This document shows positions 1-64,000 of a stretch of 64,000 nucleotides of DNA, piece after piece. The position numbers were made by a program, and so were the translations under genes. Within the stretch, counting starts at the first letter, position 1. Every line of letters begins with the position of its first letter. Source of the stretch: Desulfobacterales bacterium (GTDB taxonomy: Bacteria; Desulfobacterota; Desulfobacteria; Desulfobacterales; SURF-7); contig JBGSLR010000018.1 in NCBI GenBank assembly GCA_041740615.1, forward strand, positions 67,379-131,378, written 5' to 3'. Under the pieces are notes generated by a model. That model did no database searches. It was not told the DNA's origin and was given only the letters and a program-made list of their open reading frames with translations.

Positions 1-1564
1 ACCCCAGCATTTCCTGAATTTTCCGGGTTCCGGAAGAGGGTTGCATACCGATGGACAGCACCAGCATATCCAGATCGTGAAATTCAATCCGGCCGGTGGC
101 CGTGTTTTCAACGGCGATGCGCATACTGCCGTCGGGCAGTTCTTCCGCGGTTCCGGGCAGCCCCCGCACATATTCCACACCCAGCCTGCGGCTGCGGTTG
201 TACAGGTCTTCAAATCCTTTTCCAAAGGCACGGATATCGGTATAAAAAACCTTGATGACCATATCCGGGTCATGCTCTTTCAAAACCAGGGAATTTTTGA
301 TGGTATTCATGCAGCAGATGTTGGAGCAGTATTGGCCGCCCTTGCGTTTGGAACGGGAACCCACACACTGGATAAACCCCACCGATTGAGGGTGTTTGCG
401 GTCCTTGGGACGGATCAGGGACCCCTGGGTGGGTCCACCGGCATTAACCAGGCGTTCCAATTCCAGACTGGTGACCACGTTTTCAAAACGGGTGAACCCA
501 TATTCGTCCATTTCCCTCGGGTCATACGGCTCCAGCCCGGTGGCGACCACGATGGATCCCACTTTTTCCTGAAACTCCGCATCGGACATGTGGAAATGAA
601 TGCACTTCTTATCGCAGGCGTCCAGGCATTTGGAGCACCCACGCCCCATGCATTCCTCCATATTGATGACATACGCGGAAGGAACCGCCTGTGGAAACGG
701 TATATAAACGGCTTTGCGGGAGGCAAGTCCCATATTGAATTCATCCGGGAACACCACCGGACAGACCTTGGCGCATTCGCCGCAGGACGTGCAAGCCGTT
801 TCTTCCACATGTCGGGCCCGCTTGACGATTTTTACATCGAAATTGCCTACGTAACCGCTGACGCCGGCCACTTCACTCATGGTATGCAGCGTAATGTTGG
901 GATGTCGACCGACATCCGCCATCTTCGGCCCAAGAATTCAGATGGAACAGTCCATGGTGGGAAACGTCTTGTCCAGTTGGGCCATGATCCCGCCGATGGA
1001 AGGATTTTTTTCAACCAATACCACTTTGTACCCGTTGTCGGCCAGATCCAGAGCCGCCTGAATGCCCGCCACCCCGCCGCCGATCACCAGGGTCCGCTTG
1101 GTGAGCGGAATCGATTCTTCGTATAAGGGGTGCAGCAACCCTGCGCGCGCAACGGACATCCGCACCAAGTCTTCCGCCTTGGCCGTCGCCTCCCCCGGTG
1201 TATTCATATGGACCCAACTGCACTGTTCCCGCAGATTCGCCATTTCCAGCAGATAGGGATTCAAGTCGGCCTGGAGCATCATACGGCGGAAAGTGGGTTC
1301 GTGAAGACGCGGCGAGCAAGAGGCCACCACGATCCGATCCAATCCGTGTTCCCGGATGTCGTCTTTGATCTCCATCTGGCCCGGCTCCGAGCAGGCATAG
1401 GTAATCTCCTTGGATACGACCACCCGGTCGATGGTCTTGACATTCCGGGCAACGTGTTCGCAATCCACGGTCCGGGCGATATTCAGGCCGCAGCGGCAGA
1501 CATAAACGCCGATACGGGCCTGGCCAGCATCCGTCACTTTTTCAGGGGTGTTTGTCCTCATCAT
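1..1564 (-). CDS. hdrA: Heterodisulfide reductase subunit A (HdrA), selenocysteine-containing. The 3' end runs off the window.
   Basis: The ORF caller stops at TGA 938..940 inside the conserved HdrA motif FPTMDCSI-[TGA]-ILGPKM. The same frame stays open down to nt 2 and continues with HdrA-like sequence (CTSCGECAKVCP, GFIQCVGSRS, CSNICCMN). The N-terminus has the Cys-rich GVYVCRCGLNI segment and the FAD fold LVIGGGVAGIQAALDLA. Confidence 0.85.
900..917 (-). other. SECIS-like stem-loop downstream of the hdrA UGA
   Basis: On the coding strand the sequence is GGAUGUCGGUCGACAUCC, a perfect inverted repeat giving a 7-bp stem with a GGUC apical loop. It starts 20 nt 3' of the UGA at 938..940. A 4-bp lower stem (GAUG/CAUU) flanks it. 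Confidence 0.6.
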
Positions 1565-1597
1565 CCAATTCCTTCAAACAGCTAGTGGTGATTATTA

Positions 1598-3193
1598 TTA
1601 CTCCCAGCAAATGGTCCGGGCGATCAGGCTGGTCAGGTCGGTCATCTCCATCTGCAGCGTCTCCCCCAGGAACGGATCCTCCATGGCGCACCGCAGATGG
1701 ATCTGGCATTTGGGACAGGAAGTCACCATGAGATCGCTCCCGGTCTCGCGGGCCTGGCGGATGCGCTTTACCTGCAGGGCTTTGCTGTAGGCATCACACC
1801 CGGTCCAGGCGCAGTTGCCGCAACAGAGCGCCGAGTGGCCCGCATCCTTCATCTCCACAAAGCCATCCGCGGAAAGCCGCTTGATCAGCTTTCGCGGCAG
1901 GTCCCGGACACTGTCCATCCGGTTCAGGCGGCAGGAATCCTGATAGGTGATACGCCGGGGCAGGGGTTTGAACGTCACGGCCCCTTTATCGATTTGCTGT
2001 TCCAGAAAGTCGTACAGATGGGTAACCGTGAACCCGGGCGCAACGCCCTGTTTGGCATATTCGAAACCGATGGTTTGAAAGCACTCGGGACAGGTGGTGA
2101 TGACGGTTTCGATCCCCATATCCTGGATCATCTCCACATTCAACCGGGCCAGTCGCAGAAAATTCCGCCTGTCGCCGGACCAGAGCAGGTCATGGCCGCA
2201 GCACCGTTCCATGTCCAACAGGCGGGGGCGGACGTCAAAAAAATTGAGCAGCCGCAGGGCGTCTTCTACGATGTCCATGGTCTTGACATCCTGGTGTTTT
2301 TTGAAAAATGCGTCGAAATACGGCGCGCAACCGGCGAAAAACAAGGTTTTGCTTTCCGGGTCCACCTGAATGTCTTGGGGCAGCCCATTCCATCGAACCG
2401 GTTTGAGTCCCGGAGATGTCATGGTCCGCATCAGGGACTGAAAAAAACCACCGTGGGGCTGACATCTGTCCGGGTCGCTATCGGTTTGATGCAGAAGACA
2501 CCGCATATCCCGGATAAACTCCGGAAAATTCACATCGGACGGGCATCTTTCATGGCAAATGCCGCAAGTCAGGCAGGCATGGATACCGGCATTCACGCTG
2601 GCGGCGTTGCCGTTCCCCCGGATGATATCGCTCACCAGGTTGCGGGGGGAGTAGGCCTTGCCGCTCAAGGCCAGCGGACAGGAAGCCGTGCATTTGCCGC
2701 AGTCCTGGCAGGCATAGGCATTGTGTCGCGCAATGATGTCGCGGACCGAGTCCTTCGGGAGATCGTCGCTTTGAAGCCGGACGGGCAGGACCGGACTTTT
2801 TCCCAATGTTTGGATCTGTTCACTGAAATCAAACAGGAACTCCTTCAGGGCGTCGCTTTCATCGGGCAAAAAAGTCGCAAGGCGCATGCGTTCTTGACCC
2901 AAGCCCAAAAGGGAAAGGATCTTGCGGGTGTCCTCGGTATTGTTTTCGGCCGCCTGGGTCCCACTGCCGTACCGGCATGCGCCGGACCGGCAGCCGACGA
3001 TGGCGACGCCGTCGGCGCCCATTTCAAAGGCGCGGAACAGCAGCGCCTTGCTGATGCGTCCGGTGCAGGGAATCCGCACCATTTTCACTTCCGCCGGAAT
3101 CCGATAACCGTCGTCCTGAAGCTGTTGATAGGCAGCGTGGGGACCCCAGTTGCACAAAAACAGGATAATCTTGTATTTCTCCGTCGCTTTCAT
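1598..3193 (-). CDS. MvhD/FlpD-HdrC-HdrB fusion protein (heterodisulfide-reductase-like Fe-S/CCG protein)
   Basis: The N-terminus is MvhD-like (IILFLCNWGPH, RIPCTGR, GADGVAIVGCRSGACRY). Two ferredoxin motifs follow (CQDCGKCTASCP, CLTCGICHERCP). Two CCG domains are present (ERCCGHD..TTCPEC and ALCCGNC..TSCPKC). The start forms an ATGA overlap with the upstream stop at 3190..3193. Confidence 0.8.
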   Translation of the reverse strand: MKATEKYKIILFLCNWGPHAAYQQLQDDGYRIPAEVKMVRIPCTGRISKALLFRAFEMGADGVAIVGCRSGACRYGSGTQAAENNTEDTRKILSLLGLGQERMRLATFLPDESDALKEFLFDFSEQIQTLGKSPVLPVRLQSDDLPKDSVRDIIARHNAYACQDCGKCTASCPLALSGKAYSPRNLVSDIIRGNGNAASVNAGIHACLTCGICHERCPSDVNFPEFIRDMRCLLHQTDSDPDRCQPHGGFFQSLMRTMTSPGLKPVRWNGLPQDIQVDPESKTLFFAGCAPYFDAFFKKHQDVKTMDIVEDALRLLNFFDVRPRLLDMERCCGHDLLWSGDRRNFLRLARLNVEMIQDMGIETVITTCPECFQTIGFEYAKQGVAPGFTVTHLYDFLEQQIDKGAVTFKPLPRRITYQDSCRLNRMDSVRDLPRKLIKRLSADGFVEMKDAGHSALCCGNCAWTGCDAYSKALQVKRIRQARETGSDLMVTSCPKCQIHLRCAMEDPFLGETLQMEMTDLTSLIARTICWE

Positions 3194-6100
3194 ATCAAAA
3201 TTTCCTCAAGGGTCTGTTCAAAAAAGACCTGGTTGCGGTAAGGACTGTCGGCCGCCCCGCTGGGGCACACCGAAGCGCAGTTTCCGCATCCCTTGCAGAA
3301 GGCCTCGTCGACCCATGCCTGGTATCCATCCATTCCGTTCTGCCGCAGCGTAACCGCCTGGTATGGACAAACGTCGGCGCACCGGCCGCAGCCACGGCAA
3401 CGTTCCTGATCTACGGCCACTGTATACCCTTTGCTTTTCCGCGGACCGCGTGGCATGACGGCTGCTGCCAAAACCGCTGCGGCATCCCCTTTCAATTTGC
3501 TGGAAATGCGGATACCGGGGGGATTTGCCAGAAAAAGTCCGGATATGGAGGTCATGCCCGGGTAGAATTGCGGAATTCCGGCCACTCCCTGCTTTTGCAT
3601 CGTGCAGAACACATCCCGGTTCGGCATGCCGTCCTGCCGCGCATACCCGATCCGGTTCCGGGCGCTTTCCCCCAGCACAACAGTGCCCACATGGATTTGC
3701 TGTGCCAGATCCGCCGTGCGCACATCCAGTTTGAAATCCCCCAGGGTCCCGCTGATGCCGGCCACGTTGGCCTTCTGGAAACAATGGATATTTGAATAGG
3801 GCAGAATCGCTTCCGGCGGCCGTTCGGTGCTTGTGAACATGAAGACGTCCATTCCGGTCCGCGCCAGGGTAACGGCGCTTTGAATGGCGGCCTCGGATTC
3901 GCCAACGACGGCGGCGGCAAAATTGTAATTCCGGACCGGTGACGAAAAGATTTTCAACGACCGGGTGCTTTTGATGGATCGAACCAGTAGCCCTTTGAAC
4001 TTCAGGGCGGCCTGGTCCGGATCTTTTTGCAGCAGGCTCAAGGCTTCCCCCCGGATATTGCGGGTCACCACCATGGCCCGGCTGATGCCGGTCGCTGTGA
4101 AAAGCGCATGCTTCAAACGACTGCGCTGATCCGTACACGCGCTGCAGGCAAGGTCCAGAGAACAACATACGCAAGATCCCAGAACGATCCGGTTGATGCC
4201 TTTGTCACGAACCGTCTTGATGATGGCCGCGATCCCCTCGGGAACGCAGGCCGATGACAACACCTCGGCATGGACCACATCTTTGAGTCCGTACAAATCG
4301 TTGACATGCCGGTCCAATTCATCTGACCAACCCAGGGATTGGTTGCAGTTACAGACAAAAGCACCGATGCGTTTGGGTTCGGAAACCGTGGGGTCCGGCG
4401 GCAGAAACGAAACGCCATGCCCCTTCTGAATGGGCAGGGCATCGCCCAAGAGGACCATGGCCTGGGCCGCGGCGGCAAACCCACGCATGATCATGGCATA
4501 TACGTCGACTTTGGCGGATTCGGATCCATAGGCCCGGATGACGTCATCACCCCGAACCGCCGGTGCTATCCGGGGATCCGCGACAATGACGACGCCGGCA
4601 TGTTCAACCGTCGTTTGCTCCGCCTCTCCGTGCCGGACCGCCCCGATGGCCTGGCATACCTCGACGCATTGCAGGCATTCGGCGCATATACCGCACTGCA
4701 GGCAGCGCTGGGATTCATAGAGCGCATCACTTTCGGGAAGCCCCAGGGCCACCTCCTCGAAATTCTCCTTGCGCGTCACGGAACGTTTTTCCGGCATGGG
4801 CGTGCGGTTGCAGACGGGTATATGGGCTCCGATTTCCGGAAAATCCTTGTGTTCGGAACGCCGCGATCGGTTCGCGCCCGTTTCGATTTTGCAAATGTCA
4901 AACAGCATTTGATCTGCGGCGTGTTTGCCCTGGGCCATGGCCTTTACGACAGTGGAAGGACCGACGACCCCATCTCCGGCCGCATAAATCGCCGATAGAT
5001 TCGTCCGGAATCCTTCACCGACGGTGATATACCCGGACGAATTCACCTGAAGGCCGCCCGCCGGCAACTCCGGGGCGACCTGGCCGATGGCCACAAAGAC
5101 CCTGTCGAAATCCAGGGTGAACGGTTGGCCATCCTTGACCAGCACCGGCCAGGCAATGCCGTTGGCATCCGTTTCTCCCGGCTGGGTGGGTCGGCAGCGC
5201 AAACGTCGGAAATGCCCGTTATCGCCTTCAAAGGCAACGATCCGGGTCCGGTCGATGATAGCGACCCCCTCTTCCAGCGCCCCCTTGATTTCTTCCGAAT
5301 CCGCCGGGATCTGATCCTGTTCGAACCAGGATATCAATGTCACTCGGGCACCCAGACGCGCCAGGGTACGTGCCAGATCAAAGGCTGCATTTCCGTCGCC
5401 GATGACCGCCACCGTTTCCTTCAAGGATGTGATCGCTTCACGATAAAAACGATTCAAAAAGGCAAGACAGCCCTCCACGCCCGCCAGTTCTTCGCCTTCC
5501 ACCCCCAGCTTGCGATCCCGCCAGGAGCCGGTAGTGATCAGGACACCGTCCACCTCATTTCGGATCGCGGCCAAGTCCCCGGCCAGGTCCACCGGATGGG
5601 AGAGGACGAACTCCACGCCCATCTGCTGGACGTATGCCAACTCGGCATCCAGAATCGCCCTGGGCAGACGATGGGAACCAATGCCATAGCGCAGCAGTCC
5701 GCCGGCCTTTTCTTCTTTTTCATAGATCCGAACCCGGCATCCGAATCTTGCCAACTGCGCCGCGGCGGCCAGACCGGCCGGACCGGACCCGATCACGGCA
5801 AAAGTTTCGGTGCGTTTTTCCCGCAGTACCGGCACCTTGATCCGTTCCGGGTGCCGGGCCTCGTAATCGGCCAAAAAGCGTTTCACAGCCCGGATGGAAA
5901 CGGCATCGTCCACCTGTTCTCTGCGGCAGGCATCTTCGCAGGGATGGGTGCATATCCGTCCGCAGATGCCGGGCAGGATGTTCTCTTCACGGATCAGGGT
6001 CAGGGCTTCCGCATATTTTCCGGCCCGGGTCAACGCCATATAGCCCTGGGCGTTCACTCCCAAGGGGCAGTTTTCGCGGCACAAAGGCTGGCGTCGCTTG

Positions 6101-6540
6101 TCGATCACCGGTCTTCCGGGCAGGCTGAAACGCCCGCTGAACTTGACGGCCTTTTGCCCTTCACCCAAATCCACCGGACAGACCGACGCGCAGCGGCCGC
6201 ACAGAATACAACGTTCCGGATCCACGAAGGTCTGCTGCCGGGTCAGCGTGACCGCGAACCCCTGGGGATCATGCCGGATGCTGTCCACCCGGGCCGGCAG
6301 CACACAACGGATCCGGGAATTCCGCAGGATGCGGATCAGACCGGGACGATGGGCGTAATTAAAGGGAATGCCGGAGCCGAGCCGCCATTCTTCTTTGGCC
6401 AGCTTTTGATCCAGATCCGCGGCGTCATCCACCAGGGTCACCGGAATCCCCAACTCACCCAGTTTATTGACCGCGGTGATTCCCGACGGCGTGGCGCCGA
6501 TAACGATGACTTTGTGTAATCGATCCTTAGGGCGTGTCAT
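3190..6540 (-). CDS. hdrL: HdrL-type large HdrA-like protein with an embedded GltD/NfnB-like NAD(P)H:FAD module and C-terminal 2x[4Fe-4S]
   Basis: The ORF is 1116 aa. It has a Rossmann fold (VIVIGATPSGITAV) and a GltD/NfnB signature (NCPLGVNAQGYMAL..ICGRICTHPCEDACRR, AVIGSGPAGLAAAAQL, AAGDGVVGPSTVVKAMAQGKHAA). HdrA-like Cys clusters are present (CLQCGICAECLQC, GSCVCCSLDLACSAC). The C-terminus has CRGCGRCADVCP and CKGCGNCASVCP. The start forms an ATGA overlap with the korC stop at 6537..6540. Confidence 0.75.
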   Translation of the reverse strand: MTRPKDRLHKVIVIGATPSGITAVNKLGELGIPVTLVDDAADLDQKLAKEEWRLGSGIPFNYAHRPGLIRILRNSRIRCVLPARVDSIRHDPQGFAVTLTRQQTFVDPERCILCGRCASVCPVDLGEGQKAVKFSGRFSLPGRPVIDKRRQPLCRENCPLGVNAQGYMALTRAGKYAEALTLIREENILPGICGRICTHPCEDACRREQVDDAVSIRAVKRFLADYEARHPERIKVPVLREKRTETFAVIGSGPAGLAAAAQLARFGCRVRIYEKEEKAGGLLRYGIGSHRLPRAILDAELAYVQQMGVEFVLSHPVDLAGDLAAIRNEVDGVLITTGSWRDRKLGVEGEELAGVEGCLAFLNRFYREAITSLKETVAVIGDGNAAFDLARTLARLGARVTLISWFEQDQIPADSEEIKGALEEGVAIIDRTRIVAFEGDNGHFRRLRCRPTQPGETDANGIAWPVLVKDGQPFTLDFDRVFVAIGQVAPELPAGGLQVNSSGYITVGEGFRTNLSAIYAAGDGVVGPSTVVKAMAQGKHAADQMLFDICKIETGANRSRRSEHKDFPEIGAHIPVCNRTPMPEKRSVTRKENFEEVALGLPESDALYESQRCLQCGICAECLQCVEVCQAIGAVRHGEAEQTTVEHAGVVIVADPRIAPAVRGDDVIRAYGSESAKVDVYAMIMRGFAAAAQAMVLLGDALPIQKGHGVSFLPPDPTVSEPKRIGAFVCNCNQSLGWSDELDRHVNDLYGLKDVVHAEVLSSACVPEGIAAIIKTVRDKGINRIVLGSCVCCSLDLACSACTDQRSRLKHALFTATGISRAMVVTRNIRGEALSLLQKDPDQAALKFKGLLVRSIKSTRSLKIFSSPVRNYNFAAAVVGESEAAIQSAVTLARTGMDVFMFTSTERPPEAILPYSNIHCFQKANVAGISGTLGDFKLDVRTADLAQQIHVGTVVLGESARNRIGYARQDGMPNRDVFCTMQKQGVAGIPQFYPGMTSISGLFLANPPGIRISSKLKGDAAAVLAAAVMPRGPRKSKGYTVAVDQERCRGCGRCADVCPYQAVTLRQNGMDGYQAWVDEAFCKGCGNCASVCPSGAADSPYRNQVFFEQTLEEILI

Positions 6541-7136
6541 GCAATGGCTCCTGTCTGTCCTGCGGCTTTCTTCTCTCTCCCCTTCAACTTGGAAAGGCCG
6601 TAATCATGTCCTTTGGTAAAGGCTTTCAAGTTCATTTCCTCGGTACCCTTGGGGACGGAGGAAAGCACCGCGTCCCGGGCCGCTTTCTCGGAAATCAGGG
6701 ACGTCACCGCGGTCACGAATCCCAGCATGATAATATTGGCCATCATCTTGCGGCCCAGTTCTTCGGCCATGCGGGTCGCCGGGATGTCCAGAAAATCCCT
6801 GCGACCGTCGGGATTCACCAGGTCCTTGTCCGTGATGAGAAAACCCTCGGGCCGGACCTGATCCTTGTATTTTTCGTAGGCCGACTGGGACATGCATACC
6901 AGCACGTCGGCGGTCTTGACGTAGGGATACTGAATGGTCCGGTCCGATATGATCACCTGTGCGCAACAAGCCCCGCCTCGGGATTCCGGTCCGTAGGACT
7001 GCACCAGGGTGCTCTCCTTCTTGTCCCCCAGGGCCGCCGCCATTCCCAGAATCTTGCCGGCCAGGACAATGCCCTGGCCCCCGAACCCGGTGACAATCAC
7101 TTCCTTCTTGATGGTTTCCGTTGCCATATCCCTCAC
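6537..7136 (-). CDS. korC: 2-oxoacid:ferredoxin oxidoreductase gamma subunit
   Basis: Gamma-subunit motifs are present (GFGGQGIVLAGKILG, SYGPESRGG). A GTG start at 7136 overlaps the korB stop (GTGA). An alternative ATG lies at 7127. Confidence 0.85.
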   Translation of the reverse strand: MRDMATETIKKEVIVTGFGGQGIVLAGKILGMAAALGDKKESTLVQSYGPESRGGACCAQVIISDRTIQYPYVKTADVLVCMSQSAYEKYKDQVRPEGFLITDKDLVNPDGRRDFLDIPATRMAEELGRKMMANIIMLGFVTAVTSLISEKAARDAVLSSVPKGTEEMNLKAFTKGHDYGLSKLKGREKKAAGQTGAIA

Positions 7137-7993
7137 CCGGTTTTCCGTTTTTCGTCGGTTTCAGGTTGCGGCCAGTACATCTTGCGATACATCTCGTCGC
7201 AGGTGGGCCGGTCGATGTCGATAAATTTTCCGAGAACCACCTTCTTGCCGAAATCCACGTCCAGCTCGGCCGGATTGGCGCCGTTTTTAATAATGGTGTT
7301 CTCATGATAGTTCCGGAGCGTATCCAGGGATTTTTCCCGGTTTCGCCGCCCGAAGTTGACCGGACAGGGCGACAGCACTTCGATGAAGGAAAACCCCTTG
7401 CGCAGAATGGCCTCCTGAACAGCGTCCGCCAGATCGCGGGCATGGAGCATGGTCCAGCGGGCCACATAGGTGGCGCCGGACGCATACGCCAGCAGGGGCA
7501 GATTAAAGGGCGAATCCGGGTTGCCGGCGGCGGTGGTGGCGGATTTGGCCCGGAACGGCGTGGTGGCCGCAACCTGTCCCCCGGTCATGCCGTAAGTCAG
7601 GTTGTTGACGCAGATGACGGTGATGTCCATGTTGCGCCGGGCCGCATGGATGAAATGGTTGCCGCCGATGGCGAACAGGTCGCCGTCACCGGAAAAGACA
7701 ATCACGTTGATGTCCGGTCTGGCCATCTTGATCCCGGTGGCAAAGGGAATGGCCCGGCCATGGGTCGTATGAAACGAGTCGATATTGATATATCCGGCGC
7801 CGCGCCCCGAGCATCCGATACCCGACACCATGGCAAACTGGTTGTACGGAATGCCGCTTTGCTTGATGGCCGACAGGGAGGACGTAAACACCGATCCGGT
7901 CCCGCATCCCGGGCACCAGATATGGGGAATCCGATCCATGCGCACCAGTTCTTCCAAGGGATGGGGCGTTGGAGATGTGCCGCTGTTTTTCAT
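7133..7993 (-). CDS. korB: 2-oxoacid (probably 2-oxoglutarate):ferredoxin oxidoreductase beta subunit (TPP-binding)
   Basis: Beta-subunit motifs are present (WCPGCGTG, GIGCSGR, SGDGDLFAIGGNHFIHAARRN). The ATG at 7993 overlaps the korA stop (ATGA). The longer ORF reaching 8089 has no homologous N-terminus. Confidence 0.9.
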   Translation of the reverse strand: MKNSGTSPTPHPLEELVRMDRIPHIWCPGCGTGSVFTSSLSAIKQSGIPYNQFAMVSGIGCSGRGAGYINIDSFHTTHGRAIPFATGIKMARPDINVIVFSGDGDLFAIGGNHFIHAARRNMDITVICVNNLTYGMTGGQVAATTPFRAKSATTAAGNPDSPFNLPLLAYASGATYVARWTMLHARDLADAVQEAILRKGFSFIEVLSPCPVNFGRRNREKSLDTLRNYHENTIIKNGANPAELDVDFGKKVVLGKFIDIDRPTCDEMYRKMYWPQPETDEKRKTG

Positions 7994-9144
7994 GCCAGAG
8001 CCTCCTTTGCGATTTTCAGGACATCGTCCGGCGGTATGACGGCGCCGCCCGTATGGCCGGCCAGATAGCTGGGGACCGTTCCGGCGCACCGCTGAACTTC
8101 CCTGCTGATCTGACCCATGTTGATCTCCACGGTGATAAAGCCTTTGACCCGCTTGGACAAGGCCCGAATTTTGTCCTCGGGGAACGGCCAGACCGTAATG
8201 AGGCGCAACAGTCCCATGCGGATCCCATTCTGCCGGGCCTGCTCCACGGCCGTATAGGCGGTTCGCGCCGACACGCCGTAGGACACGACCGCGATATCGG
8301 CGTCATCCAGAAGATATTCCTCGGTCATGATGATATCATCCCGATTGTTCCGGATTTTTCCCAAAAGCCGATCCATCATTTCCTTCTGGGTGTCGACGGA
8401 CATGACCGGATAGCCTTTTTCATCATGGGTCAGTCCGGTGACATGCACATTGTATCCATCACCGATGGCCGGCATGGGGGCCACGCCATTGGGACCTGGT
8501 TGATAGGGCTTGAAGCGGTCCTTGCGTCCCGTGGGCTTGGTCCGGGATATGGTCTTTATGGTGCGCGCATCCGGAATGATCACTTTCTCGCTCATGTGTC
8601 CCACGATCTCATCGGACATGATGAACACCGGCGTGCGGTATGTCTCGCTCAGGTTGAAGGCCGCAATGGTCAGGTCGAACATTTCCTGGGGAGAGGACGG
8701 CGCCAGGGCGATGATTTCGTAATCGCCGTGGGAACCCCACCGCGCCTGCATCATGTCCCCCTGGGCGCCCTGGGTCGGGAGCCCGGTGGAAGGTCCGGCC
8801 CGCTGCACATTCACCACCACGCAGGGAGTCTCGGTCACCACCGCCAACCCCACGGTCTCCATCATCAAACTGAAACCGGGTCCGGACGTGGCCGTCATGG
8901 TTTTCACGCCGGTCCAGGCCGCTCCCAGGATGGAGGTCATGGCGGCGATCTCGTCTTCCATCTGGATATAGGTGCCACCGACCTGGGGAAGACGAACGGA
9001 CATCTGTTCCGCCACTTCCGTTGCCGGCGTGATGGGATATCCCCCGAAAAATTTGCATCCGGCGGCAATGGCTCCCTCGGCGCAGGCCTCATCGCCGTTA
9101 ATAAAATGTTCACCGGTAAGGACATGTGATTTCATTGGTTTCAT
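7990..9144 (-). CDS. korA: 2-oxoacid:ferredoxin oxidoreductase alpha subunit
   Basis: Alpha-subunit motifs are present (GYPITPATE, MEDEIAAM, TSGPGFSLMME). The start may instead be the ATG at 9135. Confidence 0.9.
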   Translation of the reverse strand: MKPMKSHVLTGEHFINGDEACAEGAIAAGCKFFGGYPITPATEVAEQMSVRLPQVGGTYIQMEDEIAAMTSILGAAWTGVKTMTATSGPGFSLMMETVGLAVVTETPCVVVNVQRAGPSTGLPTQGAQGDMMQARWGSHGDYEIIALAPSSPQEMFDLTIAAFNLSETYRTPVFIMSDEIVGHMSEKVIIPDARTIKTISRTKPTGRKDRFKPYQPGPNGVAPMPAIGDGYNVHVTGLTHDEKGYPVMSVDTQKEMMDRLLGKIRNNRDDIIMTEEYLLDDADIAVVSYGVSARTAYTAVEQARQNGIRMGLLRLITVWPFPEDKIRALSKRVKGFITVEINMGQISREVQRCAGTVPSYLAGHTGGAVIPPDDVLKIAKEALA

Positions 9145-9193
9145 CTTCCAGGTTTCGACTATGGTTTCTACTGAACATTCATGGCATTGCCGA

Positions 9194-9451
9194 TCAGCCG
9201 ATGGCCGCCTCGGAAAAAATGGCGAATTCCGGACACAACAGTTCGCAATAATGGCAGTTCAGACAATCTTCGGTTTTCACCAGGGGGGGATGATATCCCT
9301 TGGCGTTAAATTTATTGGAAAACGCAAGCACCTCCCTGGGGCAGTATTCGATGCAATAGCCACACCCCTTGCACCGTTCTTCAATGATATGCACCACCCC
9401 CTTGGTGATCTGGATTTCACCGGAATCAAGCGGAACCCGCCAGTATTTCAT
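9194..9451 (-). CDS. korD: 2-oxoacid:ferredoxin oxidoreductase delta subunit (2x[4Fe-4S] ferredoxin)
   Basis: The 85-aa product starts MKYWRV at 9451 behind an AAGGGGTGGGG RBS. It has two cluster motifs (CKGCGYCIEYCP and CLNCHYCELLCP). The 5' extension of the listed ORF to 9613 is not homologous. Confidence 0.8.
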   Translation of the reverse strand: MKYWRVPLDSGEIQITKGVVHIIEERCKGCGYCIEYCPREVLAFSNKFNAKGYHPPLVKTEDCLNCHYCELLCPEFAIFSEAAIG

Positions 9452-9551
9452 AACCCCACCCCTTGCTTTCCTTGACGGTTTGTTTTCGAACTCACATAAA
9501 CTTTGGTACCTACACGTAATTTCATAAAAAAACAATACCCAACAATATCCA

Positions 9552-9580
9552 TTGACAAGGGGATTCCGGGTTGGTATCAA
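9552..9580 (+). promoter_or_regulatory. Sigma-70-like promoter for tetR and the exporter operon
   Basis: TTGACA (9552..9557), a 17-nt spacer, then TATCAA (9575..9580). It lies 52 nt upstream of the tetR ATG. Confidence 0.4.
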
Positions 9581-9587
9581 CCCCAAA

Positions 9588-9609
9588 TTAAACCAAACAG
9601 TTGTTTTAA
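9588..9609. promoter_or_regulatory. Candidate TetR operator (imperfect palindrome)
   Basis: TTAAACCAA-acag-TTGTTTTAA, with 8 of 9 arm positions complementary. It sits immediately downstream of the putative -10 element, the position expected for autorepression. Confidence 0.3.
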
Positions 9610-9631
9610 CCATTTAGTTACATTTGATTCC

Positions 9632-10324
9632 ATGAACGCCTCTACGCACCACACCAAAAACGATGCCACCCGTCGGCAAATCCTGGCGGCCGCCGTTCAC
9701 GAATTCGCCGAAGGGGGATTCGCCGGCGCCAGAATGGATCAAATCGCCGGCAAAGCCGGTGTCAACAAAGCGACCATCTACTACCATATCGGCGACAAAC
9801 AGGCGCTGTATGCGGCGGTATTGCACGACGTGTTCGGGCAGCTCGCCCAATCGATTCTCCAGGATGTGAGCGAAGCCGCAACCCCCTTGGAAAAACTCAA
9901 AGCCTATTTTCACACCATCGAGCGAACCATTTTCGAATATCCGGATATCCCCCGGATCATGCTGCGGGAAGTCGCCTCCAGAGGGGAACATCTCCCGGAT
10001 ATCGTGATCGCGGATTTCATCCAAATATTTCTGAAACTGGCCGAAGTCCTTCACCAGGGCGAAAGCGAGGGCCTGTTTGTCAAAACCTTTCCCATCATTG
10101 TCCATTTCATGACCGTCGGTCCTTATATTTTTCTAAAAAATCTGGAGGGTCTCATTCAACGAAACCGGGAACTTGCACAAATCCAGGGATTACATCCCAG
10201 CTCGTTTGAGGAAATGAAAAATGAAATCGAAAAACTGCTGCTGAATGCCCTGCATAAAAACAAATACCCATCCGCCGATCCCACCCTTCCCTCACAGGAG
10301 AATGCCCATGAAGAACATCCGTAA
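9632..10324 (+). CDS. TetR/AcrR family transcriptional regulator
   Basis: The N-terminal HTH reads RRQILAAAVHEFAEGGFAGARMDQIAGKAGVNKATIYYHIGDK. The ATG is at 9632. Confidence 0.85.
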   Translation: MNASTHHTKNDATRRQILAAAVHEFAEGGFAGARMDQIAGKAGVNKATIYYHIGDKQALYAAVLHDVFGQLAQSILQDVSEAATPLEKLKAYFHTIERTIFEYPDIPRIMLREVASRGEHLPDIVIADFIQIFLKLAEVLHQGESEGLFVKTFPIIVHFMTVGPYIFLKNLEGLIQRNRELAQIQGLHPSSFEEMKNEIEKLLLNALHKNKYPSADPTLPSQENAHEEHP

Positions 10325-12737
10325 TCGAATTGAATCCGGCTTCGCCTATTTCGCGCTGTTTACCTGCCGACACCGCTTCAAAACCCTCGGTTTCATGCTC
10401 CTCATTATCGCCGGCCTTCTTTCCCAACTGCCCAAGATCACCATCGACACGTCAACGGAAGGCTTTCTCCATGAAAAAGACCCTGCGATGCTGACTTACA
10501 ACGCCTTCCGGGATCAATTCGGCAGGGATGAAGTCATTATCATCGCCTTGAAACCGAAACGGGTTTTCGATACGGCCTTCCTGCAAACCCTGAAGCGCCT
10601 GCATCGTGAACTGGAGGACAACGTTCCGTATATCGACGACATTACAAGCCTGATCAACGCACGCAACACGCGCGGGGAGGAAAACGAGCTGATCGTGGAA
10701 GACCTCATGGAACAGTGGCCCCGGACCGAGGCGGATCTGACCGCCATCCGCGACCGGGCCATGTCGAACCACATGTATCGGAATATGCTGCTGTCCCGAG
10801 ATGGAACTTTTACCACCATTGTCATCCGTTCCTACAGTCAATCCAGCCAGGATGCCGGAGCGGACGTGCTGGATGGGTTCGACGCGGCGGAAGCACCCCC
10901 ATCTTCAAAGCCGCCGAAGAAATATCTGACGGATGCGGAAAATACGGCGATTGTCAACGCAGTTCAGAAGATCGTCGCCGAGTACAAAACAGACGACCTG
11001 AAAATCTATCTGGCAGGCTCGCCGGTGGTCACTCACTTTCTCAAACAGACCATGATGAGCGACATGCGCAAATTCATGCTGATGGCGATCCTGGCGGTTT
11101 CCGTGGCGCTATATATCATGTTTCGACGGCTGACCGGCGTCTTGTTGCCGCTCCTGATCGTCATCCTGTCCCTGCTGTCCACCATCAGCCTGATGGCCAT
11201 TACCCACACCGCCATCAAAGTCCCCACCCAGATACTGCCGTCTTTCATTCTGGCGGTGGGAGTGGGGACCTCGGTTCACATCCTGGCCATCTTCTTCTTC
11301 CGCCTGCGCAAGAAGGGGGACAAGCAGGAGGCCATTGTACACGCCATGGGCCACTCCGGATTGCCCATCGTCATGACCAACGCCACGACCGCCGCCGGAT
11401 TGATGTCTTTTTCCACGGCAGATGTCGCGCCCATCGCGGATCTGGGTATTTTTGCCGGCGTCGGCGTATTGTTGGCCTTTTTCTACACCGTCATGTTGCT
11501 GCCGGCGCTGCTGGCCGTGATTCCACTCAGTTCCAAAAAAACTGAAATTCTCCGCAAGAATAACCGAATCATGGACCGCTTCCTGGAAGCGATCAGCCGG
11601 TTTTCCACTTCGCATCCCAAGGGAATCCTGCTCGTCACGGCAGTCATTATACTTACCTCCGCGATCGTTACGACCCGCATCCATTTCTCCCATCATCCCC
11701 TCCATTGGTTTCAACCGGACAACAGCATACGCGTCGCCACGGAAGAAATCGATCAGGAGATGCGGGGCTCCCTGAGCATGGAAATCGTTCTGGACACCGG
11801 CAAGCAGAACGGTCTGTATGACCCGGAAATCCTGCAGCGCCTGGAGAAGGCTTCCAGGGACTTGGAACAATTCAAAAGTGAAGATGTGTTTGTCGGCAAG
11901 GCCTGGTCCCTGACGACCATCCTGAAAGAAATCAATCAGGCGCTGAACGAAAACAAACCAGAGGCCTACGCCATTCCTCGAAACAGGGATCTCATCGCCC
12001 AGGAATTCCTACTGTTTGAAAACAGCGGCTCCGACGACCTGGAAGATTTCGTGGACACCCAGTTTTCCAAAGCGCGTCTGATTTTGAAGCTCCCATTCAA
12101 GGATGCCGTGAAATACAAAGAGTTTACCAGAATGATCCAAGCCTATATGGGGGAAAATTTCCCGGATATGCGCTATCAGATCACCGGGATGATCTCCCTT
12201 CTGGCCCGCGTCATCAACAACAGCATCTCCAGCATGGCAAAAAGCTATGCCATCGCCCTTATGGTCATCACGTTTCTGATGGTCCTTTTGATCGGTCGGG
12301 TCCGCATCGGGCTGCTCAGCATGATTCCCAACCTGGCGCCTATCCTGCTGACCCTGAGCGTCATCGTGATTTTCCGGTTTCCCATGGATCTTTTTACCAT
12401 GATGGTCGCCAGCATCTCCATCGGTCTGGCGGTGGACGACACGATTCACTTCATGCACAATTTCCGCCGTTATTACGAGTTAAGCGGCGATCCACGCGAT
12501 GCCATCGCCAAGACCCTGCACACCACCGGCCGGGCCATGCTGGTGACCAGCGTGGTGCTGGCCCTGGGCTTTCTGATTTTTACCTTTGCCAGCATGCAGA
12601 ACATCATTCGATTCGGTTTTCTCACCGGTTTCACCATCGTTACGGCCCTCCTGGCAGATTATTTCGTGGCGCCGGCCCTGATGATGGTTTTCAATCCCAA
12701 ACGGTCGCCAAGCACCTCAACTGTTACGGCTCGATGA
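10308..12737 (+). CDS. MMPL/RND-superfamily exporter (two 6-TM bundles, COG1033-like), copy 1
   Basis: The ATG at 10308 follows an AGGAG RBS and the CDS overlaps the tetR 3' end. The architecture is a periplasmic domain plus a TM bundle, repeated twice, with conserved SIGLAVDDTIHFM and TNATTAAGLMSF segments. Confidence 0.85.
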   Translation: MKNIRNRIESGFAYFALFTCRHRFKTLGFMLLIIAGLLSQLPKITIDTSTEGFLHEKDPAMLTYNAFRDQFGRDEVIIIALKPKRVFDTAFLQTLKRLHRELEDNVPYIDDITSLINARNTRGEENELIVEDLMEQWPRTEADLTAIRDRAMSNHMYRNMLLSRDGTFTTIVIRSYSQSSQDAGADVLDGFDAAEAPPSSKPPKKYLTDAENTAIVNAVQKIVAEYKTDDLKIYLAGSPVVTHFLKQTMMSDMRKFMLMAILAVSVALYIMFRRLTGVLLPLLIVILSLLSTISLMAITHTAIKVPTQILPSFILAVGVGTSVHILAIFFFRLRKKGDKQEAIVHAMGHSGLPIVMTNATTAAGLMSFSTADVAPIADLGIFAGVGVLLAFFYTVMLLPALLAVIPLSSKKTEILRKNNRIMDRFLEAISRFSTSHPKGILLVTAVIILTSAIVTTRIHFSHHPLHWFQPDNSIRVATEEIDQEMRGSLSMEIVLDTGKQNGLYDPEILQRLEKASRDLEQFKSEDVFVGKAWSLTTILKEINQALNENKPEAYAIPRNRDLIAQEFLLFENSGSDDLEDFVDTQFSKARLILKLPFKDAVKYKEFTRMIQAYMGENFPDMRYQITGMISLLARVINNSISSMAKSYAIALMVITFLMVLLIGRVRIGLLSMIPNLAPILLTLSVIVIFRFPMDLFTMMVASISIGLAVDDTIHFMHNFRRYYELSGDPRDAIAKTLHTTGRAMLVTSVVLALGFLIFTFASMQNIIRFGFLTGFTIVTALLADYFVAPALMMVFNPKRSPSTSTVTAR

Positions 12738-12748
12738 TAGGAGGAAAC

Positions 12749-13558
12749 ATGAAAAACAGGCTTCATCTCTGTCTTGTGATCTTTGCGCTGCTATGCGCCG
12801 CCACCGCCGATCCAGCTAAGGCCGATGACCCAAAGGCCCGCGAAATCATGCAGAAAGTGGATGATCGCGACGACGGCGACAATATCACGTCCAACATGGA
12901 AATGACTCTCGTGGACAAGCACAACCAAAAACGCACTCGGAAAATCGCCACCTTTTCAAAAGACAAGGGCAAGGATACCTACCGCCTCATGTTTTTTCTC
13001 TATCCGGAAGATGTCAAGGACACCTCCTTTCTGACCTACGACTATGATGACCCGGCCAGGGACGACGATCAGTGGTTGTATCTGCCGGCCCTGCGGAAAA
13101 CCAAACGGATCGCCTCCAGTGACAAAAGCGGTAGTTTCATGGGATCGGATTTGAATTATTCGGATATGACCTCCCGTAACCTGGACGATTACGACTTTTT
13201 TCTCAAGAAGGAGATGGACGTCAACGGTAAAAAAACCTGGATGATCGAGTCCATTCCGCGCAATCGCGATGTCATCGAGGAAACCGGCTATACCAAATCC
13301 CTCCTGTTCGTGCGCCAGGATAACGACTACGTGATCCGCGCCGTGCATTGGGTCAAGGATGGAGACTACATCAAATACGTCGATGTGAAGAAACTGGAAC
13401 AAATCGACGGCATCTGGTTTGGAACCGAACTGCATGTATTTCAAAAACGGGGGAAAGAAACCGTCCATCAGACGTTTCTGAAGTTCAGCGACGTCAAATT
13501 CAATCAGAACCTGGATTTCGAGCTGTTCTCCATTCGAAGAATGGAAAAAGGATTTTGA
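12749..13558 (+). CDS. LolA-like outer-membrane lipoprotein-sorting family protein (periplasmic)
   Basis: It has a signal peptide and the family motif QWLYLPALRKTKRIASSDKSGSFMGSDLNYSDM. The ATG is preceded by a GGAGGA RBS. Confidence 0.75.
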   Translation: MKNRLHLCLVIFALLCAATADPAKADDPKAREIMQKVDDRDDGDNITSNMEMTLVDKHNQKRTRKIATFSKDKGKDTYRLMFFLYPEDVKDTSFLTYDYDDPARDDDQWLYLPALRKTKRIASSDKSGSFMGSDLNYSDMTSRNLDDYDFFLKKEMDVNGKKTWMIESIPRNRDVIEETGYTKSLLFVRQDNDYVIRAVHWVKDGDYIKYVDVKKLEQIDGIWFGTELHVFQKRGKETVHQTFLKFSDVKFNQNLDFELFSIRRMEKGF

Positions 13559-13562
13559 TCCG

Positions 13563-15062
13563 ATGAAACGAAACTTCTTCCCGTTCGTCATGTTATTGGC
13601 CCTGCTGCTCCTCTGCGGAGCATTCGAACCGGTTTTCAACCGAAATCCGGAAGCGGCGGAGAAGGATGCCGGCCGTCCCGCCCCCTTATCCGATCCATCG
13701 GGCGAAGCCATCGACGACGTTTTAGACGCTTTTGAGCCACAAGGAGAGGAGGAGAACGCCAACGAAGACGTATTGGAAGCCTTCGAGGAAACGCAGGAAC
13801 CAGCCGATGGAGTCGTGACCGGAAGCCCGTCCCCTGTGGAGACGGTGTCCCTGGACGGCCATGTCAAAATGGGTTCTTCCTGGAATTATGAACATGAGGC
13901 GCCCCGGCAGGGAGAAACCGACTGGCGCGGCCTGTCCCGATTGCGGGCCGAGCTGCAACTCGAACTGGACGCAAAGCTCCCCGGTTCCTGGAAAACCTTC
14001 GCCAGCGCCAAAGGCGCCTATGATCTTGCTTATACCATACGGGGCCGCGATCATTTCACCGATGAAGTACTCGACAACTATGAAAAAGAGATTGAGTTGC
14101 GGGAACTGTACCTCCTGGGCGCCATCGCCGATCACCTCGATCTCAAAGCCGGCCGCCAGATTGTCGTCTGGGGAAGGTCGGACAATATCCGGGTGACCGA
14201 TGTGCTCAATCCTCTGGATATGCGGGAGCCCGGATTGACCGATATCGAAGACCTGCGGCTGCCGGTGACCATGACCCGGCTGGACTATTATTTCGGCGCA
14301 TGGAATGTGACGGGAATCGCCGTTCATGAAATCCGTTTCAACAAAATGCCGGAATTCGGCAGTGATTTCTACCCCTACGGTAATTCGGCGGTTCCCGAAA
14401 ACAAGCCTTCTTCCCGGCTCGACAATACCGAATTCGGTCTTTCGATCAATGGTGTTTTCAGCGGTTGGGATATCTCCTTCTATTATGCTTCGATATTCGA
14501 CGATTATCCACACCCGGAACTGGTTTACAGCGGGATGATGCCCCAGGTGGAATTACATCACGCCCGCACCCACATGGTGGGAACAGCCGGGAATCTTGCC
14601 TGGGGCAACTGGTTGATCAAAACGGACATCGCATTTTTCGAAGGCCTACAATTCCTCCATACCGGCGATACGACTTTTACGCGTATCGATGTGCTGGCGG
14701 GGATTGAATACATGGGCTTTTCAGACACCACGATCACGCTTGAGGCGGTCAATCGCCATCTCAACGAATATGACCAGCGGCTGAAAGATCCGCCCGAAAA
14801 AATCGATCGGGACGATTTCCAGTCCGTTCTTCGGGTCACCCAGGACTACCTGCACGACACCCTCACCGTGACGTTTCTGGCCTCCCTGTATGGATGTACC
14901 GGCCAGAACGGTGCCTTCGGACGGTTTTCCATGGAATATGATCTGACGGACAACTGGACGATTCTGGGGGGAATCGTGGATTATCGTTCCGGCGACAAGC
15001 CTTCAATGACGCGCATCGGCGACAACGACCGGGTCTATGGAGAAATCAAGTACAGTTTTTGA
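13563..15062 (+). CDS. Putative outer-membrane beta-barrel protein (DUF1302-like)
   Basis: It has a signal peptide (FVMLLALLLLCGA), an acidic linker, alternating aromatic/hydrophilic strands and a C-terminal ...IKYSF. It occupies the usual position beside LolA-like/RND genes. Confidence 0.55.
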   Translation: MKRNFFPFVMLLALLLLCGAFEPVFNRNPEAAEKDAGRPAPLSDPSGEAIDDVLDAFEPQGEEENANEDVLEAFEETQEPADGVVTGSPSPVETVSLDGHVKMGSSWNYEHEAPRQGETDWRGLSRLRAELQLELDAKLPGSWKTFASAKGAYDLAYTIRGRDHFTDEVLDNYEKEIELRELYLLGAIADHLDLKAGRQIVVWGRSDNIRVTDVLNPLDMREPGLTDIEDLRLPVTMTRLDYYFGAWNVTGIAVHEIRFNKMPEFGSDFYPYGNSAVPENKPSSRLDNTEFGLSINGVFSGWDISFYYASIFDDYPHPELVYSGMMPQVELHHARTHMVGTAGNLAWGNWLIKTDIAFFEGLQFLHTGDTTFTRIDVLAGIEYMGFSDTTITLEAVNRHLNEYDQRLKDPPEKIDRDDFQSVLRVTQDYLHDTLTVTFLASLYGCTGQNGAFGRFSMEYDLTDNWTILGGIVDYRSGDKPSMTRIGDNDRVYGEIKYSF

Positions 15063-15110
15063 CAAGGGGTGCGAAATTTTCACGGATCGTGCTGAAAAGG
15101 AGACGGCAGG

Positions 15111-17600
15111 ATGACGAGGTTGAAATACAAAGCGGAAAAATTATTCGAAAAAATGGCCTACGGAATCTGCAAACACAGAATCAAGACATTGATGCTGATG
15201 TTTGTTCTGATCGGATCGCTGATCGCCCAGTTGCCCAAACTGACCGTGGATACTTCCTTTGAGGGCATGCTGCACGTGGATGATCCGAAACGGATCGAAT
15301 ACAACGAGTTCCGCGATCAGTTCGGTCAGGACCGGGTCATCATCTGCACGGTGCGGACACCGGAAATTTTCGATGCCGAGCATTTGGCGAAATTGAAATC
15401 CTTTCATCTGGATCTGGAAAAGGAAGTCCCCCATCTGGATGAAGTCAATAGCCTGATCAACGCCCGCAGCACCAGAGGTGAGGGGGATACGCTGATTGTC
15501 GAGGATCTGCTGAAGGACTGGCCTGAAAAAACCGTCGACCTTGTCGCATTGAAGAACTATGTGCTCCATAACCCGGTATACATCAACGACTACATTTCCG
15601 AAGACGGGACGGTTGCCGCCTTGATCATCAAACCCATCGCGGCGGTTGAAAAGACGGACGAGGCAGATCTGATGGCGGGCTTCGAGGAAAACAACGAGAG
15701 TTCCGCCCGGGACGCCGCAAAAAATCCGGTCGAGAGACACTATCTGTCAAAAAAGGAGAACAAAGAAGTCGTTGAGGCGGTTTATCGGGTCGCGGATCGA
15801 TATCGGGCGCCGGATTTTACCATCGCGCTTGCCGGTGGTCCGGTATCGGAAGAGGTGTATGACAACCACACCAAACAGAACATGCGCATATTTACACTGA
15901 TCATGATGGTGGTCGTGCTCCTGTTTCTGGCGTTTCTTTTCCGGAGAATCTCCGGCGCGGTTTATCCGCTGCTCATCGTATACATGGCGCTGTTATCCAC
16001 CTTGGGGATGATGGCCCTGTGCAATGTGGCCATTTCCGTTTTCAGCGTGGTGCTGCCCAGTTTTTTAATGGCGGTGGGAATCGCCGATTCCGTCCACATT
16101 CTGGCGATTTTTTACAGACGCTATCAACAGGGCGACAGCAAGACCGATTCCATCGCCTATGCCATCGCCCATTCAGGCATCGCCGTGGTGATGACCAGCC
16201 TGACCACCGCCGCCGGCCTGCTTTCTTTCTCCATGTCGGAGCTCAGTTCCATTGGTAACCTGGGTATTTTCGCCGCCATCGGCGTGGGACTGGCGCTGCT
16301 CTATACGGTTGTCATGCTGCCGGCCTTTCTGGCGATTACACCCATCAAAATGAAAAAGGTGGAAGTCGATTTCAGCCGAAACAAATTGATGGATAAAATC
16401 CTGATAACCGCAGCGGATTTTTCTTCCGGTAGTCCGAAAAAAATTGTCACCGTCAGTTTCATTCTGATGCTCGTTTCGGTTTTTTTCATGCTGGACCTGA
16501 AGTTTTCCCATCACCATAAGAATATTTTTCCCGAAGAAATGACCATCCGGCAGGATGAAGAGTTCATCGATGGACACTTCAAGGGAATCGTCACGGTGGA
16601 AGCCGTTTTGGATACTCACAAAGAAAACGGTCTTTATAACCCCGTCCTGCTGCATCGCCTGGACCGACTCACGGAAGAACTGAACGCAATCCGGGACGGC
16701 GAAATCTTTATCGGCAAGGTACGATCCATGAACGACATCCTGAAGGAAACCAACCAGGCCCTTCATGGGAACGATCCCGCATTTTACACGATTCCCGACG
16801 ATCAGGCGCTCATCGCCCAGGAGCTGTTGCTGTTTGAAAACAGCGGTTCCGACGATTTGGAAAGAATCGTGGACAGCAAGTTCAGCAAGACGCGCGTGGC
16901 CATCAAGATTCCGTGGCTGGAGGTCCTGCTCACCGAAAAGGTCGCGGACGACATCTACGACCGTTTTCGAAATCAATTTGAAGGCCTCGCGGATATTACG
17001 GTCACCGGGATGGGCCCCCTGATGGGCAAGGCGGTGGCCGCCGCCATCCGCAGCATGTCCAAAAGCTATATCGTCGCCTTCTTCGTCATCTCCATCATGA
17101 TGATCATCCTGGTGGGGGATGTGAAACTGGGACTTATCAGCATGATTCCGAATCTGCTGCCCATCTTCATCGTGATGGGCATCATGGGCGCCTTCGGGGT
17201 CTTCATCGATTTGAACGCCCTCATGATCGGCAGCATCGCCATCGGCTTGGTGGTGGACGATACCATGCATTTCATGTACAATTTCAGACGCTACTATGAA
17301 TTGAACGGTGATGTGCGGTCAGCCGTCCGGGATACGCTGCTGAGTTCCGGCCGGGCCATGCTGATCACTTCGCTGGTGCTGGCCGCCAATTTTTTCACCC
17401 TGCTCTTCGCCACTTTCACAAGCACTCACAAATTCGGTTTTTTCACCGGCCTCGTGATTTTGGTGGCCCTATTGGCGGACTTTATACTTGCCCCGGCCCT
17501 GGTAGTGCTGGCCATGCCCTATCTGAACATCAAACGTCTGGTGTTCCCGGAACCCATCGCACCGGCGTTCGCCCGGCAAACCGCCGTCATTGAGGAGTGA
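15111..17600 (+). CDS. MMPL/RND-superfamily exporter, copy 2 (paralog of 10308..12737)
   Basis: It is collinear with copy 1 along its whole length (AIGLVVDDTMHFMYNFRRYYEL versus SIGLAVDDTIHFMHNFRRYYEL). An AAAGGAGA RBS precedes the start. Confidence 0.85.
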   Translation: MTRLKYKAEKLFEKMAYGICKHRIKTLMLMFVLIGSLIAQLPKLTVDTSFEGMLHVDDPKRIEYNEFRDQFGQDRVIICTVRTPEIFDAEHLAKLKSFHLDLEKEVPHLDEVNSLINARSTRGEGDTLIVEDLLKDWPEKTVDLVALKNYVLHNPVYINDYISEDGTVAALIIKPIAAVEKTDEADLMAGFEENNESSARDAAKNPVERHYLSKKENKEVVEAVYRVADRYRAPDFTIALAGGPVSEEVYDNHTKQNMRIFTLIMMVVVLLFLAFLFRRISGAVYPLLIVYMALLSTLGMMALCNVAISVFSVVLPSFLMAVGIADSVHILAIFYRRYQQGDSKTDSIAYAIAHSGIAVVMTSLTTAAGLLSFSMSELSSIGNLGIFAAIGVGLALLYTVVMLPAFLAITPIKMKKVEVDFSRNKLMDKILITAADFSSGSPKKIVTVSFILMLVSVFFMLDLKFSHHHKNIFPEEMTIRQDEEFIDGHFKGIVTVEAVLDTHKENGLYNPVLLHRLDRLTEELNAIRDGEIFIGKVRSMNDILKETNQALHGNDPAFYTIPDDQALIAQELLLFENSGSDDLERIVDSKFSKTRVAIKIPWLEVLLTEKVADDIYDRFRNQFEGLADITVTGMGPLMGKAVAAAIRSMSKSYIVAFFVISIMMIILVGDVKLGLISMIPNLLPIFIVMGIMGAFGVFIDLNALMIGSIAIGLVVDDTMHFMYNFRRYYELNGDVRSAVRDTLLSSGRAMLITSLVLAANFFTLLFATFTSTHKFGFFTGLVILVALLADFILAPALVVLAMPYLNIKRLVFPEPIAPAFARQTAVIEE

Positions 17601-17659
17601 CCGAACGAAACGGGATGGAAGGGCTTTTTATGACGATGGAAAGCTGAAAACCGAAGCAC

Positions 17660-18589
17660 ATGGGGATACCAATGAAACCACCCCAAACAGAACCATGCCG
17701 CTGGGGAGATCATAGCGGAGAAATCCACCGCATCCGAACCCGGGATGGGAAAGAACTCGCCGTCAGTCGAATTCTCCCAAAGGGTGAAGCGTTCCGACCG
17801 TTTCCGGCCATCCTGGTTCACGGAACCTATTGCGCCCGGAATTTCTGGGTCTCACCAAAGGGAATCGGAATGGGTGCCTACCTTGCGGACCAGGGGTTCG
17901 ACGTCTGGATCCCGGAATTACGAGGGCATGGCCTATCTCCCAAGGGGGATGCGTTTTCGAAAATCAACGCCGAAGACCAGATCCGATACGATCTTCCGGC
18001 AATTCAGGATCATGTATTCCGGATCACCCGCGCACCGGCATTCTGGATCGGTCATTCTTTCGGCGGATTGTTTATCATCGCCTCCCTCAGCATGCGATGG
18101 CTCCGCCAGGAAATCGTCAGGGGCATGGTGACTTTCGGAAGCCAGATCAGTTTCGGGGATACCTATCTCAAAATTCCGCCCCTGACCTGGATTCTTCGTC
18201 TGCTGCTGCGGATTGTCGGCTATTTGCCGGCCCCGAAGCTCGGTCTGGGACCCGAGATCGAACCCGCCGGTGTCATTCTGGAAACCATCCGCTGGAAAAA
18301 ACTGTTTGGGAAATGGACCAATTCCGAAGGCGACTCCTACTGGCCCGGGCTGAACGACATACGGATACCGGTGATGAGCTTCGCCGCGGCCGACGATAAA
18401 AATGATCCGGCGGAAGGCTGCCGACTGATTCACGATGAGTACGGCAGCCGGGACAAGGCATTCTTCGTTCTTGGTATTCGCGACGGTTTTGTGAAAGACT
18501 ATGACCATGTGGGGATGGTGGTCAGCAAGGAGGCCCAGTCCGAAGTTTGGCCGAAAGTGGGCGGTTGGATGCGGGAGAGGGAATCGTGA
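17660..18589 (+). CDS. Alpha/beta-fold hydrolase
   Basis: It has ILVHGTYCARNFW, the nucleophile elbow GHSFGG and a C-terminal DYDHVGM. The start could instead be the ATG at 17672. Confidence 0.7.
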   Translation: MGIPMKPPQTEPCRWGDHSGEIHRIRTRDGKELAVSRILPKGEAFRPFPAILVHGTYCARNFWVSPKGIGMGAYLADQGFDVWIPELRGHGLSPKGDAFSKINAEDQIRYDLPAIQDHVFRITRAPAFWIGHSFGGLFIIASLSMRWLRQEIVRGMVTFGSQISFGDTYLKIPPLTWILRLLLRIVGYLPAPKLGLGPEIEPAGVILETIRWKKLFGKWTNSEGDSYWPGLNDIRIPVMSFAAADDKNDPAEGCRLIHDEYGSRDKAFFVLGIRDGFVKDYDHVGMVVSKEAQSEVWPKVGGWMRERES

Positions 18590-18590
18590 A

Positions 18591-19595
18591 TCAGATGGAA
18601 AAAAACAACCGGCCTCTTCTGTTACCAACCGCGACCGGGCCTTCGGAATCCAACACCTGTAGATGACTGTACACTTCCGAAACAGCCAAAAACAGGTCCA
18701 ACAATATTCGTTTCCCCCCGATTTCCGGAAACAGGTTCCGGGCAATCCGGTAAACCGTTTGCGGTCCCGCGGATAAAATGGACTGAATGTTTTGTTGGCG
18801 CTCCCGGAAACTGCGGCGATAACCGACCGTGATGCGTGTCAGGTCATCGATGCGGGGGCCATGTGCCGGCCAGACGATCTTCGGCGACAAGTTTTCAACC
18901 TTTTTGACGGAATCATAATACTCCTCCTGACTCCTTCGCTGGGGTAGTTCATGGTCCCGCTCCAGCATGACGAAGGCATTAGGTGTAATATGCCCCAAAA
19001 TATGATCGCCGGAAAACAGTACATTTTCCTTTTCCAGGTAAAGACAGACGGACCCCTTGGAGTGACCCGGGGTAAACACGACGCCGGCTGTATAGTCGCC
19101 CAGTTGTATGCGGTCGCCTTCGTTCAAGGTGAAATCGACCGCACAATTCTCGGCCATGGATCGGAAAGCGCGATTCAACAATCGAATCCCCAACCGATAC
19201 CCCAGGGGAACTCCCATGAGGCGGATAAAGCGCTGATAGGTTCTCCGGGTGACCTCGGCGCCGGTTTCCACCCGTCGTCGATCCGCAAGGTGGATCCCGA
19301 CCCTTGCTCGTTCTCCTTTTTGACGGATGATTTGATTGGCGGCTCCGTAATGGTCCACGTGTCCATGGGTGACGATGATCTGATCGATATCGGGAAAACC
19401 ATATCCCAGGTCGCCCAACGCGCGCTTCAGGTATTCGACGGTCTGGACGGTACCGGTATCCAGCAGCGATATATTGGCGCCCGTAAAAAGGTACGAATTC
19501 ACAGGTCCCGGCTTTTTCCCCGGCAGGGGCAACCGGATCTGAAATACGTTCGGCATCACTTCTCGGTATGCATAACGCAGGTGGTTCGTTTTCAT
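18591..19595 (-). CDS. MBL-fold metallo-hydrolase
   Basis: It has the metal-binding motif VTHGHVDHYGAA and TPGHSKGS. The ATG at 19595 has an AGGAA RBS. Confidence 0.75.
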   Translation of the reverse strand: MKTNHLRYAYREVMPNVFQIRLPLPGKKPGPVNSYLFTGANISLLDTGTVQTVEYLKRALGDLGYGFPDIDQIIVTHGHVDHYGAANQIIRQKGERARVGIHLADRRRVETGAEVTRRTYQRFIRLMGVPLGYRLGIRLLNRAFRSMAENCAVDFTLNEGDRIQLGDYTAGVVFTPGHSKGSVCLYLEKENVLFSGDHILGHITPNAFVMLERDHELPQRRSQEEYYDSVKKVENLSPKIVWPAHGPRIDDLTRITVGYRRSFRERQQNIQSILSAGPQTVYRIARNLFPEIGGKRILLDLFLAVSEVYSHLQVLDSEGPVAVGNRRGRLFFSI

Positions 19596-19928
19596 TGTTT
19601 TCCTGATTTCCGAGGTTAGCGAAAAAGGAATTTCGTGTCGTGTCGCGCGATACCTGTAGCACAAAGCGCTTTGAAATGAAAGCCTGACCGTGCGTCATGG
19701 TTTGTCGACACCAAGGATTGCAGAGGGAATTGACAACTTGACAATTGTTTTTTTTCTACGTAAGCATGCATTTGAAGTACTTTTTCTCCCATCTCCTCTT
19801 TCATATGGTTGGGGAATATCCGACGGCAACGAGGATTATCGCGAATTTCCCAGGAAATCTTCCGCACCAAGCGATTTTGTGAATATGGTTTGCCTGTTTG
19901 ATAACGGTTTCGGAAAAGGAGCACCCAA

Positions 19929-20924
19929 ATGAAGCGATTCATGACTCTCTTTTACACCGGTCTGTTGATCGGCTTGTCTCTTGGATTCTCCCATGCGAGA
20001 GATATAATTGAGATCAGTTATTTCGGAGACAATCCGGGAAATATCAAAATGTTTGCCTATGTTCCCGAATCCGTCCCGGACAATGCGCCGTTGGTGGTAT
20101 CCCTGCACGGCTGTAACCAATCGGCTGCGATTTACAGCAACGCCGGATGGAAACACTGGGCCGATACGTGGAAATTATATGTGATCTATCCGGAACAACA
20201 GAAAGACAACAATTCCGCGACATGCTGGTCCTGGTTTAACGAGGACGATATCGTCAACCGGAGAGGAGAAGCCGGTTCCATTCTGAATATGATCGACCGG
20301 ATGAAAGACCTGTATTCCATCGATGAACACCGGATTTTTATCGAAGGACTGTCCGCAGGGGGCTGGATGACGGCTGCCCTTCTGGCAACCTATCCGGATA
20401 TTTTTAGAGGCGGCGCCGTTATCGCAGGCGGCCCTTCCTACTGTGGGTGCACGGAAAATAATGTCTGGGGTGTTTTTTCATTCTGCTATTATTTTTTCAG
20501 CCCATGGGTAAACGCCAACGCATGTATGGCCGGTTCCATCGACAAGTCTCCGGAGGAATGGAAGGCGCTGGTTGAAACCTACAATCCCTACCATGGCCAA
20601 TGGCCCGTTTTATCCGTATGGCACGGGACGGCGGATGAAATCGTCAAACCCGCAAACGAAGATGAACTCGTCCAACAATGGACGGCTCTTCACGGCGTCG
20701 ACGTCTCATCCGGACTGACGGATGGGTCAAACACCCTGGGCTTTTCACACCAAACATACCGAACATCCTCCGGCCGCCCTGTCATCGAAACCCACACCAT
20801 TTCCGGCATGGGTCACGGCATACCGATTCGCACGGATCATTGCGGCCAGACCAGTGATTACATTCTTGACGCCAGGATCTGCGCCGTGGAAAAAATCGCT
20901 CAATTCTGGGGACTGAACCAATAA
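19929..20924 (+). CDS. Secreted esterase of the PHB-depolymerase family
   Basis: It has a signal peptide, LVVSLHGCNQSA, the nucleophile motif GLSAGGWM and ISGMGHG. Confidence 0.75.
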   Translation: MKRFMTLFYTGLLIGLSLGFSHARDIIEISYFGDNPGNIKMFAYVPESVPDNAPLVVSLHGCNQSAAIYSNAGWKHWADTWKLYVIYPEQQKDNNSATCWSWFNEDDIVNRRGEAGSILNMIDRMKDLYSIDEHRIFIEGLSAGGWMTAALLATYPDIFRGGAVIAGGPSYCGCTENNVWGVFSFCYYFFSPWVNANACMAGSIDKSPEEWKALVETYNPYHGQWPVLSVWHGTADEIVKPANEDELVQQWTALHGVDVSSGLTDGSNTLGFSHQTYRTSSGRPVIETHTISGMGHGIPIRTDHCGQTSDYILDARICAVEKIAQFWGLNQ

Positions 20925-21189
20925 AACCGCACAGGGCCAATTCCCCAACGGAAGATTCAAATTCATTGCGCGCCATTGTGGTTTTGTAGTCGATTAGATA
21001 CATTATTTGGTTGCGAAACGTTGTTTTTTTTGTTACACGGTGTTACTTACCTTTGTTCAGAAAGGCGTTGAAACGTATTTTTCAAAAGCCGAATGAACAG
21101 GATTCATCGTAAGGGGGTATTCGCGCCATAGTTCCGACGTATGGCGATTATCCGGTTTTGTGCCCATCAACTTACCCAAGGAGGAGATC

Positions 21190-22116
21190 ATGAACCCGAT
21201 TCCAAAGAAGCGTCCTTTTATCACGAACCTGTTCCTTTTATTCGTGGCGGTGGTGATCCTATGCCCATCATCCGCTTTGGCTGTCGGTGACCCGGATCCG
21301 TGCGCGACCCAATATCCCATCGTACTGGCCCACGGCATGGGTGCTTCGGCGGAAATCCTCGGCATCCTTGATTACTGGTGGGGCCTTGACAATGTACTGG
21401 AGAACGAAGGGGCGGACGTCTATATCACCTCGGTCAACGGAATGGACAGCACGGCCAATAAAGCGGCGGCGTTCAAAGCACAGTACCTTGAGATCTTGGC
21501 CATCTCAGGAAAATCCAAGGCCAACATCATCGGGCACTCCCATGGCACGTTGTATACCCGCTACGCCATCTCCAACCTGGGGCTGTCCTCCAAGGTGGCT
21601 TCCTACACCAGCATTGCAGGCCCCCATCGCGGCAGTGTCATTGCCGATGTCATCTTGGGTGTGGTGCCGAACAATCTGGAATGGCTGGTCGGCGGTACCC
21701 TGGATTTCATTTACGCCTTCATTTTCGGTGATACCAACCCCAACTCCCTGGAAAACGGGTATGATCTCACCCGTTCGAACATGATCAACAACTTCAATCC
21801 GAACACGCCGAACATACCCGGTATTTATTACCAGAGCTGGGCCGGAAAAATTAAAACCATGGCCATCGATGCCCGCAACTGGTATTTCATCGGCACCTGG
21901 CCGATTCTGCTGGCATATGAAGGCGCCAATGACGGTCTCGTAAGCGTCGAAAGTGCAAAATGGGGAACCTTCCGCGGTGTGGAGGATGCATCCTGGTACA
22001 GCGCCGGTTGCGATCATCTGAATATCATCGGTCAGCCCTTCGGCATCACGCCGGGATTCGATCGGGATGAATTCTACATCGACATGGTATCCGAACTCAA
22101 AGACTGGGGGTATTGA
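21190..22116 (+). CDS. lipA: Secreted triacylglycerol lipase, bacterial family I (Pseudomonas/Burkholderia type)
   Basis: It has a signal peptide, the oxyanion segment YPIVLAHGMG and the nucleophile motif IGHSHGTLYTRY. An AAGGAGGAG RBS precedes the ATG at 21190. Confidence 0.8.
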   Translation: MNPIPKKRPFITNLFLLFVAVVILCPSSALAVGDPDPCATQYPIVLAHGMGASAEILGILDYWWGLDNVLENEGADVYITSVNGMDSTANKAAAFKAQYLEILAISGKSKANIIGHSHGTLYTRYAISNLGLSSKVASYTSIAGPHRGSVIADVILGVVPNNLEWLVGGTLDFIYAFIFGDTNPNSLENGYDLTRSNMINNFNPNTPNIPGIYYQSWAGKIKTMAIDARNWYFIGTWPILLAYEGANDGLVSVESAKWGTFRGVEDASWYSAGCDHLNIIGQPFGITPGFDRDEFYIDMVSELKDWGY

Positions 22117-22161
22117 TTTTCGAAAAAATTACAATCTCCGGTATAACTTGTCATCAGAAAA

Positions 22162-22189
22162 GGGACACACGCCTGCGTGTCCCTTTTTT
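22162..22189 (+). terminator. Rho-independent terminator/attenuator after lipA
   Basis: The hairpin is GGGACAC-acgcctgc-GTGTCCC followed by TTTTTT. An A-run precedes it, so it could act in both directions. Confidence 0.7.
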
Positions 22190-22239
22190 CATCCCTTCCC
22201 ATCAATGAATGGGCGTATTCTCATCCGGGAGTGGTTATC

Positions 22240-23307
22240 GTGCTTCGAATAAAAAAAATTCTGGCCCTTTGCGGCATCGCCGTCATCGGATTCGTGCTGT
22301 ATACCCTGGTTGCAAGACAAAGCGACAGCAAGCCGGAGTACATCTTTGACAAGAACGACGCCATCACGCTGGAAACAGTCGCCAACTCCCGAAAACCGCT
22401 TGCCGCGAACCGATCAAACAAGGCTGGAGATACCTCCGCCGCAGGATCTTCCACCGAACTCGGAACGGATATCCAGGCGGTGTTCCAAAACGGCGGCGTT
22501 ACACCGGAAACCCTTCGCTATTTTCACTACCTCCATAAACGTTTCAAGCAAAGCACCCGTCTTGAAGATCATCTCAAAGAAGTCCGGCAATATCTGCTCA
22601 CGCAAATGCCGACGGATGAAGCGGAGAAACTGCTGCACATCTACCGGGACTATCTGCAGTGTGAAATCGATCTGGTAAAAGAGCTCAATAACTGGGGAAT
22701 GCCCACGGACACCCAAGGAGCCCTGGAATTGCTGGCCAAGACACAACAGTTCAGACGGGAACGGTTGGGCAAGGAACTGGCCGACGCCCTTTTCGGTGCA
22801 GAGGTGAAGTCAAAGGAATATGTTGTGCGCCGCGCGCAGATCATCGAGGACAAAGATGTCTACGGCGAGGAAAAGGAACGCCGCATCGCGGAGTTGAACC
22901 AAGACATGTGGGGTGATGAGGCTGACGCCGTCGAAAATGTTCCCAAACCCTACCAGCGCTATCGTGAAAAGCTGAAAATCTACGAAAAAGACCTGAACGA
23001 AATCCCCGATGATGCGGGCAGGAAGTCGAAGATCAGAGAATTTCGACAAGCCTCTTTTCCCGAGGATGTCGTCCAAAGACTGGAAGAAGTGGATCGAAAA
23101 ATCGACCAGGAAAAAGAAACCGAATCCGGTTATTTCAAGGCGGAAAAACAGATCGCCGACAATCCCGATTTATCCGCAGAAGAACGGCACTCCGCTTTGG
23201 AAAGACTGCAAAATGAAACCTTCGGCGACCAGGCAGACGCCTTTCGAAGAAGAGAAGCCATTCGGAAAGGCCTGGAACAATTGAAATCCCCATCCAGATC
23301 CGACTAA
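22240..23307 (+). CDS. lif: Lipase-specific foldase (Lif / lipase chaperone)
   Basis: It has an N-terminal TM anchor (ILALCGIAVIGFVLYTLV) and a long helical, charged body typical of Lif (LRYFHYLHKRF.., RYREKLKIYEKDL..). It lies immediately downstream of the lipase. The start is uncertain (GTG at 22231 or 22240). The listed start at 22177 lies inside the terminator hairpin. Confidence 0.65.
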   Translation: MLRIKKILALCGIAVIGFVLYTLVARQSDSKPEYIFDKNDAITLETVANSRKPLAANRSNKAGDTSAAGSSTELGTDIQAVFQNGGVTPETLRYFHYLHKRFKQSTRLEDHLKEVRQYLLTQMPTDEAEKLLHIYRDYLQCEIDLVKELNNWGMPTDTQGALELLAKTQQFRRERLGKELADALFGAEVKSKEYVVRRAQIIEDKDVYGEEKERRIAELNQDMWGDEADAVENVPKPYQRYREKLKIYEKDLNEIPDDAGRKSKIREFRQASFPEDVVQRLEEVDRKIDQEKETESGYFKAEKQIADNPDLSAEERHSALERLQNETFGDQADAFRRREAIRKGLEQLKSPSRSD

Positions 23308-24866
23308 CCCGCCCGCAGAAGACGACCCAATGACATCAGCAGCAACACGGCGGCGAGCAAAAGGATCCCATCACCGTACCGCGAATAGACCGTCGTTTGG
23401 TGCAGCGCCGTGACGTTGCCGTCGATGCGCGACCGGGTGAACAGTCCGGAGGCCTCCAGCAGTTCTCCGGTTGGGGAAACCACGGCTGAAATCCCGCTGT
23501 TGGAGGCCCGCAGGAGAAACCGACGGTTTTCAATGGCGCGGAACCTTGCCGCATCCAAATGCAGACCGGGCATGCCGGAATCCCCGAACCAGGTATCGTT
23601 GGAAATATTGATCAGTACAGCGGCACCCTCCGTCACGGAACGGCGGATATAATTCGGATACAGAATTTCAAAACAGATGGAGGCGCCGATCCTTCCGAAT
23701 GCGGTTTCGACCGTCGACGGTGATTGACCGGTCGCAAACTGCGAAGGCGCACGGTAGTATTGTCCCAGAAAATTCCAAAGGGGCGCGCTTTCCGAATACG
23801 GCAGTAAAATGTGTTTATCGTACCATCGCACCCACCCGTTTCCGGAAATAAAATAGGCGGAATTGAAAACAGCGCCGTCTTTCCCCTTCCTCAGTCCCCC
23901 GCTGACGAGTAGGGCGGAGGGACCGATATCAGCGGCGATTTCCCCAAAGACGGCCGCATTTGCTTTGGTCGAAGAATTCAAGACCGTTTCAGGCCAGACG
24001 ATGATCCTCCCCTCCCCGGTTTTCCCGGCATGACTCAGCGCCAAATAGGTATGGAGGCGTCCCAGAAAACCCGTGCCGCTCCAGCGGTCTTTCAGACTGA
24101 AATTCCCCTGGGCGATGGTAACCGGAATCTTGCGCGAAGCGGTTCTGGCGGCTTGCATTTCGTCCCATACGGTTTGCAAACGGACCTTGCCGTATCCCAT
24201 GGTACAGGCGATGATGAATGACAACAATACAATCCCGGCTCCTGCTCGACTCCGCATGTCCCGGTCAACAAACCGGCCCTGGCGGTGTTGCACTACACAC
24301 TGATGCAGGCAGGTCCAGACAACAACCAGCAGACAACCGATCATGACCACCAGAAACGACACACCGTAAATTCCGACGATGTCGGCAACCTGGACGAAGT
24401 GCGCCATTGGCAGCAGCGCATATCCCACCATTCCCCACGGCACCAAAAAAGGCAGAATTTCTCGGATGTAATCCGCGATGATCCAAAGGGAAGGGGCTGT
24501 CAGGGCATAGAACCAGAGTCTTTTGGTATGCAGCATCCCGTATAGAACGGCAAAGCAGGAGTAGAGGAGTCCAAGCGGCAGGCTGACCGATACCAGAAAA
24601 AACAACAAGGATGTGGGAAAGGATTTGCCGTAGTGCTCCATCAGGGCATAAAAAATCCAATACCCCATGGCGACGGAATGAACACCGCCGAAAACCACGC
24701 CGGATACCGCGCGTCCCGCAGCCGATTCTTCCCCTTCCAAGGCCGCCATAAACAATGCAATCGAAACAAAGGCCAGCGGCCATACGGAAAGCGGCGGAAA
24801 AGCGAGCGCCAAAAGGACTGCAGCGGAAATCACGGGGATTCGCAGTTTCGCTGTCGGCGATCTCAT
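23304..24866 (-). CDS. lnt: Apolipoprotein N-acyltransferase
   Basis: It has a multi-TM N-terminus followed by a CN-hydrolase domain (ASICFEILYPNYIRR, LINISNDTWFG). The ATG at 24866 overlaps the upstream stop (ATGA). Confidence 0.85.
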   Translation of the reverse strand: MRSPTAKLRIPVISAAVLLALAFPPLSVWPLAFVSIALFMAALEGEESAAGRAVSGVVFGGVHSVAMGYWIFYALMEHYGKSFPTSLLFFLVSVSLPLGLLYSCFAVLYGMLHTKRLWFYALTAPSLWIIADYIREILPFLVPWGMVGYALLPMAHFVQVADIVGIYGVSFLVVMIGCLLVVVWTCLHQCVVQHRQGRFVDRDMRSRAGAGIVLLSFIIACTMGYGKVRLQTVWDEMQAARTASRKIPVTIAQGNFSLKDRWSGTGFLGRLHTYLALSHAGKTGEGRIIVWPETVLNSSTKANAAVFGEIAADIGPSALLVSGGLRKGKDGAVFNSAYFISGNGWVRWYDKHILLPYSESAPLWNFLGQYYRAPSQFATGQSPSTVETAFGRIGASICFEILYPNYIRRSVTEGAAVLINISNDTWFGDSGMPGLHLDAARFRAIENRRFLLRASNSGISAVVSPTGELLEASGLFTRSRIDGNVTALHQTTVYSRYGDGILLLAAVLLLMSLGRLLRAG

Positions 24867-25369
24867 CCCGGTTTCACGATGCGGTTGCGCAACATACCGA
24901 GCCCATCGATCTGGAGTTCGATCACGTCGCCGGAATTGAGAAATCGGCCGAGCTCCAATCCGCATCCGTTTCCCACCGTCCCGGAACCGAGGACTTCTCC
25001 GGGATACAGGGTTTCACATCGGGATACATAAGCAATGAGTTGTTCAAAAGTATGGTGCATGACGCCGCTTCTTCCCCGGCCCCACTCTTCGCCGTTTACC
25101 CGGGCGATCATGGCAAGGCCGCAGGGATCCGGGATTTCATCCCGGGTGACCAGGTAGGGGCCCAAAATCAGGCGGACATCTTTCAAGTCAATATCCTCCC
25201 GGGATTCCGTGAGCGCCTGTCGCGCGGCTTCAAGCGCCCCATCGACGCCATCGATGAGTTCCAGCAGGTTGGAAAATATTCCCGAAAGATCGACGACGGT
25301 CTCCCTGTCCGGCCGCAACGCGCCGACCTTTTCAACTCCGGCAGGAGTTGCAAACGTTACGAGTTTCAT
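24863..25369 (-). CDS. Fumarylacetoacetate-hydrolase (FAH) family protein, internally truncated
   Basis: The N-terminal segment (MKLVTFATPAGVEKVGAL...DVRLI) joins directly to the C-terminal segment (LGPYLVTRDEIPDP..VNGEEW..PGEVLGSGTVGNG..GLGMLRNRI). The central metal-binding/catalytic block of roughly 100 aa is absent. Confidence 0.6.
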   Translation of the reverse strand: MKLVTFATPAGVEKVGALRPDRETVVDLSGIFSNLLELIDGVDGALEAARQALTESREDIDLKDVRLILGPYLVTRDEIPDPCGLAMIARVNGEEWGRGRSGVMHHTFEQLIAYVSRCETLYPGEVLGSGTVGNGCGLELGRFLNSGDVIELQIDGLGMLRNRIVKPG

Positions 25370-25593
25370 CGCATTCTCCTTGTATTCGTCAGTGGTGTTC
25401 GGCGATTTCTCTCCGTATTTCGGGTGGGTTTCGGACCTTGGAACGGTCGCTCCACGCTATACCATGTGATAATTCGGAAAGTCAAAGGTATCCGCAAGTT
25501 GACAAGAAAAGCACTTTTATCCCGCTTGATATCGACGTGGATCAATGGTAATGGGTCGGACTCGCTTGAAACGTCATTGGAGAAAAAACGGAG

Positions 25594-26733
25594 ATGGAGC
25601 ATGTGAAAAAAAATCCCATGTACCTGTATCTCGTGGTCCTGACCATCGGATCAACCGTCGGATTGCAGGCATGGACAATGCTGTTCAACAATTTCGCCGT
25701 GGAAATGGCCCGTCTGGACGGTGACCGCATCGGCATGATTCAATCCATCCGGGAAATACCTGGTTTTCTGGCCCTTCTGGCCATTTTCGTCATCCGGATC
25801 ATTCCGGAGCACCGTCTGTCAGCCCTCTCCATCCTCTTTTTGGGAGCGGGTTTTGCCGCCACCGGGTTCTTCCCCTCCTTTGCAGGGCTCTCCCTGACCA
25901 CGCTTTTCATGAGCTTCGGATTCCATTATTATGAAACCACCAACATGTCCCTGACACTGCAGTACTTCGAAAAGGATTCGTCACCCTGGGTGTTCGGTAA
26001 ATTGCGCAGCATTTCCGCCGTCTCCAGTATCATCGTGGGGATTTTTATCTTCTTTATCGCTTCCGCGCTTGACTTTGCTCATATTTACCTGATCATCGGC
26101 GGACTCATCGTAATGGTGGCCCAGTGGGGTTTTACCCGCAAACCGGCCGACAGCAATGCCCCGGTCCAGCATAAAAAAATGATTTTTCGGAAACGGTACT
26201 GGCTTTTTTATTTTCTGACCTTCATGGCCGGCGCTCGTCGGCAGATTTTCATCGCTTTTTCCGTATTGCTGCTGGTTCAGAAATTCCACTATTCGGTTCA
26301 GGCCGTCACCTTGCTCTTCGTCATCAACAACGCCATCAATTATTTTCTCAGCCCGACAATCGGCCGGGCTATTATCCGGTTCGGCGAGCGCAAGGTTCTT
26401 TCACTCGAGTATGCCGGCCTGATCGCGGTTTTTCTCGGCTACGCCTTCACCGACTCGAAATGGGCGGCAGGCGGTCTGTACATTCTGGATCATATCTTTT
26501 TTAATTTCGCCATCGCCATCAACACTTTTTTTCAGAAAGTGGGCGACCCGAAAGATGTGGCCCCCACCATGGCGGTCGGCTTCACCATCAATCATATCGC
26601 AGCAGTGATCCTGCCGGCCGTCGGCGGCTACTTCTGGGTGCTGGACTACCGCATCCCCTTTATCGCCGGAGCCGGCATGGCCCTGATATCCCTGACAGCC
26701 GTTCAACAAATCCGCACACCGCAATATGGATAA
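25594..26733 (+). CDS. MFS-type transporter
   Basis: It has about 12 predicted TM segments with an MFS-like layout. The exact start is uncertain (ATG at 25594 or GTG at 25603). Confidence 0.65.
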   Translation: MEHVKKNPMYLYLVVLTIGSTVGLQAWTMLFNNFAVEMARLDGDRIGMIQSIREIPGFLALLAIFVIRIIPEHRLSALSILFLGAGFAATGFFPSFAGLSLTTLFMSFGFHYYETTNMSLTLQYFEKDSSPWVFGKLRSISAVSSIIVGIFIFFIASALDFAHIYLIIGGLIVMVAQWGFTRKPADSNAPVQHKKMIFRKRYWLFYFLTFMAGARRQIFIAFSVLLLVQKFHYSVQAVTLLFVINNAINYFLSPTIGRAIIRFGERKVLSLEYAGLIAVFLGYAFTDSKWAAGGLYILDHIFFNFAIAINTFFQKVGDPKDVAPTMAVGFTINHIAAVILPAVGGYFWVLDYRIPFIAGAGMALISLTAVQQIRTPQYG

Positions 26734-26802
26734 GCGGTTGTCTTCCCGCCGTCGGAATTTACAGTGAATCATAGCGATCAAAACTCCCGCCTGTTTCTTC
26801 AT

Positions 26803-26827
26803 GGGGTCAAGTCTTCATTCTTGACAC
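26803..26827 (-). repeat. Repeat copy a (GTGTCAAGAATGAAGACTTGACCCC on the - strand)
   Basis: Read directly from the sequence. It overlaps the last codons and the stop of the transposase-like CDS. Confidence 0.9.
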
Positions 26828-27760
26828 ATTTAATTTCTTCTCTATTTTTGCGATGTCTCTTTCAAGCTTTTCGTCATTTCTTCTTTCCTCCGAGACACGC
26901 CTGCACGCCTGGGACACGCCGGATTCTCCAATCCCGAAACGCATGCCGATGTCTTTCAGTTTTTCACCGGTATATCTTTGACAAAGATACATTGTTACCT
27001 TTCGAGACAAGGCCGCTTCTTTTCCGAAAACGGATTCCACTTCATCGACTATTTCTTTCATGGACGCTCTTCGTATGAATTCTTTTAAAGCCGGCACCTC
27101 TTTATCCGGTTTATTATCCGACAACACGGTATCCGTGATATAAGCGACAAAACTAGGGCTGCCCAGCAAGGTAGAACCGACTACCTCATCCAGAGGGTTA
27201 TCGTATTTCTTGGCAAGCATTGCGTTTACAAAACCGCGATACCCTTTCTGGGCAATTGAAATTTTATTGCTGAAATATTGAAGAATAAAATCTCGATACA
27301 GCCACTCCGGAGGTTTTTTCACGCCGATGTAATATGGATAGCTCGACCATTCATATTCCTCCGGCGTATCAACCAGCTTCGCCCGGACCGGGTTCAAATG
27401 AATATATCGGGAGAGCTCTTTTGCATATTCGTCCATGTCAACGAGTATCGCCTTGTAGCGCCCCTGAAACAAATGCCCGGCCCGTTCGCGTTTCACATTA
27501 AAATAATTGGTGTATGCACCGTTGATGTGCATCATGATCTGGGGCAAATTCCCGGAAGGCGTTTCAAGCAACAGATGATAATGGTTGTCCATCAAACAGA
27601 ATGCATGAATAACGGCGTTGTATCTTTTTACAGCCGATTCAATATATTCAAGAAACTTTTCCCTGTCACGTTTGCTCCTGAAAACGTCTTTCCGTTCGTT
27701 TCCCCGGGATGTCACATGATAGAAGGCGCCGGGATAATTTATTCGCAAGGGGCGGGCCAT
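26807..27760 (-). CDS. IS200/RAYT-like Y1 (HUH) transposase-like protein with a C-terminal DnaA-C-like HTH
   Basis: It has the HUH motif CLMDNHYHLLLE, the catalytic Tyr region SRYIHLNPVRAKLV and a C-terminal HTH resembling DnaA domain IV (YLCQRYTGEKLKDIGMRFGIGESGVSQACRRV). The ATG at 27760 follows AAAGGA. Confidence 0.8.
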   Translation of the reverse strand: MARPLRINYPGAFYHVTSRGNERKDVFRSKRDREKFLEYIESAVKRYNAVIHAFCLMDNHYHLLLETPSGNLPQIMMHINGAYTNYFNVKRERAGHLFQGRYKAILVDMDEYAKELSRYIHLNPVRAKLVDTPEEYEWSSYPYYIGVKKPPEWLYRDFILQYFSNKISIAQKGYRGFVNAMLAKKYDNPLDEVVGSTLLGSPSFVAYITDTVLSDNKPDKEVPALKEFIRRASMKEIVDEVESVFGKEAALSRKVTMYLCQRYTGEKLKDIGMRFGIGESGVSQACRRVSEERRNDEKLERDIAKIEKKLNVSRMKT

Positions 27761-27825
27761 TATCGTCCTTTCTCTGCTCGGCTGATGTGATCGTGAATCG
27801 AGTGGCTCATTTCCAAAGTTCGGCA

Positions 27826-27844
27826 TCAAGAGTGAAGACCTGGC
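27826..27844 (+). repeat. Repeat copy b (TCAAGAGTGAAGACCTGGC)
   Basis: It matches the core of copies a and c at 17 of 19 positions. It lies 66 nt upstream of the transposase-like start. Confidence 0.8.
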
Positions 27845-27861
27845 ATCGTTTTTTTCAGGCC

Positions 27862-28935
27862 TCAGTTCAAAACCATCGCTTTTTCAGGACAGATCTCCTG
27901 ACAACAAAAACAACGGATACAGATATCAACATCAGCTACAGGATAGTGTTGCTCCATTGTGAGGGCCGATACCGGACAATGTTCTATACAGGCGCCACAC
28001 GCCGTACATAGTTCCGGATTTGCCCGGGGGCTGATTTGAGACTTGGTCTGAATTAATTCCTGGATCGCCGGATTCCCCAAGATGGCCTCGCCTCCTAAAG
28101 GCGGGACTTTGAAATCAGGTATAATCGGCATCTCCCCATGGATTGTAATCATTTGAGAATCAAAATCCCCAAGCCCCATGCTCTTTGCTTTTTGAAGAAA
28201 CCGCAGACGGCGGGGATCAAGGCCCATCATTCTCGCAACAACTCCATCCAGGGCCACGGCATTATCGGAAGCCAGAACCAGCCCGATCTCTCTTAACTCG
28301 GATGAGGCCGGACCATTCCCCTCCATGCCGACCACGGCATCCATGATAAAAAGATCCGGAATCCGCAGGCGGAAAACGTCTACAATAACATCATGAAAGC
28401 GCTCGGGAGTACCGGCAATTTGGTGAAGCCTTGCTTTTTGTGCACCGGGCAGGATTCCATAGCTGTTTTTAATGGCCCCGGTCATAACGGTCAGCCCATG
28501 GGTTTTCAATTTGGGCAGGCTGATAAGGATATCCGCATCCAAAATTTCCTTGGATATCCCAACCTCGGGCATGAGATCAGGATGAAAGGCAAGGTGCTGC
28601 GTTGTGTTGCCGAGGTTCCTGTAATAACCCTTCGCCGCATCCATCAAACCGGTTTTTTCAAAGCTGTTCTCATTGTCACCATAGCTGAACAGACCCGGAT
28701 TATCGCCGACCACAATGGCGGAAGGGGACATCTCCTCGACTTTTTCAACCACAGCCCGCAATAAAGACGGGTGGGTCACAATGTGTTCTTCCGCGTTGGA
28801 GGACCGAAGCACATTGGGTTTTATGACAACTTTTCTCCGGGCAATCTTTTGGGGGAAAAGCGCAAAGGCCCGATCAACCGCCTTGCGACAATTTTCGTAA
28901 GACGCCGGGTGAATCATAACTCGATGCATATGCAT
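27862..28935 (-). CDS. DUF362 domain protein with a C-terminal 2x[4Fe-4S] ferredoxin domain
   Basis: The DUF362-like N-terminus reads VVIKPNVL...HIVTHPSLLRAVVE. The C-terminus has CTACGACIEHCP and CIRCFCCQEICP. An AAAGGAGAG RBS precedes the ATG at 28935. Confidence 0.75.
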   Translation of the reverse strand: MHMHRVMIHPASYENCRKAVDRAFALFPQKIARRKVVIKPNVLRSSNAEEHIVTHPSLLRAVVEKVEEMSPSAIVVGDNPGLFSYGDNENSFEKTGLMDAAKGYYRNLGNTTQHLAFHPDLMPEVGISKEILDADILISLPKLKTHGLTVMTGAIKNSYGILPGAQKARLHQIAGTPERFHDVIVDVFRLRIPDLFIMDAVVGMEGNGPASSELREIGLVLASDNAVALDGVVARMMGLDPRRLRFLQKAKSMGLGDFDSQMITIHGEMPIIPDFKVPPLGGEAILGNPAIQELIQTKSQISPRANPELCTACGACIEHCPVSALTMEQHYPVADVDICIRCFCCQEICPEKAMVLN

Positions 28936-29261
28936 AATCTCTCCTTTTGTCACCGGACGCTGCGTGCCGGAAGTTACCGGTCATGGTTATCGCTTACCAG
29001 AAATATTGAATCGACGGACTTCTCTTCCTGTCAGCAGGCGATATGACTATCTTGAATTTATCTTTTTTAAGTCGTTTGAAACGATTCACGTATCTTTCCC
29101 CTGTCGCGATCACTCTTGGGCACATCTTTTCACTCATTTATAGCGGGAATCGCATGATAGCACTCGCCAAGGCAGGTTCTTGTCAAAGGGCGTTCCAATG
29201 TCGTTCTTTCTATGGTCGGCGACGGGGATATGGAACCTTATAATCCCTTACCAAACGGCTT

Positions 29262-29284
29262 GTCAAGAATGAAGACCTGACCCC
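29262..29284 (+). repeat. Repeat copy c (GTCAAGAATGAAGACCTGACCCC)
   Basis: Read directly from the sequence. It is intergenic, upstream of the PilZ gene. Confidence 0.9.
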
Positions 29285-29408
29285 GATTGAAGTTTTTACT
29301 TTGACATGGCCGGTTTCATCAGGTAAAAAATGGACATGCGGGCGGGCCGAAATGGCAAATCACGATAAACGAAGAACAGCCGTTCTGCTGTTCAGTAAGC
29401 GAGGCGTT

Positions 29409-29861
29409 ATGACAGAGCTGCAACCATCAAAAGTGGAACGTCGGAAACATGAGCGCATCTTTCTCCACAAGGATGCGTTCGCCGTCATCAAGCCCGGGAG
29501 CAGTCGATTGCTCGTACCGGTGCTGGATATCAGTTTGGGAGGACTGGCCTTCCAGTATATGGACAAACTGAAATGGCGGGACGGCAGCGTTCGGATCGAT
29601 CTGATTATACCGGAAGAGGAGTTTTACCTGCAGGCATTGCCGGTCAAACGCATTGTCGATATGGAGATCGTTCAGCCGCTGCCGTCCGGAAGGACCAATG
29701 TGAGAAAGCAGTCGCTGCAGTTTGATGATCTGTCTACCGTGCAATCCTCCTGGCTGGATCATTTCATTCGCCAATACCAGAAACCCCGTTACACCGGACC
29801 TGAAAGACGGTCGTCGCAGTCGGATCGCAGAAGCGGCCTGGATCGCAGAATTCTGCAATAA
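29409..29861 (+). CDS. PilZ-domain protein with an Arg-rich C-terminal tail
   Basis: It has the RxxxR motif (ERRKHER) and D/NxSxxG (LDISLGGLAF). The tail reads ERRSSQSDRRSGLDRR. The start is uncertain (29409 or 29352). Confidence 0.7.
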   Translation: MTELQPSKVERRKHERIFLHKDAFAVIKPGSSRLLVPVLDISLGGLAFQYMDKLKWRDGSVRIDLIIPEEEFYLQALPVKRIVDMEIVQPLPSGRTNVRKQSLQFDDLSTVQSSWLDHFIRQYQKPRYTGPERRSSQSDRRSGLDRRILQ

Positions 29862-29908
29862 ACCCGATTGACTCAAAGGGCGCAGCGGTCTGATCGGCCA
29901 ATGCGCCT

Positions 29909-31162
29909 TTATGCCCGCCTCTTCTGAAACACTTGAAAACCATTTACAATCATGGTTTTGGCCAACGATTTCCAAACGGATTGATTGGGCAGGGTCGGCT
30001 TGCCGGCTGCTATTCTGGCCAGTTGCTGTTCATACCAGGTGACTTCCAGCATGGCGCTCTTATCCAGCCAGCCCACACCGGTTTTCAGGGGTTTCACCGG
30101 GCTCACGTAAGATTCGCCATTGAGGATCTTATTCGGCAATTCCGGATCGATGGCCAGAGACCGCGCCAGTCCCACCATGTCCAATGCTTGTTCGGCAAGG
30201 GCTGCGCTCATGCCTACGGCTGTTCGGAAGCCTCCCGTGACCGCCAGGGGAACCTGAAATGTCCGGCGGATCTTGGACGCAAAGGACAGAAAATAGGCTT
30301 CTCGTTTGGAGCCGGGGTTGCTTTCCGATCTTCTTCCGGCCATGGCCGGACTTTCGTAAGTCCCGCCGGAGATTTCCACCAGGTCGATGCCGGCTTCCGC
30401 AAGTACGCCGACGACGAACAGGGCCTCTTCTTCCGTGAATCCACCGCGCATGAAATCAGCTGAATTGATTTTCACCGCCACCGGGAAGTCATCCCCCACC
30501 CGGCTGCGGATGGCCCGATACACTTCCAGCAGAAACCGCATCCGGTTTTCGATATCGCCGCCCCACTCGTCCGTCCGGACGTTGTGCTGGGGAGACAGGA
30601 ACTGACTGATCAGATACCCATGAGCGGCATGAATCTGAACACCGGTAAAGCCGGCCCGCTGAACAATGTCGGCGGAATTGGCGAAGCGCTCGATGATCGC
30701 TCCAATTTCTGCCGGCCGGAGTTCACGTGGCGGATTGAAAAATTTTCGCAGGGCAGCCGCTGCAAAAGGAACCGCCGACGGCGCCACCGGTTCCGGGGAC
30801 AACGTATTGGGGCTCTGTTTGCCCGGATGATTGAGCTGCACCCAGATCTGAGTATTGTTTTCCTTGCCGGCGGAGGCCCAGGCTTGCAGTTTTTCCAAAT
30901 GGCGATCGTCTTCGATCACCACGTTGCGTGGTTCCCCCAGCGCACCGGCATCCACCATGACATTCCCGGTAACGGCCAGCCCGACGCCACCCCACGCCCA
31001 GGTGCTATACAAACGACTGAGACGGGAGGTGGGACGGTTGTCAACCGTCCCCAGAATTTCACTCATGGCGGATTTCATGAATCGATTCTTGATCACCGCA
31101 CCGCATGGCAATGTCAATGGTTGACCGAGCAAGTTGGATTGTTGCGTGCTCGTCGGGTTCAT
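29909..31162 (-). CDS. NADH:flavin oxidoreductase of the Old Yellow Enzyme / 2,4-dienoyl-CoA-reductase N-domain family
   Basis: It has OYE-family segments (KNRFMKSAMSE, QLNHPGKQ, GVQIHAAHGYLISQFLSP, GGTYESPAM). A GAGGAGGA RBS precedes the ATG at 31162. Confidence 0.85.
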   Translation of the reverse strand: MNPTSTQQSNLLGQPLTLPCGAVIKNRFMKSAMSEILGTVDNRPTSRLSRLYSTWAWGGVGLAVTGNVMVDAGALGEPRNVVIEDDRHLEKLQAWASAGKENNTQIWVQLNHPGKQSPNTLSPEPVAPSAVPFAAAALRKFFNPPRELRPAEIGAIIERFANSADIVQRAGFTGVQIHAAHGYLISQFLSPQHNVRTDEWGGDIENRMRFLLEVYRAIRSRVGDDFPVAVKINSADFMRGGFTEEEALFVVGVLAEAGIDLVEISGGTYESPAMAGRRSESNPGSKREAYFLSFASKIRRTFQVPLAVTGGFRTAVGMSAALAEQALDMVGLARSLAIDPELPNKILNGESYVSPVKPLKTGVGWLDKSAMLEVTWYEQQLARIAAGKPTLPNQSVWKSLAKTMIVNGFQVFQKRRA

Positions 31163-31359
31163 TGTTTTCCTCCTCGCGCCTGTTTCCTTCGGATCGGTAT
31201 ACGCCGCTCTCAAATTCAACTGTTGGGTATTCCTATCGAATATCTTCCCATAAATCAAGATGCGCCCATCATCCCACCGATTTCCGGGATCCCGGCGAAT
31301 CCGATTTCAGGTATTTATACCTTTCTCACGAAATCCCCACCGCACATCCTACCACATTC

Positions 31360-31388
31360 TTGACACGTCCCTATTGCTTGCATATACT
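31360..31388 (+). promoter_or_regulatory. Near-consensus sigma-70-type promoter
   Basis: TTGACA (31360..31365), a 17-nt spacer, then TATACT (31383..31388). The next + strand start (pcm, 31634) is about 245 nt downstream. Confidence 0.4.
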
Positions 31389-31633
31389 CGGTTGCAATCA
31401 AACAACGCCTGCTGAACCCGATCGCTCCTAACCGATACCGAACGCTGGGATACGGGTCCAACACCCGCGATTACGACTCGACTCCACCTGCGCCGATTTC
31501 GTCCACTCCTCTCGCTAACCCTTCCACCTGACTTCGGATCCGTATTCCGACATGAATCAAATCGCATCCGATTCGACTGAAACGTCGGTGAGCAGTGGGA
31601 ATCGGGCACCAACCTTTTCTCAAAGGAGGGACC

Positions 31634-32380
31634 ATGAACAGGATGATATTTCTATTGAAAACCGGTTGCCTCGGCATCGCGTTCATTTTCATTTTCCTTC
31701 CAGCGGCGGCCACCGCTCCCTCCGTCGCCGACAATGCTATGGATTACAAGGCGGAACGCACCCGGATGGTGCGTTTCCAGATTGGGGCGAGGGGCATCGA
31801 TTCCCCGTCGGTTATCAACGCCATGCAGAAAGTGGAGCGACATCTGTTCGTGCCGCCTCCCCTCCGGTCCAGGGCCTATGGAGATTATCCACTCCCCATC
31901 GGCGAAGGGCAGACCATTTCTCAGCCGTACATTGTCGCCCTGATGACCCAGGTCCTGAATCTGAGCCCCAGCGATCGCGTCCTGGAAGTGGGCACCGGAT
32001 CCGGATACCAGGCTGCTGTTTTGGCGGAGATATGCTCCCAGGTGTTCAGTATTGAACTGATCGAGATTTTGGGACAAAGAGCGGAACGGTTGCTGACAGA
32101 ATTGGGATATCGGAATGTTCATGTAAAAATCGGCGACGGATATCAAGGCTGGCCGGAACACGCGCCATTTGATGCGATTATCGTCACCTGCGCGCCTTCT
32201 CATATTCCAGCCGCCTTGCAGGAACAGTTGGCGGAAGGCGGCCGGATGGTGATACCGGTGGGAGGCCCCGGAGATCAGGAATTGGTGTTACTGATCAAAG
32301 AAAAAGGTGAAATCCGACGCAAGGACATCATTCCGGTCCGTTTTGTCCCGATGATGCGGGGAAATGGGAAATCCTATTGA
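31634..32380 (+). CDS. pcm: Protein-L-isoaspartate O-methyltransferase with an N-terminal signal/TM segment
   Basis: It has GEGQTISQPYIVALM, the SAM motif VLEVGTGSGYQAAVLA and GGRMVIPVG. AAAGGAGGG precedes the ATG at 31634. Confidence 0.85.
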   Translation: MNRMIFLLKTGCLGIAFIFIFLPAAATAPSVADNAMDYKAERTRMVRFQIGARGIDSPSVINAMQKVERHLFVPPPLRSRAYGDYPLPIGEGQTISQPYIVALMTQVLNLSPSDRVLEVGTGSGYQAAVLAEICSQVFSIELIEILGQRAERLLTELGYRNVHVKIGDGYQGWPEHAPFDAIIVTCAPSHIPAALQEQLAEGGRMVIPVGGPGDQELVLLIKEKGEIRRKDIIPVRFVPMMRGNGKSY

Positions 32381-32546
32381 AAACACTCGATCCACATGGC
32401 TTGGCGGCAATCATTAAATCGAACGCTCGTTTTATTTTTCATTGACATCCTTTTCCGCCACCGGTTTGATCCGAGTTGAGCCAATACACCCGAGAGGCTT
32501 CATATCAACCGCATCCGGATGAACATGACGGAAAAAAATATACCGA

Positions 32547-32990
32547 TTGCAGCATTTTGATCAGTTGTTGTTCGAAATTTCTTCCAAATTCGTCAACCTG
32601 CCGGCAACGGAGGTGGATCGGGAAATCAACAACGCCCTGAAACAGATTGTTGAATTCCTGGATATCGACCAAAACGTATTTGGTGAATTTACGGATGACA
32701 GCTGTTCATTGCAGGTCATCTACGGCTACACATCGTATAAATGGCAGGAAAACAACGGAAATCCAGCTGAACCAGGCGTTCATCAAAATCAAGGAACTCT
32801 CCGAACTTCTCAAGGCCGAAAATCAGTACCTGCGCGAAACCATCAGCAGCCAGGGCCGCTACGAAAATATCATCGGTCAAAGTGACGCCATCCAACATGT
32901 ACTGGGAAAAATCGAGCAGGTCGCCGAAACCAGCGCAACGGTGCTCCTGCAAGGAGAAACCGGAACCGGCAAGACCCTGTTGGCCAATGC
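32547..32990 (+). pseudogene. Remnant of a sigma-54-dependent activator (N-terminal sensor fragment, frameshift, linker, Walker A only)
   Basis: Frame 1 reads FDQLLFEISSKFVNLPATEVDREINNALKQIVEFLDIDQ. Frame 2 reads LNQAFIKIKELSELLKAENQYLRE..YENIIGQSDAIQHVLGKIEQVAETSATVLLQGETGTGKTLLANA and then ends abruptly. Confidence 0.65.
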
Positions 32991-33108
32991 CGCATCTTTA
33001 CAACAATGCGTGGATGCGGGGAAACTGGGTATCCAGTCCGGAGAGGGATTTTACACCTACCCCGGGCCGGCCTATGCAAAACCGGAATTCGTCTCCAATA
33101 AGAAGTAA
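32991..33108 (+). pseudogene. C-terminal fragment of a 3-hydroxyacyl-CoA dehydrogenase, fused in frame to the activator remnant
   Basis: The tail CVDAGKLGIQSGEGFYTYPGP is typical of the Hbd/FadB C-terminus and has no N-terminal partner here. Confidence 0.5.
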
Positions 33109-33128
33109 TACATTATACAGGGGGAACC

Positions 33129-33409
33129 ATGCCGAATTTTTCATTGAATGACAAAATCGCCTTGATTACCGGGGAAAGCCGGGGTATCGGATCCGGGTAA
33201 ACGCGCTTTTGCCCGGAATGACGGAAACGAAATTTTCCAGCATCATCACGGAAAACAAGGTGATCGAAACAGAAGTCCTTTCCAGAATCCCCCTGGCCCG
33301 GATCGCCGTGCCTACCGAAATGGCGGGGGCTGTTTTGCATCTCGTTTCCGACGCCGCCTCCTATACCACCGGAAGCAGCATCACCTGCGACGGGGGAATG
33401 CTTGCCTGA
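33129..33409 (+). pseudogene. Short-chain dehydrogenase/reductase remnant (N- and C-termini joined, frameshifted)
   Basis: It reads MPNFSLNDKIALITGESRGIGSG-stop. In the +2 frame it continues VNALLPGMTETKF...AGAVLHLVSDAASYTTGSSITCDGG. The catalytic middle is missing. Confidence 0.65.
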
Positions 33410-34150
33410 CGATAAGACGCTTTCTGTTGGTCCGGCCTGGCGAAACGGTGCCTTCGCTTCGACCGGAACATGAAACCGGGGCGGCCCGCTACAGGCGGCC
33501 GGAGTTCGCGTGCAATACCGCTGCCCTGTCGACTTGCCCGTTTCTTGGGACTTCAGGACTTCACATCAACACGTCGGGATAGTCGCAATCGCCGCCCGAT
33601 GTGCAAGAATTGCTCACATGGGTAATTTTGGGTAATCCCCTCAGCCAACCGAAAGACATGCCTTCGGTTCGATTTCGCAGCATATTCCCTATAATAACTG
33701 TGCATTTCAATTCAAGGCTGTGCATTTGCACGCAATTTGCTAACGAAAAATTTCGTTTGCCCAATGGGAACCAACCACCGGATTCGAAATTGTCGCGATC
33801 AAAACGCTTGAGGTTGAAATGAACATAGAATATTTTAAATCGGAAATTCGCAAACTGGAACTCCAGGGAAACTATATCATGGCAGTTGTGGAAGGTCCGG
33901 GAGTCGGCCTTATCGAACTGAACTCAGCGGCCGAATTCCTTCCCTGCCAAATCATCGCCGAGGACAAACACGATTATCACTTTATCGACTCATCCGGACA
34001 GAATGGCAGTTGCCCGAAGCGTTCCTACCAAATCGTCCGGCGCTGATCGAACAAAAGCCGCCAAAAAGGCCTCGGGAGCGGGTAACCTCAAAAGTGATTC
34101 GCTTCTTTGTACGCGGCCCTTATAAAAAGTCTGTGCGAAGAGAATACATC

Positions 34151-34684
34151 TCAGCTGATCGGCGGCATGTAATCGGCCAGACGGGCGGAGGTTTCCCGAA
34201 GGTTTTGGCTGAGCAGGCAAGCTATTCCTTTCAGCAATTTGATGGCGATTTTGGCGTGCCGATCCATAATCAGATCAAAAGCGCTTTTGGAGAGGATGTA
34301 CAAATCGGTTCCTGTTTTGGCTCGGATGGTGGCGGAGCGGGGATAATCATCGATAATGGCCATTTCACCGATGGATTGGCCGGTTCCCAAGGTAGCAAGA
34401 ATAACATCCTTGCCGCTGGCTTCCGATTTCTTGATAACCTCCAGTTCCCCGTTTACGATAAAACAGACGTAATTCCCCTTTTCATTTTCCATGAAGAGCG
34501 TGTCATTTTCCTTCAGTGACATGATGTTCATGTGCCTTGCGATCACTTTGATTTCTTCCGCATTGATGCGATCGAAAATCGGAATCTTCATAAAAAATTC
34601 AACGATATCTTTCGATAAATCACTGCCGATCATGACGTCTTCTCCATTACGCAACAGGTTCGCATGAACGCCTGTTTTGTCCAT
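34151..34684 (-). CDS. Stand-alone cyclic-nucleotide-binding domain protein
   Basis: It has a cNMP-binding fold (FIVNGELEV..LGTGQSIGEMAIIDDYPRSATIRA). Confidence 0.75.
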   Translation of the reverse strand: MDKTGVHANLLRNGEDVMIGSDLSKDIVEFFMKIPIFDRINAEEIKVIARHMNIMSLKENDTLFMENEKGNYVCFIVNGELEVIKKSEASGKDVILATLGTGQSIGEMAIIDDYPRSATIRAKTGTDLYILSKSAFDLIMDRHAKIAIKLLKGIACLLSQNLRETSARLADYMPPIS

Positions 34685-34969
34685 CGCCTATACCCTACCT
34701 AAATGTAAGCATTTATTTTGTCAAGGAATGATCGCTCGATCCCCTTGGCCCGATTCCGGAAGACAGGCCCATACGGAACCCGGCGCCGGTTATCGATACC
34801 ATGAATAGGCTTTTCAAAAATCATTCAAATTATCGATTTGATTAATTTAATTTTTACGAATAAAAGATCCGGGACGATGCAGCCAGCCGGGATGCGCTTT
34901 CTTGTCAAGGTGTTTCACAACCGACTCATCCGAGGGATCATGATTGATTGAAAGGGAAGGAAGAAGAAA

Positions 34970-36889
34970 ATGAAAAAAAAAGGGTCGATATTCCTGGTTC
35001 TATTCCTCTGGTCCGTCGTATTCCTGATGGGATGCGGCAGTTCATCCGAAAGCAAAACCGATGCGGGGGCTGCAACTGCGGACCTGGAACCGGCCTCGAC
35101 GGACTACCCCAATGGGGATCTTCTCGTTTCCGCGGATTCACTTGCGAAAAGCCTTGGGAAATCGGGATTGGTCGTTATCGATGCCCGTCCGAAAACCGCT
35201 TACGATCAGGGGCATATCCCAGGCGCCATCAACCTCATCCACGGGAATTTCTGGACCTGGGGGAGCGGCTTAAAACCCCTTGACGAACTGCAGTCCCTGC
35301 TGGGGAATGCGGGGATCAGCCGAAACGGGACGTATGTCATTTATGATGACACGACGGCATCCTGGGGCGCGGCCGGTCGAATATTCTGGATGCTGGAATA
35401 TTTGGGTTGTTATGATGTCCATCTCTTGAACGGCGGATGGGACAAGTGGTCCGCCGAAAACCGAGCCATGGAAACGGGTCCCAGAAACCTCTCTCCGGTA
35501 TCATTTGCCGCTTCCGTCGACAATGCCGTGCGGGCGACGAAAGAAAGCATTCTAAACCGCCTGCCGAACAAAGATCTGGTTGTCATCGATGCGCGCACGG
35601 ACGAAGAGTACCTGGGTTGGCAACTCTATGGAGAGGCGCGCGGCGGACACATTCCCGGAGCCGTCAGCATCCCCTACGCGTGGTTCTACAACAGCGACAA
35701 TACCGTTCTCTCCTGTAAAGACCTCAAAACCGTGTTCGAATCCCGCGGCGTCACATCGGACAAAGAGGTGATCGCCAATTGCACGACCGGCATCCGCAGC
35801 GGGTTCGTCTATTTTGCGCTGAGACTGCTTGGCTATCCCCGGATTGCCAATTATGACGCTTCCATTGTGGAATGGGCCGCCGATTCCTCCTATCCCATGG
35901 AGCAGGCACCCAATTTTTCTCATATCGTCTATCCCGGGTGGGTGAAAAGCGTCATCAACGGAGAAACCCCGCCGACTTTCCCTGCCGGAAACAGCTATGT
36001 CTTGTTCGAATGCAGTTGGGGAGCCACGTCTTCGGCATATAACGCCGGGCATATACCGAACGCCGTTCACTTCGATACGAACAACGTGGAGGCAAGAGAC
36101 TACCTGAATCCCGACAACCCGGCGGTCAGCGACGCAAACGAAATCGTCTGGGATCTGGTGAAGGACAGCCTGCTCCAGGAAAGACTTCGGAACATGGGCG
36201 TCAACGACAACACGACCGTGATTGTATACGGCAAGTCTTCCTCCGCAACCACCCGAGTATACTGGGCTTTACGCTATGCGGGTGTGGACGTTCGTTTTCT
36301 GAACGGCGGATATAGCATGTGGATAGCAAACGGAGGGGAAGTCGACACCACGGTCCATGAACCCGTCTCAGTCGGCAACCTGACCATCCATCCCCAAAAC
36401 CAACTCAAGGCGCTTACTCCGGAAGTACTCGCATATGCCGCGCATTATCGGAGCAATGGAACCATCCCTTCAGACACCATCGTCGTCGATGTTCGCAAGA
36501 TGGAAGAATATATCGGCGCCGTTGTCGGTTACAATGACCCCAATATTACCCGAAAAGGTCGTATCCCGGGAGCGGTCTGGGGCTATGAGGCCAGCAAGGC
36601 GGTATACATGGACACCGATGAAACCCTGCGGAGCTATACCGAGATCCGAGATCTCTGGGAAGCCCGGGGGATCACTTCCGACAAGACCCTCATTTTCTAT
36701 TGCGGCACGGGATGGCGATCGACGCTGGCCTTCCTGTACGCCGACATCATGGGTTTTCCCAGCATTAAAAATTATGACTCCTGGTACGTCTGGGCCACGT
36801 TCTATGAGTATGAAACCGGAAGCATTCACCGGGATAACGCCTGTAACGATCCGAACATGCCTGTCGATACGGGCTGGCCGACTCCCTGA
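34970..36889 (+). CDS. Lipoprotein with four rhodanese domains (two tandem sulfurtransferase modules)
   Basis: It has a lipobox (FLMGCGSS). There are two inactive/active domain pairs with active-site loops CTTGIRSG and CGTGWRST. Confidence 0.85.
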   Translation: MKKKGSIFLVLFLWSVVFLMGCGSSSESKTDAGAATADLEPASTDYPNGDLLVSADSLAKSLGKSGLVVIDARPKTAYDQGHIPGAINLIHGNFWTWGSGLKPLDELQSLLGNAGISRNGTYVIYDDTTASWGAAGRIFWMLEYLGCYDVHLLNGGWDKWSAENRAMETGPRNLSPVSFAASVDNAVRATKESILNRLPNKDLVVIDARTDEEYLGWQLYGEARGGHIPGAVSIPYAWFYNSDNTVLSCKDLKTVFESRGVTSDKEVIANCTTGIRSGFVYFALRLLGYPRIANYDASIVEWAADSSYPMEQAPNFSHIVYPGWVKSVINGETPPTFPAGNSYVLFECSWGATSSAYNAGHIPNAVHFDTNNVEARDYLNPDNPAVSDANEIVWDLVKDSLLQERLRNMGVNDNTTVIVYGKSSSATTRVYWALRYAGVDVRFLNGGYSMWIANGGEVDTTVHEPVSVGNLTIHPQNQLKALTPEVLAYAAHYRSNGTIPSDTIVVDVRKMEEYIGAVVGYNDPNITRKGRIPGAVWGYEASKAVYMDTDETLRSYTEIRDLWEARGITSDKTLIFYCGTGWRSTLAFLYADIMGFPSIKNYDSWYVWATFYEYETGSIHRDNACNDPNMPVDTGWPTP

Positions 36890-36912
36890 CCGGAATTGGA
36901 AGGAAGGCGACT

Positions 36913-37767
36913 ATGGGAATACGGAAAATGACGATGAAACCCCTGGATGTTGGTTTTTTAACCACCACACTCTTGCTGATCTTTGCGGCTCCCTGCTTTT
37001 CAGGCGCTTGGACCGCATCAAAAAATGGATTATACGACCGGTTGTCGTTCAACTACTACGATGCGGATGTAAATTTCAATGACGACGGCGATCCGTTCGA
37101 TTTCCCCGATAACGGGAAATTCCAGGATTTCAACATCGGCAACTATCTGGAATACGGCATTACCGACCGAATCACCCTCATCAACGCTCTTTACTACAAG
37201 TACCTCGTCAAGGAAGACGACACGCAACAACTGAAAACCTATCGCATCGGCGACATCGACCTGGGCGTAAAATGGAAAGCCTTTGAAGGGGATATCGGTG
37301 TCGTTGCGGCGCAGGGACTGGTGAAAATTCCGGAAGCGTACGATCAAGACGAGGCATTACCGGTTGGGAACGGGCAGTACGACCTCGAACTGAGGCTTCT
37401 ATACGGCAGATCCCTTTATCCCCTGATCCCCGGTTACTACAATGTTGAAATGGGATACCGTTGGCGTTTTGAAGACCCTTCCGATGAATTTCGCTACCTG
37501 GTCGAATTCGGCATCGACTTCACGGAAAATGCCTACGGTCGCATCAAACTGGACGGTTTGTTCAGCATGGACAACGGCGAGCATCGCGATGTGATCGGCA
37601 ACCCGACGACAACCAACAACTTTGATATCGGGAAACTGGACCTGGTGGTCGGTTATATGATTTCGAAAACCTGGGGACTGGAAATGGGATACACACCCGC
37701 CATTTACGGCCGGAATACGTCCAAGGGGGCAACCTATACGGCTGCATTTTTTTTCAGAATACCTTAG
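36913..37767 (+). CDS. Putative outer-membrane beta-barrel protein
   Basis: It has a signal peptide (LLLIFAAPCFSGA) and alternating amphipathic strands rich in Y, G and D. It starts 24 nt downstream of the rhodanese gene behind a GGAAGG RBS. Confidence 0.5.
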   Translation: MGIRKMTMKPLDVGFLTTTLLLIFAAPCFSGAWTASKNGLYDRLSFNYYDADVNFNDDGDPFDFPDNGKFQDFNIGNYLEYGITDRITLINALYYKYLVKEDDTQQLKTYRIGDIDLGVKWKAFEGDIGVVAAQGLVKIPEAYDQDEALPVGNGQYDLELRLLYGRSLYPLIPGYYNVEMGYRWRFEDPSDEFRYLVEFGIDFTENAYGRIKLDGLFSMDNGEHRDVIGNPTTTNNFDIGKLDLVVGYMISKTWGLEMGYTPAIYGRNTSKGATYTAAFFFRIP

Positions 37768-38137
37768 CGTATCCCATCCGGAAATGACATCGTTGACTGC
37801 ATGCAAGGGTTTCCTCTCGACAGCCAGGCATCTTTGCTTTATTTCCAAGTCGTTGCTGAGTTACCAGAACCTAATCTAACAGACGAATCGTTATCACTGC
37901 CCATAACCGATGTTCCCATCCATTTTGTTGTCTATGCTTCGGATTGTTCAACGACTTAACCAATCTATTATTGCCAAGATAACGACCTATTGAATCAGCC
38001 CCCCCTTCCCTCTTTACAAGCCGGACGAAAGCCGTTATGGTAATTGATGCAGGATTTATTGATCAGAAATCGACATCCGATTCGTTTTGATTGGAATGTG
38101 AGATAATTCAGGATTGAACAAGGAAAGGAACCAACCA

Positions 38138-38614
38138 ATGAGTTACGACTTTAACGCCGCCGATATTATGGAAATGGCCGTACAAATGGAGAAAAACGGA
38201 GCGAAATTTTACCGCACATTTGCCGACAAGATGAACGACCAGGAAGCGAAAAAACTACTGTTGGAGCTGGCGGCGATGGAAGATGAACATGAAAAGACGT
38301 TTTCGGCCATCAAAAGAACTCTCTCGAATCAGGAAAAAGAATCGACGGTTTTCGATCCGGATGGTGAGGCCGGTCAATATCTTCGTGCCCTGACGGATAT
38401 CCGTGTCTTCTATAAAAAGGAAATGCCTGTTGATTCTCTGCGGGATGTTCTGAAATCCGCCATCGATGCGGAAAAGGACTCCATCGTCTTTTACCTGGGC
38501 CTGAAGGAGATGGTCCCGGAAAAATTGGGCCGCAACCGGATCGACCAGGTGATCAAGGAGGAGATGGATCACGTGCGCTCCCTGAGCAGAAAACTGGTGG
38601 CACTCCCCAAATAA
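38138..38614 (+). CDS. Ferritin-like / rubrerythrin-family diiron protein
   Basis: It has paired ExxH motifs (AAMEDEHEKTF and IKEEMDHVRSL) in a four-helix pattern. The ATG at 38138 follows AAGGAAAGGA. Confidence 0.7.
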   Translation: MSYDFNAADIMEMAVQMEKNGAKFYRTFADKMNDQEAKKLLLELAAMEDEHEKTFSAIKRTLSNQEKESTVFDPDGEAGQYLRALTDIRVFYKKEMPVDSLRDVLKSAIDAEKDSIVFYLGLKEMVPEKLGRNRIDQVIKEEMDHVRSLSRKLVALPK

Positions 38615-38834
38615 CCATCGATCCCGCCTCCCGTTCCACGAGAACGATGTCGAAAACGGTATGGATGCGCTGCCCCGTGATTCACGAGCACGAAGGTTCA
38701 CCATGTACCCTTCGTGCCCGTGGGGAACATGGCACCGGCATTCGATGCGCACCCCTTTTCACCACCTGCCGTGCCTTTGGCTCGGTGTTTGGGAGAGACG
38801 GTGTTCTTTCCCGATGATCGAAATGGGCTGGAAC

Positions 38835-39527
38835 TCAATTATCCGTCATTTTGCCGGAATCGGAAAGCGCTTTGAGACCCACAAGGTCGAGAAGATGGAT
38901 ATTGCGACCTTTCACAAGAATCAACTCCTGTGCGCTCATCTTGGCCAGCATTCGCGACAACGTTTCCGGAATGGTTCCCAACAAACTTGCCAGCTGACCC
39001 TTTGAAATGGAGAGGGTGACGACTTTCCGGTTACGCTGCTCCTCTGACAGATATAACAGATAGGCAGCCAAACGACCGGGGACTTCCTTGAGGGACAGAT
39101 TTTCGATCTGGACCGTGAACTGCCGCAACCGCATGGCCAAAACGGCCAGCATGTTCAGCGCCAGAGAAGGATGGGTGGCGATCAAATCCACGAATGCGCC
39201 TCTTGGGAAAAACAACATCCGGCTCTTTTTAAGGGCCAAGGCCGAAGCCGGAAATTTCTGACCGGAAAAAACCGGCACTTCTCCAATGGGTTCGCCCCCG
39301 CTGAAAATATGAAGGATCTGTTCTTTTCCTTCCGTGGATACTTTGAACACTTTTATAAGTCCGTCAACCACGACGTAAAAACCGTCGCCGTTGTCGCCTT
39401 CGCTGAAAATCATCTCCTCGCGCTGGTATTCCTTTGCGATGACGATGGCGGCGATATCGGCAAGTTGATCTTCCGGAAGCCCTTGAAACAGGGATGTTTC
39501 GGCTAAAATGCCAAGGACGTTTTTCAT
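38835..39527 (-). CDS. Crp/Fnr-family transcriptional regulator (HcpR-like by context)
   Basis: It has a cNMP-like sensor domain (FSEGDNGDGFYVVVDGLIKVF) and a C-terminal HTH (SKGQLASLLGTIPETLSRMLAKM). The ATG at 39527 follows AAGGAGA. It is divergent from hcp. Confidence 0.8.
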   Translation of the reverse strand: MKNVLGILAETSLFQGLPEDQLADIAAIVIAKEYQREEMIFSEGDNGDGFYVVVDGLIKVFKVSTEGKEQILHIFSGGEPIGEVPVFSGQKFPASALALKKSRMLFFPRGAFVDLIATHPSLALNMLAVLAMRLRQFTVQIENLSLKEVPGRLAAYLLYLSEEQRNRKVVTLSISKGQLASLLGTIPETLSRMLAKMSAQELILVKGRNIHLLDLVGLKALSDSGKMTDN

Positions 39528-39572
39528 CTGGATCTCCTTCATTTTAAAAAAAATATCAATTACCACGAGGAT

Positions 39573-39586
39573 TTGACCTAAGTCAA
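39573..39586. promoter_or_regulatory. Crp/Fnr-type palindromic box in the hcpR-hcp divergent region
   Basis: TTGAC-ctaa-GTCAA is a perfect 5-4-5 palindrome. A TAGAAA -10-like hexamer (39609..39614) sits at class-II spacing towards hcp. Confidence 0.5.
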
Positions 39587-39682
39587 GGTCATGCCGGATG
39601 ATTACCGGTAGAAAGGGGGCAACGATCGAAAACGGCAACAACCATTTGACAGGATCATATATCAACCGAAAGGAGAGAAAAC

Positions 39683-41311
39683 ATGTTTTGTTATCAATGC
39701 GAACAAACAAGCAAGGGCGAAGGGTGCACCAAAATCGGCGTATGCGGGAAACAACCGGATGTGGCGGCTTTGCAGGATGCCCTCATGTATGCCATCAAAG
39801 GACTTTCCATCGTGGCGCTGGAAGGCAGACGGGTCGGTGTGGTGGACGAGGCCGTCGACCGATTGACCTGTGAAGCGGTTTTCTCCACCCTGACCAATGT
39901 CGATTTTGACCCGGAGCGTTTCGTCGCGCTGATCCACAAAAGCGTGGCAGCCCGGAAAGCGCTGACGGAGAAAGTCAAAAGCGCCGGCGGGAATAGCGAT
40001 TTCGCAGATCCGGCTGCGGCATTCCAACCGGATAGTACGACCGCCGGCCTGGTAGCCCAGGGTGAAAAAGTCGGCATCCTCTCCGATCCATCCCTCAATG
40101 CGGATATCCGTTCCCTGCGGGAGCTCTTGACATACGGGATTAAAGGACTTGCCGCATACGCGGATCATGCGGCCATTCTGGGAAAAAGCGACCCCGCCGT
40201 ATTTGCTTTTATCTATGAAGGCCTGGCGGCAACACTCAACAAGAGCCTGGGTGTAAATGAACTGGTGGGCCTGGCCCTGAAATGCGGTGAAATCAACCTG
40301 CGCGCCATGGAGTTGCTGGATGCCGCCAATACCGGCGCTTACGGCCATCCGGTCCCCACTTCGGTACCGCTGGGTGTGAAGCAAGGCAAAGCGATCCTCG
40401 TATCCGGCCATGATCTGAAGGACCTGGAGCTGATCCTGAAACAGAGCGCCGGCAAGGGCATCCATGTCTATACCCATGGAGAAATGCTGCCCTGCCACGG
40501 ATATCCGGAACTGAAAAAGTATCCGCATTTTTACGGTCACTACGGCACGGCCTGGCAGAATCAGGCCAAAGAATTCGAAGCTTTCCCCGGGGCCATCCTG
40601 ATGACCACCAACTGCATTCAAAAACCCCGGGACAGCTATCAGAATCATATCTTCACCACCGGACTGGTGGGCTGGCCGGGCGTCGCGCATATTGCCGACA
40701 AGAATTTCACCCCGGTCATTGACAAGGCACTCTCCATGCCGGGATTCCCGGCAGATTCGGCCGGCAAATCCGTCATGGTGGGTTTTGCCCGCAATGCAGT
40801 CCTGGGAGTGGCCGGACAGGTGATTGACGCCGTGAAGAGCAAGGCCATCCGGCATTTCTTTCTGGTGGCCGGCTGCGACGGCGCCAAACCGGGACGCAAT
40901 TACTATACGGAGTTTGTGGAAAAAATACCCAAGGATTGTGTAGTGCTGACCCTGGCCTGCGGCAAATTCCGTTTCTTTGACCAGGATCTCGGCGATATCG
41001 GCGGAATTCCACGCCTTCTTGATGTCGGACAATGCAACGATGCCTATTCAGCCGTGAAGATTGCCGTAGCCCTGGCAGGCGCCTTCGACTGCGGCGTGAA
41101 CGATCTGCCCCTTTCCATGGTGCTGTCCTGGTATGAGCAGAAAGCCTGCGTCATCCTGCTTAGCCTGTTGCATCTGGGAATCAAGAACATCCGCCTGGGG
41201 CCCTCTCTGCCGGCGTTTATCACCCCCAACGTGCTGGATGTACTGGTGAAGAACTTCAATATTATGCCGATCAAAACACCGGATGAGGACCTGAAGGCGA
41301 TCCTGGGATAA
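39683..41311 (+). CDS. hcp: Hybrid-cluster protein / hydroxylamine reductase
   Basis: The N-terminal motif is MFCYQCEQTSKGEGCTKIGVCGK and collinearity with Hcp runs the full length. An AGGAGAGA RBS precedes the start. Confidence 0.95.
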   Translation: MFCYQCEQTSKGEGCTKIGVCGKQPDVAALQDALMYAIKGLSIVALEGRRVGVVDEAVDRLTCEAVFSTLTNVDFDPERFVALIHKSVAARKALTEKVKSAGGNSDFADPAAAFQPDSTTAGLVAQGEKVGILSDPSLNADIRSLRELLTYGIKGLAAYADHAAILGKSDPAVFAFIYEGLAATLNKSLGVNELVGLALKCGEINLRAMELLDAANTGAYGHPVPTSVPLGVKQGKAILVSGHDLKDLELILKQSAGKGIHVYTHGEMLPCHGYPELKKYPHFYGHYGTAWQNQAKEFEAFPGAILMTTNCIQKPRDSYQNHIFTTGLVGWPGVAHIADKNFTPVIDKALSMPGFPADSAGKSVMVGFARNAVLGVAGQVIDAVKSKAIRHFFLVAGCDGAKPGRNYYTEFVEKIPKDCVVLTLACGKFRFFDQDLGDIGGIPRLLDVGQCNDAYSAVKIAVALAGAFDCGVNDLPLSMVLSWYEQKACVILLSLLHLGIKNIRLGPSLPAFITPNVLDVLVKNFNIMPIKTPDEDLKAILG

Positions 41312-41422
41312 TCTACGGGGTTGTCGGATGACAAGGAATGGTTTGATGATTACGGTTATCATGTGTCCATCCACCGAGGTGGATGGACACTGGAACCAAA
41401 CAGCAAGGATCGGAGGTGCCGG

Positions 41423-42151
41423 ATGAAATGCCCGGGACAGGACAGCAGATATTGGAAAAAAGGTGCGATTTTCGAATCCAACTGCCCCAAGTGCAACAGC
41501 GTAGTGGAGTTCTTCAAAGATGACCCGGCCAGAAAATGTTCCCGTTGCGGCCATCGTTTTCTGAACCCCAATATGGATTTCGGCTGCGCCTCCTATTGTG
41601 AATTCGCCGAGCAATGCATCGGCAATTTACCGCCGGAACTGATTGCCCAGAAGGAAAACCTGTTGAAAGACCGGGTGGCGGTGGAAATGAAAAAATATTT
41701 TCATACCGACTTCAAACGAATCGGGCATGCCATGCGGGTGGCCCGCTATGCGGAAAACATCGGTAAGAAGGAAGGGGGCAACCTCGCCGTCATACTGGCG
41801 GCGGCCTATCTGCACGATATCGGTATCCACGAAGCCGAACGCAAATACAACAGCACCGCCGCGACTTACCAGGAACAGGAAGGTCCGCCGATTGCAAGAT
41901 CGATTCTGGAAAAACTGGGCGCGAGGCCGGAATTGATAGATGAAGTCTGCGACATTGTCGCCCATCATCATCATCCCCGACCGGAGGAGACGACCAATTT
42001 CAAAGTACTCTACGATGCGGATCTGATCACGAATTTGGAAGAAAACCACAAGGAGAGTTCCATCGAGCCGGAGAAGCGGAGCCGGATTCTCGAGCGATCC
42101 TTCTTAACCGTCGCCGGAAGAGAAGAAGCGACCATCCGACTGGCCGGATAG
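41423..42151 (+). CDS. Zinc-ribbon + HD-domain phosphohydrolase
   Basis: The N-terminus has MKCPGQ..CPKCNS..CSRCGH and CASYCEFAEQC. The HD motif reads AAAYLHDIGI..AHHHH. A GGAGG RBS lies 6 nt upstream of the ATG at 41423. Confidence 0.75.
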   Translation: MKCPGQDSRYWKKGAIFESNCPKCNSVVEFFKDDPARKCSRCGHRFLNPNMDFGCASYCEFAEQCIGNLPPELIAQKENLLKDRVAVEMKKYFHTDFKRIGHAMRVARYAENIGKKEGGNLAVILAAAYLHDIGIHEAERKYNSTAATYQEQEGPPIARSILEKLGARPELIDEVCDIVAHHHHPRPEETTNFKVLYDADLITNLEENHKESSIEPEKRSRILERSFLTVAGREEATIRLAG

Positions 42152-42294
42152 CCGGAAGGAAGCATTTCTTTGCCACAAAAAAACAGGTCCGGGAGGTCGA
42201 CAGGTCGCTGCGGAGAGCGAACCGGGCTCCTGAACTTTCCGACCTCCGTTGTAAAAACCAGAAATTCAAAAATAATCAAGGGGGTTGCACAACC

Positions 42295-43044
42295 ATGAAA
42301 ATCAAACGAAAAATAATCCAGATAGATGACGAGCGCTGTGACGGATGCGGTCAATGCGTTCCCTCCTGCGCCGAGGGCGCCATTCAAGTCATCGATGGCA
42401 AAGCCAAAGTGATCGAGGACCGCTTCTGTGACGGACTGGGCGCCTGCCTGGGAGAATGTCCCAATGACGCCCTGCATATCATTGAACGGCAGGCGGATGA
42501 ATTTGATGAGGCCGCAGTGGAGGAACATCTGTCCCGCTTCCCAAAATCCATCCCAAATCCGGCGCCGACCATGGCCTGCGGCTGCCCCTCGACCCATATC
42601 CAATCCTTTGCACCGCGGACGCCTTGCCAAGCGGCCAATGCCCCCAAGGATCTCCCTGGCGAGAATTCCGCCCTTACCCACTGGCCGGTGCAGATTCGGC
42701 TCGTTCCGCCGAACGCACCGTTTCTGAAAAACGCCGACCTCTTGATTCTGGCGGACTGCGCACCGGTGGCCTACCCGAACTTGCACCGGGATTTTCTGAA
42801 GGGCAAAGTGGTGCTGCTGGGATGCCCCAAATTCGATGATGTGGAAGCCTATATCGAAAAATTCACCGATATTTTCAAAACAGCGAACCCCAAGAGCATC
42901 ACCACCGTTTTCATGGAAGTGCCCTGTTGCGGGGGATTGCCCGTGATCGTACGGAAAGCGCTGGACGCCGCTGGAAAACGGATTCCCCACCAAACGGTCG
43001 TCATCGGCTGCCGGGGGAAGATATTGGAACAATACGCCGCCTAA
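42295..43044 (+). CDS. Hcp-associated 4Fe-4S ferredoxin-domain protein (FrdX-like)
   Basis: The N-terminus has CDGCGQCVPSCA and CDGLGACLGECP. The C-terminal domain has ADCAPVAY..LGCPKFDD..EVPCCGG. Confidence 0.75.
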   Translation: MKIKRKIIQIDDERCDGCGQCVPSCAEGAIQVIDGKAKVIEDRFCDGLGACLGECPNDALHIIERQADEFDEAAVEEHLSRFPKSIPNPAPTMACGCPSTHIQSFAPRTPCQAANAPKDLPGENSALTHWPVQIRLVPPNAPFLKNADLLILADCAPVAYPNLHRDFLKGKVVLLGCPKFDDVEAYIEKFTDIFKTANPKSITTVFMEVPCCGGLPVIVRKALDAAGKRIPHQTVVIGCRGKILEQYAA

Positions 43045-43290
43045 CCATAAATGGGCCTGATTTGATATCGATGCATATCCACAAAAAGGAACAGCGGCAT
43101 TCACACGGCTTCGCCATCGATTATGAGGGCGCGGAAAAGCGGACCACCCATGTTCCGAACCTCTCGCATGTGCTGATCGAAGTCAATGCGCTGGAATAAT
43201 ATTCCTCAATTGAGCAAGATCATACCATACGAAAAGCGCGATCGAGCGTACACAGGCCTTTCTCAACAGTCAAGCACGGAGCAGTGAGTT

Positions 43291-43977
43291 CTATTTTACG
43301 CCATTCTCAATCGTCTGGCGAACATGGGGGTAAAGTTGATCGACAACTTTCCGGTATCCGTCGGCATTGGGATGAATTCCATCCGACTGCATCCGGGTTG
43401 GATCGCCGGCAACCCCCTCCAATAAGAACGGGACGAAGAGGACGCCGTGTTTCCGGGCGATTTCCGGATAAATGCCGTCAAACTTCTTGGCATATTCCGG
43501 ATGGGTGGGGAAGAAGGATTTCACGCCAACCAGAATGACTTGGATGTGGTGTCGCTCGATCATGGAAAGGGTGCGGTCCAGATTCATGCGCAGCACGTCG
43601 GGATTGATACCGCGCATGCCGTCATTGGCCCCGGTACAGAGAATGATGATATCCGGGTTCAAAGACGAAATTACCTGTTGAATTCGAAATAACGTACCGC
43701 TGCTGGTCTCTCCTCGAACGCCTTCATTGACAATCTTGAAGGCATAGCCGTCCTGCTGCAACCGCTGTGATAAAATGGCCGGATAAGAGTCGTCCGTTGG
43801 AACGCCGGCGCCGTAAGTCAGGCTGTCGCCCACTGCGGCGATGATTCCCCGACCGGTCGCCGGCGCATCCGCAGCCATCTTCGTCCGCTCATCGGTCTCC
43901 CGATCCGGCTGGCATGCAGGAACAATTACAATACAACTAATCGTAATTATAATATATGTAACTATACCGTTACGCAT
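43291..43977 (-). CDS. SGNH/GDSL hydrolase (TesA/arylesterase-like) lipoprotein
   Basis: It has a lipobox (IVPAC), block I (AAVGDSLTYG), GANDG and the DGIHPN catalytic block. Confidence 0.8.
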   Translation of the reverse strand: MRNGIVTYIIITISCIVIVPACQPDRETDERTKMAADAPATGRGIIAAVGDSLTYGAGVPTDDSYPAILSQRLQQDGYAFKIVNEGVRGETSSGTLFRIQQVISSLNPDIIILCTGANDGMRGINPDVLRMNLDRTLSMIERHHIQVILVGVKSFFPTHPEYAKKFDGIYPEIARKHGVLFVPFLLEGVAGDPTRMQSDGIHPNADGYRKVVDQLYPHVRQTIENGVK

Positions 43978-44202
43978 CGTCCTGCTTGTATCGTGAAATA
44001 ACACATGGCCATTTCGGTCCGGAATCTCCCCTCTTTTCGAAAGCCACTATCGCTTGCCCATTGTATGGCTGCTTTTACTGGCGAATTCAAGTTTTTTATA
44101 GTAAAGGGTTTGAAGAATCCGTATGAGTGCCTATATTGTTCCAAAAGCGTGTACGATTCGATTGCCAATAAAATCAGATTACGGAACCGAAGGAGGTGTT
44201 GC

Positions 44203-44673
44203 ATGATGCGAAACAGGGCTTTTGGTGTATGGATATTGGGTTTTCTCCTTGCCGGCTTATGGAATCCGGCAGCTGCCGTTGCGGAAGACGCCGGCTTGGT
44301 CGGCCTGCTGACGCAAAAACTAGGGGTATCCGAGCCCCAGGCCCAGGGAGGTGCCGGTGCTATTTTTCAGCTCGCCAAACAAAACCTGGGGGCTGAAGAC
44401 TTTGCCGGAATTGAACAGGCGGTCCCGGGAATGGGCGGCATGCTGGCGGCCGCTCCCCAACTGGAAGAAAATTCGGGCCTTCTGGGCGGACTCTCCTCCC
44501 TGTTCGGCGGCGGGTCCAAAAAACTGGAAGGCATGTCCGCCTTGGCCGGCTCTTTTGAAAAGCTGGGTTTGAAGAGTGAGATGGTCGGGATGTTCATGCC
44601 CATCGTCCTGGATTATGTCAAAGAAAAAGGCGGCGAACAAGTAATGAACGTTCTTAAAGGCGCATTGAATTAA
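44203..44673 (+). CDS. DUF2780-family secreted protein
   Basis: It has a signal peptide and the family segment LVGLLTQKLGVSEPQAQGGAGAIFQLAKQNLGAEDF. An AGGAGG RBS precedes the ATG at 44203. Confidence 0.65.
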   Translation: MMRNRAFGVWILGFLLAGLWNPAAAVAEDAGLVGLLTQKLGVSEPQAQGGAGAIFQLAKQNLGAEDFAGIEQAVPGMGGMLAAAPQLEENSGLLGGLSSLFGGGSKKLEGMSALAGSFEKLGLKSEMVGMFMPIVLDYVKEKGGEQVMNVLKGALN

Positions 44674-44701
44674 CCAGCCATATCCAACGTGGAATCAATC
44701 G

Positions 44702-45484
44702 ATGCCGGACACCCCCATACGATACGAAGTAAACGACAGGATCGGCCGGATCACCTTCAACCGTCCCGACAACCGCAACAGCATGAACCGTGAAACCCTA
44801 CCGGTGTTTCAGGAGTTGATCCGGAAGGTTCGGGCGGACACCGCCCTTCGCTGCCTCGTGATCACAGGCAGCGGCAACACCTTTTGCGGAGGCGGCGATT
44901 TCAGAGACATTCCCGACATCCCGGAAGGACGGGCATTACATGAAATGCTCATGGACATGTATCGACCGTTTTTAGAGGTCGGCCACCTTGAAATTCCGGT
45001 CATTGCCGCCATGAACGGGCATGCCATCGGAGGCGGTCTTGGGCTTTCCCTCATGTGCGACATTCGAGTGGCCAACCGGACCGCCCGCTATGGGGTCAAC
45101 TTCGCCCGTCTGGGCATCCATTCCGGCATGGCCTTGTCCTATCTCCTGCCCAGACTGGTGGGGCTTCCCGTCGCCAATGAACTGCTCTTCACCGGCAGGA
45201 TCATCAGCGGCGAAAAGGCTGCCGCCATCGGACTGGTGAATTATGCCGTGGAGGAAGGCGAGGTATTGAACCAATCCCTCGAACTCGCCCGGGAAATCGC
45301 GGACGGCGCGCCGGCGGTGATTCGGATGATGAAACGCTCCGTCTATCGAAACCTTGACTGGGACCCGTTCAAGGCAGCGATGATGGAGTCCGTTTGCCAG
45401 GCCCTGACCTTTGGGACGGCCGATGCCAAAGAAGGTATTGGCGCCCTGCTGGAGAAGCGCAAACCGGATTTCCAGGGCCGTTGA
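44702..45484 (+). CDS. Enoyl-CoA hydratase/isomerase (crotonase) family protein
   Basis: It has crotonase-fold segments (ITFNRPDNRNSM, GGGDF, AAMNGHAIGGGLGLSLMCDIRVA). Confidence 0.85.
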   Translation: MPDTPIRYEVNDRIGRITFNRPDNRNSMNRETLPVFQELIRKVRADTALRCLVITGSGNTFCGGGDFRDIPDIPEGRALHEMLMDMYRPFLEVGHLEIPVIAAMNGHAIGGGLGLSLMCDIRVANRTARYGVNFARLGIHSGMALSYLLPRLVGLPVANELLFTGRIISGEKAAAIGLVNYAVEEGEVLNQSLELAREIADGAPAVIRMMKRSVYRNLDWDPFKAAMMESVCQALTFGTADAKEGIGALLEKRKPDFQGR

Positions 45485-45516
45485 AAATCAAATGTTACAC
45501 CAAATGGGAGTGAACA

Positions 45517-45606
45517 ATGACGGAACTTCTTATTTTTATCCTATTTATCGCGGTCTGGTTTTTACTGCAGGCCTATATTTTGCCCAAGTTTGGAATTTCA
45601 ACCTGA
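45517..45606 (+). CDS. Small single-TM peptide (29 aa), possibly extended to 45669 by UGA recoding
   Basis: A GGGAG RBS lies 6 nt upstream of the ATG. The product reads MTELLIFILFIAVWFLLQAYILPKFGIST followed by TGA. See the corresponding finding for the read-through option. Confidence 0.35.
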   Translation: MTELLIFILFIAVWFLLQAYILPKFGIST

Positions 45607-45683
45607 GTGAAGGACGCTTGTCAGGTGACGAGCAAAAAAAAAGCCGATTCTCGGAAGAATAACGGGTAACAATCACACAAACA

Positions 45684-47624
45684 ATGCCTGCGAAACGTAT
45701 CCGGCTCAGCCGGAAACATTCCGCTGAAATTCATCAGAGAGGACGTCCGTTGAATAGTCAGAATAAATCCGAATGGAAACAGAAAATCGTCACACCCGCT
45801 GCCGTGATGGAAAAAATCAAGCCTGGTATGAGTATTTTCATTACCACCGGCTTGGCGGAACCCAGAACCCTGGTCAAACACCTGATGGCCTCGACTGCCC
45901 CCAATTTGCAGGATCTTTCCCTGATTCAGCTGGTAAGTCTCGGTGACGCCATTTCCATTCAGGAACTCAATACCCAGAAATACCGTCTGAAAACTTTTTT
46001 CTCCGGCTGGGTGGCCAGTGAAGCCATCGTTGCCGGTCGGGTAGATTTGATACCAAGTCGTTTCTCGAGAATCCCGGGGTTGATCGCATCCCGGAAAATC
46101 CCACTGGATGTGGCGTTTATTCAAGTAACGCCCCCCAACGAAGCCGGTTATTGCAGCCTGGGGGTGTCGGTGGATGCGGCCCATCACGCCATTGATCATG
46201 CCGGTTTCGTCGTGGGTGAAATCAATACCAAAATACCGCAAACCTTTGGAGATACCTTTGTCCCGGCTTCCAGTTTTGATATGCTGATCGAATCCACCGA
46301 TGATCCCATCTATTTCGACAGATGGCCGGTGGACGAGGTTTTCGATCAAGTTGCGGCCAACGTCGCCAGAGAAATCGAGGACGGCAGCTGTATCTCTTTT
46401 TCCATCGGCCCTCTGTTCGAAGCCTTGAGCCCCCATCTTACCTCCAAGCGCAATCTCGGCATCCATACGCCTTTTTTTACCGACGCTCTGATGGACCTCG
46501 TAAAAAGCGGCGCCGTTACCAACCGGAACAAATCAATTTGGCGGGGAAAATCGGTCGCCTCCTATGCCTTCGGCAGTAAAGAACTGATGTGCTGGCTGGA
46601 TCGAAACCCGTTGGTTGAATTTCAAAGCACCGACAAGGTCTTCGATTCCATTCAAATCGGTCGCAACCCCAAATTCACCCTGGTATTACCGGCCCGCAAA
46701 GTAGACCTCTCCGGCCGAATCGCTCTCCATGCCGGAAAAGGAAACGTCGCCGCCAGCCCGGGGGAAGCAATCGAATTTGTCTCCGGTTCGCAGATCTCCG
46801 AGGGAGGCGTCACGATCTTCGCCCTTCCCAGCCGTAACCTTCAAAAATCACCCAACATCCGACTTTCGGTGGAAAATTTTCCAAACCAGTTCGGTCTGCG
46901 GGAATCGGTCGATATGGTCGTTACGGAATACGGCGTGGCGAATTTGTCTGGTCGGACGGTCCGGGAACGCGCCCAGGCGCTGATTGAAATCGCCCATCCG
47001 GATGACCGCGCCGAACTCGTCGCCCAAGCCAAGGCTGAGAAAATCCTGTATGAAGATCAGATGTTTCTGGCCGAAGTCGCCAGTCTATATCCGGCCGATG
47101 TCGCCACCAGACATACCTTCAAAAACGGGCTCGAAGTCCGTTTTCGCGCCATCAAGCCTTCCGATGAGGAAGAAATGCGGCGCCTGTTTTATCGGTTCTC
47201 CGACGAGGCGGTGTATTATCGCTATTTCTCATCCATTAAGGCCATGCCCCATAATAAAATGCAAAAATATGTCAACGTGGATTATCGAAAAGTGATGTCC
47301 ATTGTGGGTGTAGTCGGTGAAGCCGGCCAAGGTCAAATTATTGCGGAAGCGCGTTTCGTGAAGGACAATGGGAATCCGCCCTTCGCCGATGTCGCTTTCG
47401 TCGTGGATGAAACCTATCAGGGAGTGGGGATCGCAACCTTTATGTACCAGATGCTCCAACGCCTGGCCAAAGACAGGGGGATTCATGGTTTTACAGCGGA
47501 TGTGCTTTCCTCCAACACATCCATGATGAAAGTCTTTGAAAAAGGCGCCGGGCCGCTGAAAGCCAAGCTGGAATACGGAGCGTATTCTCTGACGATTCCA
47601 TTCGACCCACAAGGCCGAACGTAA
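45684..47624 (+). CDS. Acetyl-CoA hydrolase/transferase-family domain fused to a C-terminal GNAT acetyltransferase domain
   Basis: The N-terminal ~450 aa resemble acetyl-CoA hydrolase/transferase (MSIFITTGLAEP, PPNEAGYCSLGVSVD). The C-terminal ~170 aa form a GNAT domain (IRFRAIKPSDEEEMRRLFY..VDETYQGVGIATFMYQML). Confidence 0.75.
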   Translation: MPAKRIRLSRKHSAEIHQRGRPLNSQNKSEWKQKIVTPAAVMEKIKPGMSIFITTGLAEPRTLVKHLMASTAPNLQDLSLIQLVSLGDAISIQELNTQKYRLKTFFSGWVASEAIVAGRVDLIPSRFSRIPGLIASRKIPLDVAFIQVTPPNEAGYCSLGVSVDAAHHAIDHAGFVVGEINTKIPQTFGDTFVPASSFDMLIESTDDPIYFDRWPVDEVFDQVAANVAREIEDGSCISFSIGPLFEALSPHLTSKRNLGIHTPFFTDALMDLVKSGAVTNRNKSIWRGKSVASYAFGSKELMCWLDRNPLVEFQSTDKVFDSIQIGRNPKFTLVLPARKVDLSGRIALHAGKGNVAASPGEAIEFVSGSQISEGGVTIFALPSRNLQKSPNIRLSVENFPNQFGLRESVDMVVTEYGVANLSGRTVRERAQALIEIAHPDDRAELVAQAKAEKILYEDQMFLAEVASLYPADVATRHTFKNGLEVRFRAIKPSDEEEMRRLFYRFSDEAVYYRYFSSIKAMPHNKMQKYVNVDYRKVMSIVGVVGEAGQGQIIAEARFVKDNGNPPFADVAFVVDETYQGVGIATFMYQMLQRLAKDRGIHGFTADVLSSNTSMMKVFEKGAGPLKAKLEYGAYSLTIPFDPQGRT

Positions 47625-47730
47625 CCGAGTCGAACATCACTTTGAAGCGTTTGACGGAGGCTGTTGCTGAACACGAGGAAACAGGTCTGAAAATGGATGA
47701 ACCGGAAAAACCGGCTGCAAGAACTCTCTT

Positions 47731-48090
47731 CTAAAACAGAACCGGTTCGAAATAGTTGACACCCACTTCATAGCTCGGGGGGTTGCTGCCCCGCTTTCTG
47801 CGGCACCACCTGACCTCGGCCCTGTATCCCTTACGCGATTCGGGGCCGCTTGATTCCGGCCTGTGATTTTTTATTTTAATATATATCTCAACCCCTTTCG
47901 GAAGAGCGAATTCCGCTTCGAAACACATGCCACCCATGCTGTGATTTCGCATGACGGCTTGATAGAAATTGTTGGTGTTGTAAAATTCATATAAAATCGG
48001 TGCCGAATGAGAGCTGCGGGTATACGCTCTTTGTTCGGCGAAGGGCCTCGTGTCTGCCCTGCCGTTTCTCCAAATTCCATCTTCATACAT
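47731..48090 (-). CDS. PilZ-domain protein
   Basis: It has QRAYTR (RxxxR) and RNHSMGGMCFE (N-x-S-x-x-G). Confidence 0.6.
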   Translation of the reverse strand: MYEDGIWRNGRADTRPFAEQRAYTRSSHSAPILYEFYNTNNFYQAVMRNHSMGGMCFEAEFALPKGVEIYIKIKNHRPESSGPESRKGYRAEVRWCRRKRGSNPPSYEVGVNYFEPVLF

Positions 48091-48384
48091 CTAGGAAAGT
48101 CTCCGTTCTCACTGATAATCTCTTGCACCTGAACATCGCGTTTGACCGAGGTTCCAATACCGGAGCCAAGCGAATCGGTTAACGGGACCATAATTCAGTT
48201 ATTTTTGTGTGTCAAGGGAAAAAAAATACAACATATAGTGTTGCCAAATGACTACATTGTCCCTGCTCCCCAGGCACGGTATCTCCATTGGAATGGTCGC
48301 TTCCATATCCGGACGTGAAATGAATGTTCTTTGGTGACGGCAGGTTGTGATCAGCAGGGCGGGAAACGGCACCTATCCGAGAAT

Positions 48385-48702
48385 TCACGGATCATATCGG
48401 ACGCCAAGAATGAAAAAGCCGGAATTCCCATCTCCGGTTTCCCGGCACCACGCCACCTGTGCTTCAAGGATCAGGCAATAATTCATCATTTTGATGACAA
48501 TTCGGGAACCCGGTGACAGGGAGGTTCTGGATTGGAAACACATTCCGGCTGCGTCCATGGACAAGGCCCAACCGTTATGATATTCATGTGACCCTCGGCA
48601 GGCGAAAACAATGGGACTTCTCTCGTCGTGACGTTCCGTTTTGCGCCTTTCCGTGGGAACTGGGGATGTTTTTTTCTCTATCGGTCGATCATTCGTCATC
48701 AC
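48385..48702 (-). CDS. PilZ-domain protein
   Basis: It has ERRKTER followed by LSMDAAGMCFQS. Confidence 0.6.
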   Translation of the reverse strand: MMTNDRPIEKKTSPVPTERRKTERHDERSPIVFACRGSHEYHNGWALSMDAAGMCFQSRTSLSPGSRIVIKMMNYCLILEAQVAWCRETGDGNSGFFILGVRYDP

Positions 48703-48713
48703 ATCGACCGTCG

Positions 48714-49325
48714 TTATCGGATGAGGATCGATGCACCGTTTCTGGGGTTCCCGTTTTTTCGACGATCCGGTTTCCGCCGACGTCCTTTGTCGTTCTGCCA
48801 GCCGGGATAAAAAATAAACGGGTCCTCGACTCGATAGGGATAACGCCGATCCGTGCCGCTGCGCCGGTCGATCAACGGGCCGCAGGTGTGGAGTTGAATG
48901 AATTTCCGCAATCGAAACAACTGGTGCTGATTCAGATTATGGAACCGCACGCAGCGTCTTCTGATCTGTTGACTGGAATTCATTTCCGCGATCTCGTAAT
49001 CCAATATGGTTCGAAACGGGAAGCGGTATAGAAACAAACCGTAATCGGGCATTTCCACGGAAAGCTCCGTAAAATCGCCTGCGCGCGATTTCGTATCCAG
49101 ATATTCCACTGCCAATCCGCCATGGCTGATGTCGACGACCGGTCCCAATCGAATAATTTTCGGCGAGACCGCTTTGACGAATCGCGGTTGAAAAAAAACA
49201 ACGCGCGCACAACCCCGGATCTGATAGCGGGCATCTTGCCGCCGTTGCCCGTCTATTGCGGCACAGGGGATCTTCGGTCTACGAACTTTCCGAGGTATGC
49301 TTTCGATAAAATACATTGGGATCAC
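48714..49325 (-). CDS. PilZ-domain protein with an Arg-rich tail
   Basis: It has QRRQDAR, VDISHGGLAVEY and the tail DRRSGTDRR..GRRRKPDRRK. The GTG start overlaps the stop of the TolC-like gene (GTGA). An alternative ATG lies at 49316. Confidence 0.65.
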   Translation of the reverse strand: MIPMYFIESIPRKVRRPKIPCAAIDGQRRQDARYQIRGCARVVFFQPRFVKAVSPKIIRLGPVVDISHGGLAVEYLDTKSRAGDFTELSVEMPDYGLFLYRFPFRTILDYEIAEMNSSQQIRRRCVRFHNLNQHQLFRLRKFIQLHTCGPLIDRRSGTDRRYPYRVEDPFIFYPGWQNDKGRRRKPDRRKNGNPRNGASILIR

Positions 49326-50812
49326 TTATCGTTCGTTTCTTGTTGAAACATGGGCCCCAGCAAACCGATGGCTCTACCGATATCCGCCAGTGCCTTTTCT
49401 CGATCAAAATATGCCGTTGCGGCACTGATGCGCGCCGAATTCCGGGCGAATTCCGTTTCCAGATATCTCGTAATCGTCGCGGAACCTCCTTCAAACTGGA
49501 TTTTGACCAGTTCCAACGATTCTTCCGCACTGGCCACGCTTTTTTCAGCGACCGCAAGACGCGCGCCGGCTTCCTCCAACTTCAGGTAGGCGTTCTTGAC
49601 ATCCAACTGAATTGCCAGCACATTCTTCCGATCGGCGGCCAAAATTTCTTCCAGCCGCGCAGACGCTTGTCGATTCGATGCCCGGGTGGACAGGCCGGTA
49701 AAAAAATACCAGTTCAGCACCATTCCCACGGTCCAATTCTGTCTATCCCGCTCATAGTCGAAATCCGGATCGTCGTGGTAGTATTTCCCCTGAAGATCCA
49801 ACGTGGGTAAATATTCGGCCTTGACCGCATCAATGGCCATACGGGACTGGCTGAGCTGTTCCCGGACCTTTTTCAGTTCCGGCCGTTTTTCCAAGGCCTG
49901 CACCACTCCGTCTGCGTAGCTTTCCGGAACGGTAATGGGTCGGAACGTTGTTTTTTTAAACTGGATTTCCCGGTCGGGACGCAGTCCCATCAGGTTGCTC
50001 AAGGACGCCATGGACATCTGCAACCGGTTCCGACTGACCAGCACCTCTTCATTTGCCCTCGCCAGACGGACTTCCAGGGAAAGGATATCCGATTTCAAAG
50101 CACTTCCCGCATTGAAACGCGACTGCATGATAGTGAGTTGCGATTGGACGGTCGTCACCGATTCCTCCGCGATCTTGATGAAATCCTGAGCAGCCAGGTA
50201 ATCATAATACGCCATTATGATCGCGGCTACCAGTGAATTTTCAACAGTCAGACGATCCAGATGTGAAATTGTCAGGCCGGTGACCGCCATTCTTCGTTGT
50301 AACCAGTCTTTGCCGCCGTTGAACAGATTCATTCGGCCCACCAGCCCGGTTTCCATATTCCGAAACCAACCCGGATCATTGAAATCCGTGCCGGGGGCCA
50401 GGGTGCGCTGGTCGATGGTCTTGAAGAGATAGGCGGAGGGAGCGTCTCCCTGCATATATTCACTGTAAATCCCGACGGCCGGATAAAAGGCGGCCTGGGC
50501 CATATCGGCCGCCGCCTGGGCCTGACGAATCCGGGTCATGGCCATTTGGCTGTCGGGATTGTTTTTCAGGGCTATGCCGATGGCTTCCAGAAGGTCGATG
50601 GGGCGATCAAGAGTGCATCGGGTCGCCTCGTCTCGCTGGTTGCCGCTGCGTTCGGCGCTTTCCAACAGACAAACGGCGTCGGCATATTCCTCGCGAATGC
50701 TGGAATAATCGTACCTCCCCCCCCCGGCCATGGCGGATTCGAACGGCATTCCACCCGTCATAAAAATAAAGACCACCAAACAACCGAATTTTCTGATTAG
50801 CATCCTGTTCAC
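49322..50812 (-). CDS. TolC-family outer-membrane channel protein
   Basis: It has a signal peptide and two repeats of the TolC helical/strand pattern (LLEAIGIALKNNPDSQMAMTRIRQAQAA..., LVKIQFEGGSATITRYLETE). It starts 4-13 nt after the stop of the cytochrome gene. Confidence 0.8.
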   Translation of the reverse strand: MNRMLIRKFGCLVVFIFMTGGMPFESAMAGGGRYDYSSIREEYADAVCLLESAERSGNQRDEATRCTLDRPIDLLEAIGIALKNNPDSQMAMTRIRQAQAAADMAQAAFYPAVGIYSEYMQGDAPSAYLFKTIDQRTLAPGTDFNDPGWFRNMETGLVGRMNLFNGGKDWLQRRMAVTGLTISHLDRLTVENSLVAAIIMAYYDYLAAQDFIKIAEESVTTVQSQLTIMQSRFNAGSALKSDILSLEVRLARANEEVLVSRNRLQMSMASLSNLMGLRPDREIQFKKTTFRPITVPESYADGVVQALEKRPELKKVREQLSQSRMAIDAVKAEYLPTLDLQGKYYHDDPDFDYERDRQNWTVGMVLNWYFFTGLSTRASNRQASARLEEILAADRKNVLAIQLDVKNAYLKLEEAGARLAVAEKSVASAEESLELVKIQFEGGSATITRYLETEFARNSARISAATAYFDREKALADIGRAIGLLGPMFQQETNDK

Positions 50813-50816
50813 CTTG

Positions 50817-53486
50817 TTATTGCGTGTTGCGAAACATACCCAGCATATTCGGATGGTGAATTTCTTCCGTCATATCAACTGTATGACATGTCTTGCAATT
50901 CCGGTTGGCACCGATGGGATACGCCTCGCCCTGATACTGAACCGGCTGAACAGTATCCCGGTTATGTCCAAAAATATTCTCGGCCGGATAAACAGCATGG
51001 GTAATCCCATGACATGCCGGACAGCGCAGGCCGACCTCATCGGTGCGACGACGAAACAACTGTTCTTCGGATTTGGTCCATTGATTGAGTTCCACCTGAT
51101 CCACATCCGGAGGCTGAAATTCCTGGTGGCAGTTCAAACAATCCGGTTCGTTCACCCAGGGCTTTCGCGCCGCTATTTTATTCATATCGTCGGTCATTTT
51201 CGGCGTCAAGTTTTTCATCAATCGGGAGGCACCCTTTTTGGCGGCATTCAATTCCGTCACCAGCAGTCCGATGGCGTGGTCTTCCATCCGGGCATGACAA
51301 TTGGTGCAATCGAGACCCAGGGTATGATGAATTCCCCGAAACCCGCGCGTGAACCCTTCGGATGAAGCCGGATGACAAAGAACACAGGCATCCGCACCGC
51401 GGCCGGTCATGTAATTGGCGTGAAATCCATGGATCGCCGCCGAGAGGTTGATGCCCTCCGGTTTACCGGGATCGTCCTCCCGGGAAGGATGGCATTCACG
51501 ACAGGATCGGGGGGCGCCATCTCCGGCCCGGACCGCCAGATCGGTGCGGTTGATACGATCGTGGACGGTCAGAATGTCACGGGCGGTAGGGTCCGAAATC
51601 CCCGCTGTTTGTTGGACGCGCCATGGACCGCCATGGCAATGACGGCACCCCATCTCCGTCGACACCGCAGCCGTGAACTTCGTCGCGGCCAGCAGATTCC
51701 CGCTGGAACGGTCCCTGGCTTCGACGGCAATCAGTGGGTAAGGCTGAAACTCATCGGCCGACGTATAGGGCACCACCGGGACTTTACGAGCAATAAAGCT
51801 GAGGTTTTCTTCCATGAATTCCATGCGATCCGTGACACTTTTCCCAGCCGCACCCATGTTCGGCGCCACTTCCTTTCCCACCAGCGTTTTTGCGAAACGC
51901 CAGTAGTCCACTTGCCGCGCAGGGGTCTCGAATCCGGCCTCGATCCGATATGTCATATCCACTCCATCCGAAACGATTTCGGGCGCCTCACCCCGTCGAA
52001 CCAGTTGGGCATGGATATCGAGTCCCGGAGAGGTAAGGCTGAAAAAACAATCCGCATCCGAAAGCAGTTGCATTCCCTGGTCGCTCCAGGCCAGCAGCAC
52101 ATATCCATCTGTTGCATCATGGAACAGGGGCTGTTCAAACGGACGTTGCGCAGGAGCGATCACCGGCGTTTCCCGATCGATGACCTGATTCAATTCTTCC
52201 ACGATATATATGGCAAGCGCCTGTTTTTCTTCTTCGGTTCCGGGAAATGGCGGCATATAGTCATTGACCTTGCCCATTCCGTCCAGCATGGCCGCCATTC
52301 CGGCCACGGGCAACGTTCGGGTCAGCGCCTTGATATCCTGCAACGGGCCGCCGATGGAATGACATCCCGAACACATGAGTCGGAATAGATCCCGACCGAC
52401 GGCCATTTGATTGTCTTTTCCAATCGTTCGGCGTTGGGTCCAACGCGTGGATGCAAGGATTCCCTGTTGCGCCACCTTCTCCATATCTTGTGCCGAAACG
52501 GAGTTCGAATAGGTGACACCGTAAAGAATATAGGGTCGGCGACCGGCTTCCCGAATCCATTCAAACGACCCCATGAAGAAAAAGCCCGCAATGAGCAGGC
52601 CGAAGGCGATGATCCGCTTGCGCCGTATGGAAAAAGGCCGCGCCATCATCAGGCATCCCACAATGAACAACAGCGCACCGATCGCCGCAAATAATGTTAA
52701 AAAGGGCCGTATTTCAGGAGAACGATCGAATATGACGGCGGTCTGCGGTTCCGGCAACACCGCGATATATCCGTAAGCGGCGACCATCAGCAGCAAAAAG
52801 GGAAACAGCACCCATTTTGCGCAATACCGCATCAGTATCTCCTGAAGGGCTTCCTCTCTGGTGAATACGGCGGTAACGAGTCCGAAAATTCCGGCCAGCA
52901 TGAGCGCCATGAAGGTTCGGAAAAAAAGGGCCGGCCAAAAAGTCGGATTGAAAAAGCCATGCCAGAAGTTTTGGGTGACGAGCCATTTCCCGGGGGTCAG
53001 CATGAATGCGATTATGCCGTTGATGATAAAAAGGGACAGGAAAGCGAACAGAGCATATAGCCATCCGATACGCATATGCCGGCCGCGTTCCATACTGTCG
53101 AAGGTGTAATAATAGATGAACAGGGAAATGATTTCGCACAGAAAAAAGACCCATTCGGTTGCAAACGCAAACACAAAAATATGGATCAGTTTGCTGGTGG
53201 CGGTGGGATTCAGAAGCGATATGGTAAACCAGATGCCGACGCCGGTCAGGGCGCCGAACACCATGGTCAGCAGCAAGAAAAAACGGCTGTGACGATGCAC
53301 ATAGGCGAGCAGCGCCCAGGAGTTTTCACGAACGGCCTTGCGTTCGGTCAAAACCAGAAAAAGCCCCCCGCCGACGGCGAAATGCGAGACATAGACATGG
53401 ACGGTTGCCATCAGGGCGATGAGAAAGCCGCCGCCGAGAGCCCCCAGATCCCATACCGGATAATGGATCAGCCAGATCGAATTCAT
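50817..53486 (-). CDS. Cytochrome-bd subunit-I (CydA)-like 8-TM membrane domain fused to a periplasmic eight-haem c-type cytochrome domain
   Basis: The protein is 889 aa starting at MNSIW, with the ATG overlapping the upstream stop (ATGA). The first ~320 aa align by eye to CydA landmarks: LMATVHVYVSHFAVGGG (helix-1 His region), FGALTGVG, ATEWVFFLCE and EAGRRPY (compare GRQPW). The rest carries CSGCH, CRHCH, CRECH, CVLCH, CTNCH, CLNCH, CPACH and CKTCH. Confidence 0.75.
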   Translation of the reverse strand: MNSIWLIHYPVWDLGALGGGFLIALMATVHVYVSHFAVGGGLFLVLTERKAVRENSWALLAYVHRHSRFFLLLTMVFGALTGVGIWFTISLLNPTATSKLIHIFVFAFATEWVFFLCEIISLFIYYYTFDSMERGRHMRIGWLYALFAFLSLFIINGIIAFMLTPGKWLVTQNFWHGFFNPTFWPALFFRTFMALMLAGIFGLVTAVFTREEALQEILMRYCAKWVLFPFLLLMVAAYGYIAVLPEPQTAVIFDRSPEIRPFLTLFAAIGALLFIVGCLMMARPFSIRRKRIIAFGLLIAGFFFMGSFEWIREAGRRPYILYGVTYSNSVSAQDMEKVAQQGILASTRWTQRRTIGKDNQMAVGRDLFRLMCSGCHSIGGPLQDIKALTRTLPVAGMAAMLDGMGKVNDYMPPFPGTEEEKQALAIYIVEELNQVIDRETPVIAPAQRPFEQPLFHDATDGYVLLAWSDQGMQLLSDADCFFSLTSPGLDIHAQLVRRGEAPEIVSDGVDMTYRIEAGFETPARQVDYWRFAKTLVGKEVAPNMGAAGKSVTDRMEFMEENLSFIARKVPVVPYTSADEFQPYPLIAVEARDRSSGNLLAATKFTAAVSTEMGCRHCHGGPWRVQQTAGISDPTARDILTVHDRINRTDLAVRAGDGAPRSCRECHPSREDDPGKPEGINLSAAIHGFHANYMTGRGADACVLCHPASSEGFTRGFRGIHHTLGLDCTNCHARMEDHAIGLLVTELNAAKKGASRLMKNLTPKMTDDMNKIAARKPWVNEPDCLNCHQEFQPPDVDQVELNQWTKSEEQLFRRRTDEVGLRCPACHGITHAVYPAENIFGHNRDTVQPVQYQGEAYPIGANRNCKTCHTVDMTEEIHHPNMLGMFRNTQ

Positions 53487-54577
53487 GGCGCAGGGTCCAT
53501 CCTCTCCTCCTTCGACCGAAACGCCAGCCGGAGCATATACCCGATAACGGCTGCTCCGGAAATAAGCGAAACGATAAAAACAATCATGGGTCCGTATTGC
53601 GGTTGAACCGGTATGACCTTCATCTCGTGATACGGCTGCAGGTATGCCGCCCGGATCAGATCCCGCAGAAGGACCATTGCCGCGGTAACGACCAGGGTGA
53701 GCCAGATCGTCGGCCATACCCGCCGTTTCAAGGCCAGGTAAATTCCGCCAAGCCCGCCGCAAATCCCGACCAGCAACAAACCGGCGAAATACGGATCGCC
53801 GCCCATGATGAGACCGCGGACCGGTGTAGGCAATTTCACGAGGAACCAGACACCGACGATCATCTGCGTTCCGGTAGCCAGGATGTAGTATCGCATTCCC
53901 CGGTCGACATGCCCAGCCGCCCCGGCCTCTCCCGTCGGTTTTCCGGTGGACCGGACAGCCGCCATGAACAATCCGGCCACGGCCACGGAGGCAGTCACGA
54001 AATGTACGAAACGCGGCCACAAAATCGGATCGCGCAGATTGAGCAGGGTACCGCCGGCATTGGTAAAATAGGCTATCCAAGCCGACGGCCGTTGCATCAG
54101 GGTCATGTTGTTGACGAACACAAAGGCGATATATAGAAACAGCAAGGGAATCAGTCCGATCAGGAAATGAGAGAACCGCCCCAAGGCGTCGAATTTGTAT
54201 TTCATGAGATATGCACTGTAATAGGCGACGATCAGGACACCGATGACCGATAGCCAATATACACCCATGAGAATGGAACTGGGATAGATCAGATTGCCGT
54301 AGAGTACTTGAAGAAACAGCAACGGGGCGACGCCTGCATTGACGGCAAAGGCGATGACAAACGGCAGTTTTTGAAAAATATCCCGCTCGAAATCCCGCAC
54401 ACCGGTCCCTTTGCCCCGATGATTTCCGCAGACCTCCAACAGGGCAATCAGACTGCTGCCGAGCACGATATTCATGAACAGCAGGTGAATGAAAAAGGTC
54501 ACGATCTGAAAAAAACGGAGCCAGCCCCAATGAACCGGAATTGCATCGGGCGTCGGTATGAGTGTGGCGATGTTCAT
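53483..54577 (-). CDS. CydA-like/CydB-position integral membrane protein (about 9 TM), partner of 50817..53486
   Basis: Helix 1 (VTFFIHLLFMNIVLGSSLIALLE) and helix 2 (AFAVNAGVAPLLFLQ) resemble CydA. There are ATGA overlaps at both ends. Confidence 0.55.
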   Translation of the reverse strand: MNIATLIPTPDAIPVHWGWLRFFQIVTFFIHLLFMNIVLGSSLIALLEVCGNHRGKGTGVRDFERDIFQKLPFVIAFAVNAGVAPLLFLQVLYGNLIYPSSILMGVYWLSVIGVLIVAYYSAYLMKYKFDALGRFSHFLIGLIPLLFLYIAFVFVNNMTLMQRPSAWIAYFTNAGGTLLNLRDPILWPRFVHFVTASVAVAGLFMAAVRSTGKPTGEAGAAGHVDRGMRYYILATGTQMIVGVWFLVKLPTPVRGLIMGGDPYFAGLLLVGICGGLGGIYLALKRRVWPTIWLTLVVTAAMVLLRDLIRAAYLQPYHEMKVIPVQPQYGPMIVFIVSLISGAAVIGYMLRLAFRSKEERMDPAP

Positions 54578-55263
54578 GCGTGAAATTCCCCCAAACGGTT
54601 TGTCGACGCCGCCAAGCGGGCCACGGTCGTATTATGCAGGTCTCCGTCCAGATACATTCTCACCATGGCGTGATCCTTCTTCAAGGCTTCCGTGGCGCGG
54701 CGAATTTCATCCGGCCCGATCATCCTCGCCGCCCAGGCCGCCAGACCACGACAGGACGGATCCTCCGATGATAAATACGGCAGCAACAAGGGGCCCGCTT
54801 CTTTCAGCAGTTGTGGTCTTTTCTGGGCCAGTCGCCCGACACCCCACAAGACACCCCGCTGGAGCATTTCATATTCGATGTAATTGCCATCCGGCCGAAG
54901 ATAAGAAACCAGGATGCGGTGATATTCCCCGGCCAGGCTTGCCTGCCTGGCCATGATATCTCCCATGGACTCCGGTATCCCCCAGCCGATACCGCCGGAT
55001 TCATCGTTCAAGGCCCACATGAAACGCCGCATGACAACCCTGGCCGACTCCATTTCCCGGTCCGCAAGGGTTGCAACCACCGTTCCCGTGGCTGAAACCG
55101 CCCGCCACCGGATAAACTCATCCCGATGGCATAACAGCGACAGCAGCGCGCTCACCGTTTTACGGGATGGAAGACGGACCACTTCCATCAACATGGCATC
55201 CATATCCGCCTGTTGAAGGATTGCCGCTACTTGCCGTCTGTATGTTCCTGCGCCCATGGCCAC
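54574..55263 (-). CDS. HEAT/armadillo-like repeat protein (conserved hypothetical)
   Basis: It has repeated helical hairpins with HEAT-like signatures (LLCHRDEFIRWRAVSATG, LSSEDPSCRGLAAWAA). The stop overlaps the next start (ATGA). The start is GTG at 55263 or ATG at 55257. Confidence 0.5.
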   Translation of the reverse strand: MAMGAGTYRRQVAAILQQADMDAMLMEVVRLPSRKTVSALLSLLCHRDEFIRWRAVSATGTVVATLADREMESARVVMRRFMWALNDESGGIGWGIPESMGDIMARQASLAGEYHRILVSYLRPDGNYIEYEMLQRGVLWGVGRLAQKRPQLLKEAGPLLLPYLSSEDPSCRGLAAWAARMIGPDEIRRATEALKKDHAMVRMYLDGDLHNTTVARLAASTNRLGEFHA

Positions 55264-55275
55264 ACAACATCTTTC

Positions 55276-55473
55276 CTACGGTTCTTCCCAGTGGATACAG
55301 TCCCGCGGACAGTTTTTAATGGCTTCGTCCACTTCGGTTTCCGGATAATCGGATAGTTCGGCCACCTCGATATACCCCGAATCGTTTTCCCGAAAAACCC
55401 CAGGGCAGACCTCAACGCATACACCGCAGAGAATGCAGGCATCCAGTTCAACGACGGGCACCCTGGACTTCAC
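55276..55473 (-). CDS. Small ferredoxin (single Fe-S cluster type)
   Basis: The product is 65 aa. It has CILCGVCVEVCP plus a distal CP (NCPRDC). The GTG start overlaps the flavodiiron-gene stop (GTGA) and follows GGGAGA. The 5' extension of the listed ORF overlaps the upstream gene and is rejected. Confidence 0.7.
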   Translation of the reverse strand: MKSRVPVVELDACILCGVCVEVCPGVFRENDSGYIEVAELSDYPETEVDEAIKNCPRDCIHWEEP

Positions 55474-56669
55474 GATGTTTCTTCTCCCGCCATCACTGCA
55501 GCGCCGATCCTGCGGCCCAGATCCAGACAGGTATCGATTCCCGCAGGATCCGGAACATATTGGATTCGACACCCCGGATCAATCAACCGGAAATCCATGA
55601 CTTCCAGCTCCTGATTGATCATTTTCACGGCTTCGCCGCTCCAGCCGTACGATCCGAATGCGGCGGCGATTTTGTTTCTCGGCTTCAGCCCTTTCATATA
55701 CGTCAAAAAATCACTGACAGTCGGGAAGAGGCAGTTATTCAGCGTGGGAGAACCGACGACGATGGCCCTGGCATCCAGAACTTCTGTCATGATGTCGCTG
55801 CGATGGTTTCGGCGCAGATGCAGCGGTTTAACGTCTACCCCATGCTCTTGTATACCCTGCACGATGGCCGAAGCCATCTTCTCGGTGCTTTGCCACATGG
55901 TGTCGTAGATCACGATGGCCTTTGGGGCGGGTTTTTGGGCGCTCCAGTCGACATAGGCATCGATGATTCGGGCGGGATTTTTACGCCAGATGATCCCATG
56001 GTCCGGACAGATCATTTGGATTTCAAGCCCCATTTCGGTGACCTTTTCCAAAAGCTTCTGGGTTTTGGCGGAATACAGCAGGAGAATATTGGCATAGTAT
56101 TTCTTGGCCTGGTGCATGATGCCAGCGTCGATTTGATCATCGAATTTTTCCGGTCCGGCATAATGCTGGCCGAAGGCATCGCTGGAAAACAGGATCTTGT
56201 CCTCCTGGACATAGGTGAACATGCTGTCGGGCCAGTGCAGCATGCGGGTTTCCAGGAACTGCAGCGTTCGTTTGCCGATGCGCAATGTCTCGCCGTTTTC
56301 CACGGCGCGGTAATTCCATTTTGCGCCGAAATGCAGGCTGAGATTTTTCAGGCCCATTTTGGAGCAATAGAGGGGTTTCTCTTCGCCGATCTTGTGCATC
56401 ACCCGCGGCAGGGATCCGGAATGATCCATTTCCGTATGGTTGCTGACGACCAGGTCGATTTTCTTCGGATCGACGATCTGTTCGATATTGTTCAACAGCT
56501 GATCGGCAAATTCCTTTTTGACCGTATCGATCAGGGCAATCTGCTCGTCGACCAGTAAAAATGCGTTATAGGTAGTCCCCATATCGGTTGAATACCCATG
56601 AAAGTCCCGAATATTCCAATCCGTCACCCCGACGTCGTAAATTCCTTTGGCGATTTCTAACGGTTTCAT
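55470..56669 (-). CDS. Flavodiiron protein (rubredoxin:oxygen/NO oxidoreductase, FprA/ROO type)
   Basis: The MBL-like diiron domain has SNHTEMDHSG. The C-terminal flavodoxin domain has AIVIYDTMWQSTEKMA and GSPTLNN. Confidence 0.9.
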   Translation of the reverse strand: MKPLEIAKGIYDVGVTDWNIRDFHGYSTDMGTTYNAFLLVDEQIALIDTVKKEFADQLLNNIEQIVDPKKIDLVVSNHTEMDHSGSLPRVMHKIGEEKPLYCSKMGLKNLSLHFGAKWNYRAVENGETLRIGKRTLQFLETRMLHWPDSMFTYVQEDKILFSSDAFGQHYAGPEKFDDQIDAGIMHQAKKYYANILLLYSAKTQKLLEKVTEMGLEIQMICPDHGIIWRKNPARIIDAYVDWSAQKPAPKAIVIYDTMWQSTEKMASAIVQGIQEHGVDVKPLHLRRNHRSDIMTEVLDARAIVVGSPTLNNCLFPTVSDFLTYMKGLKPRNKIAAAFGSYGWSGEAVKMINQELEVMDFRLIDPGCRIQYVPDPAGIDTCLDLGRRIGAAVMAGEETS

Positions 56670-56788
56670 GCAATTTCCTTGTTTTCTTGAACGGATGGTT
56701 TGTCCACCCTCCAGCCGCCTTCCCTAAAGGAAGGCAGCCGAAGGGCAATACGCTGCTCTGCCGGTATCGTTATCTGCGCTACCGGAAA

Positions 56789-56947
56789 CTATTCTTTCTC
56801 GAAATCATCTTTCGACGCACCGCAAATCGGGCATTGCCAATCATCCGGCACATCGTCAAAGGATGTCCCCGGCGCCACGCCGTTATCCGGATCACCGGCT
56901 TCGGGATCATACACATACCCACAGATCTGACATACATATTTTTCCAT
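56789..56947 (-). CDS. Rubredoxin
   Basis: It is below the ORF-track size cut-off. The translation is [52 protein letters not shown], with both CxxCG knuckles. An AAAGGAGAG RBS precedes the start. Confidence 0.9.
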
Positions 56948-57043
56948 TGCACTCTCCTTTCGTTCCATTTCAGGTTGATACAGGTTACGATGATACGAAA
57001 ACCGAAATTTTTCAATTTTTTTCCGTCATCCGATCCATTTTCT

Positions 57044-58258
57044 CTAAAATTTATCAAAAGCGATCATTTCCGGTTCCACCCCCAAATTATCCAGCATGCG
57101 GATCACCGCATCGATCATCATCGGCGGACCGCATAAATAGTATTCGATTTCAGTGGGATCGTCATGTTTGCTCAGGTACTCGTCGTGGAGGCATTGATGA
57201 ATGAATCCCGTCAATCCCTCCCAATGATCTTCGGGTTGCGGCTCGGAAAGGGCTACATGATACGTAAAATTGTCGCATTTCTCCGCCAGAGCGCTGAACT
57301 CTTCGTCATAGAACATCTCCTGCCGGGATCGTGCTCCGTACCAGAAAGTCACGGTACGTTTTGTCCTGACATCGTTGAGCTGGTTCAGAATATGGCACCG
57401 CATGGGAGCCATACCGGCGCCGCCACCCACAAAACACATTTCCCGCTGCGTCTCCTTCACGAAAAAATCACCGTAGGGCCCGCTGATCGTTACCCGCTCA
57501 CCCGGTTTCAGATGAAATACGTACGAAGAGCCCACGCCCGGCGGAATATCCTTTCTGCCGGGCGGCGGGGTTGCAATCCGGATCGTAAACCGCAACAATT
57601 CCTCATACGGAGGATTGGCCAGGGAATAGGCCCGGTAAACGGCTTCGTCCGACTTCGCCTGTAATCTCAATAGATTGAACTGTTCCCAAACGGCGCGATA
57701 TTTATCGGCCAAGCCGAATTCCGAAAATCGCACTTCATATTCCGGAATGTCGATCTGCATGTAAGCCCCGGCCGTAAACGCTATCTTTTCACCGGAATCC
57801 ACCTTCAACAGAAGTTCCTTGATAAAGGTCGCGACGTTTTGATTGGACACCACGGTGGTTTCATATTTCCGGATACTGAAAATCTCCTCCGGAATTCGAA
57901 TCGTCAAATCCTCACGGACTTTGAGCTGACAGGCCAGGCGGATATGGTCCTTTTTTTCCTTGCGGGAAAGGTGCGCCAGTTCCGTTGGCAGGATATCACC
58001 GCCGCCGCTTTCGACTTTGCAGCGGCATTGCCCGCAGGATCCGCCGCCGCCGCAAGCGGATGGTAAAAAAATGCCCTGGTCCACCAGGGCCGACAGCAGT
58101 GTCCGGCCGACGTTGGTTTCCAGTGCCTTGTCCGGGTCATCGTTGACGACGATGTGGATGACGCCTTTTTTGACGACTTTCGCCTCCACCAGCAGCAGCA
58201 TGGCGACCAGAAAAAAAATGACCGCTGAAAAAACGATGAAACTGATCAGATACATCAA
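57044..58258 (-). CDS. nqrF: Na+-translocating NADH:quinone oxidoreductase subunit F
   Basis: It has an N-terminal TM segment, a 2Fe-2S motif (SACGGGGSCGQCRC...LACQ), the FAD motif RAYSLAN and an NADH domain (FVGGGAGMAPM). Confidence 0.9.
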   Translation of the reverse strand: MMYLISFIVFSAVIFFLVAMLLLVEAKVVKKGVIHIVVNDDPDKALETNVGRTLLSALVDQGIFLPSACGGGGSCGQCRCKVESGGGDILPTELAHLSRKEKKDHIRLACQLKVREDLTIRIPEEIFSIRKYETTVVSNQNVATFIKELLLKVDSGEKIAFTAGAYMQIDIPEYEVRFSEFGLADKYRAVWEQFNLLRLQAKSDEAVYRAYSLANPPYEELLRFTIRIATPPPGRKDIPPGVGSSYVFHLKPGERVTISGPYGDFFVKETQREMCFVGGGAGMAPMRCHILNQLNDVRTKRTVTFWYGARSRQEMFYDEEFSALAEKCDNFTYHVALSEPQPEDHWEGLTGFIHQCLHDEYLSKHDDPTEIEYYLCGPPMMIDAVIRMLDNLGVEPEMIAFDKF

Positions 58259-58281
58259 GGCTGCAGCTCCTTACTTCACGA

Positions 58282-58890
58282 TTAGAGGCTGATCCCGGAG
58301 AACAGCATGAACGCCATGGCCATCAGTCCGGTGGTGATCATCGTGATGCCGTAATCCTCGAGTCCATGGGGAACGTCGGCATAGCGCAGTTTCTTCCGGA
58401 TGGCCGCCATGGAGATGATCGCCATGGCCCATCCTACACCAGAGCCGATTCCGAACACGACGGATTCCATGAAGGTATACGCGCGTTCCACCATGAATAA
58501 CGACGCCCCCAGGATGGCGCAATTGACGGCGATTAACGGCAAAAAAACACCCAAGGCCGTGTACAGGGCCGGCGAATATCGGTCGATAACCATTTCGACG
58601 ATTTGAACAATGGCTGCAATGACGGCGATGAAGGTGATGAATTTCAAGAAACTCAGATCAACCGCCGGTAATCCGGCCCAGGCCAACGCTCCGGGAGCCA
58701 ACAGAAAACGATAGACCAACCAGTTCATGGGTGTCGTGATGGCCAGTACGAAGATGACCGCCGTTCCCAAACCGATGGCGGTGTCGAGGTTCTTTGAGAC
58801 CGCCACGAAGGAACACATGCCGAGAAAATAGGCCAACAGAATGTTGCCGACAAAAACCGAATTCAGAAAAATACTGAGCAGGTCTTCCAT
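58282..58890 (-). CDS. nqrE: NQR subunit E
   Basis: It is a 202-aa polytopic membrane protein of the NqrE/RnfA family, in the canonical position. Confidence 0.85.
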
Positions 58891-58892
58891 TT

Positions 58893-59519
58893 TCAGGCCT
58901 TATCCTTGTTTACCAGCGTTTTTTGCAGCCACACCAACAGGCCGATGATGATGAAAGCCGCCGGGGCCAGCAACATGAAACCCATGTTTTCATATCCGGC
59001 CCGATAAAAGGAGTCGGGAACGATCTGAAAACCCAACAGCTTCCCGGAACCGAAGAGCTCTCGGACGAATGCGACGGTTACCAGCACCAACCCATACCCG
59101 AATCCGTTGCCGACGCCGTCGATGAACGCCAAATGCGGCGGATTCGCCAGGGCGAACGCTTCCGCCCGACCCATGACGATACAGTTGGTGATGATCAACC
59201 CCACGAAAACGGACAACTGCTTGCTGATGTCGTAAAAAAAGGCCTTCAAGAACTCGTCGGTCAGAATCACGAGGGTCGAAATGACGCTCAGCTCGACAAT
59301 GATCCGGATATTGCGCGGAATCTGCTTGCGCATCAGGGAGATGAACAAATTGGAAAAAGCCGTGACAAACGTTAACGAGAGTCCCATCACGATGGCGGTG
59401 CGCAGCTGTACGGTGACGGCCAGAGTGGAACAAATCCCCAACATCTGAATCGCAATGGGATTGTTGGTCAACAATGGCTTGGAAAAAATATCACCGGGTT
59501 TGGTTTGTTTTGCGGTCAT
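58893..59519 (-). CDS. nqrD: NQR subunit D
   Basis: It is a 208-aa polytopic membrane protein of the NqrD/RnfE family. Its start overlaps the nqrC stop (ATGA). Confidence 0.85.
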
Positions 59520-60256
59520 CGTTCCCCTTCACAGCGCTGGCCATCGGCCGGAACCTTTTTCATGGAATGTTTCCGGAACCGGATGGAGATGGGTTCATAA
59601 ACGGAAAGCACTTCCTGGATGCCGCCGGAGAGATATTTTCCCGTCAGGGTGGCTCCGCTGATACCGTCCACGTAGTTCACTTTCTGATCCCCCGGCATGC
59701 TATCGGCGGCATTTCCTTTGGCAATCCGAATCGAAACGAAATTGCCGTTTTTATCAACGATCTTCTTGCCCTTGAATTGTTTTTGAAACCAGGCGGATTC
59801 GATTTCACCGCCGAGCCCCGGTGTTTCACCGTGTTGGTAGACCGTAAAACCCGAAATGGTGCTGCCGTCGTTCTCCAGGGCCAGATACCCCATGATCCGA
59901 CCCCACAAGCCGCGAGAGTCAATGGGGACGACATAGGAACGAATGGTGCCGTCCCTGGACACCCGCAGATACACCTGCATACCCGTACCGACCTTGTCCT
60001 CCGCGGTCAATACCTGTCCGTTTTCATCCAGACGCATACAGGTGATGTTTTGGCTGTAAATGGTCTCAATTTCCGAATGGTCATAGATCCGACCGCTTTC
60101 CAGCAGCCCCACCGCCTTGAGAATATTTCGCTGGCGATCCGTCTGAATGTTCTTCTGTTGAAAACCCCGCAGACCGACATTGCCGGCGGTGAGCAGCAGG
60201 CTGCACACCAGGCAGAGCAGGGCCGCGAAGGTAATCGATTTGAGTGTATCAGACAT
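59516..60256 (-). CDS. nqrC: NQR subunit C (covalent-FMN subunit)
   Basis: It has an N-terminal TM anchor and the flavinylation motif [10 protein letters not shown]. Confidence 0.85.
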
Positions 60257-61433
60257 TGGGAATCCTTTTTTTCAGGCGGATTCTGATCTCCACATGATCC
60301 AATAGCGGTGCGAACAAGTTCATGAACAAAATCGACAGCATGACCCCTTCCGGATAGGCCGGGTTGAACACCCGGACCAGAACCGTCAATACCCCGATGA
60401 AAAACCCGTAAACCCAGCGGGATTTTTCCATTCCCGGGCCGGATACGGGATCTGTCGCCATATAGACGATACCGAAGGCAAACCCGCCCATTACCAGATG
60501 ATAATACGGACTGAGACCGAACCAGGCCGGCGATGCATCACCGGCGATCAGATTCAGCAAAAACCCGCTTCCCAAAACACCGATAATTCCGCCCAATATG
60601 ATTCGATAGCTGGCGATACCGGTCACAATCAGCAGCAACGCTCCCAGAATGCAACAGAAAGTCGATGTTTCCCCGATACTGGCTGGATACATTCCCCAGA
60701 ACAACGTGCCGAATGAAAACCCTGCATGATTCAGCAACTGATGAATCTCGTCGCCGGTTTCGGCAAGGGCGGCAACGGCAAGCGGCGTTGCCCCGCTGAT
60801 GGTGTCTACAGCAGCGTTTTTCAGATTCCCAATTGCGACCCAGACGGATCCCCCGGACATCTGCCCCGGGTAGGCAAAGAAAAGAAAGGCCCGCGCGGTC
60901 AATGCCGGATTTAAAATATTGCGACCGGTCCCGCCGAAGACTTCCTTACCGATCAACACACCGAACGAAATACCGACCGCAGCCTGCCAGAGCGGAATGG
61001 TGGGCGGCAGGGTCAAGGGGAACAGCAGCCCGGTCACCAGAAATCCTTCACTGATGGGGTGTTTTCGAAAAATCGCAAACAATATCTCCCAAAAAAAACC
61101 GACGGTGTAAGAGACAACGATCAGCGGCAGAACGATTTCAAGTCCTTTCAGCAGAGCGGTGCCGGTTCCGACAAGATGACCGGCGGCATGCAGGGTCTGA
61201 TAACCGGTGTTATAGATGCCCCAGCCAACGGGTGGGATCAGCGCAACCAGGACGATGCTCATGAAGCGCTTGAGATCCAGATTGTCTCGCAGGTGCGGGC
61301 CATTGCGGGTCACATGCGCCGGAATGAAAAAAAGGGTTTCGGTGGCCTCGAACAACGGTTTCAAACGGGAGAGCCGTCCGGTTCCGGTGAAATGCTTGCG
61401 CAGGGATTCGAATACATGTTCCAGCATTTTCAT
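60249..61433 (-). CDS. nqrB: NQR subunit B (covalent-FMN membrane subunit)
   Basis: It is a polytopic NqrB/RnfD-family protein with the flavinylation motif DTISGATPLA. Its start overlaps the nqrA stop (ATGA). Confidence 0.9.
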   Translation of the reverse strand: MKMLEHVFESLRKHFTGTGRLSRLKPLFEATETLFFIPAHVTRNGPHLRDNLDLKRFMSIVLVALIPPVGWGIYNTGYQTLHAAGHLVGTGTALLKGLEIVLPLIVVSYTVGFFWEILFAIFRKHPISEGFLVTGLLFPLTLPPTIPLWQAAVGISFGVLIGKEVFGGTGRNILNPALTARAFLFFAYPGQMSGGSVWVAIGNLKNAAVDTISGATPLAVAALAETGDEIHQLLNHAGFSFGTLFWGMYPASIGETSTFCCILGALLLIVTGIASYRIILGGIIGVLGSGFLLNLIAGDASPAWFGLSPYYHLVMGGFAFGIVYMATDPVSGPGMEKSRWVYGFFIGVLTVLVRVFNPAYPEGVMLSILFMNLFAPLLDHVEIRIRLKKRIPNV

Positions 61434-62776
61434 GGTCGGGCCTGTTCTTTGTAGTAAGAGAGTTTGGCCGCGTTGAACGTCTCACAAAGCGCGATCTTCG
61501 ATGGACAGACGTAGGTGCATAAGCCACAGGCGACACAATCCAGCAGCCCGTGTTCCAATGCTTCCTCGATTTCATCGACCAGCAGACTCTTATAGGTGAA
61601 CTGGGGCAGAATATCCACCGGACAAATGCGCGCACAGGAGGAACAGTTGACGCACGCCCTTTCTTCTCCATGCAGATTGCAATCCACCGAAAGATCTTTC
61701 GGGTTCAACCGGGATAGAAAGGTCCGTGAGCTGCTGGGCTTACCATACCCCGGACGAATGAATCCCAGAAAGGTTTTTTCAGCTCCCTCGGGAATCAGAT
61801 TCAGTGAAGTCTCATACAATCCGAGGAAAGAGGCTTGCCGGACTTTCCTGCCCCGAAAAAGACCTCCGGCGACAATCCGTATGCTGTTTTCATCAATGGA
61901 ATCCCCTATGAACGCGCTGACCGGCGCCCCCATACGGGACAAAAAATGCGTTGGGGTATTCGCCGCGCTTCCGGCCACGGACACGACTCGTTCCGTAGGC
62001 CATTTCCCGGTGCTGAGAAATTGAGCCAACAGCAGCACATCCTGCCCCTGAATGAACCAGGCAGGATTGTCCTCCCGGCGTTTGCGCGTATGATACAGCA
62101 GCACTCCCGGATCACAGGCGGGATAGGAACCGGACAGGGTATGGGTGATCATCTCGCCAAAATCCCCCATGACCCGCCTCTGCTGTTGATCCACGGTGAC
62201 ATATACCCGATCGGTAATCCGTTTCAGCGCAAGGAGCCCGTATTCGATCAATTGCTTTTTACCGGCAAGATACACATCCGCGGCCGGGTGAAACGGTTCA
62301 TCCGCCGACAAGGCCACAATGATCGATGGCGGCGCCACCTCAGGATCGACGATATCCCGGAACGGAAGAGATCGCAGGAATGGCAGCATTCCCCCTTCGG
62401 TCAAGCGCCCCAACAGATCCCGGCCGGTTACATGTTGCAGGTCATCCCGGGAAATCGGTGTAAAGTTCTCTTGTTTTTCTTCCGCATCCAGTTGAATGAT
62501 GATTTCTCGGATCACTCGACGGGGGCCGAAATCAATCCGATGAACCGTCCCCCCTCCCGGGGAAAGAAAGCGGATATCCGTTCGGCGCTTATCGGTGAAC
62601 AGCAGGGAACCGATATTGACATGGTCGCCCACCTTCACATGCAATCGCGGCTTGATATAGGGGATACTTTCCGGGATCGCCGCGACGAATGAAATCGGTT
62701 TGATCGGTTCGATTTCGGCCCGCGGTTTTCCGGAGATGGCGGGGAGGTATCTTTTTCCGGCACTGATTGTTATCAT
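61430..62776 (-). CDS. nqrA: NQR subunit A, unusual in retaining two complete 4Fe-4S ferredoxin motifs
   Basis: The NqrA-type N-terminus reads IKPRLHVKVGDHVNIGSLLFTDKR..GGGTVHRIDFGPRRVIREIII. The C-terminus has CVNCSSCARICP and CVACGLCTYVCP. Confidence 0.85.
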   Translation of the reverse strand: MITISAGKRYLPAISGKPRAEIEPIKPISFVAAIPESIPYIKPRLHVKVGDHVNIGSLLFTDKRRTDIRFLSPGGGTVHRIDFGPRRVIREIIIQLDAEEKQENFTPISRDDLQHVTGRDLLGRLTEGGMLPFLRSLPFRDIVDPEVAPPSIIVALSADEPFHPAADVYLAGKKQLIEYGLLALKRITDRVYVTVDQQQRRVMGDFGEMITHTLSGSYPACDPGVLLYHTRKRREDNPAWFIQGQDVLLLAQFLSTGKWPTERVVSVAGSAANTPTHFLSRMGAPVSAFIGDSIDENSIRIVAGGLFRGRKVRQASFLGLYETSLNLIPEGAEKTFLGFIRPGYGKPSSSRTFLSRLNPKDLSVDCNLHGEERACVNCSSCARICPVDILPQFTYKSLLVDEIEEALEHGLLDCVACGLCTYVCPSKIALCETFNAAKLSYYKEQARP

Positions 62777-63202
62777 GGTCAGCCTGCAGCGTTACGATTC
62801 AAAGCAAGATATTCGATGAGGCCTTGTGGTTGTTTCGCAGTCGCGCCCGATACGGATCGAAGTTCACTATTTAAAAAAAAAATCGCCTAAAGTAAAGCTG
62901 AATCATACAAAAAGGAGTTATTTTCCTGTTCTTTTTAGCGCTTCCGATTGTATCGCACCGCCTTTTGATACAAACGTGCCCCAAAAGACGGTTTTCCAAT
63001 CCAAGCCCGAACAATGGGCTCCATTACACAAAAAAACGGGTCAACCTCATCATCTGTTCCAGCCTCTTTCACGCCGGATTTCCCCATGGAGTCGCCGTGG
63101 GGAAACCAATCTCCGCCATTCTTGAAAGGCCGTCTTGCATGCTTTTTGCTTGTGTAAAGAGAAGAAACAGGCTTGTTTTATTCTGATAGATAGGGAGGTC
63201 AA

Positions 63203-63562
63203 ATGGACGGATTGAAAGAAATTCGTAGTGATTTGGATTTACTCAATAATATCAACTGGGAAATGACGCCCGAAGAAGCGGTCACGCTGTATCTGGAATG
63301 GGGCAACAACTGGGCGCGAAGCAATTATGTGATCCGGTCGAAAAACGATGTGGCATATTATTTTGCCGTAAACACCTGGGAAGCAAAACCGGTAATTTAC
63401 CTGATTCGCAGAAATTCGGAAGAGGCCGAGGAGCTGGCCCGGATCCACATGCCGCAGGCCATTGAAACAAAATTCCTGGAATCCATCGGGTACAACAAAG
63501 GCGTTTACGCCATTGAGGGTGAAGTGAAAAGGTGGCTTCAGGAACAGCTGTGCAACAATTAG
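63203..63562 (+). CDS. Conserved hypothetical protein (119 aa)
   Basis: A strong GGGAGG RBS lies 5 nt upstream of the ATG and the ORF is clean. I recognise no domain. Confidence 0.55.
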   Translation: MDGLKEIRSDLDLLNNINWEMTPEEAVTLYLEWGNNWARSNYVIRSKNDVAYYFAVNTWEAKPVIYLIRRNSEEAEELARIHMPQAIETKFLESIGYNKGVYAIEGEVKRWLQEQLCNN

Positions 63563-63585
63563 CGACTGTGGAAAGCGACCGCGGA

Positions 63586-64000
63586 TTACACAACTTCCGG
63601 ATAATCCGTTAGGAAACGGTAGAGGGTTGCTCTGCCGACACCCAAAAGTCTAGCGGCTTTGGCCTTGTTGCCCCCTGCAGACTGGAGGGCCTGTCGGACC
63701 ATGCCGTCATTGAGCTTGGGGGAAGGGCCGCGGGCGGGGGCGTCCCGGTGCCATTGCTGCAATTCCATCGGCAGATCATGAATCTGCATGACGGCGCCCT
63801 TGCTCTTAATGATCCCGAACCAAATGGCGCTCTGCAACTCGCGGATATTTCCGGGCCAAGGATATTCTACCATCAGGGCCAACGCTTCCGAGGATGCCCC
63901 CGGTGAGGGATGCCCTTCCTGTTCGGCCTTTTTCAAAAAATGATCCACGAGAAGCGGAATATCGTTTTTCCGTTTGCGAAGTGGCGGAATCAAAATAGGA
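63586..64000 (-). CDS. Sigma-54-dependent transcriptional activator, C-terminal part (the 5' end lies outside the window)
   Basis: It shows the end of the AAA+ domain (PPLRKRKNDIPLLVDHFL, YPWPGNIRELQSAI) and a Fis-type HTH (GGNKAKAARLLGVGRATLYRFL). The frame stays open to the window edge. Confidence 0.85.
   Translation of the reverse strand, partial: PILIPPLRKRKNDIPLLVDHFLKKAEQEGHPSPGASSEALALMVEYPWPGNIRELQSAIWFGIIKSKGAVMQIHDLPMELQQWHRDAPARGPSPKLNDGMVRQALQSAGGNKAKAARLLGVGRATLYRFLTDYPEVV

Follow-up and report, generated by a model that had tools for sequence, protein, structure and literature searches.

Two adjacent genes in the window (the whole stretch of 64,000 nucleotides that was analysed) encode a further example of the known OR-C1a/OR-C1b family, not a new kind of complex. 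Gene A (50817..53486, minus strand) encodes an 889-aa fusion of an OR-C1a-type CydA-like membrane domain with a periplasmic octahaem cytochrome c. Gene B (53483..54577, minus strand) encodes a 364-aa CydA paralogue of the OR-C1b type, with 9 TM helices and 0 haem-c sites. We consider the pair to be a cytochrome-c-fed bd-type terminal reductase, an OR-C1-type heterodimer of CydA-like proteins, with a probability of about 0.55. OR-C1a and OR-C1b were defined by Murali, Gennis and Hemp in 2021 (bioRxiv 10.1101/2021.01.16.426971; later ISME J), and their OR-C1 catalogue includes 8-haem forms and haem-free partners (Table S7). The c-haem-fed terminal reductase mechanism was proposed for OR-C1 in the same work, where the cytochrome c to O2 reductase activity of OR-C1a is a prediction only. 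An earlier reading of the window, made from the letters without database searches (the sequence-only reading), had stated that surveys noted CydA homologues with c-type cytochromes and that none was known to have been characterised biochemically. Both statements were borne out: the Murali et al. survey was all that was found, and the searchable literature yielded no biochemical or genetic characterisation of OR-C1 and no purified or knocked-out member.

The open reading frame list gave a 1237-aa ORF at 50817..54530 (minus strand) and the 364-aa ORF at 53483..54577 in a different frame. The longer ORF had been taken to be two genes joined by an ATGA, and the junction sequence, gcgccATGAattcg, confirms this. 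The TGA stop of B and the ATG start of A share 53483..53486 on the minus strand, an overlap of the translational coupling type. The frame of B is supported by 1424 homologues, 2180 representative clusters and a confident AF2 model. Among 81 related loci, B is the gene directly upstream of A in 74, and most of these 74 show the 4-bp overlap. Because the frame of B is real and the overlap recurs across related loci, a frameshift or a sequencing error between the two halves is excluded. No other conserved neighbour of A/B was found across the related loci. Together with the regular presence of B beside A, this indicates a self-contained two-subunit enzyme. A homologues of the Desulfonema type (L001, L004, L011 and L020) have no adjacent B, so in these genomes B may not be needed or may be encoded at another place. 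In 5 related loci, a canonical cydAB is present within 5 kb.

Residues 1-316 of A (52539..53486, minus strand) form an 8-TM CydA-like domain, as identified by Pfam, by alignment with 5DOQ_A and by Foldseek. The CydA landmarks pointed out from the sequence, VHVYVSHFAVGGG, GALTGVG, ATEWVFFLCE and EAGRRPY, are all present. The domain matches Pfam Cyt_bd_oxida_I (PF01654) over aa 23-209 with 40.6 bits, above the cut-off of 26.2 bits, and matches Geobacillus CydA (5DOQ_A) with E = 1.4e-7 by phmmer. The latter alignment pairs H30 with H21, E111 with E101, E118 with E108, and EAGRRPY with EVGRQPW. The AF2 model of A (pLDDT 89.8, pTM 0.86) has 8 TM helices. When it was searched with Foldseek, 9r2g_A was matched with E = 2e-8 and a TM-score of 0.70 on the target, and the best 20 matches were bd oxidase subunits, every one. 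Profile search and structure comparison thus both relate the TM domain to CydA. Hydropathy and the AF2 model show no ninth helix in A and a TM6-TM7 loop of ∼16 aa where the Q-loop would be, in agreement with the absence of the Q-loop and helix 9 claimed before. Lys and Arg residues number 14 in the cytoplasmic loops vs 3 in the periplasmic loops. By the positive-inside rule A is therefore N-out/C-out, and the haem-c region is periplasmic, as had been predicted, and not cytoplasmic.

To compare the active-site residues, we mapped A onto E. coli CydA. H30, E111, E118, H137, S151 and E313 of A correspond to H19, E99, E107, H126, S140 and E445, and most of them are conserved in 82 of 82 homologues. 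H30, E111, E118, S151, E309, E313 and M411 are 100% conserved in these homologues, which come from several phyla. E309, R312, E313 and R316 form the E445-GRxP[WY] motif. E111 and E118 are 7 apart, with one residue fewer than in E. coli between the two Glu, as in OR-C1a. The H186 position is Phe189 in A, and Phe or Leu in all 82 homologues. No Met of A aligns with M393, the other ligand of haem b558. The Q-loop quinol site (K252, E257) is absent in both A and B, whose TM6-TM7 loops are ∼13-16 aa long by hydropathy and AF2. Judged by these residues, A retains the CydA landmarks of the O2-reducing di-haem site, with the ligands of the high-spin haem pair of bd oxidases (H30, E313), and of its cytoplasmic proton channel (E111, E118, S151, H137). 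By the same comparison, A has lost the quinol-oxidation landmarks, namely the Q-loop with K252/E257 and the b558 ligands H186 and M393. Because the O2-site and proton-channel residues are kept and the quinol-oxidation residues are lost, a c-haem-fed terminal reductase is indicated. Residue conservation alone points to O2 as the probable substrate.

These features agree with OR-C1a. A shows CydA homology over the first helices with the O2-reduction site, 8 TM helices, no Q-loop and a periplasmic C-terminal CxxCH extension, which in OR-C1a of Desulfobacterota carries up to 8 CxxCH. As in Table S6 of Murali et al., H19, E99 and E107 are kept and H186 is not His but Phe, in a CydA homologue that has 8 TM helices and lacks a quinol site. 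One residue differs from the published table: E445 is given there as absent from OR-C1a, whereas the invariant E313 of A, in E-x-G-R-x-P-[YW], aligns with E445-YGRQPW. Nothing in A or B contradicts membership of OR-C1.

A contains eight CxxCH sites, at aa 372, 614, 662, 701, 727, 783, 822 and 864, and exactly 8 are found in 80 of 82 homologues. The order given by the sequence-only reading, with a first site in a class-I-like CSGCH...YMPPF unit, then a haem-free insert and then seven more sites, was found to be correct. Residues 332-432 (52191..52493, minus strand) form the class-I-like monohaem cytochrome c unit, with C372-S-G-C-H376 and the distal Met411 in YMPPF. C372, C375, H376 and M411 are conserved in 82 of 82 homologues. 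The unit matches Pfam Cytochrome_CBB3 with E = 2.5e-5 and also gives weak QcrC matches. It is the haem-c core common to the whole OR-C family, and the monohaem A' of locus L072 retains solely this haem-c unit. Residues ∼455-606 (51669..52124, minus strand) are a haem-free Ig-like β-sandwich insert; its strands span 462-605 in the AF2 model with pLDDT >90, and Foldseek gave weak matches to Ig-like domains and nothing stronger. Residues 610-889 (50820..51659, minus strand) are the heptahaem region, which holds the other seven CxxCH. Seven invariant or near-invariant free His (642, 686, 689, 720, 830, 877 and 878) are candidate distal ligands. In Pfam, this region matches Cytochrome_C7 and MtrC/MtrF domain II/IV, and in NCBIfam it weakly matches NrfH, HmcA and DmsE. 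The TIGR03153 NrfH match reached 22.9 bits, where the cut-off is 134. With this score, and with an 8-TM membrane part of the bd fold in place of a single N-terminal TM helix, A as a NapC/NrfH/CymA tetrahaem quinol dehydrogenase was ruled out.

B has 9 TM helices by hydropathy and in its AF2 model (pLDDT 87.4). No match to B was found in Pfam or NCBIfam, and Cyt_bd_oxida_I was found in 0 of 120 family members. The relationship of B to the TM domain of A was seen by hhalign, with 96.2% probability and E = 2.1e-9 over residues 27-317 of B, and the best 16 Foldseek matches of B are all bd-oxidase CydA or CydB. B as a CydB-type subunit II was rejected, since B matched the TM domain of A significantly but the CydB profile without significance (E = 0.13 over 40 columns). 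B is a CydA paralogue of nine helices, as its CydA-like signature and roughly 9 TM had suggested earlier. It had also been placed in the CydB position. This holds for B as the partner subunit but not for gene order, with B upstream of A whereas cydB is downstream of cydA. Like OR-C1b, B is a CydA-like partner encoded next to A, and in the octahaem type such partners are haem-free and carry the annotation 'hypothetical'; unlike OR-C1b, which is described as 8-TM, B has a ninth helix.

The residues of OR-C1b were left out of the analysis by Murali et al. We compared 142 representatives of B (31-49% identical) and found H31 in 141, H192 in 142 and M301 in 139. These invariant residues, and the conserved E445 equivalent in A, are new with respect to the published work. 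H192 aligns with the b558-His (H186) position, and its motif R-[FY]-[VL]-H-F resembles K-F-V-H-T of E. coli, so that B may bind a b-haem itself. B itself probably carries one or more low-spin b haems, for which H31, H192 and M301 are candidate ligands. H192 and M301 align opposite Phe in A, and E111, E118 and E313 of A are without counterparts in B.

Compared with canonical bd CydAB (E. coli bd-I 6RKO/6RX4, Geobacillus 5DOQ and M. smegmatis bd-II 9R2G), both subunits of A/B have similar folds by Foldseek, and either enzyme pairs two membrane subunits that are related to each other. The haem d/b595 ligands (H19, E445) and the Glu-Glu proton channel are kept in A as the invariant H30, E313, E111 and E118. 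In contrast, A has no Q-loop, b558 ligands or TM9 and carries 8 covalent c-haems where canonical bd has none. In place of CydB, A has as its partner a CydA paralogue with candidate haem ligands of its own, and the partner gene comes first, opposite to the order in cydAB. In CydAA' (qOR4a/qOR4b) of Caldivirga maquilingensis, both subunits are also CydA-derived and the second keeps the H19-type His. However, CydA retains the Q-loop and b558, quinol is oxidised, there is no haem c, and the H186 position is Ala in CydA' but His in B.

In the proposed mechanism, electrons from periplasmic donors would enter the heptahaem chain, whose seven haems are all probably bis-His ligated. In a sulfate reducer the donor would be the cytochrome c3 pool, which receives its electrons from hydrogenases and formate dehydrogenases. 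The chain would pass electrons to the class-I His/Met haem, predicted to take the place of the Q-loop and b558, and from there to the membrane b/d-type haem site of A. At this site O2, or possibly NO or H2O2, would be reduced with protons from the cytoplasm, and B would be the pseudo-symmetric partner of A. With electrons fed from the periplasm and protons from the cytoplasm, A/B would therefore detoxify the oxidant and also add to the membrane potential. Haem-copper oxidases with c-haem donors (cbb3 CcoP, and caa3 with its subunit II-cytochrome c) are likewise terminal reductases fed by built-in periplasmic c-haems, and the Pfam model derived from the cytochrome c domain of cbb3 subunit III (CcoP) weakly matches the first haem unit of A. 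Their catalytic superfamily is unrelated, however, and A/B has no copper site. Some observations speak against a c-fed reductase. Eight haems exceed the need of a simple donor interface. A purely structural role leaves the invariant His/His/Met of B unexplained, and one of these residues is the His with which canonical enzymes contact their quinol-facing haem.

The complex might instead be a bd oxidase split between the subunits and bridged by c-haems, a purely inferential model that we regard as possible but unlikely. A His192/Met301 haem in B would be the electron input, possibly from quinol, and A would be the reducing site. The complementary ligand sets fit this, with H192/M301 only in B and E111/E118/E313 only in A. 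In the monohaem subtype, A' and B' both carry a periplasmic haem c at the C-terminal end (CSRCH in A', CAACH in B'). Compared with it, the octahaem subtype has swapped the haem c of B for TM9, and A has gained seven haems and the β-sandwich. This pattern suggests that the membrane haem of B needs a periplasmic c-haem neighbour, now supplied by A. The haem-c chain of A might then overlie both subunits and carry electrons from the B haem to the A site while also accepting them from soluble cytochromes. However, B has no recognisable quinol site, and the Desulfonema-type clade lacks an adjacent B. There is a similarly small chance that OR-C1 as a whole is a 'split-ligand' bd enzyme, in which B holds a b558-like His192/Met301 haem, perhaps with a second haem at His31, and the chain of A bridges to the A site. 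If true, the complex would join three redox pools, namely periplasmic cytochromes, possibly menaquinol via B and, at A, O2 or NO, a wiring plan unseen in any solved terminal oxidase.

The sequence-only reading favoured a quinol-oxidising or quinone-reducing module in place of O2 reduction. This is poorly supported and, in our estimate, quite unlikely. The module would exchange electrons with menaquinone through the octahaem part as a periplasmic wire, with no small-molecule reduction at the bd-type site. It would be a quinol dehydrogenase or a cytochrome c3:menaquinone reductase, like Qrc, Hmc, Tmc, Ohc or NrfH/CymA. Haem b558 is the quinol-facing haem of canonical bd. A quinone link is conceivable because B keeps the b558-type H192 and the invariant Met301. 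The heptahaem region also weakly resembles wires of the NrfH, DmsE, HmcA and MtrC type, and sulfate reducers have many multihaem-plus-membrane complexes. Qrc, Hmc, Tmc, Nhc, Ohc and NrfH/CymA do combine a periplasmic multihaem cytochrome with a membrane module in Desulfobacterota. However, the membrane module in these complexes is of the NrfD, NarI or single-helix type and not of the bd fold, and they act on quinones without conserved bd active-site residues. Neither A nor B has a Q-loop, K252/E257 equivalents or an identified quinone-site motif. Nor is it obvious why a simple quinol dehydrogenase would keep the equivalents of H19, E99, E107, S140 and E445, all of which are absolutely conserved in A.

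The same architecture with NO, nitrite-derived species, H2O2 or peroxynitrite as the substrate, as a periplasm-fed detoxifying reductase or peroxidase, is very unlikely. In its favour, canonical bd oxidases react with NO, H2O2 and peroxynitrite, a flavodiiron protein lies directly upstream and a hybrid-cluster protein is close by (∼10 kb from A/B in the window), but gene context varies across the family and no residue pattern sets these substrates apart from O2. The hosts of the A/B family are mostly strict anaerobes, which counts for such substrates and against a c-fed O2 reductase. The flavodiiron protein (55470..56669, minus strand; Pfam ODP and Flavodoxin_1) is of the O2/NO reductase class, and scored 459 bits against the NCBIfam flavorubredoxin-like model, under the equivalog cut-off. 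Its gene is immediately upstream of the HEAT-repeat, B and A genes on the same strand. The flavodiiron and hybrid-cluster proteins of the window, like the canonical cydAB of the 5 related loci, also speak for a c-fed reductase, but the flavodiiron neighbourhood is limited to close relatives of the window, a further point against it.

Between the flavodiiron gene and B lies a gene for a DVU0298-family cytoplasmic HEAT-repeat protein (54574..55263, minus strand; NCBIfam NF045662, 259.8 bits). By the junction sequence, its stop overlaps the start of B in an ATGA. It adjoins B only in L003, L005 and L006, and it occurs with the flavodiiron gene in L006 and L010. Across the family it is tied to the flavodiiron neighbour, not to A/B. 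On the other side, a TolC-like outer-membrane factor (49322..50812, minus strand; Pfam OEP, 199 bits) begins 4-13 nt past the stop codon of A, and it directly follows A also in L003, L005 and L039.

The ORF list contained a 1237-aa ORF at 50817..54530 on the minus strand and, in a different frame of the same strand, a 364-aa ORF at 53483..54577. The sequence-only reading had treated the longer ORF as two genes joined by an ATGA overlap, and this was borne out. In the window sequence the junction reads ...gcgccATGAattcg..., with the TGA of the 364-aa gene and the ATG of the next gene sharing 53483..53486. Reading from this junction gives an 889-aa protein (50817..53486, minus), called A here; the 364-aa product of the upstream gene is called B. 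Over its first 348 codons the 1237-aa ORF reads through gene B in the wrong frame. The B frame is real, since B has 1424 homologues in the database, 2,180 representative clusters (counted at 50% identity) in a library of 1.84 billion proteins, and a confident AlphaFold model. Of 81 related loci in reference genomes, 74 had B followed by A, mostly with a 4-bp overlap. This recurrence excludes a frameshift or assembly error, so the two halves are not the product of a sequencing error. A HEAT-repeat gene upstream of B has its 3′ end in an ATGA overlap with B, and a TolC-like gene starts 4-13 nt past the A stop codon. Scans for Rfam families, tRNAs, promoters and terminators gave nothing informative.

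The membrane part of A is related to CydA. Residues 23-209 matched Pfam Cyt_bd_oxida_I with 40.6 bits, where the gathering cut-off is 26.2. When A was compared with all PDB sequences by phmmer, Geobacillus CydA (5DOQ_A, E = 1.4e-7) and M. smegmatis bd-II CydA were matched. With hhalign, the match to single E. coli CydA/CydB or 6-sequence profiles was weakly significant (E = 4e-4). An AlphaFold model built from a 120-sequence alignment had a mean pLDDT of 89.8 and a pTM of 0.86. Its best 20 PDB matches in Foldseek were all bd-oxidase subunits with CydA on top, led by 9R2G_A (E = 2e-8, TM-score 0.70 on the target). Model and hydropathy concur on eight TM helices. At the position of the Q-loop of canonical CydA, TM6 and TM7 are linked by only ~16 residues, and the ninth helix is missing. 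Lys and Arg number 14 in the odd loops vs 3 in the even loops, which indicates the CydA topology with the N-terminus out and places the chain after TM8 in the periplasm. The sequence-only reading had described this CydA relationship, the loss of Q-loop and helix 9, the periplasmic exit of the chain and a CydA-like partner, and as a whole its description was accurate.

To place the landmark residues, numbering was checked on the genuine E. coli cydAB. In the alignments, A H30 corresponds to E. coli CydA H19, the haem d ligand. E111, E118, H137 and S151 correspond to the proton-channel residues E99, E107, H126 and S140. E313, in the motif E-A-G-R-R-P-Y, corresponds to the haem b595 ligand E445 in E-Y-G-R-Q-P-W. 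The spacing between E111 and E118 is one residue shorter than in E. coli and matches that of Geobacillus-type enzymes. Conservation was assessed on 82 homologues, 43-73% identical, from Desulfobacterota, Bacteroidota, Ignavibacteriota, Calditrichia and others. H30, E111, E118, S151, E309, R312, E313 and R316 were 100% conserved. Where E. coli CydA has the haem b558 ligand H186, 77 homologues had Phe, 5 had Leu and none had His. This pattern indicates that A retains the di-haem site for O2 reduction along with the proton supply to it, and has lost the apparatus for quinol oxidation. H35 and H66, each conserved in at least 80 of the 82, are by their position candidates for the cytoplasmic proton path.

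The periplasmic part of A carries eight CxxCH sites, at residues 372, 614, 662, 701, 727, 783, 822 and 864. Residues ~332-432 make up a helical, class-I-like cytochrome c unit, in which the invariant Met411 of YMPPF is the likely sixth ligand. A β-sandwich with only weak Ig-like matches follows at ~455-606, and the other seven haem sites lie in 610-889. This last section has seven invariant or near-invariant free His (H642, H686, H689, H720, H830, H877 and H878), which suffice for bis-His ligation of all seven haems. A catalytic c-haem of the CxxCK or five-coordinate kind was not supported: no CxxCK was found in the periplasmic part, and the invariant free His and Met cover all eight haems. 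The heptahaem section would thus serve electron transfer only, none of its c-haems being evidently catalytic. Searched against the PDB with phmmer, the periplasmic part gave only marginal matches to class-I cytochrome c (QcrC). No multihaem structure was among the Foldseek matches of the whole A model in the PDB, which is not surprising given that the model is apo and the haem domain rich in loops.

B had no Pfam or NCBIfam match, and none of 120 members of its family matched Pfam Cyt_bd even at E ≤ 1. A B profile run against all PDB sequences gave only chance sulfotransferase matches and no direct sequence link to CydA. With hhalign, B and the single E. coli CydA/CydB or 6-sequence profiles aligned collinearly without significance (E about 0.1-0.2). 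Against the A membrane domain, B aligned helix for helix over ~275 columns at 95-96% probability (E = 2e-8 to 2e-9). The AlphaFold model of B (pLDDT 87.4, pTM 0.89) has eight helices that align with those of A, plus a ninth (329-359), which brings the C-terminus back into the cytoplasm. Its best 16 PDB matches in Foldseek were CydA or CydB chains throughout. The relationship of B to CydA rests on the A-to-B hhalign result together with Foldseek. No CxxCH was found in B at any of the 74 loci.

Among 142 representatives of B, 31-49% identical to it, just ~22 positions were ≥93% conserved. These include H31 (141/142), H192 (142/142) and M301 (139/142), as well as R189, R305 and R309. H31 aligns with A H30, the H19 site. 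H192, in R-F-V-H-F, aligns with A F189 and with H186 of E. coli in K-F-V-H186-T, and M301 aligns with A F303. Counterparts of E99, E107 and E445 were absent from B in the alignments. With a His/His/Met set in B and the E99, E107 and E445 equivalents in A, the paralogues hold complementary ligand sets. B probably binds at least one low-spin b haem, for which His192 and Met301 are the obvious pair, and possibly a second haem at His31.

A and B belong to an already known, bioinformatically defined family, OR-C of the cytochrome bd superfamily (Murali, Gennis and Hemp 2021, bioRxiv 10.1101/2021.01.16.426971). OR-C was described there as a CydA that has eight helices and lacks a quinol site, in which H19, E99 and E107 are conserved and Phe replaces H186. 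It has a C-terminal periplasmic haem-c extension, with 'as many as 8' haems in Desulfovibrionia, and an adjoining paralogue, OR-C1b. The role proposed is that of an oxygen reductase with cytochrome c as electron donor. Table S7 of the same work names many cultured strains that have octahaem OR-C1a genes, with an adjacent haem-free 'hypothetical' OR-C1b; the genetically tractable D. alaskensis G20 (Dde_0291) and Desulfomicrobium baculatum (Dbac_2631) are among the carriers. Draconibacterium orientale is another cultured carrier of the complex. All defining features of OR-C that can be tested in silico were found in A/B. Three points add to that description or depart from it. Table S6 marks E445 as absent from OR-C1a, whereas its equivalent in A (E313) is conserved. 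The residues of OR-C1b were not analysed by Murali et al., and here they include an essentially invariant His/His/Met set with the b558-type His. The published OR-C1b has eight helices, whereas B has nine. No biochemical, genetic or expression study of the family was found in the searchable literature, made up of main texts outside subscription journals. Within the same literature, the locus tags of eleven homologues in cultured strains had no main-text mention.

The fold, topology, haem-c sites, residue conservation and gene pairing of A/B are best explained by a cytochrome-c-fed bd-type terminal reductase, a reading to which we give a probability of about 0.55. Periplasmic donors would feed electrons into the heptahaem chain, and the class-I haem would relay them from there to a putative haem site at H30/E313 of A. 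O2 (or NO or H2O2) would be reduced there, with cytoplasmic protons arriving via E118 and E111. The complementary ligand sets also suit a split-ligand enzyme, in which the c-haem chain of A bridges a b558-like haem in B to the site in A; we regard this as unlikely. To our knowledge, all characterised cytochrome bd oxidases use quinol and none carries a c-haem. A quinone-coupled multihaem complex is more doubtful still: the sequence-only reading had favoured a quinol module instead of O2 reduction, which runs against the residue conservation pattern in A. A substrate other than O2 seems quite improbable for A/B. Only three enzyme superfamilies reduce O2 to water, the cytochrome bd oxidases being one of them. 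If A/B is a cytochrome-c-fed bd-type reductase, it would add a class of terminal oxidase to anaerobe physiology, of relevance to how sulfate reducers tolerate O2 and NO in oxic-anoxic transition zones, and would show the rewiring of a quinol oxidase to a periplasmic electron supply. The architecture is striking, yet already catalogued; what gives the pair its value is that it opens up a large branch of putative oxidases and offers specific residues to test. The targets for mutagenesis are H30, E111, E118 and E313 of A and H31, H192 and M301 of B.

Relatives of A were found in at least 582 genomes in a scan of one genome per species. Hosts of the OR-C branch include sulfate reducers, Bacteroidota, Ignavibacteriota and others, and the nearest homologue of A is in a Thermodesulfobacteriota MAG (73% identity). 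In all-against-all clustering of the best 80 loci, A, B and antisense shadow ORFs were the only conserved neighbours, which makes the pair a self-contained module. In a Desulfonema-type clade (loci L001, L004, L011 and L020), full-length octahaem A has no adjacent B. In one of these, L001 of Desulfonema magnum (CP061800.1), genes for an Rrf2-rubrerythrin fusion and for a small protein resembling sulfite reductase lie next to A on its downstream side. Canonical cydAB lies ≤5 kb away in five loci. Locus L072 carries a second, shorter, monohaem OR-C1 pair at 19887..22640 in reversed order, A′ then B′, and canonical cydAB at 14018..16389 of the same contig. A′ (482 aa) has the TM landmarks of A and only the class-I haem unit. 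B′ keeps the equivalents of H31, H192 and M301, and a C-terminal periplasmic CAACH haem-c unit replaces TM9. From this pair, the ancestral plan looks like two CydA-like 8-TM modules with one periplasmic cytochrome c each. In the octahaem subtype, B would have swapped its haem c for a helix, and A would have gained the β-sandwich and seven haems.

The HEAT-repeat, flavodiiron protein (FDP) and TolC-like genes were rejected as parts of the enzyme because they are clade-specific. The HEAT/FDP pair of the window lies upstream of B at 54574..56669 (minus), and its HEAT protein matched NCBIfam NF045662 with 260 bits. The two genes adjoin A/B only in the closest relatives of the window and remain paired apart from A/B at L006 6343-8616 and L010 20204-22142, which indicates that HEAT belongs with FDP. 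The DVU0298-family HEAT protein may be an FDP partner. A DVU0298 entry in a published table of CODH loci is probably a transposed DVU2098 and is irrelevant here. Besides the window, the TolC-like gene follows A only in L003, L005 and L039. In the window it has no adjoining membrane-fusion or inner-membrane transporter gene. Three small PilZ-domain genes follow it (48714..49325, 48385..48702 and 47731..48090, minus), the whole stretch being 47731..50812.

Elsewhere the window carries an Nqr operon together with genes for HdrA-like and MvhD/HdrBC-like proteins and for a hybrid-cluster protein, which fits a sulfate-reducing Desulfobacterota genome. An HdrA-like flavoprotein (1116 aa, Pyr_redox_2 and several Fer4) and then an MvhD(FlpD)-Fer4-CCG fusion occupy 1598..6540 (minus). 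The hybrid-cluster protein (Prismane family, 542 aa; 39683..41311, plus) lies ~10 kb from A/B. A 364-aa ORF at 42010..43104 (minus) had no Pfam match at E ≤ 1e-5. At 45684..47624 (plus) is a 646-aa fusion of acetyl-CoA hydrolase/transferase domains with a C-terminal GNAT acetyltransferase domain. An NqrA-like gene (61430..62776, minus) is the first of an nqrABCDEF-like operon running from 62776 down to 57044. Its product combines the three NqrA domains with a ferredoxin-type 2x[4Fe-4S] domain at the C-terminal end (aa 372-428; Fer4_7 and related). Such an Fe-S domain is absent from canonical NqrA and present in RnfC, and the operon looks like an Nqr/Rnf intermediate.
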